A DNA stretch of 64,000 nt. Source: Marsupella aquatica. Taxonomy: Eukaryota > Plantae > Marchantiophyta. The number at the start of each line of letters is the position of its first letter. Position 1 is the first letter of the stretch. Below are positions 1 to 64,000 of this stretch, piece after piece. The position numbers and the translations under genes were made by a program. Where the stretch lies: positions 11,103,660-11,167,659 of the forward strand of contig OZ316893.1 of the NCBI GenBank assembly GCA_973895155.1, written 5' to 3'. The notes under the pieces are model-generated. The model did no database searches. It saw only the letters and a list, made by a program, of their open reading frames with translations, and was not told the origin of the DNA.

Positions 1-839
1 ACCCCTAACTAACAACGAGTTCTAAGGACCCAAGCATGAGCACCTCATCCACCTGATCACAATGGGCTAAGGCACTTCAACTACAGACGTCTAACTAAAA
101 AGTTATGGACATAGCAAGTTAGCTTCACATCTAGTCAATCGAGTTGGACCCCAAGTAGAGGGCCAAAAATAGGGGACCAAAGTTGGTGGGAGGGGAAGAT
201 CTCTAGAAGCATATATGAGATGAGTGGTGTCTCCTAGTGGGCCATGGGCGAGCCCAAGTCGTGAAGCGCAACGGTTGCGCTACTAGCTGAAGGGAAACGT
301 CAAACAAAAACAACAACATATCATCAATGAGAAGTCCGTTCAAGGACTTCTTGGGTGTGATGGAAATCTCTCAAGTAAGGATACAACCTTCTGAGCTCAT
401 CTAGCTAGGTTTGGGGGTCCCTTTGGTCATCACAATTTTTTGGGATTTGCTCCTGCCAAATAATAGCCAAGCCACGTTAAATTTTTCATAGGAGCTTGTA
501 TTGGGGAGGCAATGCAAAGTAGACATGGGTGTTAAGGTCCAAGTGTGTTTTGCCCTTGGACTCTTGGTTGAGTCAGAGCCATGGAATTGGTTGCTAGAGT
601 CGGGGCCAAACTAGTCCCAACGTTTGGGACACGGGATGTAATTAAGCTGCAAGTAGTGGTTGCGAGTGCGGGTTGGCAACCACATCATAGGAGCTACAAA
701 TCAGGGGAGTATGATGCGAAGGCTTAGAAGCCCTTAAGTTGTGGTCGAATGGAGCCATTGACTATGGGTACGTTCCAGTGCGCAGCAGAACACAAATGAT
801 ACCTAAGAGCACTTATGTAAATAAAAACAGATAGCATGT

Positions 840-1594
840 TGTCATGAGGACTAGAAGTTAGAGGCTCCTTGGGTAAACTGTGTGTTTCTGGCTGCTACTG
901 GGACAAGCGACAAGCACTTTTCGGAGTGAACTCTCACTCCTTTATTTTCTTTTACTTTTCTCTCAATGGTTACAATGGGTTCCCTTGAGTAAGCTTGCTC
1001 GCAAGAGTCTGGTAGCTGGCCCTACGGCAGGCCGCTACCTCTAACTTGTCAAGCTCAACTCTTCAAGTGGCTATCTACTCAAAATTTGACGGAAAAACTC
1101 TCCTCCTTAGCTCACAAACTCCAAAACTGACTAGCTACTTGACTAGTCCTAACCTAGCTTACAAGAAACTCGGGCCTGGACCAACGAGACTCCAAGCTCG
1201 AAAACCAACACCGGATCCAAAACTTGCAATGGAACACCAAAATTGCCGCACAACAGCCGAATTCTGCAGAAGGCAGCGGAACTCACAAAACAGAACATAA
1301 CATAACTCAATAGCCAACAGAGAACCCCAATGCGCCAAAGCCCAAGGCTTAAATAGCTTCCAAAACCGACCTTCCAGCCTGAGCCAGCTGCCATCAACGA
1401 GGCTCATCCAAACTCCAAGTCTGGTGAGTCACCCAAACATCAAACCTGGTAACGACGAGTCACCCAAACATCAAACTTCATCCCCATCCAACCAAGCAAC
1501 CTTTTTGAGTTAGCATGCCCGCAACTGATCAACGACGCCTCACCCATCAGCCCCTATAAAAGCCATTATCGAGCCAAAATGTTTCGGCACGACA
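840..1594 (-). repeat. 3' LTR (755 bp)
   Basis: Direct repeat of 3864-4606; TG...CA ends; adjacent PPT at 1595-1605. Confidence 0.92.
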
Positions 1595-1640
1595 TCCTCC
1601 CCCAATAGGATTGGAGCAGCCTCCGGTCTGCTCCAATCCA

Positions 1641-2640
1641 TCAGATTTCCTCTAAGTCTGAGTCTAAACTCGAGCCATGCATCTGGACCAGTTCCTCCTC
1701 TTCAAACTCACTCAAGTCAGAACTTGAGTCCATTCCCTTCTTGGTCCTCCTCTTGAAGATCTTCACCCTTTTCCCTACGTAAGGTACTTGGTGAACCGTT
1801 CCATCCAGCTCTCGAATAGTGTAGGTTGCATTCGCATGAACAGCAACCACCACATAGTTACGAACCTTGCCACCTCCGAGAAAACTTGTTTCGGCTCAAG
1901 TGTTGCTCATCCAACTTACTCTCGTAAACCAGAACCCAACCACCTTCCTTAACCAAGACAGGCCTCAATCGATGAGTCCTGTCAAACCTGGTCTTGTTCC
2001 TTAACCTTGCCATCTTCAATTCTCGGGGGTCTCACTTCCACAAAAATGGCATATCACGTGCGACGAAAGATAGGGTCATTTTATTGGTTCTAAGGGAAGA
2101 CTTAAGAATTTTTGTAGAAGAACAATAGGGTCTTTTAAATTCAATTTTGAGACTTATAAGAACATTAGGGTCTTTTTAATCCAATTTTTAGAATATTCCA
2201 AGAATATTCCAACTTTATAGGGGTTAAAAAATAAAAAAAATTCTTACATTTTAGGGGGTCCGAGGCCTAAAAACGTCGCAGGCGATGGGGAGGTCCCCAT
2301 ATAGTGAGACCCCCGAGCTTCAATTGCTTCCAAGCCACCTCAATCTTTGCAGGTAACAAGTTGAAGTGTTTGATCCTTTGAACCAGTAACTCCTCTCTCA
2401 AAAATTCATCTTTCCAACCAATCAGTTGCCAGCTACAAACATCTTCCTCTAGTAGCATCATTGGCAAGTGCCCAGTAAGTAGCTCAACCGGAACGTATCC
2501 AGTCACTGAGCTACAAGTCATCCGATCCGCTAATTAACAGAGCAAGTGGAAGAAGACTCGACCACCTGCCCAAGTCCCCATCACAAGCCTTAGCCAAAGT
2601 GCTCACAATCTGAATATGCCCCCTTTCAGATTTCTCATTG
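1641..2640 (-). pseudogene. Retroelement integrase C-terminal remnant (interrupted by a MITE)
   Basis: ORF 2267-2521 SSVTGYVPVELLTGHLP (end of integrase core) and ORF 1641-1853 VVAVHANATYTIRELDG...VKIF (GPY/F-type SH3-like C-terminal domain). Confidence 0.75.
2022..2317. mobile_element. MITE (296 bp) of the P-like family, nested in the LTR element
   Basis: Perfect 15-bp TIR CTCGGGGGTCTCACT/AGTGAGACCCCCGAG; perfect 8-bp TSD CTTCAATT (2014-2021, 2318-2325); first ~110 bp resembles the 26079 end of the large element. Confidence 0.95.
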
Positions 2641-3156
2641 CCTTCCAGCTGACACTCGCTCTCTGGACTTGCTCGAGCCCAATACCCATCTCGGTAAGCA
2701 TAAGGTTTTGTTCCCTTTTATCGAGCCCATGACATGAATGGTCCTCGATTGCGCAATAATGCCTTCTTGCTCTTCCCTTTCAACCGGTTCCCTGTTTGCC
2801 ACAGACTCAGCTTCATTTCTAGTTCCCATGAGCTCCTCTTTCGCATCGAAGAACTCATCGTCCAAGTCCACTAGCTCCTCTTCCGCATCCAAGAACTTGT
2901 CGTCCAAGTCCACTAGCTCCGAATAGACACTGATGAACTCATCACAATCCATGAGCTCCCCTCCAAGGAACTTGACCCTCTTTGGCTTCCCCAAGTCTAA
3001 CTCTTCGGGGTCAGCAAGCCCTCTTCCTGAATCCATGGACACCCCAGCAGTATAGGTTTGGAAACTCCCTATTTCCGTCTTGCCAGCCTCCCCCATCAAG
3101 GTGTGAGGGCCTTCTTTGTAAATCCGTTTCCTCTTGGATCTCTCTAAAATCGCTTC

Positions 3157-3871
3157 CTAGATCTCTTGCCTCATGCTACCAAAGAACTCAACATTGGTAA
3201 ACCCTTGAGCATGTTGGCTCCAGAACTTCTCAGCTACAACCTCTGGGTACATAGTCTGGTCAAAATCCCTGCCTAGCACCCATCCCCGATCCTTTTTTAT
3301 TTGCTTCCCTTTTCCCGGCTCTTTCTCACTCATTTCCTCATCTTCGAACCTGACCCTCCTTTCCTTGTCTTGCGTATCCCACCTCTCTCGTTCCCCTGAT
3401 TGAGACGGAGTGTCATCCTCATCGGTCTTCTTCCTTTTTGACTTGACCGAGGCATCCCAACTAGCCCCAACCTCAACAATTATTGCATTGATCAGCACTG
3501 GATCACTCCATCTGGATCTCTCTCGCACCAGATCCGCCAAGCACCGTCGAACTCAACTCCTTCTCAACCAGCACCATGAACTCTTTCACCGCCGTCCCTT
3601 CGTCCAACTTGTAGACAACGGCCTCTGTCAAGTAAGAATTCAGGTAGCTTGTGACATTCCTCCCATCGAACTGCCCATTCTCCTTCAAAACCTCTTGGAG
3701 ACACCAAGTAGTTATATTTGCTTCCCTGTTCGCCCTTTCCGCCTCAAGCTCTTCCTTCCTTATGGCTCTCATCATCGACATGACGATGCCCGAAATCCGA
3801 TCGACTTTGTCATAGTCACCATCTTGTCCAATCGCCCCAAGGAATCCCCAGTATGGTCGCCAATGTCGCAA
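3157..3871 (-). pseudogene. gag-like remnant
   Basis: Frameshifted ORFs 3503-3871 (FDGRNVTSYLNSY, gag-like) and 3157-3540, directly downstream of the PBS. Confidence 0.65.
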
Positions 3872-4606
3872 GGACTAGAAGTTAGGCGCATCTCTGGCTG
3901 CAACTAGGATAGGCGACAAGCACTTTTCGAAGCGAACTCTCACTCCTTTATTTTTTTTAACTTTTCTCTCAATGGTTACAATGGGTTCCCTTGAGTAAGC
4001 TTGCTCGCAAGAGTCTGGTAGCTGGCCCTACGGCGGGCCGCTACCTCTAACTTGTCAAGATCAACTACTCAAGTGGCTATCTACTCCAAATCTGACGGAA
4101 AAACTCTCCTCCTTAGCTCACAAACTCCAAAACTGACTAGCTACTCGACTAGTCCTAACCTAGCTCACAAGAAACTCAGCCCTGGACCAACGAGACTCCA
4201 AGCTCAAGAACCAACACCGGATCCAAAACTCGCAGCGAAACACCAAAAATGCCACACAACAACCAAATTTCGCAGAAGGCAGCGGAACTCACAGAACAGA
4301 ACATAACATAACATAACTCAATAGCTAATAGAGAACCCCAATGAGCCGAAGCCTAATGCTTAAATAGCTTCCAAAAACCAACCTTCCAGCCTGAGCCAAC
4401 TGCTATCAGCGAGGCTCATCCAAACTCCAAGCCTGGTGAGTCACCCAAACATCGAACCTGGTGACGACGAGTCACCCAAACATCATACCTCATCCCCATC
4501 CAACCAAGCAACCTTTCCGAGTCAGCATGCCCGCAACTGATCAGCAACGCCTCGCCCATCAGCCCCTATAAAAGTCATTCTCGAGTTGAAATGTTTCAGC
4601 ACGACA
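3864..4606 (-). repeat. 5' LTR (743 bp)
   Basis: Direct repeat of 840-1594; adjacent PBS at ~3845-3862. Confidence 0.92.
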
Positions 4607-5133
4607 ACGTCCCTTCTTGCCCAAACCCTCAATACTAACAAAGTACATTGCATTTAAGGTGGAATCCGGTTAAGGACTAAACTTTTGGTGTGACAATTTG
4701 ATTTCTTGGCGTATATATGTTTCATTCAATGATATGCAAAGATCTCCCATGTACATTCAAGTTCCTTATCAGAGTAGGTTGATTTCCTCAAGGACAAGTA
4801 ATATTCTTTATGATCAAGGTCGAAGTCATACCTAGAGTCATACATGCTTTGCATGGCCGGACTGAACTTTACCTCATATTCAGGAAAGTTTGGAAGAGAT
4901 GCACACTAGTCCTTAGGAAAACAAGAAAGTTGTGCTCTCTGAAGCTAGGACAAGATATGAACATGACTAGTGCTAGAAAGGGTTGGATTTCATGCAGGTG
5001 CAAACCCTTTCAGCAATGCAAAGTGGCCTGGGACTTTCAAATTTAGTGGAAGGCTCATGTGATACTAGGTAGTAAGGAGTCATAAATCACAAGCACATGA
5101 TTCATTTGAACTAGTGACATCTATCTGGTCAAG

Positions 5134-8100
5134 ATGCCTCCTCAATTGATAAAGACTGAGGATACTTGCCTCACTACAAATGAGGCATGGCAAAGTGCAG
5201 CACGACAAATGCGAACAGAGGAAATGGTGACTTTCGTCAATACACCTGACTCAGAGGAAGGCTACCCTTTCTTGAAATCAGAGTTGTGCCATCTTCATTT
5301 ATTTAAGCATAAAGTGAACCCTAATGTTCATCCTCAAAGCCCCTACATCGTCACTCAAGCATTTGGAAACTTCATGTTCTCAAAACTAGTAAGCACATTT
5401 ACATAAATATGCTTGTTACAGTCAGAATTCTTAGTCTGTCCATGGGGACATTTCCTTAGTTTCCATTATAGATATCATTATGAAACCTAAATATTTTATG
5501 GTGAATTGAGACATTAAGGCATGAACATTCTGATCAGTCACAATAAAGAGTCAATATCTTCTATTCTTGATTATTTGAAAGTTGATGGAATGAGATTATG
5601 ACGATTCATACAGTTGACTTTGTCTAAATGGGATATGAATGTAATGATCACTGGAACTAGTTTTCAATTTGAATAAAGATCCAGGAGTTTTGTTTTTCAT
5701 AAGTGTAAATGCCAGAAATCACAAAAAGAATGTAATTATAACTTTAGTTTGATGTTAGATTGAGGACAGTCGTAGGAAACAATTGGAAGCTGGCATGCTA
5801 GCTAGGATTACCTTGGTCCAGGAGGGGCAAAAGAAATAAGTGGTTGTATTGTGCAACATTTTTATTGCTAAAATGACGTTTCCTGGTCAGCTTCAATCAT
5901 ACAAGTCTCAGGAAGTATGGTCCCAAAAAGAGAAGTGAAAATCACTTGACTGGTTACCCCCTATCATCAGGTTCATAATAAGATGAACTTACTCTTGAGA
6001 TTCATGTGTCTGGCTGAAGCAGGAGCTGAAACACTCACAAGTCTAATATTCTCATGTTTGAATAATTTGCATATATAGGCTTTCCTCATATATCAGTTTA
6101 GGCCAAACACCAATTCTCTGAGCATGCATGTGGTATTAAGGGTTGTATTGACATTGAGTAGGTGCGAACACTCAGGGAGAAGGACTTAATTGTCCGTCAA
6201 AAGTCTGTAACATGGTGTGTAGAGTTGATGAGCGTGGGTGAAAATCGTGCGCGATGTGTGCTTGCAGGTATATGATTGTTTGAAGTTTTGTTCCAACACA
6301 AGAACTAGAAAGACTCATTCATGTTTTGATAAATCTCCTAGAACAAAGTCTATCTCATGTTCTTGTGGGATTATTTAATGGACCTTGAATATGTGAACTT
6401 ATTCAGTGTCTTCGTCTTTGCCACTAATGAACAAAGATGATTTGTTCCTTCTAATATCTTCTGTGGGAGAGAAGGGTTGCTTGATAAACAAATTGTTCTA
6501 ATTCCAGACAATTTATAAACACGTCTCCCTGTATGTCTCCAAACTCATTGCAGTTTGTTTTGAAACTTGGGCTCACCTTGCTTATTTCTGGAATAAAATA
6601 AAGTTACTTAATACATTGTTTGATTAGAGTCTTCAATAAAATGACACATTAAGTTGTATCTATTCCAGGGATTGTACCAATATTAGCAGACATGGTACAA
6701 GAGAAGGATATGTATATAAGACAGCAACTTGCACTTTGCTTCAAACACCTTGCTGAAGGTACAATTGTGTTCACATGTTTCATTGCACTGCCCTTTACTC
6801 AAACAATTGGGATTCTTTGAGCCTTAGTTCCACACATGCAGGGCAGGAATATATTTTGTGGGTCTATTGTTCATTTTCCCACATCTGACTATTTGTTTTT
6901 TAAAGTCATCACTTCCTTATGCAGTTTTCTTTACTATTGTACGTGCAGCGGGTCAAGAAATTTGTGATTTAATGTGCTTTCTTCATGTGGTTAAAGGACT
7001 CATTCTGATGGTACTTCTTGGACCCCTTACATTATTCAGAAGCACTAAATGAGGAAGTGAAATCTTCTGATCCACTAAAAGTGAACTCAGTGTTTACTCT
7101 TGCTCATACTAAGCATTCAAAAGTCTTGACCCATGTATAAAGGGCATGCTAAACTCACCCATGATCCACTAAAAGCAAAGGGTCGGTAAGGCCAAGGAGG
7201 CATGCTTAGATGATTAGTTCAAATTAATATAAACGCTTATCATCCCTGCTACATCAACAAGGCTTATTTTGGGGCAGATTTAATGGCATGTTTCAAATTG
7301 TGTGGGTAGATTATGGAAATTGTTAACTTTGCAATGACCAGATGAGAGTGAAATACATTGATTATCTGAAAGGCTAGAACAAATCACTACCTTTTCTGAC
7401 ACTGGAAAAAGTGAGACATGGGTACCAAAATTCTTTCATATCAATTTTGCCTCTCCCCTTCACTTTCTCTTTGCAAGTAAGACATACACAAAACAATCAA
7501 ACACTTCAAGATCCTGTGAATCATGAGCATTTCAAAGACTTTGGGAAAGCTGGCAATACATTGATTCCCAATTTGGAAGAACCTCAGATGGACAAGCTAG
7601 ACTACTGTAGATTGAATGAAATCAGTGTAATTATAACTCTTTTTGACTGTCTAGAGTACTTGGTGCAAAGCAATGGATTGATCTAAGCTAAAACCAATCT
7701 CAGTATAAGTACTCTATGGATATTGGATTTTTTGCAGGTTGGCAATGATAATCTAATCCTAAGAGGGAATGCATTGCAAGCTCTTGAAGCCCTATGCGCC
7801 ATATCTCAGACAGGTTTGATCCCTTCTTCTGAGCAACTATTTAGCTTAAACTGGAGGAAGTTCACAACAGTCATTTAAAAGACAACATAGGGCTTCTCTT
7901 TCTTTCCTAGCTTGAGAGATCTCTGACAATGTAATCATGATGTTTTTCTCTTGTGATTCCTATTCTTAACTGACAGTGAGGAAAGAATTAATGAAAGGAG
8001 GGAAGACATTGCGCTACATCCTAAAAATAATAAAGGAGGAGTATGATATAAAGTGTACCATATGGGCTTTGGAAGTCTTGTCAAAATGTATATCGTGTGG

Positions 8101-10770
8101 AAACTACGATGAAAAGGCATTGGTGGAGCTTCTGCAAGTGGATGCAGTGACAGTCGCACTCTCCCTTATTCAAAGTCCATTTAGGGAACTCCAAGAGTCA
8201 GCTTGCCGGTTTTTATGTTTGTTATGGTTTGTAGGCACTACCTTCCTAGTAAGCCATTTGTGTATTCCATTTTAGATCAACTGAGGGGTCCATTGAGTCT
8301 GCTTCAAGGTTTGGGTATGATAGATACTACTATAATAATCTGATTAAGTTAATTCTACTGCAAAATATTGTCATTTTGAAAACAAGGTCAGTTTTATTGT
8401 ATTCTATTAGAAAGTAGAAATGACTCCATGCTCTAGAAAATAGACTACATTTGAGATGTTTCAATTAACAATAAGAATTAAGTTTAGGCTACACTAATTT
8501 TATATATTAAGATAATCAATATAAGACACTAGTTACTCTTGTGCAGGTAGTCTATCCTTTGTTATATAATGACTTGGAGTTTGGGATATTTTCATAGGAC
8601 TCTCCATTGTCAATATTGACAAGGAAGTTTGTAATGTAAAATAACAAACACAACTGAGCTACTCAGTTGGTGAAAATGGTGGATTGGTTGACTCTTTGGT
8701 CCCAAATGGAATGCCTTGCATCAGTTTCACCTTGTACTTTCAACTTGAGTCTGGGGTGACAGGATCCAGGACCCTGTCTTCGAGCTCTCACAAAAGTGAG
8801 GGTATGTTTCAGTCACAAAGTGGCAGGGGGTCATTTGTCATACACAAGTGAGCCCCATGCTCAGTTCAACAACGGAAGTCTGTAAACCACATATGAGAAA
8901 ATAAGCATATTTTTAGCGTTATATGCAAAAAAATTTAAAGTGTCAAAAGTAAATAATGTATTAAAAATGTTTTATAATGTATTTTATAAATTAAAAAGAC
9001 CATTAGAAGTAGAAATAAAAATATTTCTCAAATACTAAATTTATAACATACTTTCACACATGGTTCCCCAAATATACAGTTAACTAACCCAGGAAAAGGC
9101 TTTCTAAAATAGACTCAGACAAGTACTTCAGTCACACACAATTTAAAAGTTTAGAGTGTTAACTTGCAGAAATTAAAGCCATTCACTCACTTTCAAGAAT
9201 TCATTCTCAAGTGCATCCTACACTTTCTGAAGTGGTGTACCAGAAAGGTGCAGTGACTTTAGGATTGTCTATGAGCTTGTAACTTCCACAAATTTCTCAG
9301 ATGGGACTTGTAATCATTCCCTGTGAACAAAATGAGAACTTGCTCCACTAAATGATCTTAATAACATCTTTTTACAGCCCAGAGAGGCATGGCTGCGTGG
9401 TAGCTCACTTGAGTAGTGACTCATAGGTCTTGGGTTCAAAAGTTATGACTCACTGATCCCTTTCTGTGGGGTTTCACAGATTTCCCCTTAAATTTTAAAA
9501 TAAAATAAAATAAAATATTTTTACGCTTGTACTCTCCAAGAGATATAGGAGCACCAAGAATTCCCCCTGGAATGTTCTATGAAATGAGGAGAATTAAGAT
9601 ACAAGCCATTACTTGGGGTGAGTCATTTGGGTGAATCAGCATAGCACGGACTAAGTAAACTTTCAGAACACTTCGACATAAAACATTCCCTGATTGTGGG
9701 TTTGGTGATGGTTACAACTATCTTCAGCTCCCACTATTTAACTCACTTTCTGGTTTGCAGCATGCATAAAGATGGTAAAAGATATGCAGTGGAAGAGAAG
9801 GCAGTGGAGTTACTGGTTCCTATGCTAAATGACATTGAGCCAAGAGTACAAGCATTTGCTTGTGCTGCACTCTGTTGGTATGTTGTTCATCACCTCCTAG
9901 ATAGTTAATTTGTGAAATAATTTTCTGTTGAGTGAAAGGTCCAGCTTGGACAATTGTAGACCACAGTTGTTACAGCTACATTGAGAGCATTCTAATGTTT
10001 CATACCTCGGACTGCAGCATAACCATTGAAATTCAAGGGAAGAAAGATTTTGTCCTTTGTGAAGGGATTCCAATTATCTTGAGAATACTCAACCTCACTG
10101 ATGAGCAACTTTGCTTATTTGATATTGCGGTTAGTCACTTGTACCTGAACACCATGACACAACTACAAGTTTTTCACATATCAGGGAAGTTGATGATGGA
10201 AAGCGTAGGATCTAAATTGGAACATCAGTTGTGAAAGAAGTTAGGACTTCATTAGGCAAGAAAACGGCAACAAGATTTTCTCAAGGCTCCATGGCATGGA
10301 TTCAACTTAACACAAGTCTCAATGTAGACTATTTCATCAATTTACTCTTTTACTTGCACACCCTTGGAATGAATTGTATTGGAATCTTACATGATCAATG
10401 CACTGGTGTGGCTAAATTTGATTTGTGTGGCACTTTTACTCTGCAGCTCTTGATTAATGTGGCCGAATATCCTATGGCAAGGTCTGAATTGTTCAAGCAG
10501 GGCTTGATTTTGTTACGATGTATTGTGAAGGAGTCAACTTCTCCATTGATGAAGAAGCGAGCTAAATTAGGCTTGCAGCAATTGCATTTCAAGCATCTCC
10601 CTCATATCTTCCCTTATGATAAACTGGACAAGTTATATTTGAAGGAAACTCGGTTTATTGATCACAAGGTTTCTTTGCCAGCTGATGCAGAGCTACGTGC
10701 CCCCTCGCCAGCATCCCCAACGTTTGCTAAAAGTTTTTCACCTCCAAGGGCTGTGAGGCATACCATATGA
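5134..10770 (+). CDS. RSPH14: Radial spoke head 14-like (RSP14/RTDR1) armadillo-repeat protein, 9 exons
   Basis: In-frame GT-AG exons ~5134-5388, 6162-6267, 6669-6758, 6949-7010, 7738-7813, 7977-8226, 9760-9877, 10018-10129, 10447-10770. Peptides IVTQAFGNFMFSKL|VRTLREKDLIVRQKS, GKRYAVEEKAVELLVPMLND, ITIEIQGKK and LINVAEYPMAR follow the RSPH14 ARM pattern as recalled. Confidence 0.8.
9377..9516 (+). mobile_element. tRNA-derived SINE in an RSPH14 intron
   Basis: A-box-like TGGTAGCTCA, B-box-like GGTTCAA, (TAAAA)n tail; second copy at 26638-26780. Confidence 0.75.
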
Positions 10771-11449
10771 TTCAATCATATTGTCAAAACATTTTGAGGA
10801 GAGCAAGATCTATGCGAATGAGATAGCAATTCTCCTGCCTTTTTGCAACCTGAATTTGACAGCCACTTAACAAAACCAACATCAATTATGACACCCAGTT
10901 TGCCTGATGAAGTATGACAAGCAGGAAGCACTGATGGAACAGACTCTCACTGACAAATGCTCTTGGCAATATAAGGAGCCTACCAGCTTAACTATCACCT
11001 CTCACAGGCAGCCTCAAAAATAAAAGACCATGTCTTCCAAAATTGGATAACCATTTTCTAAGCTTGGAGGAGGTGTTATAATTTGCAAATTGATGACAGC
11101 AAACAGTTTTAAGCGTAGATGGAGGAGATCTTGCATTGACCAAGAAGCTATGTTGTGCTAATGCTGCCATATTGCATGCCAGATTGTGAGAATAACTTTG
11201 GACAAACTTACTTTTGGCCAAATTCATATTCTTTTCATTCAACGGCTAGTGTTTGCTTATAAGAAGCAAGCTAATGTAGCTCATGAGAAATACCAACGAA
11301 TAAGGGCAAACCTGTAGTCTTTTGGCTTGACAAGTTTCAGTTTTGCCTGGAATATGTACCTAGCTAGGGATGGTTTCCTTTCTTTTCCTACTGGAGTTTT
11401 TGCCTTGTAAATTGAATGTCACTTGCCCCTAATTGGGGGCACGTGGACT

Positions 11450-13140
11450 TCAAAATTAGTTCACTTAATTCTTCTTTCTACCAGGAATTCATTGCCTCCT
11501 CCTACAAATCTGTCCTTTTGCCAAAACTTGGGTCCCAACCTTTTTGAATTGAACTGAATTGAATAAAAGCCAGAGTTCCCCTCACAAGGCACTACTACTT
11601 ATTGTGAGATCATAGCAGTTCCTTCAGGTCAGTTGTAGATGATTGCTCACACTTCCCCTCATGAAGCACCGTGCTATGCTCATAGAGGCGTTCAGCAGAT
11701 GCAACCAGCTTTGTGTAGAATTCTTTCATGCATCTCATCTACTAAGATCTATGAGACTTCTTGACTTTGATTAAGGTCCACTTTTGCTCTCTCCAACATA
11801 ATAACCTGGTTCAATTTTGCACTTGCTCTTTGTAAAGGCTCTCTGCACTGGAAATAATTGCATCTGGAAGGCCATGTTTCCTTGCTACATCTCAAAGCTA
11901 AGGTCACTCTACTTGAGGGTCGTCAGCTCTCCATGATGGGTAGTTGCCAGAGTTAACATGGATCCACCAGCTACTACCCCTTCTGCTGGGTTTTTGCCTG
12001 CGCTTAACTCATCCAACAACACCAATGACTGCTATGTTGATTTTGAAATGATAGTATTACGTTTTATGCAAGTCAAGTGCCTTGAGAATGGTCAAAAAAG
12101 TGACTGACCCAATGATTGCTTGTCACCAATATGACTGTGCGAAACCTGTGTCAAATCATGTTTTGTATACTAGATCCATGGCAAGCACATGATAAAGACC
12201 AACTTTGGCCATCAAAACTACCAGACCGGCAACCTTTATAATTGCTGTTTTTCCTCCAACATTGGGATCAGTGATTGCCACCACCCTAGTATGTGAACTT
12301 ATACGACCATCTGTGATGGCCCGGTATATGGGCCCTAGGGCTCTTTCTTTTGCTGCTGCAGTTTCCGCCTCTGCAATTACAATTTTCACTTAATCTAGAG
12401 TAGCCGTGGTTGAAGTGCCCCTTACCCTTGTCCTACTCAACAACTTTGTCTACCCCTTCAACTTGGCTTTGGCCTCTCAGGGGCTTCACTCTAAAGGGGG
12501 TCTCATGACACGCTCAACATTTTTAGCTATTAAACACCCTAAAAAATAGGAAAAAGTTTTTTAAAGCTATTTGTCTACCCCTATTTTTCTAGAATATTCT
12601 AAAAATATTCCCAAAATTCATTTCTAAAACGTTCTCTTCTCTTAGAATTCTCAAAATTGGATTTTAAAAACCCTAATGTTCTTCTACATAAATTTAAAAG
12701 TATTTTTCTCAACCCAATAAACAAACCCTATATTTACTTTCACATGATGGGTAGAAAGGAAATAAGTGAAGACCCCAGGTTTGGCCTTATGTACTGCATG
12801 ATGGTATTGCTCAGATACCAGCAGAGGATGCCAAAGATTTTCCAGGTTCATGCATGAGCAACTGATGGTCCTGATTTCCATCAACATCATCTTTCAATTT
12901 TTTGGTTCCATGATTTCTAGCTGTCAACAAGTTCAGTTTTTGGCCACCAATCCATGGACTGTACTTTCCATGAAGTGCCATGACATCCCTGATGACATCA
13001 AGCCACACAATTATCTCAAGAACAAAGTTGATATTATAGAATTGAGACCCAACCTTTGAAGCAATCCCAGATAATTCAGCTCACTCGGCCCCACGCTAGG
13101 CTCAAGCAACCTTGAGATTGGTTGTGATAGAATTTTTTTG
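11450..13140 (-). pseudogene. MUTS2: MutS2 (plant MutS2B-like) pseudogene fragment
   Basis: RVVAITDPNVGGKT..K..GL..LMAKVGLY (degenerate Walker A GPNxGGKT), then IGDKQSLGQSL, SLVLLDELSAGKNPAEG (Walker B), ATTHHGELTTLK and ARKHGLPDAII; many stops and frameshifts; interrupted by a MITE. Ends approximate. Confidence 0.85.
12476..12779. mobile_element. MITE (304 bp) of the P-like family
   Basis: Degenerate TIRs CTCAGGGGCTTCACT / AGTGAAGACCCCAGG; perfect 8-bp TSD TTTGGCCT (12468-12475, 12780-12787). Confidence 0.88.
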
Positions 13141-13176
13141 CCTTTGGATTCCTTGAGGAAACTAAGGAGCGATTCC

Positions 13177-13479
13177 CTCGGGGCCACACTCCAAGGGAGG
13201 TACCACGTCATGCGCAAAGTTTTCAAATAATAAACACCCAAAAACTTAAGAAAAGAAAAGAAAAGAAATTATATTTAACCCCTAACTTTATAGAATATTC
13301 TAGGGATATTTTCAAATTTGGTATTAAAACCTTGTAGTTTTTTTTATAATCCACAAAATTGGATCAAAACGTCCCTATTTTCTTCAACAATTTTTTTAAA
13401 GTCTTACACCCAATTGAATTAAAAACACGCTAACTTCTTCACGCACGATGGTCAAAAGAAAAGAAGTGCGAACCCTGGG
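13177..13479. mobile_element. MITE (~303 bp) of the P-like family, older copy
   Basis: Termini CTCGGGGCCACACT ... AGTGCGAACCCTGGG; internal similarity to the 12476 and 2022 copies; TSD decayed (5/8). Confidence 0.75.
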
Positions 13480-13719
13480 TCAATTACACGCTGCAGTGTT
13501 GGAGCAACCTAAACAAGAGACGCAATGGCTCCAGCTCCTGTCCTGATACATACATCCTTGCTTATCTTATACAGACAACTCTTTATATGCCATAGGAACA
13601 CACAATTCAACCGGAGTGAAACAAGGCAGGAAATATGGATGCTTCACAATAGAGAGTAATATTGATTCCAGTAACTTAATATGAATATGCATTGGCAGAG
13701 AGTACTATGGTATTATGAG

Positions 13720-14050
13720 CTTGGGGCCTCACACCAAGGGAGGTCTCATAACATGCGCAAAGTTTTCAAGTAATAAACACCCTAAAACTTAAGAAATAAT
13801 GTAAAATTTCTCCATGTTATTAAACCCTAACTTTACACAATTGAAGTTATCAAATTGAAGCAAAGAAAAGGATGTTCACATAAGAAGAAGAAAGGAGTTG
13901 CCATAAAATGCTTAACCTTTTTAAAGGGGTTTTTCAATTCAATTGGGCGTAAGACTCTAAATTTTTGTTGAAGAACATAAGAGGAGTTTTATATCAATTT
14001 TGAGAATAATAAGAAATATGGGGGTTTTTAATATCAAATTGGGAACTTCA
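13720..14050. mobile_element. Truncated/rearranged MITE fragments of the same family
   Basis: CTTGGGGCCTCACACCAAGGGAGG...TGCGCAAAGTTTTCAA matches the start of the 13177 copy; 13915-14050 matches MITE internal sequence in the opposite orientation. Confidence 0.6.
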
Positions 14051-15895
14051 AATCCTGCGTGCAACATACACAAGATTATTGCACAGAGGCTATGAATGTA
14101 GCAGAAAAAGACACATAAAATTGAGAGCTGTGAGTTTGTGTTCAATAGAGCTTTTACTTTTACAAGGTAAATTAATGTAATAAACTAAGATCAACACAGA
14201 TAGATGAGACATGAACTTGAGAGCCTAGAACCTGCTTTGGTACAAATGATAATTTTTGCAAAGCATTTTAGACTCTAAAAGAACAGACAAAAGGATGCAT
14301 AGGTTTTCTATCATACAGTTAAGGTTTGAAGAGCTCCAAAATCAAGTACTCCACCTAAAATGCTATAAAATTCCTTCAGCTGAGGTCTAATCCAACAGTA
14401 ATTGGCTCTATTCCTTTGTCGGAGGTGGTGTCAACCCATTACAGAGCTCCTTGCCCAGAGTGGTGGATACAAATCCAGCAATCATTGTATCTCACACAGA
14501 AGACCACCAAGCATGTACAGTGCTTCTTCAGCTGCATGTCGTCTATTCTTAACCTCCGGCCTCTTGGGATCTCCTACATACCCCAAATTCCTCCAGCTCC
14601 AGTCCCCAGTCTGTGACAGAAATTTGCACATATGAGCAGGAATTTGTGGGATATTTTGGCATCTCCAATCATCTCAAACCGGGAGACATTATCCCAAAGG
14701 CCAATCATTTCCTTCAATACATATACTATCACACTGCAAGAAAAAAGTACCAAACTGGGCAACAGGAGACAGGATCCATATTTTTGAGCACCTTGAGCTA
14801 GCCTACCCAGACTCATTCTACACATAAGGTGTGCAGCCACTTCCTCCCTTCTCAGTTGTCTGGTGTTTTTAATGTGGGAGCGCCAAACTGAAGCCATGTC
14901 AACACATTACACTCTATACATGGGTTGAGTGTAATACTGTCCAATCCAAGCCATTGGCAAATCTAAAACTAAAATTAGACAATTTAGTTACTAGCAATAA
15001 CAGGATGCCCGGTCCCATTTATGTACTCAGCACAAGAGTCAATCTTGAGGCTCATTAAGAGCCTCAAGTACTGCCCGTGCCTGCTGCCCGGCCCTTTACA
15101 ATTTTTTTGAGTTTTGAAGAGCATGAATGAACTCCACTTTTGGGTGGTGTGAATGGTAAAAGGGGAATGGGCTGTCGTGCGCATACACATTGCTACACAA
15201 CATACATCGCTTGTCACATACATCTAAACATAGTCTACCCGCCACATCACAAACACCAGAGAATGGAATACAAGTGGAATTCATGTCCTCGCTCATGTCC
15301 ACACATGTCCAAAACCCACAATAATCTCAATAGAATCAAGCCACTATCGATGCCAATCAAACATCTGATCCTGTCCAAAATGATCACATATAGATGTTGA
15401 GCCCTCGGGGGGGTCACTGTATGTAGGGCTCTACATCACGTGCGACGTTTTAGGGTCTGGACCCCCTAACTTTTAAGTGAAATTTTTTTTTCCCCACTCC
15501 CTCACTTTCTGAAAAGTGACCATTTTTTGAATTGTTTACCCCTATAAAACTTTATGGAAAGTTTTATGATGATTTAAAAAATGCCTATTAAGGAAAGTAA
15601 AGTACCTCAATAGTGTAGAGCCAATTGTGCAAATTAATGCACATTTCCAATACATTCAATGAATTTATATCATGAAGCTGAATATATTGTAAATTGCATT
15701 CATTATCATGCAACAACTTGTAGTTTTCACTCTTGAATAGTGAAGCATGGTGGGTGCCAGATACTATGAATAGGTAACCGAACACCTTAGGTTGCCTATT
15801 CAAGGCATCAGTACTCTACCTTGTTTCACAAACTTCCGCATGATGATGTCCACATCTCTACCTTCCTTCACAAACTCATGCATGATAATGTCCAC

Positions 15896-15954
15896 ATGAC
15901 GGAGGGGAATTGAACCCCTGATTGAGCATAAATCTCAATTTGCCAATCCGCCAT
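15896..15954 (-). ncRNA. 59-nt tRNA-like (D-arm-reduced, mascRNA-like) structure
   Basis: ATGGCGG-ATTGGCAA-ATTGAG(ATTTATG)CTCAAT-C-AGGGG(TTCAATT)CCCCT-CCGTCAT: 7-bp acceptor stem, 6-bp hairpin, canonical 5-bp/7-nt T arm. Confidence 0.55.
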
Positions 15955-16043
15955 CCCCTACTCTACTCCCTCCCACTAACCCTACACATGCATTACATAC
16001 ACACACAACAAACTACTTTTAATAAACCATAGTCAATTATATA

Positions 16044-19000
16044 TCACAATTTACTCACACTTTGAATGTATGTAGTCAAAGCTTGCAAGTCACTTGCATC
16101 TAGTACATACACTCTGTCAACTATACCAGACTTCATTGTCAAGTTCACATTTGAAATTACCATCTCAATATCAATCCATTGTTCATCTGTTGCATCATAA
16201 GTGAACAAAGTTTTGTTGTTACCAGTAGATTTGTACCAATTACACTGCAAGCGGCACACACTTCCACTCTGTCCAACTGCAGGTACAGGCCTGTCCAACA
16301 GATCTATTGCTTTCCGACGTCTGACCCAATGGGAGCCATTCTTCTGTATCATAAACTCAATCCTACCCAACCAATATTCCTTCTTTGCAGATGTTGCATC
16401 CACAATAGGCCCTTTATCTATTCCCTTCCTCTTCTTTGACTTGGATGATCTGGTAGAAGGACCAACCTCTGTAGCAGACTCAAACAAAACTGCTATATCA
16501 GTACCAATGTCAACCAAACAAGTCACAGAGTCACCATTTTCTTTCTCCTTACCAGTAGTGTAATAGGTCTTCTGGGCTATCCTAGTTAGCCTATCCTTTG
16601 ACATGAAAGGATTGCAGCACAATTGACTCACAAGAGTGGACTTGTAGATAGTCCTTCCCTCATAAGTTACAGTAGACACTACTGACCGGGGTGTCTGCAC
16701 ATCAGTTAAGTCTGCTTGAACTCCAGCCAAGACATGCCTTACTTCATGTCCTAGTGTCTCCATCTCACAAAATGGGTTAGTATCCACCTCAATTGAATAA
16801 TCATCAACTGTTAGTGGCTCAATACAATCCTGACTGTCCAGAGTGTCCCATGAATCAATCCGATTGAGATCTTCTTCAGGATCTTCAAACTCTAGAAACT
16901 CTCCAATTGGGGGCTCAGGTCTAGGGCCTACAGTAGATCGATGCTCAACTGTGTCTTCAGCATCATCACATAACACAGCCTCTTTCATGACACTTGTATC
17001 CGGCCAAGTCTCTGCCTCCACTTCCCAAGGATGAACCCACCATCGTCTTTTCGTTGCTGGCAAAGAACTTCTTGGTGACATGTTCAGCTTGCACAACAAA
17101 TCCTTTGCTTCCTGCAAACCTTCCTTTAAAGCATCAACAACCAGCTCATTAGTCAGAACTGCAGAGTAATCAAATAAATTTGGAGCTTGTTCTCCTTCAT
17201 CCAGAGGATGTAAAGTTGCCCAAACATGATCCTGTTTATCATGTGATCGACGTATCTTCAATCCCTCTGGTCCATACTCTAATCCAGCTAGTCGATCAGT
17301 CCCACTGCACTGTCCAGTAGAGATCCAAAGTCATAATTTCTCTCATGGCCACTCATGCCACCTACCTTGCTGAAAAATATCTCACAACAATCTGATCCCA
17401 GCAAGTGAAATGGTACTTGCAGATATGGGAACTTGTCCCGAAAGGCACAGACTAACAATACTACAAAATGACAAGACATGTTGATATCATGGAAAGCCTG
17501 CACAGAAATCATGTTCTTCTCTGTGATAGATCCAGCATTCCCTGTCACAGAATGATCACCATACCTCAACCATAGCCTCCACAATCGGAAGAACCAAGAT
17601 ACCTTTGATGCCAAGACAACACGGGTTCTTAGGTCATGCTTAACAGAGAAGAAAATATCTATGTAGTCTGCACAAACCTCCAAGTATATCATGGTCCCAA
17701 AGCTTCTGTCATGACGAACATCTCGTCGCTCATACATATGCTGCAGGCAGGCCTGCACTCTCCTGGAAGCTATTCGTTGTGGGCCAGCCCAGTTTTGTCT
17801 ATCTGTCCTATTCACATCATCCCAATGCAAACCATGCTCGTGAATTGCATAATGGTTATAAACAGATGTGACATATGACAAAGATGCATGCTGATCACCA
17901 AGAACTAACATAGCAGACACTCGGTCCAATGGGTTAATTGCCTTCTTGCCATTGTGAGGTGGGTCTTGGTCTCCAAAACCATATAGATCTCCATTCGGAA
18001 GTATGGACACTGAGTATTGCCACCCAACCCATCCTACACTGTACCTAGGAAAGGAACCATTCACAGCAGTATAATCTTCCATCATCAATTTCCTACGACG
18101 AGCATCACCATCACTAGCATGGCCCAACAAAGGACCAACACTGTCTCTGCAATGTGTGTCCCACATGGACTTCAGCTGCACCCAATGCTCTCTTACCCAG
18201 GGAGCTCGAAACTTGTTACATGTTGGTAGAACACACAATGCCAATTTAGGCATCTTTGCATGCAGAGGATTGACAATGATTACTCTAGCATACATGCCTT
18301 TGGCATATTGCTCAAAAGTACTTACAATCTTGTCATACCCTTCAGTACCTGCTCCAACCAGTACTTCCAAGCCAAAAGAACATGTGTGCTCTTCTAAGGG
18401 GCCACAGAAACCAATGAGGGTGTCATATTTAGCTTCCCATCTGTCACACACAATAGAATACAGACATCAGTTCATGACACGCAAACTCACCCAACACATT
18501 CAAAAAAACAAGCTAATTTACTACAGAGACAAAAACACAAACCTGGGTCTCTCTTTGATCCTTGTTTCATCTTCAGCAAACATTACTGGTACATCTCCTG
18601 CAATTCCAAGTGACTGCTTTGATGCACACAGTACTCTGCACACCTCCTGGAATATCTCTTTTCGAATGCCAGCTCTAAAGGGTGGGAGTTTTGCTCTATC
18701 ACGTTTCAAGGTCTTTAGACCTGGACCACCTAGGTTAGCCTGGAAACAATGAGCCACTTGTCTGCCTCCAAACTGAAACATGGCTTGGGAGAAGGCCTTG
18801 GTTCTCTTACTGTATCGATAACCCTTAGCAACTCTCTGCAAGTTCTTAGCTACATCTATCAGGAAATCCCACAACCCTTCCTTGCCACCAAAAGCACCAC
18901 ATCTATGTCCATTCACAATATTTCTCAGAAACAGTCTTAAATCTTTCCTATCATGGGCTACTCCTAATAAATCTTCTAGCTTCTTTCGCCTAACACTCAG

Positions 19001-20638
19001 GGCACAAATGTTTTGAGCCTGTTGTGCCAACAACCAACGCTGTTTCCTAAAGCGAGTGGTGAGGTTACCAACATGTTCCCTCAGTTCGGTTTTGGTCAAG
19101 TATGCCAACCTCATCCCACCCTGTGTAGTCCTGTCTCCTCTTTGCACTAATGCTTCCGCTTCCCTGTGCACCCTGCCACGAAAATCATCTTCACGTTTTA
19201 TAGAATCACATGGAGTGCAAGTGAGGTTTTGAAAACCACCTCCATTAATGGACACCCTGTGACATTGCTTGTGCCTAAAACAACCCTGTATACCAACAAC
19301 TGACTGACTAGTTACATTGAAAACCTCAGCACAGGTTGTACGGTCACAATCCCACACATTTCCTCCCTCTTGATCATCAAGTATGCCTTTCACGGTCATA
19401 GAATCCCCTGTCCACTTCACGTCTGACTCCCACAGGCCCCAACAAAGCAAACTTAAACTTGGCTCAATGGAGGAATACAACCCACCTCTGCCTGAACTGC
19501 TCCCTGCAGCAGAGCTGTCCTCTCTAAAGAAATTCAGAATAGAATTTTGAGATGGAAATAGATCACGAGCATCAGGCTTCCTTGGTCTCCCCTTCTTCCC
19601 TGCCCTCAGTGCAGCCTGGGTACTGGTGACAACGTTCTCAAGTGCATCCATATGATCCCGACTGACAAGGTGTTGCCTTAAATTGTGTTCCAAATTGGAT
19701 TTCTTAGGGCACATGTCAGTATGTAGCTTGCCACAGACTGTACATCTGACCTTAAACAGGAATGACCTATGTGCAAATGTTGGATCAGTGGGAGATGGTG
19801 TGATAGAGAACACTTCTACCACCCCACCTACCTCTGCATTCAACTTTCCCACTATTTCCACACTAGCCCCTATTTGCATACTATGATCAAACAATGGTTG
19901 CTGTATAGTGTCAGCAGCCGTCACCAAAGCTCCAGGTATACCCCTTCGCTTACACCAGTTCTCCTTGTGTTTAGGGTTGGTCAGGTGCTTTGTCTTGAAA
20001 TTGCTAAAGCAATTTGCGATGGACTTGAGCACCTGTGAATTGGCTGCATTCCCATAAGTCTCCCTACACTCTAAGCATTCTAGATGACCTCGACACTCCC
20101 CTCTCTCATCCCACGTCCGCACTCTCCACTTGTGCTCACCGAAGCCCTTCTGGTTTACCCAGGATCGTAGCTTCAACCACTCATCATTCCAGGTCTTTGA
20201 TGCAGCCTTAGACATGAGGTGAGACTCAAAGGAGCCTGTGACAGGCAGTACAATAGCCTGTACTGGCACCCCTTCTGTTTGTCCTTCAGTCAAGGGAATT
20301 GTGCCTGCCAAATTGGACACAGTGGCAGCAGATGAATGAGAGGAACCAATTGTGACCCTCTCAGTAGGCAAGGCAACTGAGGGTAATTGTGCAATCACGT
20401 AAATTGTCCCTTGAAGTTCAGTCACCCCAACAGTCTTCTCTGAAAAGCGCCGGACTCGACCAGGCAACCTCTCATCCCAAAAATCAAAGTCAAACTCTAC
20501 TGCTCCTACACATTTCAGACGGAAATCTGCCAGAGTCTGCCCTTCTTTGAAGGACATGACACAGATTGGCGTATCAGGCTTTCCTCCCTCCCCACCCTTT
20601 TCTACCAATCTGACAGAGCTCATGCCTAGGTGTGCCAT
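16044..20638 (-). CDS. P-element/THAP9-type DDE transposase, ~1497 aa after splicing and correcting one frameshift
   Basis: Exon 20638-18543, GT-AG intron 18542-18441, exon 18440-16044 with an apparent 1-bp deletion near 17296. Motifs in P-type order: YSKRTKAF..MF..GG....LGGPGLKTLKR (HTH), MFAEDETRIKERPRWEAKYDTLIGFCG (D1), HASDGD (D2), DQDPPHNGKKAIN (DxxH), GSDCCEIFFSKVG (E). Two N-terminal C2H2-like zinc fingers. Confidence 0.85.
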
Positions 20639-20789
20639 GATGGACAGTTATACAGGCTGTGAAAGTAAGGGACAGGGATTAGGTAGATGAACCTGTCATA
20701 CAACGATGGACAGACATGGAAAAAGATCAGGACTCAAGTCAACCATTCACAATGTCATTTGAACACTCAATCTATTGTAGTCAATGAGA

Positions 20790-20931
20790 CTTACTTAAGT
20801 CCATTTCAATTCATCAAAATTCCATTTCGTTCAAGCAAATACTTAAGTCCATTTCATTCATCGAAATACTTAAGTCGATAGCATGCAACCAAATACTTAA
20901 GTCCATAGCCTTCAACCAAATACTTAAGTTC
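20790..20931. repeat. Array of five ACTTAAGT palindromes upstream of the transposase
   Basis: ACTTAAGT at 20793, 20841, 20868, 20895, 20922; the last four are exactly 27 bp apart with variable spacers. Confidence 0.85.
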
Positions 20932-21123
20932 ATATAATTTAGGTTGTCTTATGGGTCCCGTACAAAAAAGGTTCAAGTTATAAGATGGTGAAATCAATAG
21001 CAGTCATGCTGGTCTAGTCATGGGTACTAGGGATATCAGAACCCTCAGGGATGACATGGCGAGTACAGTAAATCATGCGCCACTGTCCAATGTCCCAGGT
21101 GTCTCGGCCCCTCACCCTTCTCC

Positions 21124-21720
21124 TCAAGTGCCTGTCTGCTGTTGGTCCTTCATCACGACACCATGCACGAGGGCATCTACGACATTGGACAAAATCCCAA
21201 ATGCCCTCCCGATACTCCTTACAGACCTCACAGTAATGTCGTGGGCATATAAGAGCATCGGGAGTGCATCAGGGTTATCTGGATGGCGGGTGAAAGGCAT
21301 TTCCCCCAATCGCAGAAGTGTCCGAAGACAGCCCACATGGTAAAATGAGTAGCAGTCATCATGAGAACACTGTATCACAAGGGGCTCATCTGTGGTGGGT
21401 CTCAAGGTTCTACCAAGGAGTCCACAACCAAAACATCTTCCTCTGTTTTGCTGACAGAGGTCACAAAGCCAAGCTGCAGCCCAATCATGACCTCTGGAAA
21501 TGACAATCCGCTGACATGTAGGTCCATGGCCATCTTCTTCATCAGGGTTGTGGCCATCAACTACATAATGAAAATGGCGACCACAAGGGCCATCACAAAA
21601 CAAAACAGTTCCTCCCTCGTCACAGTGAAAACAACATGGGGATCCATACGGAGGTGCTCCCTATGCCCAAATCTTGGATCCAGCAGCTGACGAGCAATGT
21701 GTGCCATGCTGAACAAGATC
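21124..21720 (-). CDS. EDM2/NSD-like tandem PHD-finger coding region (in-frame TAG at 21661-21663; possibly pseudogenised)
   Basis: CFHCDEGGTVLFCDGPCGRHFH...C...WLCDLCQQNRGRCFGCGLLG...VIQCSHDDCYSFYHVGC has the Cys/His spacing of EDM2 PHD1-PHD2; splice acceptor TTTTGCAG near 21720. Confidence 0.75.
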
Positions 21721-21876
21721 TGCAAAATTACCTTCAAAAATTAGGGGCAGGCATGTGATGTACCAGAAGGAGCAACAGTCCACCAGCAATCACAGCCAGT
21801 AGCCTCCACCAGGGGCATCACTTCCCTGTGGGCTCCTTTGATCCATCCTGCAATGTGAGCAATGTAGAATCATAAG

Positions 21877-22389
21877 TCAGCAACTTGAATGTGCATCACC
21901 ATCGTGGGCAGAACCTGGACGTGTCCCACCACAGACACAATCATTGATGAAATGACAAGTATTCCACGCTAGGCAACCGCCCCATGCCATTCTTGCCATG
22001 TACTGTGCTTCAGTCTGCACTATGTTTGAGTCACCTCCCCTACAACGATGACATGTTTGGGTGTGACAATGGAGACAAGCCTCCAATAAGACACAGCTCT
22101 CATCCAACACTCCATCTACGTCTTTAACAAGACGGATACTATTTGGCACTAGTGGGGATGTACTCAGCCTGTTGTAATGGTTGCCAGACACAGATGGATA
22201 GCCCCAGCTTACAGCACAGTCTGTAGGCACGATCCCAGAGTGGATCATCTTCACACGAAATCGCACACCCTTCTGTTGATGGTACTCAGATAGAGCACTG
22301 CGTGTGACAACCATCTTCAATGCACCTGGGAATGCACCTAGACTGAGATTGTGCTCACTCCAACAAAATGACAAGTTCACAACAAACAA
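21877..22389 (-). CDS. Cys/His-rich coding segment of unknown family (probable exon)
   Basis: 170-codon ORF with CLHCHTQTCHRC...GCLAWNTCHFINDCVC; flanked by splice-like sites. Confidence 0.5.
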   Translation of the reverse strand: MFVVNLSFCWSEHNLSLGAFPGALKMVVTRSALSEYHQQKGVRFRVKMIHSGIVPTDCAVSWGYPSVSGNHYNRLSTSPLVPNSIRLVKDVDGVLDESCVLLEACLHCHTQTCHRCRGGDSNIVQTEAQYMARMAWGGCLAWNTCHFINDCVCGGTRPGSAHDGDAHSSC

Positions 22390-22615
22390 GGTACAGGGGC
22401 CGACCTTTGCTCAGACCCTAAACTTCCCCAATTTCTGCCTTGCGCTAGAATGTCCCTGCAAAAAAAAGAGAAGCAACTAAGTTTTAAAAAGCTACACACC
22501 AAAAGTCCTATGCACAGTGCTTGAAGAGCACAAACAGCAGACATGCAAAGAATTGCAGCAGACAAGCAACACTTTATAAAATTGCTTCAAGAGCAGAGGT
22601 TACATTTAGAGTAAG

Positions 22616-23179
22616 CTACACACATCTACGTTTTGGCATGATCAAGTTTACACTTCTCCAAACTGCAGCTGCCTTATCTTGTTTAATCTTTTCTACTTCT
22701 CTCTTGGTACAGTCTGCCTCAGACTCTACCTCAGTCAACATTAAGTTGAAAGGGCCTTCGTCTACTAGGACTCCTACTTTGAGGGATTCGCACATCCATT
22801 CAAATGAGACAACTTTCAATGCATGCTCTTGAATGAGGGAATTTACATCAGACCATGTCCACTTGGACATGAGTGCTCCCCAAGAACCAGCAACAATGTG
22901 AGTGGTGTTGCTGGAAGCAATAGGGCAAAGCTGACCATGACGTTCAATTAGCTTTCTGCGCAAAACTTCAAAACGAGCTCTTGAAAATCCATGCAGAACT
23001 AAGAAGGCATTCACACCCTTCAAAATTGGCTTCGAAACTGAACAGGGCTTTGGTGTAGACTCATTTCTACGACCCATGGGACAATAAACCCTAAAGCTAT
23101 AAGGCCGTGTTGTCCTCTGCAACAGTGTGGAGCTTACTTGGATCCTCCCAACAACTTCTGTAGTCGGATTAGAGCCCAA
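22616..23179 (-). CDS. BRCT domain of DNA polymerase lambda/X-family type (probable exon)
   Basis: ILKGVNAFLV..G..RARFEVLRRKLIERHG...TTHIVA...KVVSFEWMCESLKVGVLVDEGPFNL has the BRCT hallmarks (THxV, WxxxS) and resembles the Pol lambda N-terminal BRCT; no polymerase core follows. Confidence 0.8.
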   Translation of the reverse strand: MGSNPTTEVVGRIQVSSTLLQRTTRPYSFRVYCPMGRRNESTPKPCSVSKPILKGVNAFLVLHGFSRARFEVLRRKLIERHGQLCPIASSNTTHIVAGSWGALMSKWTWSDVNSLIQEHALKVVSFEWMCESLKVGVLVDEGPFNLMLTEVESEADCTKREVEKIKQDKAAAVWRSVNLIMPKRRCV

Positions 23180-23869
23180 ACTCCTTCCTCAGCACCCAAG
23201 ATCGACTGAATCTGCACATTCCATAGACAGTCAAAATATTGAATGGCTACCCTGTCTCCATCAAGACATTGACTGTGGCAAATGGCGTTTACACAACTAT
23301 TGACAGCGTTTCCAGAAATAGTGGACAAAAGATTCAACAAATTGAGTAGCAAACAAACGGACATTGGAAACAAAAGAGCAAGAGAAACAATTGAGTAAGA
23401 AACCAGAGATGAAGCACAGTCCACAGATAGTGTCTTCTATAGCAGTGAGGGTCTGGGGCTGCGTGATGATGCCCGCACTAGTGACCAAGAATATAGCACG
23501 CAATACACAATGTGGGGAAAATGAAGATGACAAATGTCCTTCCGGATGCGAGTGGGGGATGCCAGCCCAGATTTAAAATGTAGCCCTTGCAGACAATAAT
23601 GTTGACCTGTACTATGACATTGTTTAGTCTTACAATCAACAACAGGACGATGAGCAATGTCCAAAGGGCATGAAAATGATAGGCAACAAACCACTAACCT
23701 TCACTGCTCAAAGTTGACTAGCAGTAGCGAACGTCTTGACAAGCTCTTGAACTTGCGCAGTCCTTCCGGCCTCCGAACAGTCCTTCAAACTAGCGACAAT
23801 AGCACTCCTCACGACCTCCAAACTCGTGGCAATAGCAGTCCTCCTAGTTGTCTCAAAGAGAATCAATCT

Positions 23870-24245
23870 CGCGGAAGCAGCAGTCCTCTCGGCCTCCACA
23901 GTCAACTAGAGATCCAGGTTGCGGCAGCAAACAACAATCCTCCAATTTCTCATGAAGAAATTGGAGCTCCAAACTCGCAGCAACAATACTCCTCCTAGCC
24001 TCCACAATCAACTAAAGATCCAAAATGGTGGCAGCGCATAGCAATCGACCTTCGATTTCTCACAAAGAAAATGGGGAGCCTCCAAACTCGCACCAACAGT
24101 CCTCCCGGCCTCCTCTGGCACAGTCCACTAGAGCTCCAATGTTGCAGCAGCGCTGCACAACAATACTCCTCCGATTTCCCACAAATAGATGGAGCTCCGA
24201 ACTCGCACACCCAGTAGTCCTCCCGGCCTCGCGATCCACAGTAGA
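23870..24245. repeat. Diverged ~110-bp tandem repeat (~3 copies) inside the transposon
   Basis: Recurrent TCCTCCCGGCCTCCACAGTCAACTAGAG...GATTTCTCACAAAG...GAGCTCCAAACTCGCA. Confidence 0.7.
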
Positions 24246-25002
24246 CCCTATTCCACAACCAGGACAGAATGAATGCGGGAATGAATGTGAGGCACCAACA
24301 AACATTAAGGCGACGATGTTGAAGCACATTACAAATTGAAGCAATGATTATGAATGCAGCAAAACAGCAATGTGTACAGACCTTCGCAATGTGTACAGAC
24401 AATCGTGACCTCCACAATGAGCTCGATCCAAACCTTTAGCCAGGCAGCGACGTCCTCCCACTATTTCTTCAGAGCGCCGCCTTCCTCCTATTCAAATGTC
24501 AGCAAAATAATACATCAGAAGAAAGTATCAAGCAAAAGCTCAAAGCAAACTAAACTAAAACATGAGCCGCAAGTGCTGCACAAAAAATGCAAGTCTGCAA
24601 CACCTCTCAAATGCAACAGCTCCTCTCAACCTCCGGCCTCCTCTCCAATGCAACCGCAGTAGTTCTCGACCTCCAGCCTCTCCAATGCAACAGGGAGGAT
24701 CGCGCAAGTAGTAATCATGTCAGTAGGGGAACAGAGGACCAAGGCAACAATGAGGCCAACTCGCTGCGACCTCCCAAGCTCGATGTAATGTCCCAAGCTC
24801 TCACAATGGTTTGGGACGATGATGCAACAACTTGCAATGGTCTGGGACCCAACTCCAAGTGATGGCGCACAGGAAGCAGTCAAATGGTCTGGGCGCATAA
24901 GAAGCAGTTGGCAATCACAATAAGCAGAACACTGGACCACAATCACGCGCACCTCCAAGATGGCAATGACAGTGAGCACACAGTACATGGCGATGGTGAG
25001 TG

Positions 25003-25054
25003 GAAGCGATAGAGGCAATGCAAGCGATAGAGGCAATGCAAGCGATAGAGGCAA
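25003..25054. repeat. 18-bp tandem repeat (~3 copies)
   Basis: AAGCGATAGAGGCAATGC repeated. Confidence 0.85.
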
Positions 25055-25260
25055 CCAGATACCAATGTCAACCAATTGAAAGCGGAATGACAGTAACAGT
25101 CGACCTCGACAATCTACCTCCTCTCCAAACTTTCCCTGGAACTTGCGTCAGCAATAGTCTCCTGGCCTCCAGACTCTACCTAGCCTCGATCCTCTCCAAT
25201 GTCACGGCAGCACACAACATTCAAATGATCCTCTCCTAAGTTGCGGCACACAGCGCAGCC

Positions 25261-25476
25261 CTCCCGATTGTCACAAACTTGAACGATCCTCCAAAGTCAC
25301 GGCAGCAGACCTCCCGATTGTCACAAACTTGAACGATCCTCCAAAGTCACGGCAGCAGACCTCCTGATTGTCACAAACTTGAACGATCCTCCAAAGTCAC
25401 GGCAATAGACCTCCCGATTGTCACACAGTTGAACGATCCTCCAAAGTCGCGGCAGCAGACCTCCCGTTTGTCACAA
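25261..25476. repeat. 50-bp minisatellite, 4.3 copies, subterminal in the transposon
   Basis: CTCCCGATTGTCACAAACTTGAACGATCCTCCAAAGTCACGGCAGCAGAC starting at 25261, 25311, 25361, 25411 and 25461 (partial). Confidence 0.95.
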
Positions 25477-26342
25477 AGAAAATGAACATTGAGTTTGAAA
25501 CTCAATGTTTGCGCGTGCTCCCTGTTTCATCGATCCACCCTTGGGCCCACAATCCCCGTCCCTAAAGCCGCCACCCGGGCCATTTTTGACCATTGGATCT
25601 TCAACCCTAAATATCAATGGCCCTTGCAAACCCCGAGTGGCATCATGGGTCCCCCTAGGTTCCCGTAACCCACTTTAGACCCCGTCCCAATAAACCCAAC
25701 ATAAGTCCTTCACAATATAGTTTTTGGACAGAAGTTTGCGGTTACAATAGGGCAAATATTAAAACATTGATGTTGCAGAAAAAATGGATATTTGCCATGT
25801 AAAAACACGTGTCCCAATTACATGGAGACACATGGTCCAATATAAACATGACGCGTGTCGCATATACATATGGCAGTAAAACCCCTAACTTATATGGACA
25901 TCTTCCATGGAATATGTCCCAATTAAAAAATGCCTATTGTGCTTTAAAGTGGCCCAACAATTAAAACGGGCCCTATTGTTCTTCCACCAAACTTCCGAAG
26001 TCTTCCGCCGAACTCAATTAAATGGCCCTATACTTCGTCGCACATGATGTGTCACTTCCATGGAAGTGACCCCCCCGAGGTTGAGCCCAACGCACCTCGC
26101 ACTCCAAGGAATCCACGTTACATACCCGGTTACGTATACATGAAACTGGCCAGCCACACCATAGCCGCCAGAGCTCATGCTCAAAGGCTCAACATCGAAG
26201 AAGTGAGACCTTTGAGCCACAACAAAGGGATAACTATTCCTCACAAACATAACCTGAACCCTATCGGCTCATATAGCACACATATGAGACATATAAACCT
26301 AGATAGCACAATACACTCTAACACTACCTAGAATGATGTGAC

Positions 26343-26415
26343 AGGGCCAAGGCAGGATTCAAACCCAGGATCTCTCAGACTCAAATGAGTGCAGCTACCA
26401 CTCAGCCTGTGGCCA
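26343..26415 (-). pseudogene. tRNA-derived remnant / SINE head
   Basis: Minus strand GGCCACAGGCTGAGTGGTAGC...GGGTTTGAATCCTGCCTTGGCC: A/B boxes present, cloverleaf imperfect. Confidence 0.5.
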
Positions 26416-26637
26416 GTTCATGGCAACAAATGCTCGTGTTAGGTGTTTAACTAAACAAACATTTCCTATAGTTCTAGGCAACGGGCAACACTTACGGGAC
26501 AATTAATGCTAATCTGCATTAATTGTCCTCGAGATTGCTTTTCATGCTTAATGTTGGGTGGCCTTTTGTACATATGCTTATGACTGTATACTTCTCACCA
26601 CATGTCTCAAAATGAGATTTAAAATACCCTAATTTTT

Positions 26638-26780
26638 GCCCAGAGAGGCATGACTTTGTGGTAGCTCACTTGAGAAGAGATTGATAGGTCTTGGGTTCAA
26701 TTATTGTGGCTGACTTTTCCCTTTATGTGGCATTTCACAGATTTCCCCTTAAAATGAATAAAAATAAATAAATAAAATAA
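26638..26780 (+). mobile_element. tRNA-derived SINE
   Basis: Similar to 9377-9516; A-rich tail; flanked by direct repeat AAAATACCCTAATTT (TSD). Confidence 0.8.
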
Positions 26781-26856
26781 AATACCCTAATTTCTTTGAC
26801 AATCTTTTAAAAAGTGTTCCTTTAGAACCCTACACTTTGTTGCATGTGATGTGTCA

Positions 26857-27147
26857 TTTGGGGATTTCACTTCCACAAAAATGACACATCACGTGCGACG
26901 AAATATAAGGTCATTTTATTGGTTTAAAGGGAAGACTTAAGAATTTTTTGAGAAGAACAATAGGGTATTTTAAATCAAATTTTGAGACTTATAAGAACAT
27001 TAGGGTCTTTATATAACCAAATTGAATATTCTAAGAATATTCCAACTTTATAGGGGTTGAAACATTTTTTTTCTTACATTTTAGGGCGTTTGAGGCCTAA
27101 AAATGTCGCAGGTGATGAGGAGGCATCCATATAGTGAGACCTCCAAG
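26857..27147. mobile_element. MITE of the P-like family nested in the terminus of an older MITE fragment
   Basis: Highly similar to 2022-2317 along its length; flanking TGTCATTT duplication; the host fragment continues to a decayed TIR at ~27174. Confidence 0.85.
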
Positions 27148-27889
27148 TGTCATTTTGCTGAGTTGAGACTCTGAGCATTGACCTTGCCCACACTGCCCTC
27201 ATACAAGCCCTCCATTGTTCACCATTCCATTCAATGATTGCTGAGCCATGCCTTGACTCAACATTTAAAATCTTATGACAAATCTCAAATAAGTTCTTTC
27301 TCGTGTAGCATCACCTTTTTTTTCTTCCCAAACACGAGCCCAAACACATTCACCAAATTGTGTTCACTTTGCAATATAATTTATGAGGGACATTGCAATT
27401 TTGGGGTGGCCTTAAGCTTTCAGCAGGTGCTTGCTGGTTCAAGAAAGTGTGAGGTCCATCTTACTTGACATTTCACAATTGTTTATGAGGTGTTGGGTTG
27501 GGGTTCTACAATCTTGTCTACAATGGAGGGCTGCACCTTATAAGAACCATTACATGAACATTAGTCTCATAAAGGGTCGATCTAAATTTTAGCTAAATTA
27601 CCACAATTTGCATTATTTGGTGGAAAATGTTTCAAGTGCCCAGGAAGCAATGATTACCACACTGATAACTTGCAAACATCTATTTTTACTTGCCTCCAGA
27701 CTTTAGTGAGTGGCAGGTAAGTTTCCCCAGCCAAAAGGTTTTCTCAATCTACGTTTTCCCCATATCTCATTTGGTATGGGACTTAGCCAAAACATGTGTT
27801 TCCAGGCTATTTCAAGAAGCATCTAGCTTCGTAAGACGTTTCTCAGACAGCCATGTTTGGAATGTAGTTTCCAGAATATTTCTGGTGTT

Positions 27890-29215
27890 ACCTTGTGCCA
27901 GAGCCTACTCAGGTTACTTTCTCTTATTTAGATTTTTGCTTTGAATTTATTTTAGACAATGTGCATCCTTTGTATTTTTGGACTTTGAAATTATTTTTAC
28001 CTCCTCTTAATGTTTTGTTTTCTTATTAGAGACCCCCTCTTTAGGTCTATTCTTTTTTCCCACTTTTTCCCATCCTTTGTAAGAATATATTTTCCAATCC
28101 TTACGTTCAAGTCATAAATTTTTCATACAGCAAAGATACTTAGACCCTAAGCTATCTCTTCCAAAGAGTGACTGAATCCAAGGGGTGTGAGAAACCAACA
28201 TTCGCCAACCCCTCCTCTCTTAGCTACAGCTCAGAACATTGTTTCTTCAGTTTATGGCTTTGAGTGACTTACATGTGCCCAGCCTAAGTCATTATGAGAA
28301 AACATGTCTGGCCCACCATTCTATTGCATGAGATTCACTATTATTGTTTGGGAGCCAAAAAGTTGTCTACTAGGAAAATGACTTGTATGGGGAGAGAAGT
28401 GGGGCCAATACTTTGTAAAGGAGTCAGCATTGAGTCACAAGTACCAAGTCACCCAAAACTAATTATTCTTGTTTTAAAGGAGCACTAAAAAATTCATCCA
28501 AACCCTTTTAATTATGATTCACAACATGATGAGAAGCCTTTTGAGTGGGAAACACTACAAGACCAGCTATCTTACTTTGTTTTTGGGGATCTCACACTTT
28601 TACGTATGTTGAAGAAGAGTTTTCTCGTTCAAAGTTACCTTGTTGAGGAGCCTACTGAGGTTGGTTTGTCGTATTAAGTATTGCTACGTATCTTTGTTTT
28701 AAATTATTTTAGACAAGGTGCATCTTTTGTATTATTGGGACATTGACATTATTTCTGCCTCCATCTTAGTGGTTTCAATTTTCTTTTTTGAGAGTCCTCT
28801 TTTTGAAATGGATTCACAATAGGTTAGAAGCTAAATAGTTGTTTGCTAGAAGAGGTCAACCCTTTGTAAAGGAATAAGCAGTGAGGAGAACAGACTTTGT
28901 AAAGGAATCAACATTGAGGCACAATTAACAAATCACCCAAAACTAATCTATTCTTGCTTTACTCCTGTTAACAAAATGAATCCAAACTCTAAAATGTACT
29001 GATTAATCATTTTTCTTAACATGTGAATCCTTATGAGCTGGAACCACTACAATTTTCTGGTTAGGTGTTTGTCCTCTTTGGCATTTTTGTTTTCCTTTCA
29101 TTGTACTTTGTTTTTCCTGATTTATAAACTCTGATGCGCTTTTAAACTACAAGACCAACTATTTAGCTTTCTTTTTGAGATCCTCACTTTTAGGTATACT
29201 GAAGAATTATTTCCT
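27890..29215. repeat. Local diverged segmental duplication
   Basis: 27940-28050 resembles 28700-28800; 28410-28600 resembles 28895-29210 (CTTTGTAAAGGA...CACCCAAAACTAAT, ACTACAAGACCA). Confidence 0.55.
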
Positions 29216-29819
29216 CACTTTATCTGGATACGATAGTTTGAAAAACTTTTTGTTAACATTAGGGGAAGATTGGAGCAACCCTACCACAAAGCTGTCGGCA
29301 TATTTTATGGGCGCCAAAAATCATCCCAGATATCAATTTTTTAACGGCCCTGGGACAAGATCCATGTAAACCAGCTGATCTGTATCGAGGTTTTTTTAGA
29401 TGTCAGTCACTTTGTCAGCTCAAGGTCTCGGAAAGCAGCTTTACCAGCTAAGGTAATCCACCAGAAAGTTGGTGTACTGGGGTCCTCATGCCTCATGATG
29501 TAGCTTTTCTGGGCTGCCGGCCATCCGCCCATCCCAAGACCCACTAGTAGTGTAGTTGCTAAGCATGCACGCAAGCAAGCAGGCCAACAATCGACCCACA
29601 TTCCCCAAAGATGCAGCAGCCAACAAATGTCTAACCTCGCGTAGGAGTTGCTGCTGGACCGCCTCGATCATGAAAAGCGAGTACTGTGTCACCTGATCAT
29701 AGAGAATGGCTTGCATCACCAGGCTAATAGTTAAAAGTGATGGCTGCCGAAAATATGAATGACCCTGGGCCCCAGATTGAAGACGGAGTTACACACAAAG
29801 TAGGACGACATACCGTGCT

Positions 29820-31030
29820 TTATTCTGTTTGATTGATGGAGTGTAATTAATTCTCCTAAAATCTTTCGAGCCAAAGCAGAATGTTCTACGAACGATCCAT
29901 GTCCCACTTGCAAACCAGTTATGACAGTAGATGAGAATCATTATTAGCTTATCACTCTCTGTAATTCAGTGGTAGCTCCTATCTCTTATTTTTCCCTCTT
30001 TCCAGGTTTTTGGGTTTGCATTTGCCCTCTGGATTTCTTGTGCTTTTAACTCCATTGTACTTAAATTGGTCCTTTTTAGTGAGTTGGTCCTTTTACTCTA
30101 TGAACGATCGAAGGAAAGAATGAACAAGGGGACGAATGTGTCTAGCAAAGAGAAAACCTGGAAACCTAGAATTCTGCAAATGCTTCGTTCTGTTTCATTC
30201 ATGCAATGTAATTAATTCTGTGAGAAGTTTTAGGGTTTAGTTTGTGGTTTAGTTTCGAGCCAAAACAGAATGTTCTATGAGCGATTGATGGAATGAATGA
30301 ACAAGGGACCGATTACGTCTAGAGAAGAGAAGACATGGAAAACGTCTAGAGAAGGCTCCAAATTAATCTGTTTGACTTAATTAATTCTGTTCAATCTTTC
30401 GAGGCAAAACAGAACGCTCTACGAACGGCCATGGAATGAATAAACAAGGGAACGAATCCGTCTAGAGAATGGAAAACGTCTAGAGAATGCCGCACATGCC
30501 TTCTTCTGTTTGTTTCATGGAATGCAAATAATTCTGTGAAATCTTTCGAGCCAAAACAGAATGTATTATGAACGATCGATGGAATGAATGAACAAGGGGA
30601 CGAATAAGTCTAGAGAAGAGAAGAGCAGACTTGGAAAATATCTAGAGAATAGTACAAACACTTTCCTTGTGTGATTCATGGAATGCAATTAATTCTATGA
30701 AATTTTTCGAGCCAAAATAGAATGGTCTATGAACGACCGATGGAATGAATGAATAAGAGAACGAATGCGTATAGAGAGACATGGAACGCGTCTAGATCGA
30801 GAAGAGAAGAGCAGACATGGAAACTGTCTAGAGAACGGTGCAAACGTCTAGAGAATGGTAGCAAATAATGATGATGGTAGAGAAATGCTCCCCGCTAATA
30901 CTTTAAACAAATGATGGAGAAACCATGAGTGACAGATGGAATGCAAGGACAAGGGAGCGAATAGTTAATTCTTAAGGACAAGTCATAAAATAAGACAAGA
31001 GAAGACATGGAAAAGGTCTAGGGAATGGTG
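29820..31030. repeat. Diverged ~150-bp satellite-like tandem repeat (~6 units)
   Basis: Recurrent TTCGAGCCAAAACAGAATG...GAACGATCGATGGAATGAATGAACAAGGG...GTCTAGAGAA. Confidence 0.85.
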
Positions 31031-32759
31031 CAAAACAGGGACCCCAGATGGTGAATCCTAAAAGCTACTCTAAAGGACTATCCGGGACAGTGAGCTCCCC
31101 TCAATTTTTTTACGTGTGGGAGCCCTGCAAACAGCAGGAGATCGTTGCAGGACTTTGATGTATACAATACTATTTACAGAATTGATCACATGAACATACC
31201 AAACAGCTACATTAGCCAGAGAATCGAATTTAGCTTGCAGTTTGCCGAATTCTAAACATGACTGTGCTCCATGATTTATGCCATAGGGTAGCACTCAGGC
31301 TCGTGACTGTCACTCCAGTCTGCCAGTCTGTGTTTGCCGGTGATCTAAAAATCGAGATTCTTCTCACAAGGCAATGTGTCATATCGATATAACCCCAGCG
31401 AAAGTCTACTGTACTAGTCTAGATGAAATCGCCACGGGCAAACGTGTTCAAGCTGGGCTACTCTAGCTCTTCCACTGTCGGGTGCTTTCGATGGTCCTTC
31501 GAGAATTCAATGGAATCGATCGATCGATGTAGAAGCGCTTTCAATTCAGTAATTTTCTAAGCAGATGAGACTGCGAAAATCATTCAATGCGTGTCCTTTT
31601 CTCAAATTCAATTCTAACCCCCAACAATTCCACTCCAAATTCTGCTCCTGCATGTGACTGGGTAGGAGTGTAGGTTGTATGCCAAATCCCTTTGTTGTGC
31701 CGGTTATGTGTTATGTGCCACCATGTGCTTGTGTTAATTGCAGGAATTCTATAAAAACATTCAAGAAATATAACCCGATGCCTTTCCTTTGCCTGCATGC
31801 AGCTTGCTCAAGGGTGGTTTCCCTAAAACCCAACAACGTCCCTGAAGCTTACAACATAGTACATTTTTTGTTTTGCTTTTCTCAAGGACTTTTTTCAATC
31901 TAATCACTGTAACGGACTACCAGGTTTTAGTTCGAATACACTGGCCGATAAAAGGCGTATTTTTTGGGAAAATCAAGTTCTGTATCTAATAAATACAATT
32001 GTAATTCTAGTTACTAGCTGCTGGAAATGGAGGAACACCTTTTAGTTGTCTTGTCTTTTTCATGTTGCTTGTCATGTATTTTTATATGCATTTGATTTAG
32101 TCTAGGATTTTGTTTTGTATTATTTCAAATTTAGTAATTTCTTCTAACCCCCTTAATTTTTTAAATGGCCTAGTTTCAATCAGGTACTTTAGAGTAAACG
32201 TTGTCTTTTCAAGTCTCTACTTTTCTCTGCTCAATTAGTCCCTATGTCTGAGGAGAGACACTCCACCAGGCTCAACCGGGCAACCAGAACTCAACGGAGG
32301 GGATGTACTGTAGCTTATATCCCCATTGGTTTAACTTTACAATAAGTATGGTTTATACATCAATAAGTGTCACCTGAATAAAGAGCCCCTAAAAATACAG
32401 CTCAAATTAAAGGTTAAAAAGTTCACTTATTTCTCTTTCAAGGAATATTGTACCCACAGTACAATAGTTAAACACAGTGTACAATAGTTAATGTAATTGT
32501 CTTTTTCAAAGTGAGAAAGTACTCTACCTCTGGTTGAAAGAGAATCACTACAAGACAAATAAGCAAGCATGTTCCAATATGAGTATGCTATATAGTTGCT
32601 ACAATAAGTTACAGTTCTTTCACCGACTACTTTAGATTTTTGGATGGAGAGCAAATTTACTCCCTGTTTTATTTCCGGTTTCCTTGGACTCACCAGTTAA
32701 ATGACCCTCACTTATAAGCCATAGTTAGGACTAGGGTATGATTCTATGATGACTTTAAT

Positions 32760-34331
32760 CTGTAAAGAGTCATTCTTATGACGCTAAGTCATAAGTTTTG
32801 CCACTCAAATCCAAGTGGGGTTCCTGTAGTTTATAATCAACCTCACTAGCGCGCGGTGAAATTGATTGGATGTCATAACTTTGGCACCACTAGTTGTGAA
32901 GTCCACTCTGCCTAAGTGCACCCTCCATTAGTGCAAATTCTGGCTTATTGCTTCCATTTTCACAAAAGTTTTGCAAGTTTATAAAGTCTTTCAATGTGTC
33001 CACTTGACAAATAACTACAAGTGTGCAATCTATATAAGAGTGCACATGTGTGTTGATAAGATTTGTTACATTGTTCATTATCAAAAACTGTCAAATGCAT
33101 TTTTTGTATATTGTTGCACTTATGCAGTAGGCTACATAGTTTTAACGCAGGCATTGTATAGTTCAGGGAGGCATGAGTATCATGCGACATTTCAAGAAGT
33201 GCAAGATCATCAATGTTGCTCATGTCAATACTGCAAACCAAGAGGATCCAAGCAAGATTGTCAGTGTTGCACTTATCTCATAGTGCAAACTTGGTTTAAG
33301 TGTTTGCCACCAGCTCCTTCCCTCGACAGTGCACTAAGAGCAAGTAGACTGTATTGCAAATTGTTTGCGGGGCTTTCTTCTAGAGCACTGTTAGTACTGG
33401 AACCCAAGACAAAAAGATTGGAACAAGCTATATTAATCAAAGAGATGTTCAGAACCAGTCCAAGATTATAGCATGTCAAGCCTTTTTTTTTGTCTTGTAG
33501 TGATATGTAATTCATCCAATTTATATATGATAAAAGAAGAGAGTATATGTAAAGTACATGCCAAGAAAATAATATCTGTTAATTAAGAGTAAGTGAAATA
33601 ATACACAAAACTATAAATACACATGCAAAGAAAAGCACATAATAAAGTTATCCTTAATGTAAGGGGCCAAACTGAGGGCCAGATTCACTATTTGGTCTTT
33701 TCAGTGTGTTTCATTAAACTCCAAAAGTTCCCTTGTAGCAACCCAGTTTAGTAAATAAGCAGGTGAGTTAAGCAATGATGGAGAGCAGCAGCTCGCAGCA
33801 AGGCACAAATTGGAGAGAGCAGCTCACAGCAATGATGGCTGGCAGCAGCTCGCAGCAAAGGCAGCGCAGCAAGGCAGCAATCGAGTTAGCAAGGCAGCAA
33901 TCGAGGCAGTGAAGCAGCGAGGCAGCAGCAAGGCAGCAAAGGCAGCGATAGAGATGCAAATGTTGGGATCCAGCAGCGAGGCAGCAAGGCAGCGAAGGCA
34001 GCAATTGAGAGAAAATGTTGGGATCCAGCAGCTCACAGCAATGGAGGGCCTGGTAGCGATGGAGACGAAATTGGCAGTGCGGCAGCGATGGAGACAAATT
34101 GAATCGGGCATGGGGCAATGAAGGAGGAAACAGTCGGGGCTGGGGCAAAAAAGAAAGACATCGGGCCTTGGCCTAACTCGTGGTGAGAAAGGCCTGACAC
34201 TATTGAGCAGACAAAAAACATGTTTCACCCTGTTTCTCACCCCCGAGTACTTAAATTTTTGAGTTCAACTAACTCACCGAGTAATTTGCAATAAAGTCGG
34301 GACCAGTCACTCATAATAATGGACTTTACGG
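32760..34331. mobile_element. Possible degenerate TIR DNA-transposon derivative
   Basis: Imperfect inverted termini CTGTAAAGAGTCATTCTTATGA / TCATAATAATGGACTTTACGG; internal GCA-rich low-complexity tract 33770-34100. Confidence 0.35.
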
Positions 34332-35719
34332 ATACTTTAATGACCAGGAAAGTTCAAAGATACTCAAGACTTGTGAACATAAGGTACAAATTTTCACTTG
34401 ATTCTAGGTAATGACACTCAATTAAACCATATATAGCTTTTGTAAAGAAAATCACCAGGTGAACTTAGTACACCCAATGAACACATTGTTCAAAATCATT
34501 ACTCTCACTCTCATGAGAAAAGGAGAATTCACTGAGGAGCAGCCGTATTTTTTAAGTGTGAATTTTAGCCAAATTCCACCTCGCCAAAAAAGTTTTGCCA
34601 CTTTTGGCTAATATTTGCTACATTTTTCTGACACCATTAGCCACTCTTCCACCAAATTATAGGCCCCATTAGCCAGAATCTAAGGGCCCTCCTTAAATCT
34701 AGGGATATCTGACGGTCAACATTGAATTCAGTAAAACCTGGCAGAGAATATTCCTAGAATCTACTCCCATAGAGAAGCAAACATTCGCCACACTGGCTAA
34801 AAATAAAAAACCTTAAAAATACTGCTAAGGAGTGATTGAAAAGGAAAGAATAAACATTTATGACTGGAGCCAAAATAAATTCAAGATACTCTAAATTAAC
34901 TAAAATTAAAAGAGGTCCAAAAGTTAATTTAAATTATAATTAATACAAATATTTCACCTTGCTAAGGCACTTTAAAATAAAAATACAAATAAGACAAAAC
35001 ATGAAAGTCCGATTCACCATGGTGTCATGATTAAGACTTCAGATTGCTTTTCAATTCAATAAAGTTAATTGGAGGCTCACTGGCTGACTGACTTTGACTG
35101 GATCGGGTGAACTTTGGTCTCTGGTTGATTTTGTACTCACTTTTTGGAACGATTGCACATCAGGGGAAGAAGTGAGTGTGGCCCTTTCGCAGCATTGCAT
35201 TGACCTTGTCAGAGGGGTGGTCCCAACTCTCAATCTGGGTCACTCTATTAGGGGGCAAGAGAGCATAGGTATGGGGTAGCTTTCTTTTGCAGCCTTCAGC
35301 TCAATCTACTGAGTTTTCCATGCCCGAACCCCCTCCTGATGGCAGGCCTGACAGCATTATTTTGTTGTGGAGAAGCAAGTGCAAGGCAGGGGAAGTTTCG
35401 GTCCTTTGAGATCCTGACACCTGAAAATGTGATGTGAATAAAACATAAAGGTCCTGACACTTGAAAATGTTAAATAAAAGAAAAAGACACTGGATAATGC
35501 AGGGAGGCCAAAAGGCTTGTGCAGTGACACATTGCTCATGTGGACAGAAGATACTGTGGGCCATGGCCATTAGCTTTTTCCCCTCAGTGCTAAGGACCCA
35601 GTGTTGAGAGGGCAGCGTACATGCAAGACAGCCGTTTAGCCCGTCGACCTTGGAAATGAATAATACAATTGACATACAGACTGTAGAATGATTGTGAGAT
35701 GATTTTAAGGCATGACATT

Positions 35720-35960
35720 TTTTCTTTCTTTCCTGCTGTTTCTTCCATCCAGGCAGATGGGCTGGTGGGGCTCTTTCTTTCAGCCCCACCAGCCGAGCCC
35801 CACCAGCCCATCTGGGTGTGCTCCCTCTTCGAGCCCCCTTAATTGTTCGTTTGTTCCTTCTTTCTCCTGGCCCCTCGTTTGGCGAAGGTTGTACTCTTGG
35901 TTTCTTTGAATAAAGTTTCTCGGGCTGTGCCCCTTTCCCCGTTCAAAAGAAAAAAAAAAA
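35720..35960 (+). mobile_element. 5'-truncated non-LTR (LINE-like) 3' end
   Basis: AATAAA then poly(A) at ~35945-35960; flanking duplication AAGGCATGACAT / AAGGTATGACAT. Confidence 0.65.
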
Positions 35961-37662
35961 GGTATGACATCTTTGCATTGATGTGGAAATTAAGCTGAAC
36001 CAATCAAATTCCAAGTTTCGTGCATTCATAGATAGCTTTCCTTTCGTCTCCTATGGGCTTGGATGGGGCTTTCTCGGCAGTCTCCGTCGATATTTTAGTT
36101 TCTCCCTTCTTAGTAAAATATATCTCCCCATTCTTTCACTTCCCTCGACTGCGCTTCCGCTTGGACACCTTGTGCCTTTGGCAATTGTAATTTAAGTGCT
36201 GGAGCAGATGCTTAGTTCAAACCTTAGGAATGATTTTACTCAACAACCTCAGATACCAATGCTTATGCACAGGAAGGCTCCCCATTCCCAGACTCCAATG
36301 CCCATCCCTACTCACATGTATAGTCTAGTCTAATAAATGTCAAATTTTTCTATTACTAGAGATATAAGAACTTAACTATACTTACTCTACCAATCACTGA
36401 AGAACACACCTAGTTTAGATTTTCTAAACTTAGAGTTTATTCCTAAGAAAATCAGGTGGATTTCCTAAGCTTGGAGAGCGAATGACCATATAGATGACAT
36501 ATTGCCACATAGGAGCAGGTGGGGCTATTAGGGGTCCAACTACAAGGAAACGATGGTGCATTCCGTGGAATCACTGAGTATTCCAATTAGCCGTTCCACT
36601 AGTGGTTACCGCAGTGTTGGGTTGTTAAACCGCAATTTTGGACAAAATCATAGAGCAGAAGGACCGCTCTAGGAAACGATGTGAATTCATGGTTTTTTTG
36701 GCTGTTGTTGTTGTATCATTGGCCATGGATATTTAGAAATGATCCTCTTTGGGACAGAGTTCAACAGGCAGTGCTCAATATGACACAACAGCTCCGTCGT
36801 CAAATTGCCCATATTCTGATTAGGCCGCCCTTAAAACAGAGGTAAAAATGATCTGCTCCTGATTTCCTCGGGCGGAGGATTTGGAGGACTCATCGTCATT
36901 CAACATGGCTGCTGGCAGCTCCACGTTTCTGACACCAGCCACTGCAGATTCAGCTCATCGTGGTGTCCAAGATCCGGATTCATGCGCTTCTCCGCTGCCG
37001 GATGCCGAGCCAGTACTGGCTAGTGGTGTTTTGCTACCTTAAATCGACCGTCCTGTCGTGCGTGGGCCCATTGGCCCGATTGATTCAGATGGGAACTATA
37101 CTTTATATGTTCATGAGGTACTGACTATCTAATCTGCTCCTGATTTTGTCGGTTGGTTGGAGGGATCAGAGGACTATCATGAGCATGGCTGCATTTCCAC
37201 ATTTCTTAGTCTATTAGCTACAGACTCTGTAGAAGTAGATCTCGATTCACTCACTTTCCTGCATGCTCGAGGGGATGTTGCTGCAGAATCTATGCACGCC
37301 GTCGTTCTCAAGGCAGCTAGCTCTAGCTACGAGCACTGCCCGTCAATTTCCCTGCTGCACATGCCAGACCCAGCATAATTGTCGTGACGGGCTGGATAAC
37401 GGTAAACGTCATCCATCGGTTATTCTTTGGTTCGTCAGAGTAGTGATCGAGGGCAGCAGATTGACAGAGTGCTACGATGCAGATGTCCGAATGAGAAAAG
37501 CACGAGGTACTCAAAGACACGGATGTACCTCTGCCTTAAGTTGGTGGTGTACGGGTGCATCACACTTGGAAGATTCATACTATAATATGGCATTTGTGGA
37601 GGAAATGTCTGGACGAAATGTCTGCGGGTGTTATCTAGCGGAATAAATACTATCTAGCTGAA

Positions 37663-37846
37663 GAGAGTCCATTTCTTATGTTTCTTTGAGCTCTATAGGC
37701 GGGGAGAGGATCTGGGGACGAGAGTCCATTTATCATGTTTGAGCCATTTATCATGTTTGAGCTCTTTAGGCGGGGAGAGGATCTGGGGACGAGAGTCCAT
37801 TTCTCATGTTTCTTTGAGCTCTTTAGGCGGGGAGAGGATCTGGGGC
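37663..37846. repeat. Tandem repeat of ~52-68 bp (3 copies)
   Basis: GAGAGTCCATTT...GAGCTCTTTAGGCGGGGAGAGGATCTGGGG repeated. Confidence 0.85.
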
Positions 37847-38608
37847 CTGATACGCACATTTTTTTTTGCCTTGAAAACCGAAAACAGGCCTGATACGCAC
37901 ATTTCGTATAAGTTGCTTGTTAGAATGATTCTGCATCAAGGTGAATTCAAAGCGGAGGCCGTTCTTTCCTTCGGATGCGCTCATTGGAAAGCGTTGGTGC
38001 AGCGACGTTAGGTGCACGTACATGGATGTACTAGAGCTTTGGTTAGATTTCTCATCAATTAGTGGAAGTGGGATCGATATGCCTGCAGATGTTTTGGGTA
38101 TGCGGCCACCTTTTGCTAGCCACCGCTATGAGAGGTTGAGTAACTCTGTCAACTGACAACCCACTTTATGAAACTTGCGCAGTTAGTGCTTGGTGACATC
38201 AACTCCAGGTTCATGGGGCAATTGTCATCGAGAACCTCGGAACTCCGATGCAAATTGTACGACAGGACGATACGTTGCAGTTCAGATCTGAGAACGCTGT
38301 ACGCACATCTGATCTGCAAAGCCTCTCCCGTAACATCGCTTCAAATGACCATCCCAGCAGCGTATGTACAGTTGAAGCCATCGGACGTTGGAGCTCTATT
38401 TGGGACCATACCGATTCTCAAGAACTGCCATCACGTCGCACAGACGACCCAATTCAAGTTGTATTCAGCCTGTTAAACATTCTGACGGACTCGAGGGTCT
38501 GAATGGGCTAATCGCTCTATCGTACGCATCCAGCGACCTCCTTGTCTGTCGTCTGCAGTCTGCAGGACGTGGTGTACTAGGATCCAGGAAAAGGAAGGAG
38601 CGACAATT

Positions 38609-41600
38609 ATGCAGACACCAAAGGTCCCCATTGTGTGGGCAGGGGTTTTCGCAGCGACCGTGCTCCTCAGCTATGTTGCCTGGGTCGGGTGTGTAAATGT
38701 GACTTATGATAACAGAGCACTTCTTATCGATGGGAAGCGGCGGTTTCTTCAATCTGGATCCATTCATTACCCCCGAAGCACGCCTCAGGTTTGCTATATC
38801 TTTCACCCGTCCCCGTTTACTCCTTACCTTTTACCGACGGTCGCTTGTGGAGCATGTATTGTGATTCAACCAGTCCGAATGAAGTGTCTCCTCGGAATCT
38901 TTAATTCGAACTTAATATGTCTATGATTGTAGGAATGATCGTCAGACTTGAGGTCAAATAAGTTTGTAGTGAACTGCCCAGAATGTCACGTGTACCACAC
39001 AAACTCTTCAGGCCTGCTCATAAAAGATCTTACCGGGTATATCGATCTGAACTAGTAGGAAAACTACATAGAACAGTTTTGGTAGCCACAGGAACGCCTA
39101 AATTGGATACCGGAGGTACGTTCGGCTCTCAACCTCTGCAATTTTGATCTCATGAGCAAGTAGCACGAGGAATCAATTGACAGTTTAAAATCCTGTCCAT
39201 TTTCTAAAGCAGTTGCATTGTGCTTATCATAATCTTTAGACTGTATCCCGTCACACTGATCGACCAGATACACAAAGAGAGCGGTTGTCATTTCCGTCAT
39301 AGAGATCAGCCTCGTACCTTAAGTTCTTCAGTCATAGACTTTAGTTACTTAGGCACAACGGACGGATCGAGATACATCCTTTCGTTCGTACCATGTGATC
39401 GTTTACAGACATAATTGCATCTTTTGGTCTACACGTAAGGCTAACTCCCTATTCATGCTATATATGTTTCACCTGGTAAGCTTTCGACCCCCAGACTTAA
39501 ATCGTCTGGTTTGTGCAATATTTCACCACCATGCATGATAATTTCGATTCATTGACAACGTACCTCTCGCGCGCAGATGTGGCCCAAACTACTCGATTAC
39601 GCCAAGCAGGGAGGACTTGATGTGGTTCAAACCTACGTCTTCTGGGACATCCACGAGCCGCACAAAGGAACGGTATATATCTCTCATTTTGCCATCGATC
39701 TCGTTGCAACTGTTGCACCTCCGGCTCTTAGTAAAGCCGGTTGACAACTTCGTTTAATACTGGGGACAGATCATGAGAACGTACTCTCGACATACTGTAT
39801 AAGACTGCATGCCCAGGCTGAGCATTTTTCTGTTAGAATTGCAATTTGTGGTCATCTGTCTGTTCTCACCAAGTAACGAGAATGTGCTCAATAGAACATT
39901 GTTAAGTAGATCAATTGTACAAGACCGTATCCCGAGTCATGGATTGCTCGTATTGTGTTGTTCAGCAGTGGACACGTCTGTCACTATGTTGGTTGTTGTG
40001 TTTGTGGGCCGCAGTACAATTTCGCAGGAAGATTTGATCTGGTGAAATTCGTCAAGGAGTGCGCCGCAGCGGGGCTTTACGTCAACCTGAGGATAGGCCC
40101 ATACGTCTGCGCCGAGTGGAACTTTGGGTGCGTACACTACTTCATGCCTCGTAGTAATTCGCTACAATCAGTTACAGTCGCTGCTCGGAGACCTGTCATA
40201 TTACGATTTCGTGGAGGTTGTAACGGAATACCACATTTATGAGGGTACCAACTATGTAAATAATCGAACAGCCCACAAACCAATGCCGATGAAAGTGGTC
40301 CAGACTACCGAATATGGAGATCCTAGATGATCTGCAAGCTACTTCGCATCGTTATAACGGAGCATGCCTAGCCTGGGTCTTCATATATTGCAGGCCCGTG
40401 ACATGGTTTTGGATCAGCATGTAGGGTCGTCACGGACTGTCCTTGGACGTGTAGGTGTTAGTCGCCTCTGCACCAAGGCCCTGATCGGGATAATGCTTGA
40501 CAGTTCGGAAGGTAGACGTACTGTCTTGCCCAGACGACGATGATGTTGATAGTGGATCAATGACCTGACCATCTGTTCCAATGACAAACCTTTCCGTATC
40601 CTGAGTTTACATGAGGTGAATAGGTGAATCGGTTTCGAGATGGATGGCTATACAGGGGCCACGCCGAGGGATTTCTATACGCTAGCCATATGACAGCATC
40701 AAAGTACAGAGCTAACAGAATGCAGTACGTTGTTCCCTTCATTTCATCGGAGCACCTCACTCTCTTAAGCCGAGCATTAAATAGGATGTCATCAAGGTGG
40801 GGAAGGTTGTTCAAACACACCATGTGCCCGGAGTTCGAGGTGCTTCCCGTGATATATTGCTCATTCATTATCCTACATCTGAGCATTTTCTCTCCCAGTC
40901 GGGCTCCCAGTTGGTCCCCGAGTTGGTCCCCACCACATTACCATCTATGGAAGTACCTGGAGATTCTAAGGACCCAACCCGAGGCTTGTCAACAATTTCT
41001 TTAGGATTGATCGACCAAGCCTCTCGTATGTTACATGGGACCACTGTCGTAATGTCCATTACGTACAGTTCAGCTAGTGGTTCTTCGAACGGGTCTTCGA
41101 ATTAATTACCAATGTTGGCATTCATGCCTTTTAGGAACGGGAAGAGATGATCCTTAGAAGGCAGAAAGCAAGTAGGAAAGCTAGTTACTTCTCGATCTAG
41201 GGCCTCCACCCCGAATACGGCCTGACTGATCAGCCGAGGCTAAATTACACTTCCGTGCAGTACGGTGTTCAAACAAAGCTCACTATCAAGATCAGGACAT
41301 CAAAATCTTGACAGACTGGGCTTCGATGTCGACATCAGTTTGAGAGATGGACTTCAAAGCTTTACCACTAGTTACAAATCGCAGCAGAATGTACCTATGT
41401 ACCAATCTATGAGTCGTTAGATTGCAAGGTCTGACAAAAACGTCTGGCCTGTAACTGTGAGAGATCCAAACTGGTTCGTTAGTGACAATCAAAATAGTCA
41501 GTGCAGCGCAAGCCTAGTTGGTTGTGGACGGATTTTGTGGGGCTGGCGACGTCTGAACGATCGAAAAGCAAGGACCAATTAATGGCCGTCGTTGTGTCGG

Positions 41601-44600
41601 ATGGAGCAGGGGATTCCCAGCATGGCTGCGCTTCGTTCCCAACATCGAATTTCGAACGGACAACGCTGCGTTCAAGGTAAGATATATAAGTTCGTACTTT
41701 CAAGACTTCTAATTAAGTCGACTTTATCTTCAAGTGCCGATTTTCTCTCCGTGGAGTGATTACAGCGCTCGTCCATGTTGCCAAGACGGTCATTCCAGTG
41801 TTAACAAATTCTTCGAAAATTTGATCAGTCTCGAGATTGGAGCCATGTTCTATGGTGCGATTTTGGTGCCATCGCTTAAGGCACATGCACTGCCAATAGT
41901 AGTCGATGCCTGGCTGGCCTGGGTGCACGCATGCATGTTGACCTTACGTGCTGCGATGTGCAGGCCGAAATGGCGCGCTTCGTGACAAATATTGTGAACA
42001 TGATGAAGGATCAGCAACTGTTCGCTAATCAAGGAGGTCCTATCATCTTGGCACAGGTCCGGTTGAGTCTCTCGCCCTCTCCTCCACTCCACTTCCTTAA
42101 TACTCAACCAGTGAATATTGTCAATTTTCACGCTTTCATGGTAGCCGTGACACGAGATTAGTGTACATTACGGACTAATAAGGCGATACCAAGGCTGTCT
42201 TTGGAGGGCATCAAAGAGTCGACTGTCCTGTCGTGAGCGGTCTGGTATGAGTGCCTGCTTCCAAACTTAGAGTATTGTGTACTGACTTAATTACCTCGAG
42301 TCGATTCTGGAAACTTTAACAAATTATCATCGTAATTCTTCACTACTATACTGAGTAACATTGAGAAGCATTTTGTCCGTGTCAAAATGCGGAATCTTGT
42401 GGAGAGATACTTTTCAGTTTGCTGTGCTTCTGCCTCTTAATTGTGTTTTGGTCAACTGCACTCATTAATCATGCGGTGCTTGTTTGACTAAATCACCTCC
42501 CTTTTCAACTTCCACCAAAATTTATACAGCAGGACAAAATAAAATAAAGTACAATGAAAGGAAAGAAAAAGAGGTCCAATGAGTACAAAACCAAACAAGA
42601 TAAAATAAATGCATGTGTAACCCTGAGAAAAGAAAAGAAGTGGGGTACCTCCCTTCAGGTATCTGCAATTTGTGTAACGTACTGTCTAGGGATTCCACTG
42701 TCCTATACATTCAAGTCCAAACGTGTTAATCGTTGGCCGAAGTGAAGTTTATGTGGGGTAAGCAAAATAAGATAAAAAAATTAAAAAAAATTAAAAAAAA
42801 AGAAAAAGAAAAAAAGAAAAGAAAAATAAGACAAAATAAGCATGCATTAGGATGAACATGCTATACGGGGACGGTGTAAGAGTGTTTGAGTGATATGTGG
42901 GCTACCAACTATAAATAAAAAACTGCAAGGAACAAAAGGCACCATACTGAGTGACAAGATTCCAGCTTGTACGAGTGGGACCGTGAAAGAATTCCATTAT
43001 AAAATGTGCATGATGAAGGGTCATACCCAAAAGTAACGGAAACCAAATGTTAACCATAACGGCAATGAAAAGAGGAGGCTGGAAAAAGTGCACAAGAAAT
43101 GAGGAGACTGGAAAAGAGTGAACATGAAAAGAGAGAAAAGCGAACATGAAAAAACAAATGAGTGAACATGAAAAGAGAAAAGAGTGAACCTGAAAAGAGG
43201 AGACTGGAAAAGATTGAAGATGAAAAAAGAAAAGAGTGGACACGAAAAGAGGAGGCTGGAAAGAGTTAACGTAAGGAAAGAGAACAAAATGCTGGAAACA
43301 GTAAAGATATCTTAATCTCGTACATGTTTGGGTCATAGTTGAGACTAACTATGGTTAAGATTAATTCCCAAGTAATTTATTCATTACTACCTTGGCCATT
43401 TCGAAATAGTTCTGTAGGTCTAATCTAGTGACTAGTAGTACAAGGGGGACACCACCTCCTTTCTTGTAATAGCTCTGCTTTGTTTCGCCTTCATGTTATC
43501 TCTCACCCCTTAATTCTCCAGGATCTCTACTTTATTTGCTTCCATCTTAGTCCCCGCCCCCCGCAACTGAGTACCTTTTTCCCTTTCTTACCATCCATAT
43601 CCATGTGGCTGGGAAAACAACGGACTTAGTAGTTTAACATCTTAATCTTTAGAGTTTAAAGCTAGGATAAAATCTCCAAACCAAACACTTAGGGAGAAGA
43701 GAATTTCGTGTCTCTCAATAACTATGTTTGGATAAAATCTGGCCCAGAGAGGCATGAGGCTAGCGACCTCAGTGAAAATTGACCATATTTGAAACGCCCT
43801 AGCTAGCGACCTCCCTAAACAAGAGAGTGGCTTGAAAATTGATTGTATTTGGAAAGCCCTGTTTTGTGGGCAATGATCGGTGGCAAGAGGGACCGTGTGA
43901 GGTATTATTTGAATGTCAGATCCGTCCACTCATAAAGGCCATAAGAGGGCCGCCACCCCCCAGCCCCGGCTGTCCGTAAAATCTCAGTGAGATCGATTCC
44001 TGAACTCCTGGAATGGGATTGGAAAAGCCCAAAAGCTGGATTGCCTTTCGGCTTTGGCAGAGGGAGCGCCGCTCTGCCCGCCACAAAATCGCACTTCGTT
44101 CTTCGGCGCGCTGATGAACTTGCTGTTTTTGGGATAATGGACTTCGATAGTTTGATGCTGTCCAGTGTCGACTGAAGAGCCTCCCAGGTAATCTTAGTCA
44201 CGAGTTCCTGACTAATTTGAGTGATTGCGACAGTTTGCTACTGATGGAATTCAGCATGAATCGTGACTTCACGAAGCTGGTCCAACTGGACATGTAACTT
44301 AGTGTCATCAAGCCTTTCCAACTTGCAATGTTGGACGGATCTCGTCGACGACGACGAGAAGCTGTAAAACACTCGCTGCTGCAAATCCATGGTCCCTGTC
44401 TACTAGTTTACAGTACTAGAATATCCTCAAATTGAGCTGACTGCACAATGTATAGTCTCTCCAGTACATCACAATCTTGAAAATTGGATGTGTATATATA
44501 ATTGAAAGATAAAATCGCAACAATGCTGGAAATGAACGTGTGCGAAACCATCATTTTCATGTCACATTTCTGTTTTCCTCGCTTAATTTTCTTCGCTTTT

Positions 44601-47600
44601 CTTTTCGCCGTAACGCGGTTCTAAAGGCGGAAGCATTAACACATTATCCATGCTTTGTACAATGGCGCACGGTAGCCAGAATTCCCGGTGTGAAGAGCGG
44701 ACCTCCAGCAGTTTGTGACTGTTTAGTACCGATCATGGTCGGGATCATGGTCTACCAAGACCTGAAGCTCCAATGGGCTAAGTGCTGAGTGAAAATGCTT
44801 TTCAGCATTAACTTAATTGGAAAGATCTTCTTTAGATGACCATAGTAGCTAGATAATGAGCGCTATTTCTGTCCGATGGGAGAATTGAACAAGTCCAGTG
44901 AATATATTTTGTTGAAGACTAAGCATCATATGCACACTGCAGATTGAAAACGAATATGGGAACGTGGACTCTTCTTTCGGGAACTCGGCGTTCACGTATA
45001 TCCAATGGGCCGCGGATTTGGCCGAGAGTTTCGACGTTGGTGTGCCATGGATAATGTGCCAACAGAAAAATGCACCTGGTGACATTGTAAGAAATCTTCT
45101 CAGAGTGCCTCTTCAATCCATTATCGGAGAAGGATTGAAATCGAATCATACAGAGAAACAATGCCACGTGCATGACCTTTCAAATCCGTTCTTATTTGAC
45201 TGAGGAGAAACGTACTTTGTTTTGATTGTAAATTCCCGGCAAATATTCATCTTTCAAGGGTGTCAATGTGTGCTCTTAACGGCGATCTGGTTGAGTGAAG
45301 ATTTAATTAAATGGTCTGTGATTCTGTGTATTGTAATTGCTGATGTTGCGCGGGGTAATGCTGATTGCAGATCAACACCTGCAATGGCTTTTACTGTGAT
45401 GATTTCACCCCCAACTCTCCCACCAAGCCCAAGTTTTGGACGGAGAACTGGAGCGGATGGTAACACTCGATGCCTTGAATGGACAATCACATGTAAAAAT
45501 CGCTATGTTTCATTCAAAATCTCTCTCGGTGTAGCTAACGTGCCCGCGATGCAACTATGAAAGTGTCCATATGTCACGGGGTTGGAAGATTCTGTGGTTC
45601 ATGAAAGTTCCATTTCTATTGATTCTCTCTCGTTACTGTTCTGGTCACTGCTTTACTACTAAGAGATTTCAGGAATTGATTTCATTCCATTTGAAATTAA
45701 GACAAATTGAGATGGTCAATAGGTGGCAGATCATGCATATAGACGTACTGTGTTAGTTGAGAACGTTCTTATCTAGCTTGGTCACACCCTTCTGACATAA
45801 TATAATTCCCACACTTCCTCAATTTAGTGACACTAAGCAATGAGGCCTCGAGTCAATTCACATTTCATCAGTGCAGTAGTGATTTTACATCTCTTAAACT
45901 AACTTCCTGAGCAGGTTCCAGAACTGGGGACGCCAGGTACCGTCCCGACCGGCAGAAGACGTTGCGTTTGCAGTGGCTCAGTTCTTTGCGCAAGGTGGTG
46001 GCTTTCAAAACTACTACATGGTTCGTCAAACATTCGAATTACTACTGAGGGCAGATTGGGCTGTACTATATAATGAATTGGATTGTCATTTTGAACTCTT
46101 TCGGGATATCACGCCGCAGTCAAACCCGCTGTCAAAGTCTTGCGGTAGTTTTATTACTATCATTCCGTCACCCTGGCTTAACAATGTTGCTCATGGCCCT
46201 CTTTTTGTGATACTCTTTAGCCTCGTATTTCTCATAGGCAAGAACTCTGAATTAGTTCTATCTTAATCCATTTGTATCTCTTCGATGGTTCACGAACTTG
46301 TGCGCAATTCGTTGTTGTAGATTATGTTGGTGTTGTTGTAAGCCATTGACATTCATGCTTCCTGTATAATTGTCGGTTCTCAGTGCTGTAGGTCGATGCG
46401 TTTTCTAGTCTTAATCAACAATATCATGGACTCTATTGTCTGCATGCATTAATTCAGTACCATGGAGGCACCAACTTTGGACGCACAGCTGGAGAGTGGA
46501 TCACGACTAGCTATGACTACGATGCACCTCTGGACCAATATGGTAATCAACCTCAAGCAAAAGTATCTCGCACCGAAGCTTGCCTCCTTTTTCCGGTTCT
46601 TGTTTTCGAGGCTCCTACACTCCGATACTTTTTCTCTAAAACCAAGTCTATGTGTGCTTTGAATCAAAAGATCTGAGTTGAGTAGTGTCTCGGAGTGTCT
46701 TTGTCTGTCAGGTGTTATGCTTACTCATAGCCTATCTCATTAGGTAGGCGGGTAGAGTGAGCCAACGACGTCTTTGTTATGATGCACCTGAGATGTTGCA
46801 TAGAGAAGTCCGCACATAGTTCCCCGAATTGACGGGCGCAGAAACTGTCAATGATTTTGTTTTCATTCGTTTTCAATTCGAGCTTGACTTTCTGATGTAT
46901 TTGTTTGTGTGTCATGAGCAGGGCAACCGAGGCAGCCGAAGTGGGGACACCTGAAAGACACCCATGCAGCCATCAAATTGTGCGAGCCTGCTCTGTCCGT
47001 TGTAGACACCGAGCCTTTCCACTCGTGGTTGGGCCACGCACAAGAGGTACATCATTGAGCATTAGTGGCCCCGGGCCAGAATTGATCGAATCCTTCATAT
47101 TCGACAGTTTGTCAAATGCTCTCTGGTAGCTAACTAGCTTGCTCCAAGTCCATAAAGTTCACCATCAATAGACAGTCCTAGATCGAGGATGTTTCTCTGT
47201 ACTTCCATAATTTGCTTTTGTTTCTTTTCTTAATGGAATTAGTTGATTAATAGATGATCCACACGAGCGAATTTGCAGGATTACTTCTTAGAGGACACTC
47301 ATTGGCGACAATGCTAACAGCTGTAGTGATTGCTCATGGATCATTGTGTATGTTCTCGACGATGGAGCAGGCTTACGTCTACGCCGACTATCAGGGAGCC
47401 ACTATACAGGAGATTTTAAGTCGCTCCACCATATGTGCAGCGTTCATTCGGAACAAGGATACTGGCGACACAAACACGACGGTCCAATTTGGCGATCAGT
47501 TCTTCGACCTGCCACCTTGGTCCATCAGCATTCTGCCGGACTGCAGAAGCGTAGTCCACAACACTGCCATGGTCAGTGAACACCAAAAATATTTGCATAA

Positions 47601-50600
47601 TGAGAAAATCGTAAATATGCATAAAGACTCTTCCAACTGCAGCACTCGTCACAAATTGACAAATGTTCCTTACAATATACATCCTTAAGATAACAATAGG
47701 CAGAAGTGAAGCAGCGATGCCTGTGCACAAAACTAAAAAAAAAATGGAATCTGGGTTTCAGCATTTCTTTCACCAGTGAAATATCTCTCGAGATCGATTT
47801 TGTCCTGGCCTCACCACAGGGAGGATGTAGTAACACCACAGGGGATAAAAGTGGGGATTGCGGCCAAGTTGGGAAATGTACACTAAAACTTCAGCCGCAT
47901 CCCATCAATCCGGTGACTATGGTGTGGAACGGAAATAAACAAGCTTTGTAAATTTGCTCTGTGCCGAAAATAATGATGCTCTGGTTTTCAATGCAGGTAA
48001 GTACTCAAAAGATGGTAATGAAAATGGTACCAAGCAAGGCTACTAACCCTTTATCAAAACAATGGAGTGCAGCACAAGGTCTACAGTGGTCATATTATCA
48101 AGAACCTGCGTTTGGCACTTGGGCATCCCCTTCCAACTACACTGGACTCCAGGAGCAGATTAATGTGACACTGGACTCGTCCGATTATCTGTGGTATACT
48201 ACCAGGTAGAGGATTCAACTCTGTTTTGTACTCTTCAGCAGTTCTCAGTTCATAACTCCTGTCTGAAAATTTGAGACAGAACACAAAGTAACAGAACGGT
48301 AGCTTGGTGGAGAACAAACTTCATCCAATCCCTTCGTTCTCTTTATTCTTAGCTGGTCCCAGAAAAAAATTGTGCTGTTCCTGAAATTATTTAAAAAAAA
48401 AGTGCTTTAGAATGGTTTAATGCAACATATATGTACATTACAAATGTTTCATCCGATGCCCTCTCCTGAATCTTCTTTCGCAAATCCTCGTACATATTCG
48501 CAGCAGTTTGACTGACGATCAAATTCTTACAAATTAGTGTCTGTTACTGCATGCCAAAAATGATCTTGACACTCATTGTAAGAGTATTGTTGGACTAATG
48601 TAGTCCCCCATCATCTTACCACTGATCTTTGTGCTCCCTCCCAATGGCAGTTTCCAGCTGCCACGGGCATGGCAAGGGAATCTAGTGGTGGACGAAGTGA
48701 AAGACACCCTGCACGTGTTTGTCAACGGGGACTACGCTGGTACGTTTACCGTCATAGAATGGACAGCTCATAAATCGATGCTTGCAAATGGCCACAGAAA
48801 TGCTGCTAATTAACTTAGTCAAGGTCGAGCGAACGTACTTTGAATCCAGTCTCGGATATTGAAGTGCAGGAACCGCATTGCTGCAATCCTCGAAAAATCT
48901 CCAAAAATTCCAATAACAAACTGCTGCAATTGAGGAATTCTCTGTTTCTCTCTTCTACAGCAAACGAGTGGCAATATCTTAAGTAGAACTCTAGGTAGAA
49001 CTCTAAGCTTGTACATAGCCAATAAGAAGAACTGGTTTTAGTAAAAGGATTCAACGTATCACGTTTATGAATGAATCCCGCGCAGACTTTGTTCTGCCAG
49101 CTGTATCAGCAGGTTTCATTCTTGAATCGATCTGCGGCTAATCTCGTGTCTTGGGATGCATTTTGGAACTGTAGGGAGTCCTCCTCAGACGTTTCTGACC
49201 ACATTCAAGCTGCCTATAAATCTTTCCCAGGGCAACAACACCATATGTGTCCTTTCCTCTACAGTTGGATTACAGGTGTGCATCTCAAGCTGTGTGTCGG
49301 TCTTCCTTTCAGTGACGAACTCAACTCAGTACATATATGGTATGTTAGAGATAAAGGGTTGACATCCGAACTGGAAATTCATTTGAAAGGGCGGAAAAGT
49401 GGGAGTTAAGTGCAGTATTTAGGGGAGTGGCTGAAATAGTTTTGATGTTCATGTGAAGAACTATGGAGCATTTTTGGAGAAGGAAGATGCAGGAATTGGG
49501 CTGGTCCAATTGACGGACAGCAGCTCAAACAGACGTCTTGACTTGAGCAAGCGTGTATGGCAATATCAGGTGGGTGTCTATCTCTACACAATTATCCGAG
49601 ATCCGCCCGCATCTTCCGAGTACTTCATCATGTGAGCATGAACATTTCATACTGTTTAAGCTAATGAGCAAATGCTATTTAGATGGAGAGGGTGTCTCCA
49701 TGTTGTGGCGCGAGCTGTTTTGGAAGGCTGTGCTTACTCAAAATATGTAACACATTGGAGTTACAAGAACTGAGATGGGAGATATTGCAAGGAAAATCGA
49801 ACCGGATCGTGATGAAATGCCATTTAAGAATGGTCGTTGCAGGCAGGCTTGAAGTTGAACATTATCTAGACAAAGAATTGCATGCATCATCATGTGTTCA
49901 GAAAGTAGCAAAACAATACGTGGTCTAATGTTCCAGTATCCAGGCTACTAGATAGTCATGTCCAGGTCTTAAGTTTGCCGATGTTAGCATATGTGGATGT
50001 ATGTGACAAAGTAGATCACTCTGCAGGTTGGAATGCAAGGGGAGAACTTGAACCTGTTCACAGTGGCAGGGTCGAAAAGTGTACCTTGGAAATCAGGCCT
50101 TACTGCCATCCACAAGGCGCTTGTCTGGTACAAGGTATGGAGCTTACAACTTAACGATGGGAGTTTTCGTCGGTGTTGTGTGAGAGCGATATTTTCCAGT
50201 GATACACGAAATCGGTGTCAATCTCCAGAATTCTGGATAACATTTGTGGCGAATTATTATGTGCTAGTTTTGAAGTCTCTCCGGAAGTTAAATCTTAATA
50301 TTAGTGCAAAATCTCATCTACCATGACGATGTGCTTGAATTCCCTAGACCATGGTGGACGCTCCAGCTGGAGACCTTCCTGTGGCGCTGGATCTAGGGAG
50401 TATGGGCAAGGGCCAGGCTTGGATCAATGGAAACAGCATAGGACGTTTCTGGACTATTCCACAGTCCAATCTGCAAAGTTTTCCCGGAGGAACCTGTTCA
50501 ACTGATTGTGACTATCGTGGGGAATATAGTCCTTCTCGTTGTACTCTTGGTTGTGGAGAACCCTCGCAGCGCTGGTGAGTTTTAGAGCAACTTAATGAAG

Positions 50601-51581
50601 AGGAACCTTCTTCATCGCATATTTGTCCCACAATATCTTCACTTGTAGATCAAATTGTTACAGTTCACCACAACGCCTCGGTGAACTGGACACGCTTCAT
50701 CCAATTTGATTGACTCTTTCTAGTTGAGAAACGTAATACTTAGTAGAGTTGTGACTATTTCGTATTTCAGGGCCGATTTTCTTGACCACATGATGTTGAA
50801 CATTCAGGTACCACGTTCCTCGAGATTGGCTCCAACCCACAAACAACTTCCTCGTCATATTTGAGGAGGTAGGAGGTGATGTGAGTAAGGTCGCTCTGGT
50901 TACGCAAGCACCGGAGAAAGTGTGTGCCCACATGTCTGAAGCTCATCCGGCTGGTATGTTTTCCCGAGCTGCAGCTGTAAAATCCCCAGGCACTCCCCAG
51001 AACGTGGAACCACCCACGCTACATCTGGACTGTACTCCAGGGCACAATATATCCGAAGTGATCTTTGGGAGCTTCGGAAATCCTTCTGGAACCTGTGGAA
51101 GCTTCCAGACAGGCAACTGTCATGCGCCATTATCTGCAGAACTCCTATATCTGGTAAGTCTATTTGATCCTTCAAGAGGATGACTACCCACTGTCCTAGG
51201 ATTGTAGTCACATTCTGAAAAGACTGTAAACATCATGCTCTTCACCTGTTTGAAATGGCTCCAGAAGCACAAAGGTTGAGCCAAACTTAACCTATCTCAT
51301 TGAGAGAGTCTAAATGTTATTGGATGAGGTATGAGTAGGGAAGATGCCAGACTATATTCGGGAAGCTAAGGAGCAAGATTTTGCCTTTCGTTTAACCAAA
51401 ACTAATGAAGTGAATTCTGAATGTGCACGTATGTGGTACGTATCAGGCATGTGTTGGAAGACAGCAGTGCTCGGTGGAAGTCTCTTGGACCAATTTTGCT
51501 CTGGAGGATCCTTGCCCTCAGGCACCAAAGAGCCTTGCAGTCGAGGCTCTGTGCACTCCGACAGGAAAAGATACTCAATAG
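38609..51581 (+). CDS. BGAL: Glycoside hydrolase family 35 beta-galactosidase with C-terminal SUEL/Gal-lectin domain, 19 exons
   Basis: Signal peptide, [13 protein letters not shown]...[52 protein letters not shown]|IENEYG (acid/base E), WTENWSGWF (nucleophile E), [43 protein letters not shown], lectin domain ending ...SLAVEALC; GT-AG junctions in frame; stop TAG at 51579-51581. Confidence 0.97.
42520..44400. mobile_element. Probable TE-derived insertion in BGAL intron 5
   Basis: Composition shift, poly-A runs, purine-rich repeats (AAAAGAGGAGGCTGGAAAA) at 43060-43270 and a broken minus-strand ORF; termini not defined. Confidence 0.35.
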
Positions 51582-52156
51582 CAGTACGTACTGTAAGTTG
51601 GTACACGTACAATTCACATTGAAAAGCCACATTGTGCCAATTTCTTGTGGCATAGTAGATTGAAACGAGGATCTGATAGGTAACAGAGGATAGTACAAAG
51701 GGGATGTTTCTTCGATGTAAATGCATATTGAGATATTTCCTCACTGTTACCATGTATACGGTGGGATACAAAATAATAATAAATATTAGACTCAGAATAT
51801 GGCACGTCGAAATCTTTGCTGGAAATGGACATTTTATTGCTTACACAGGAGCCTTCCTTTCGTCCATATGTCTGTTCACAGGGGCAATGCTGGGTATTTG
51901 GGCCTCCTACCATGCGGCCAGGAAAAACCTCACTGCCCATGTGAAAAGAGTTGAACTCACAATCAGGATTGTGCAGCACAATCGCGCACAAACACAGAGT
52001 CATAACACTCGAGTCAGATCTCACGTACACAGCAGCAGCCTTGGGTGGGATCTCGCATGCCGACTCACAGGGGCACAAGGCAAGCAGCGCAACGCTGGCG
52101 CTTGGAATTGAGTAAGTATAGAGTCGGGCCGGACTCAATTACGGAGGTTCACCTTG

Positions 52157-54816
52157 CTAGAATTTAGGACTATTCTGATCGATCTTGTCCTGCCACAAGT
52201 CGCACGCTGGACCTAACGTGCTATCATCATTCTCCTTGTTCTTGTCCTCCCACAAGGAACAAGCTGGACCTAATGCTCTATCATCTACATGAACCGTGAT
52301 TGAAGCCACAGGCAGATAATCTTTCACCTTCTTCATAGCTACTGCCCTTTCTGGAGACTCGTGAAAGTTCTTGGGCATCACTACCAGGAATACCAGCATA
52401 GAGACAACTCCACGAGAGACGGGCTTGCAGTGAAACTCTGCTATTGCACTATTGAGTCCAAACCAGTTCAGATGAATATCGTTTGAAGAAGGAGCTAAGC
52501 TTTTAGTACCGGATTTTATCAAGGTGTGGGTATCACGCCCATCTGCTTGTGCCCCAAACACGAATCTCCAAAAGCCATTGCTATTTCTAGATGTGAACGG
52601 ATTGTCGGGATGGTGATGCCCGTTCGGACTTAATGCAAACCTCCACAAATGACCTGTCAACTTCCCAAAAAACCGATCAGCTAAACCCACAAAATGTGAA
52701 ATCTTCAGTTTCATATTTCACTGTCATTTGAAATCCAAATTCGAATTAGTGGACACTTGCAATATTACATCCTACAATTTCATACTAAGATTCAATGCAA
52801 TCAAAGTAATCCTGTGTCTTAAGAGAAAATCAAATGATGTCGAGAGTAACGTACCTAAGTTATCGGGTATTTCTTGCACTCTCTCCATAAATGAATGGAG
52901 AAACCGGTACCAGTGATCATTTTCTGCTAGATCCAGATGAGTGGTCAACTCCAAGGACTTGAGGGTGTGCGGTTCCATGTGTTTTGAGATGGCACATTTG
53001 ACATACTCCGGACTCAACAATCTGCTTAGCGCCAACTTGTATAACATCTGTCAGAAAGATCGGAACATAGTACGCGTTAGAATAATATCTTTTTTACATT
53101 CTAATCTTTTGTTCTAGCCATGAGAAGCTAGTTAGTGTGTACATATGCAGCTTTGATATTAAATGTTGGAGGTAATTAGAAGCTTACTTTTTCCCATATG
53201 GACTTGGATCCGAACTACTACTAACAACTTACACCGGCAATTCCCCCAAAATTTCAAGTGTCTTACTAGTCTTTCAATATATCTATAGATCGATCAATAA
53301 TATGGCCAATTTGAAACACTGGCATGTAGGCCTACTTTCTCCTCTATTTTCTCACGCCTTATTTTCTAATTAGACTATATTTTCCATTGATCATACATTA
53401 TGCAGGAGAGATCCAGTTGGAATAATGGCATTAGAGTGGAAAGTTTTGCAAAAGTATAAGTACTTATTAAACCTTTTGAAGGATCATGGTGTACGTACAA
53501 TCTCATTCTCAGCGAAACTGTCGCCTCCAATTTCTCCGCTCAGATACTTGCAGTTATCTCTAATCCACATCTGTGGAAACAGACTGGAGGAAATCCACAT
53601 GGCCTGGAATTGAGTGGGCACTGAGATTAGAAATGGGTAATTTAATGATAGGAAACTAATAAGAGACTAGATAGTAGGACTTTGCAGTGTTTAGTAGCAC
53701 GGCCGTGTTGAAAACGTACAATCTCGATCGGTTTCTTTTGTCCATTTGTAGTATTTATCTGCTGCATTCTCTTCAAATCGATAATATACTCTGTTGGGTT
53801 TGTCTTCTTTGCCGACCTCACAATCTTGATTGACAGAAGCCCTTTAGTCCAAGCAGACCATATAGCTCTTTGGCAACTTTCATTGTACAAACACCACCCG
53901 TGGATGTCATCCTCCCAGCTAACTGTGTACATCTGCCCCTCCTGAGAGTTATGCAGTACAAGCAGCTTAGTAGGCATCATAGTTGTCAACACTAATATAA
54001 ATGCACATACTGATAAGGTTTCCCAAACGGTTCTTCAGTAAGCACACAAACAGAAGTTAATTAAGAAACTAGAACTAGAAATTAGCTGTAACGATGAAAA
54101 CCCGCTTGAAAGGCTAAGTTATTTTTAGAATGGAGGCACAAGTCTCGCCAGGCTGCACAAAGTAAGGCATAGAAGTCCATACTTTCTTGTCACCCAGGAT
54201 CATGATAACCCTTGAATCACATATGTCATCAAGAGGTTAGGAGAGACAGTGTTCTTACAGTATTTTGGCACACAATTCTAGAAGGAGACTTCTTAATTTC
54301 GATGGAAAAGTCTGCAGTCGAATCGTTTGATGTTGAGAATGTCCGGAACAAGCATCCTGTCATGGACACCTTCACAATCTTGATGTCGCTCCTTATTCCA
54401 GATTCCAAGTGCACCTCCTTCATTTTGATCAAGTCAACTTCATATTCTGGAGCTCCATTTGAGTCAGAGTAAGAAGAAACAGGTCTTTGGGAGCCCATAA
54501 ACTCATGAATTATCGAAAAATTAGAGCTAGAGGGACCTTGCACGTAGATGCACTGGGAATAAGCTGCAGGTGATTCACTGAATTGAATCTCAGGTACTCC
54601 GATTTCCTCTCCCTTCATTATTCTGTTTGCAACTTCTTTGTTGTACATTACCCACTTGTTTTCACTTTTCCGCCACACACTTGGCTGGAATCCCCAATTG
54701 GAATTTTCTGAAGTAGTATCAGTCAGATACGAAATCAGGTCGTTGTCGACATTTTTTGAGGATGTGGCAAGCTTCTTTGGTTGACGGAGATAAATGAATC
54801 CTGGAACTGTGGCCAT
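52157..54816 (-). CDS. Tandem WWE-domain protein with helical middle region and possible MATH/TRAF-like C-terminus (~5 exons)
   Basis: WRKSENKWVMYNKEV...YEVDLIKMKE and VSWEDDIHGWCLYNESCQ...YIIDLKRMQQINTTNG are WWE signatures. In-frame GT-AG joins: ~54816-54260, 53942-53681, 53603-53496, 53047-52855, 52682-52157. GHLWRFALSPNG...WFG resembles MATH strands. Confidence 0.65.
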
Positions 54817-55478
54817 TGGGTCAATCTGCAGGAGAATCTAAGCGAAGTAGGCAGTTACTGGAGACAATTTTTGTTCGAAAATATAATTCTCAACAGGCGA
54901 GTAGCATGCATCTGCATCATCAAACAATCTGCGTCTGCATCAGAAGAAAGTAGGCTTGATTCATGAGTGCTTGAAATTAAACTTGTCTTCACAGGAATCC
55001 CTAAGAACAATCCCGAAAACAGTGGAAAATGTGGCAGTCAAATTAAAGGCCTTGGAGGAGACAGCAAGAATCAGAAACATGGAGAAAAGAATGCTTCGAT
55101 ACAATTTTTCCCAATCTAGAATGGTTCCACATGTAAAATAGATTTGAAAGAGTACCTACTCCTGAGTTGTCATCTTGTGTCTTCTTTCACTTTATGTGGC
55201 TTTATCTTTCTGCTGGAAGCCCACTTAATGATATCCGCTTAGAGAAGTGGAGTAAGACCTATAACTAGAAATCCAGGGGCCTGCCACTTCACTCCAAGTA
55301 ATTTCTTAATAGAGCCCTGTTGGATCCTGACATGTACGTCACTCATGGAAATAGTTGAACATGCGCATAAATTAGGAACTCAAGTCTAATGTAAACCGGC
55401 CCCGAAACTGACAATGAACCTTCGTCAGATTGAATACAACTTCAACACATGCGGAGAAATCATGGATAACGGGAAAAA

Positions 55479-55620
55479 GTGAACCAGCAATGGTGCAAGC
55501 TCTCCTTAAAAGGAATCGAGGCCAAATTACTAAATCTAACAGACCAATAACAGTGAACCAACAATGGTGCAAGCTCTCCTTAAAAGGAATCGAGCCCAAA
55601 TTACTAAATCTAACAGACCA
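55479..55620. repeat. Direct duplication of ~70 bp
   Basis: GTGAACCA.CAATGGTGCAAGCTCTCCTTAAAAGGAATCGAG.CCAAATTACTAAATCTAACAGACCA twice. Confidence 0.85.
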
Positions 55621-57307
55621 GTTACAGTGACAGGTAAGGGGAACATGTTACTGCCAAGGAACTAGTAGGACCACGCGGTAAATTCTGAATGGTAACCTGA
55701 CTACTGAATAATGAAGAGCTTAAAATATCTGAAACTAAAGCCGGGATGCACTACTGTGTTGGACAGAGTGCTCCAGCGGACCATATTTTGGTAATTCATG
55801 GGAGTTTGTGGCCCATAACCGGGCCCATAACTTGATGATTGTGGGTCCCTGCAAGGCAATTTGAGAATGAGAGGAGAAAAGGGCAAGCCTATATATTTCA
55901 TATTAACACAATAAACATTAATGTAATGGAATTTACCCCTCTGCATTTTATGATAAAAATCTGGACGTGCAAAAATTTACTCTCACTTTGATGGAAGTGT
56001 AGCTAACCTCTCTAGCATATGATTCCCAAAACTAAACAATATTTTTAATAATATCAAGCTATTACAGCTAATCTCCAATTTTGGGAAATGTGGTCCATGG
56101 GGGTAAGTTTCAAAGACCAACCTTGTGGTTCATGGGGCTTTCAACCTCTAAATTATTTGCATTGCCTGAGGAAAATTGAATTAAGCAGCTGGCAAAAAAG
56201 GGCATGACCTAGATTCTAAAAGCAAGACTCTAGCATCAAGTACTCTAGCATGGAGTATTGCAGCCACCAGAATTTTTATCAGGTTTTCTTTGGCTGAAAC
56301 TTTGTGTGAAATTACCCCATTATGCCAAGTTCAAGATTCGTAATAGATTACTTTACTGAGTTTCACTTGAATCTTGTGGGACTCTTGCTTGACGGCCTGA
56401 TCAAGGGGACTTGTCTGTTAAACCCCCACTGTCCACCAGGTTCAGGGATAACAAAATAGAGCACTTTTTAAACGTCTTGAGCATATTTTTGGTTTTTAGC
56501 AACCTGGAGTTTTGATTCGGGGATAGTGGTTGTAAGGATGGCCTGATTGTTGAGCATTGTCTAGTGATTCAACTGGCAAGATTTGTTAATTTGGGATGAA
56601 GATGGGAATGTTTGCTTGAGATGACGGGCTTCTACCAAAATGCGTCTTTCAATTAATATCCAACTTACCACTCAGTACTATAGGTAGTAGTATTAGTAAA
56701 AGTCCATCTATGAGGAAGGCATCAATAATATTATGAATTCTGATGGACAAAACTAGTGAACCATACAATTCCATGGACAGTGACACCTTTTACACTGTCA
56801 CTTGCTCACATGCTTAATTAGTACCTACTCTACTAGCTTTCTATTTCTCAAAGTTTGTTTTTATCACCAAATAATTTACACATTAATTTCTCTCTTCATA
56901 TGATTAGAAGAATATTTCGCAGCTGTTAGAAGTGGCTTTGTCTAAGTAGCCTAACATCGCTCATTTTCATTAAAATTTGAGAAGTAACTAATTTCCAAAG
57001 TTAGCACTCTATTGTTTTCTATCACATTGCACTCTTCCGTGAAACAAGTATCATGTTAGCTGAACACGACAAAAAGGTATCGTCTTAGTACAGGGAGGGC
57101 TTTGCTGCCAACTATCCCCTTTCCCAAAGTCTATCTGAGCCATTTGGGAAACATGGAGGCCCATCCCGGCTTCGACTTGGTAAACTCATGAGTGCGTCAA
57201 TCTGATCACATCAGATTAATTCCTCAAAAGGGGCGCTCGCTCCTCTTGAAGGCCAACTTGCTCTGGTCTTAGTGTCGAATGAGTGATTCGTTGTGTGTTT
57301 GAACTCT

Positions 57308-57757
57308 GGCTACTTTAAGTTATGCGTGATCTATAACTCTTCAGCTTAATTGTGCAGGCAAATCGGGTTTTGGAGTTGATCAGGCTACCTAGCCAGGAGG
57401 TCGATGCCCCGTCGAGCCCTCCCATTTCCAACTTGAGAGCGTCACGTTCCATTCATCGGCTACTTTAAGTTATGCGTGATCTATAACTCTTCAGCTTAAT
57501 TTTGCAGGAAAATCGGGCTTTGGAGTTGATCAGGCTACCTAGCCAGGAGGTCGATGCCCCGTTGAGCCGTTCCATTTCCAACTTGAGAGTGTCACGTTCC
57601 ATGCATCGGCTACTTTAAGTTATGCGTGATCTATAACTCTTCAGCTTAATTTTGCAGGCAAATCGGGCTTTGGAGTTGATCAGGCTACCTAGCCAGGAGG
57701 TCGATGCCCCGTCGAGCCCTTCCATTTCCAACCTGAGAGCGGCACGTTCCATTCATC
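57308..57757. repeat. 150-bp tandem repeat, 3 near-identical copies
   Basis: GGCTACTTTAAGTTATGCGTGATCTATAAC... starts at 57308, 57458, 57608. Confidence 0.95.
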
Positions 57758-60700
57758 AAAAGTGTTAGATCACCGAGAACAATCGAGCCATTCTCTCCCC
57801 TTAGTCCAAGCAGCGTGTCTTGTATAATTGTGGCTGTCAGTTGGAACTTCTACGATCGCTGATAACATTAGGATCTGCTGGGTAATCAAAGCTTTTGATG
57901 AGCAGCTGTGGGATGACCATAACTTTTCCGAAGATCGCAGCTCTTGTACCTGGTGACGTTCAATATATCAATGGCGAAACTGACACCAGTCGGAATTGTA
58001 CAAGGTGCATGTACAGGAATCGTATGACCTATATACGTACGGGGTTAGGCCGATTAACTCCAGACCTTGGTGCTTGTGTCATCGATCGATCTTCCGAGTC
58101 ACGAGGACGATTCCATTATGACCCCACTGCACATCAAAAGCTTTGATTACCGAGCATATCTTTATGATATCAGCAATACGAACGGGACGAACTGGCTTTC
58201 GTAGGTAGCGTAGTATCGAACAGAGGCTCGTAGCTTCAGCCGCGTAGCAGGCGTGTCTAGATACCACGTCGGGTAAATTGAGGGTTTAATAATATGTACT
58301 CGGACTGGTTATATATATATATATATTACTGTTCGATTTGCTTGAGCTAGATAGATATTGTATAGTAGTAAGCAGACAACCCAGGCGTAAGCTACGCACA
58401 TATGCACAATCTATTTAGTTCACTGTTCAATACCACTTTGCGTAGTGCTGCGAATGGAATCATATAGCCTCGATTCATTTCAAGCAAGCTACGTCTCTCG
58501 AGCCGCGTTAAGTAACTGCTAGATAATTGTGTTTTGAATGTGGATCGATATTACGGCGCATGTACGTACTTGCAACAGTGCCACAGTAGCAAATAAACTC
58601 ACCTGAATACCTGGAAGCAACTTACAGGAGAGTTGATTCGTTTGGAGAAAAGACTTGTATGATGATGGCCTCTCGCAGGGTGTGCAGATCGTAGAAGTTC
58701 CACTCGGCATGATAGATACACGCTGCTTGCACGAAGGGAAGGGAATGGGCTCCATCGCTCTCGGTGATCTTACAATTCTGTTGAATCGACGATCCTGCCA
58801 GTGAGAGAGCTTGTACCGCAATGCCAGAGGTACGTAGCCGGGCTCGGTTGTCGGAGCGAATGAAAACGAATCTCCTTTTTAATAGGTGAACCTTATGTCA
58901 GTCTCAAGGTTTGCATGCAATAGTGAACTACAAAAACGGGTCGTCCTTGCAAACGCTACAGCTGTTACAGGACAGTCTCCACTGTCGTCTCGGAGAAGTC
59001 GGAACTAGCAAGATGTATGTGCTGCGAGCTTGGGAGGAGGTCAGCTGAGTCTGCAGTGATTGCAGGTCCAGGACTCATCCTTCGTCGCCTCTGAACTCCT
59101 CCTCTGCCCAAGCATGGCTCCGGGTCGTTTATGTATACACCTGCAAATCTCGAGCCTGACATAAACTGACATCAAATGCTCGCTGTTTGAGGGTCATTTC
59201 ACTACAGCTGGAAGAGCTCTTCAGCATCTGTCCTTACTACTTGAACTCGACGGAAAAGCTTATTCGATCATTCGAACGATCTCGTTAATACTGAGAAACC
59301 GAAGAACTTCCCTTATGAGCTCGACCGGAAGGTTGATAAGTTTGTCCGTCGAATCCAAGTAGTAATGACTGATGCTAGCCCCAAGACGGGCAAGAATAAG
59401 TCCCAATGTACGCATTCATGACAATGCAATGATCGATCGGAGTTTCTCTGTCACCATTATTTCCTAACCAGCACAAATATATATGCGCCAAGCATCAAGG
59501 TACGTATCGGATTCAGTGGATGACATACTGGATGCTCATTATAGTAACGAGATCGCACATCGATCCTTTGAAACCGTCTAGCTAGAAATAAAACGCATGG
59601 GATGCAAAAATGTAATCCGAGCATCTTGGATTTGAATAGGGACACGGTACGCTGCCGGCCATAGGACATAATGACAAAACTTCGTAACTAGTTTGGGCGT
59701 GCGTACGGGGTAGTGTCATGGATTGGCATCACGATGGAGGCATTGGTATGTAATATTATGCATTCGTGATACTTGCAGCAGATGTTTAACATCCAAAGAA
59801 GCTCCTTCGGTGGCGGAAAGCACCTTGAATTATGGTGAGCATGCTTACAAACATCGTCTACTAGCTTGCTCTGGACAACGATTCTGCGTGACCTTATATC
59901 AATCGCGCGACAGAACGGGAGTCTCACTTTCACTGACAATTCAGTTGTTGTCTCGCTTGCCCAAATGAGGTAGTACAGCAGCCGACCACTGCCGCAAGTG
60001 AGATCGATTGTGCTTGTGTTGAATTAAGGGAGGAGACGAGGCTCGGACCTATGAGCTAATCAAATCGGATCTGAATTGAGAGATTCAAGGTGAACCAAGA
60101 TTTCTACCTATTTGACTGCATGCAACATGTATATTCATTCGTGATATTAAAATTGTACGTTCTTGACGCGAAAGAAGTGAGCATCATTTTAGATCGATCA
60201 AGAGCCTAGTATAGAATTAAAACTACCTCGATTAGCATATATTGATGCAATACACTGGCAACAGCTAGTTGATTCAATTTTACTACGAACGTCAAAAGGA
60301 TTACACATGATGTCTATATATTATATCCGGCTGGTTCATGGAATGATAATGTAGCGCTCAATGCATTAATTTAGTTGGATGACACTCCATCTCAAGCTCA
60401 TGATTCTACTAACAGCCTCTAAAGTGCACGTTCTTGAGTCAGTGTTGAACAGGCCCAATCGAAGTTCCAGTCAACTGGATGCCATGAATAGCAAGAAAGG
60501 AGGAAAATCTCCTAACCGCATGGTATGAGTACACAATCTTTGGTCCAAGAGCTAGCTATTTCACACTTGCGTTGTTGACCAGTGCGGGGACCAGTGTCTT
60601 CGCGATAAAGCCACAGTTCAAGCCGACGTGTATTATTCGATCCTCGGCCAAGCTAGGGCAGGATGGCTTAAATTTCGGTCAAGCCGCACAGTCGGGCGAG

Positions 60701-62029
60701 CAAGATTGTTTTGCTGACTCGTGATGAGGGTATATATGGATGTAATCGGAAGGATTCATTGGAACCTCTTAACTTTCGATCAATATAACGAACACCATTT
60801 ACAGTACTGGCATTACTCGTCTGTTACTGCGTAACTTGAATGCATTAAATGCCATAGACATTGGGCCGGGGACTACGTGGTCGAGTAGTTTCCTAGCCTG
60901 CACAACGAGCCAGTACTCCTACTATCAGTTGAATCTGTCTGTGACGTGTTGAAAGCAACATTTGGCCTAATCACAATAAAGAAGGAGATCCAACAAACTC
61001 GTTTCCACTGTAGTCTGTGACTTGAGAGAGGCTGAGTTGAAAGCTAGAGAAATTATGAATCATTCAAGCTTGAACATCATGAATTCTTGATTGTCAATTT
61101 ATCTTTCGTTTAGTCGTTGAAGGGCGATACTCAGCAGAGATTGATCTCTCAAGGAAAATCGAGTCCGCTTTAATAATAAACTTGTTGAAGCTCCGATTCA
61201 TCCATAAATAAGCATGTAGTGCTAGGATGTGCACCTTGCAAACACTTCTAACAGTTGCAAGCTTAGATCTGCAACATGCAAACCAAACAACGACATAGGC
61301 GGTAAATTGGCACATTTAGACTAGGGTGCGACCGGGGGTGCGACAGTAAATCGTTAGTACGTTGATCTCGAGTCCGTTGATTCCTTGCGCCGTACGTGGC
61401 TCACTGATTACTTGTAACGCGTAACACTGTGGCCCGGCCAATGATGTCTTTCGAAAGTTTCAAGAGACAGTACGTCGGAGGTCGACCGTAGAACTACCAT
61501 CGTAGCTAGAAATAGATATCCGGTTCCGAAGGATGCACCTTCAGGATACGTTCCTCGTGCTTCACACGCCCTATATAGGTGATGACAACCAATTCTGATA
61601 TGTTCCGTCCTTTCCTACAAGATATGGAATTTACTACGGCTGATCAATTCGATTTCATGCTTCGAAGCCTCATTGTAAAGAACGGGGATCCTTGTCAGGA
61701 CAGCAGGTGCACGGAATCAGGACGCAAGATCGATCACGGAGGCAAGCAGATTGGTCCCATTTCGGGATGTGTATTGGACGACATCCTGCAGGCTAGGGTG
61801 GAGGTCCGCTCCTGTTTGATTTGAGAATTTGTTTGTCTTTGTACTAGACGGTTGTGTGCCAGGCGCCTTGGGCACGGAATTAAGGGAAAAGGTGGTCAAC
61901 TTAACCCTCCAGTATCCCGATTATGAGAATATCTCCGGAGAGGCGTCAAATATTCTCACAAGGCTTTGTATTCGTTACTGTAACTTACATTAATCAAAGC
62001 TCATCTTTCGATGAGGATAAGGAAGACCA

Positions 62030-62180
62030 GCGAGGCCTTATCAAGACAATAGATATTGTTTGTGGAGGCCTCATCATAGACAATAATAGATATTGCTTTC
62101 GTCCTCAGGTTTTATGAAGGCCTCATCATAGACGATAATAGATATTGTTTTCGTACTCAGGTTTTGTGGAGGTCGTATCA
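62030..62180. repeat. Short tandem repeat (~52 bp, 2-3 copies)
   Basis: AGGCCTCATCATAGAC.ATAATAGATATTG.TTTCGT.CTCAGGTTTT repeated. Confidence 0.75.
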
Positions 62181-62765
62181 ACAGCAGGAGTACAAGTGAC
62201 CCTAAAAACTAGTCGTGTTACAAGTTAAGTTTCCTCCGACATTTTCGCCTCCCCTTCCTCTGGACCGAAACGCGTTTTATAGAATCATTCGCTCGAGACC
62301 GGATCCGATGGTTGTGGAAGGTAGCCTACCCCAAAATATGCCGGATTCTTTTCGGATACTTGAGAACGTACACAGAGCGTCCATATATTCCGCCTGTTGT
62401 TTAAGCAATGATGTTGGCAAATTTTACTAGTACAAGATCATTCCTTACTTTACATTGCCAGTGCCCTGCAGATGCGAGATTAGAATTCTGGTATGTTCCG
62501 TCCTTCAAGGTCCACCTGGGTAAGGGACTCGTGCGGAGTTCTTAAGAATAGTGGTGCCGTTCTGCAGCCTTTCGAAGTCCAATGCAATCTACCCTTTCAG
62601 CTGGAGCTAGAAGATAGGCTAGGATCGATCACAACGACAATCACGTACTGGAGCGGCGATATGCCCTCGATCCATCCGTCCCGATTTGGATGAATCACAT
62701 GTCAATTCTCCTTGCCTGGTCCAGCGAGAGGTAGAAGCACTGGTCGCTGGCCGCATTTAGTCAGC

Positions 62766-62910
62766 TGATACTATTGTGGCGAACGACCAGATATGGCCAT
62801 ATCTTCCCGTTCACGATAATAGTGTGAATATCCACGAACATCAGATATTCACACTATTCTGGTGAACGACCACATATGGCCACATCTTCCCGTTCACCAC
62901 AATAGTGTCA
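62766..62910. repeat. Tandem hairpin / foldback element
   Basis: Two 58-bp units, each A(T/C)ACTATT.TGG.GAACG...CGTTCAC.A.AATAGTGT, joined by a GAATATC...GATATTC spacer. Confidence 0.75.
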
Positions 62911-64000
62911 CGAAAGTATCCAGGGCACCAACGGGCCGGGATCGATGAGAGCACCTGCATGGTCGCCTACTGCCGGTATCAATAGATCCATAACTGTCCA
63001 AAAACGGTTATCCTTAGCAACAGTATCATTTCTCGTTCCCCATTTGGCAACGGCACGGGCTCCTCTCCGGCACTTCCAAGGACGGTATAAGGTCCCGCAG
63101 CTGCAACATTCACCAAGTGTGTTCATGGTCCGATGGCCGACTGCACATACTGAAAGCTTACAAAACCACTCAGGTCAGCCCAGTATTCCGCGGTCACCTC
63201 GACATTTTCTTCTTGCAACTCCGTCCCGCTATAATGATTGAATACTCTCGCATACTACCATCGGTTAGTTCCCCGCGCCTACATCCTTATCGCGCATAAT
63301 ATCGTTTTGGATGTATATATTATTCTGATCTAGACATGCAGCTGATTGAACGCCTTAGCGCACTGTGAAGCCCAGATGAGTGCTTTTCAGTCCGGCTTAG
63401 GTTGTCAGATACCTTATGCTCCTATCTAATATCATAATCATGTTGTTTCATATATCATGTATGCGTAGCAGACCTTTCATCGGCATCTTCCGCCTACAAC
63501 AGTCGATCGATGCATTTGGAACGTACCACGTACAAGGAGGGCGGCACGAGTACCGTTAATAGCACAACGCAGCGTACCCACGTCCAATCAGATGGAGCAA
63601 TCAAATGGAAGACAACGAGCATGTACTTCTTGTAGATAGCACTCTGAAAGAAAGCAAATCCAGCAAATCCATCTTTCAGAGTGCTATATACAGGAAACAC
63701 ATGGTCATCGCCTTCTATTAGATATTTCCATCTGACGTACTACGTAAGTGGGTACGTTGCATTCTGCTATACGTCAACGCTGGTCCTGGTACTCGTGCAT
63801 CAACGCTGGTCCTGGTCCTCCTCGTGGTTCAACGCATACACTGTTGTTGGTGGCAGATCTCGATGGAAGGTCCGCTCCGCATAAATGATGAAACAGATGA
63901 TTCATCAGCTTAAGATATAAAGCTTCGAAATCAGATCTTCCACATGCAACAACACTAGTTGAATTCGGAAAAAACATTTCCAAATATCAGTAAATATCGG

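Follow-up and report, generated by a model that had tools for sequence, protein, structure and literature searches.

The window, a 64,000-nucleotide stretch of the Marsupella aquatica genome, contains a DNA transposon whose features are listed in Table 1. Its termini begin with CTCGGGG, unlike those of the Drosophila P element, and identical 15-bp ends are found on L002, a complete relative. In public contigs the corresponding empty site is preserved as a joint from position 15395 to 26084, within another repeat. Four features follow each other on the minus strand: a BRCT open reading frame (ORF), ORF2, a cluster of PHD fingers, and the transposase gene. A preliminary description had located the BRCT ORF within a transposon, and this is confirmed by the ends at 15404 and 26079, the flanking duplication GTTGAGCC, and the empty-site contig.

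Table 1. Features of the transposon, its cargo and a related short element (positions in the window)
Feature	Position	Strand	Evidence or remarks
P-superfamily-like DNA transposon, 10,676 bp	15404..26079	minus, all genes	inverted ends, 8-bp duplication, empty-site joint, transposase family fold
Left 8-bp target-site duplication GTTGAGCC	15396..15403	+	
Right 8-bp target-site duplication GTTGAGCC	26080..26087	+	
Left terminal inverted repeat	15404..15418	+	15 bp perfect, imperfect to ~55 bp
Right terminal inverted repeat	26065..26079	-	
Transposase gene, ~1500 aa	16044..20638	-	collinear with L001 and L002, 30-51% identity
Transposase first exon	20638-18543	-	
Transposase intron, predicted, 102 nt, GT-AG	18542-18441	-	junction matches intronless relative L002
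NSD-type PHD-finger cluster, second cargo	21014..21660	-	Pfam PHD_NSD E 1.1e-7, PHDvar_NSD E 0.008
ORF2, 177-aa open frame	21877..22410	-	no Pfam match, no usable Atlas match, no notable match in L001-L003
Spacer after BRCT stop	22394..22615	-	unalignable in diverged copies; strong acceptor-like splice site with 22455 as first exon base
BRCT-only ORF, 153 aa	22616..23077	-	Pfam, AlphaFold model, alignment to P0001
Helix-1 motif, residues 30-39	22961..22990	-	Arg35/Val38/Leu39 align to Pol lambda Arg57/Leu60/Phe61
Subterminal repeat arrays, 26-35 nt family, 50-nt tandem at 25205-25504	23780..25504		element's 5' part
MITE, 296 bp, non-coding, own 8-bp duplication CTTCAATT	2022..2317		related ends

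The surroundings of the element are rich in other repeats. The transposon is enclosed by a repeat of ~490 bp (15173–15403 and 26080–26344) that has TG...CA termini and is flanked by GGGC on either side; the repeat resembles a solo LTR, and contigs also join 26344 to 15173. Short non-coding elements with the end sequences of the transposon occur at 2022–2317, 12477–14040 and 26638–27146, and at 26638 and 27141 the flanks in the contigs are both sharp and varied, as expected of an abundant MITE family. Four 27-nt tandem repeats (20818–20952), perhaps regulatory, fill part of the interval from the PHD cluster to the start of the transposase. Direct repeats at 887–1601 and 3893–4613, 90–94% alike and ~3 kb apart, are possibly the LTRs of a small retroelement, and arrays of a ~150-bp repeat lie at 29800–31035 and 57308–57757.

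The transposase was placed by a fold search only; PDB sequence searches did not classify it, and Pfam yielded nothing useful. Sequence comparison finds 85 relatives with an E of 0.001 or below. Those with a name come from Riccia sorocarpa, Riccia fluitans and Adiantum nelumboides, which points to a seed-free land plant as the likely host; a scan of viral contigs gave 39 pattern matches, none of which was confirmed. The second exon is frameshifted near 17295 in the window copy, and contigs from all four sequencing runs carry a one-base insertion there. The fold test used the core of L002, which is 51% identical to that of the window. This model (pLDDT 87) matched the Drosophila P transposase 6P5A with a Foldseek E of 1.1e-11 and a TM score of 0.72 on the target, and the next family followed at E 3e-3. 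By this match the modelled L002 core has the split RNase H fold with an insertion domain, as in P transposase.

According to the accessible part of PMC3698922, the P superfamily is marked by a DDE triad with a D(2)H motif. In our alignment of 48 rows D295 of this motif is invariant and H298 is at least 90% conserved; the window sequence reads DPPH. Assigned by their position, AEDET, SDGD and SDCCE probably contain the DDE residues. Three of the four elements checked (the window element, the MITE at 2022–2317 and L002) are flanked by 8-bp duplications, and none was seen for L001. Pfam found no THAP domain. Since THAP is restricted to animals, as stated in the available portion of PMC7776569, this absence excludes the animal P/THAP9 family and not the P superfamily. 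The element thus shares with the Drosophila P element (6P5A, 6PE2) the inverted ends, the 8-bp duplication, the D(2)H motif and, through L002, the fold of the catalytic core, and the earlier P-type framing holds. It differs in its ~1500-aa transposase with 12% core identity and no THAP match, in its length of 10.7 kb, in its BRCT and PHD cargo, and in having its named relatives in liverworts and a fern. We conclude that liverworts and a fern harbour a P-superfamily transposase lineage that escapes Pfam as well as sequence searches of the PDB. The literature that we searched on P elements in plants, with most subscription papers outside its reach, contained no description of this lineage.

The BRCT frame extends from stop to stop over 22616–23188 on the minus strand. 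The gene had been placed at 22616..23179; its stop at 22616 stands, whereas position 23179 reads TTG and the first ATG lies at 23077, in agreement with the start of a 146-aa relative, P0001. Pfam assigns the product to BRCT (PF00533) at 22.5 bits, where the cut-off is 21.3 (E 1.4e-4). The domain covers approximately residues 14–114 and is followed by a long C-terminal helix (116–143) and a basic tail, PKRR, which is probably a nuclear signal; 38 residues separate the end of the domain from the end of the ORF. An AlphaFold model based on a 20-row alignment reached a mean pLDDT of 92.8 with a confident BRCT fold and the C-terminal helix, and VIA-align superimposed it on BRCT structures with Z up to 16.2 (rmsd 1.4 over 93 residues). 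An ATG-initiated ORF of at least 153 aa occurred in 12 of 300 shuffles of 20650–26079, and the domain match removes a chance ORF as an explanation. Pfam detected no polymerase (Pol X) domain in the seven element frames scanned, and the description of an intact BRCT ORF without a polymerase core is confirmed. With no Pol X domain in these frames nor in the 24 database matches described below, the ORF is not a Pol lambda gene.

We considered whether the BRCT might be only the initial coding exon in a spliced BRCT-(ORF2)-PHD gene, encoding a chimeric reader of chromatin or of DNA damage for targeting or for escape from silencing. Such a gene would be compatible with a cargo that lies entirely on the strand of the transposase, with the PHD cluster 1 kb downstream of the BRCT, and the predicted intron of the transposase gene indicates that the element uses splicing. 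The strong acceptor-like site at 22455, 160 bp past the BRCT stop and in phase with ORF2, points in the same direction. However, no splice donor scoring at 6 of 8 consensus positions is found near the end of the BRCT ORF, the GT in its last codon is missing from diverged copies, and in the window copy a stop codon follows 14 codons past the acceptor-like site. The C-terminal residues are also conserved with P0001 right up to the stop. Diverged copies read R-R-C-I-stop at the same place, and the next 228 bases are unalignable (loose end at 22622); a joint of 22393–22622 is present in contigs of runs X1 and X3, and diverged copies retain the link from the end of the ORF to ORF2. With the stop position kept in these copies and P0001 ending at the same column, the ORF is stand-alone at the coding level, as had been claimed. 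Judged by these sequence features, a stand-alone gene appears to be the better reading, and we regard the fused exon as improbable.

ORF2 is possibly not a gene; its assignment as SET-like or OTU-like from motifs was dropped because it had no match of any kind. The PHD cluster is split over two frames near 21263 in the window copy, and other contigs have a one-base insertion at this position. A PDB sequence search with the PHD frame gave no match. The cluster may resemble that of plant EDM2, which affects transposon silencing. It may act as a chromatin reader in targeting or anti-silencing, and it may also be a gene fragment.

An exhaustive BRCT search of 1.84 billion representative proteins returned 24 matches, of which 21 are BRCT-only, two are Pol lambda-like and one is false. 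The latter, P0016, is a bacterial Ig-repeat protein and was dropped. The BRCT-only proteins comprise 15 single and six tandem forms (P0002–P0007, 225–313 aa, no informative name), all without a polymerase domain by Pfam. P0001 is 63% identical to the ORF, has the same start and stop, and aligns without internal indel over residues 10–153; the other matches are 26–36% identical. A family that is BRCT-only in 21 of 24 matches, with one member so similar and with the same ends, argues against the ORF being a recent piece of a host polymerase. No full-length plant Pol lambda appeared among the matches, which makes recent capture from host Pol lambda unlikely, although this is no direct comparison with plant Pol lambda. 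A search for longer fused forms found none in 7985 candidates of 549–2000 aa, a range that leaves out 269–548 aa and thereby plant Pol lambda itself, at ~527 aa by the domain sizes given in the accessible part of PMC4444747. Scans of metagenome and viral contigs for the BRCT yielded 66 and 19 pattern matches, respectively, with none confirmed in either set, and the Atlas gave generic BRCT clusters, all below 0.9.

Three of the 20 matches looked up were named, all of them from Riccia, and over 900 locus tags separate these genes from every one of the 24 named Riccia transposase matches. In P0015 from Riccia sorocarpa the BRCT forms the end of a 493-aa model, the first part of which, we assume, resembles the tail of a non-LTR retrotransposon. 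The BRCT family may ride other mobile elements too.

The domain had been called Pol lambda-type, and this assignment stands in part. Human Pol lambda BRCT is the best PDB sequence match of the ORF (E 8.5e-5 over 46 residues), followed by REV1 (E 0.014) and TopBP1 (0.06). In the accessible part of PMC12056208, Arg57 and Leu60 of human Pol lambda contact Ku70/80. The equivalent of Arg35 is present in 9 of the 19 family rows that have a residue at this column, and P0001 has Arg and Leu at the Arg57 and Leu60 columns. The two Pol lambda-like proteins also count toward this link, as they are the only non-family BRCTs among the 24 matches: P0021 matches human Pol lambda with E 3e-14 and P0020 groups with Pol lambda at 100/100 in the tree. 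On the other hand, profiles, fold and tree do not single out Pol lambda. The family profile scores REV1 at 38.1, TopBP1 at 36.8 and Pol lambda at 34.9 bits, and a 13-row subset scores TopBP1 at 32.0, REV1 at 31.2, TdT at 31.1 and Pol lambda at 30.7 bits; these scores lie within 4 bits of each other. Foldseek with the ORF model ranked XRCC1 first and Pol lambda sixth (24% identity). VIA-align placed PARP4 first, with XRCC1 also in the top rows, and Pol lambda was not among the 50 best matches listed, which does not exclude it. A tree of 39 domains, with no outgroup and no plant Pol lambda, leaves the domain unplaced; this tree includes P0004, P0015, P0020 and P0021, which were left out of alignment A1.

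Compared with the BRCT domains of Pol lambda, Pol mu and TdT, the ORF thus has the same fold, its best single-sequence match, and the helix-1 arginine with a hydrophobic pair. It differs in the missing polymerase core, the identity of 24%, the added C-terminal helix, and its place in a separate family of single or tandem BRCT-only proteins whose profile does not favour Pol lambda. In BRCA1-type domains the phosphopeptide pocket includes a serine or threonine where strand 1 ends; no such residue is seen in the ORF sequence. On the single-sequence matches we lean toward the Pol lambda assignment.

Is the BRCT necessary for the element? A metagenome scan for transposase relatives reduced 58 pattern matches to three loci, L001–L003, of which L003 is a 1.1-kb fragment and uninformative for cargo. 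L002 is a complete element of 6,096 bp with an 8-bp duplication and an unbroken transposase frame of 1520 codons (794–5353). L001 measures 8,758 bp, has 15-bp ends and contains an unbroken frame of 1517 codons (1181–5731). The family profile detected no BRCT in any six-frame segment of L001–L003, and BLAST detected no PHD cluster. Two complete relatives with intact transposases and without BRCT show that the BRCT is not required. The preliminary description had named absence from other family members as evidence against a function; the BRCT is indeed missing from two of two complete relatives, both of them distant, with 51% identity in the core. The cargo is optional for the wider family, and uselessness in the lineage of the window does not follow. 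L001 contains a different frame of 174 aa (7003–7524) 3' of the transposase with no Pfam match, which suggests that cargo varies by lineage.

This absence is what one would expect if a BRCT-only gene and a PHD fragment had been picked up from the host or from a mobile element and copied without benefit. Pack-type transposons such as Pack-MULE and Pack-CACTA carry captured gene pieces in this manner. The window element resembles them in having host-like domains, in several unrelated cargo pieces, between inverted ends; unlike them, it has a full transposase gene, a whole BRCT ORF and no near-identical donor among the sequences found. The distance of the Riccia BRCT genes from the Riccia transposases, and the frameshifts in the PHD cluster and transposase of the window copy, would also suit a passenger. 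Against it, the 24 matches from 1.84 billion representatives include no near-identical host donor (a search that did not contain the host genome), the ORF is complete with a start and a stop codon of its own, and diverged copies keep the ORF end and the link to ORF2 despite a changed spacer.

Selection on the BRCT bears on the same question. Contigs covering the ORF number 54, 62, 122 and 17 in the four runs (two organisms), and 5–19 per run are less than 90% alike. This divergence among covering contigs indicates that the ORF is present in many diverged copies; contig depths were not taken as copy numbers. None of the contigs listed carried BRCT and transposase together. The six runs listed as containing the sequence include no RNA run, which carries no information on expression. 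The 40 best-supported of 148 variant rows comprise 14 silent and 26 residue-changing variants and no stops, the last being an outcome with a chance of 0.17–0.21. Among copies, for which dN/dS had been proposed as a check, pN/pS is 0.53–0.76 (P 0.045–0.26), which is not significantly below 1 at a realistic transition bias, and the value is approximate for multi-change codons because changes were scored singly. The observed transition bias of 29:11 favours the non-significant end of this range. For the transposase, 16 rows, taken from the 40 listed of 2043, include nine silent changes and give a pN/pS of 0.26–0.32 (P 0.008–0.02); the difference between the two genes is not significant (Fisher P 0.23), and their rows were chosen differently. 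Frameshifted BRCT copies exist as well: among the 12 indel rows listed of 18, 9 of the 11 inside the ORF have frameshifting lengths, two of them forming a compensating pair, mostly in minor contigs. Well-supported variants in helix 1 are G30E, R35C, L39F and R40H.

We also compared the ORF and P0001 with neutral simulations matched for identity. The pair is identical at 76% of independently conserved columns against 56% in the simulations (P 0.026–0.029), shares an identical run of 15, longer than simulated (P 0.024–0.027), and differs by milder substitutions than simulated (P 0.038–0.063). These three measures are not mutually independent, and P0001, itself detected as an intact protein, introduces a bias into tests based on an intact ORF. 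Taken together, the sequences point to a constraint on the BRCT that is moderate or past and may be relaxed in many copies. It looks weaker than that on the transposase, with some copies decaying. If the cargo were a neutral passenger, the signs of past selection would stem from the donor gene; we consider the passenger reading, including this origin of the signal, somewhat unlikely.

The reading that we prefer, tentatively and at a little under an even chance, is that of an intact BRCT-only cargo of one P-like lineage, likely kept by moderate selection, whose product is predicted to be a nuclear protein docking on the break-repair machinery through helix 1. Under this proposal a small protein would be expressed, enter the nucleus and bind host repair factors, most likely at the Pol X site on Ku. 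If bound to Ku, it would be a competitor of host Pol lambda and so reduce fill-in at staggered breaks, including the donor sites of the element. As it has no known tether to the transposase, its action would be in trans and nucleus-wide. P elements gain copies through gap repair, and less fill-in might, as a putative further step, lead to higher copy number.

Studies of Pol lambda give this proposal its direction. As far as the accessible part of PMC12056208 goes, Ku brings the isolated Pol lambda BRCT to damage sites in human cells, a catalytically dead Pol lambda on the Ku site is a dominant negative for gap filling, and blunt end joining is unimpaired by Pol lambda BRCT mutants. The BRCT of Arabidopsis Pol lambda binds Lig4 and XRCC4, and this polymerase has a role at transposon excision sites, both as cited in the available portion of PMC4444747. 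From these data, a BRCT-only protein would compete with Pol lambda and not recruit it. Since dead Pol lambda lowers gap filling and BRCT mutants spare blunt joining, a decoy would alter junctions and not the choice of pathway. The preliminary description had proposed a decoy or adaptor that biases repair; we retain a weak form of the decoy and do not favour the switch of repair to recombination.

It had further suggested that the domain brings gap filling to the 8-nt target gaps. As a dedicated tool of transposition, the protein would do this or steer the donor break to homologous repair. The P-like fold, the 8-bp duplications and the helix-1 arginine would suit such a tool, and donor breaks of P elements are repaired by recombination or by Ku-dependent end joining (PMC7776569, in the part accessible). 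Set against this are the complete relatives with intact transposases and no BRCT, the spared blunt joining, and a domain with no polymerase and no tether shown. The target gaps, moreover, are probably single-strand gaps that lack a Ku-bound end. We therefore do not retain recruitment at target gaps, and consider a dedicated tool of either kind very unlikely. The docking protein favoured above has a more specific extension, in which a land-plant P-like lineage made a BRCT of Pol lambda origin into a stand-alone decoy for the Ku site. Such a decoy would prevent polymerase-assisted end joining where the element itself has been excised and would thereby raise copy number. We judge this full scenario to be a long shot. 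Arg35 offers a one-residue test of the docking idea.

Accessory proteins of transposons are known from Mutator elements, where VANC and Ulp1-like cargo are examples. The BRCT ORF is like these in being an optional extra ORF found in certain lineages within a superfamily of DNA transposons; it belongs to another superfamily, contains another domain and has a function that is only predicted. The literature searched, which covered few subscription papers and excluded repeat databases, contained no description of BRCT cargo in transposons, and this is weak evidence of novelty. Cut-and-paste elements depend on host repair of their own excision breaks. A transposon gene that interferes with donor-break repair would, if real, amount to a novel type of accessory function, and a true Ku-site decoy would mean that a transposon encodes an inhibitor of host end joining, taken from a hitherto undescribed family of single and tandem BRCT-only genes. 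L002, complete and with an unbroken frame, could serve in activity tests. Should the cargo prove neutral, the locus still leads to a P-superfamily lineage that is invisible to Pfam and has intact members in L001 and L002, and to an unnamed BRCT-only gene family.
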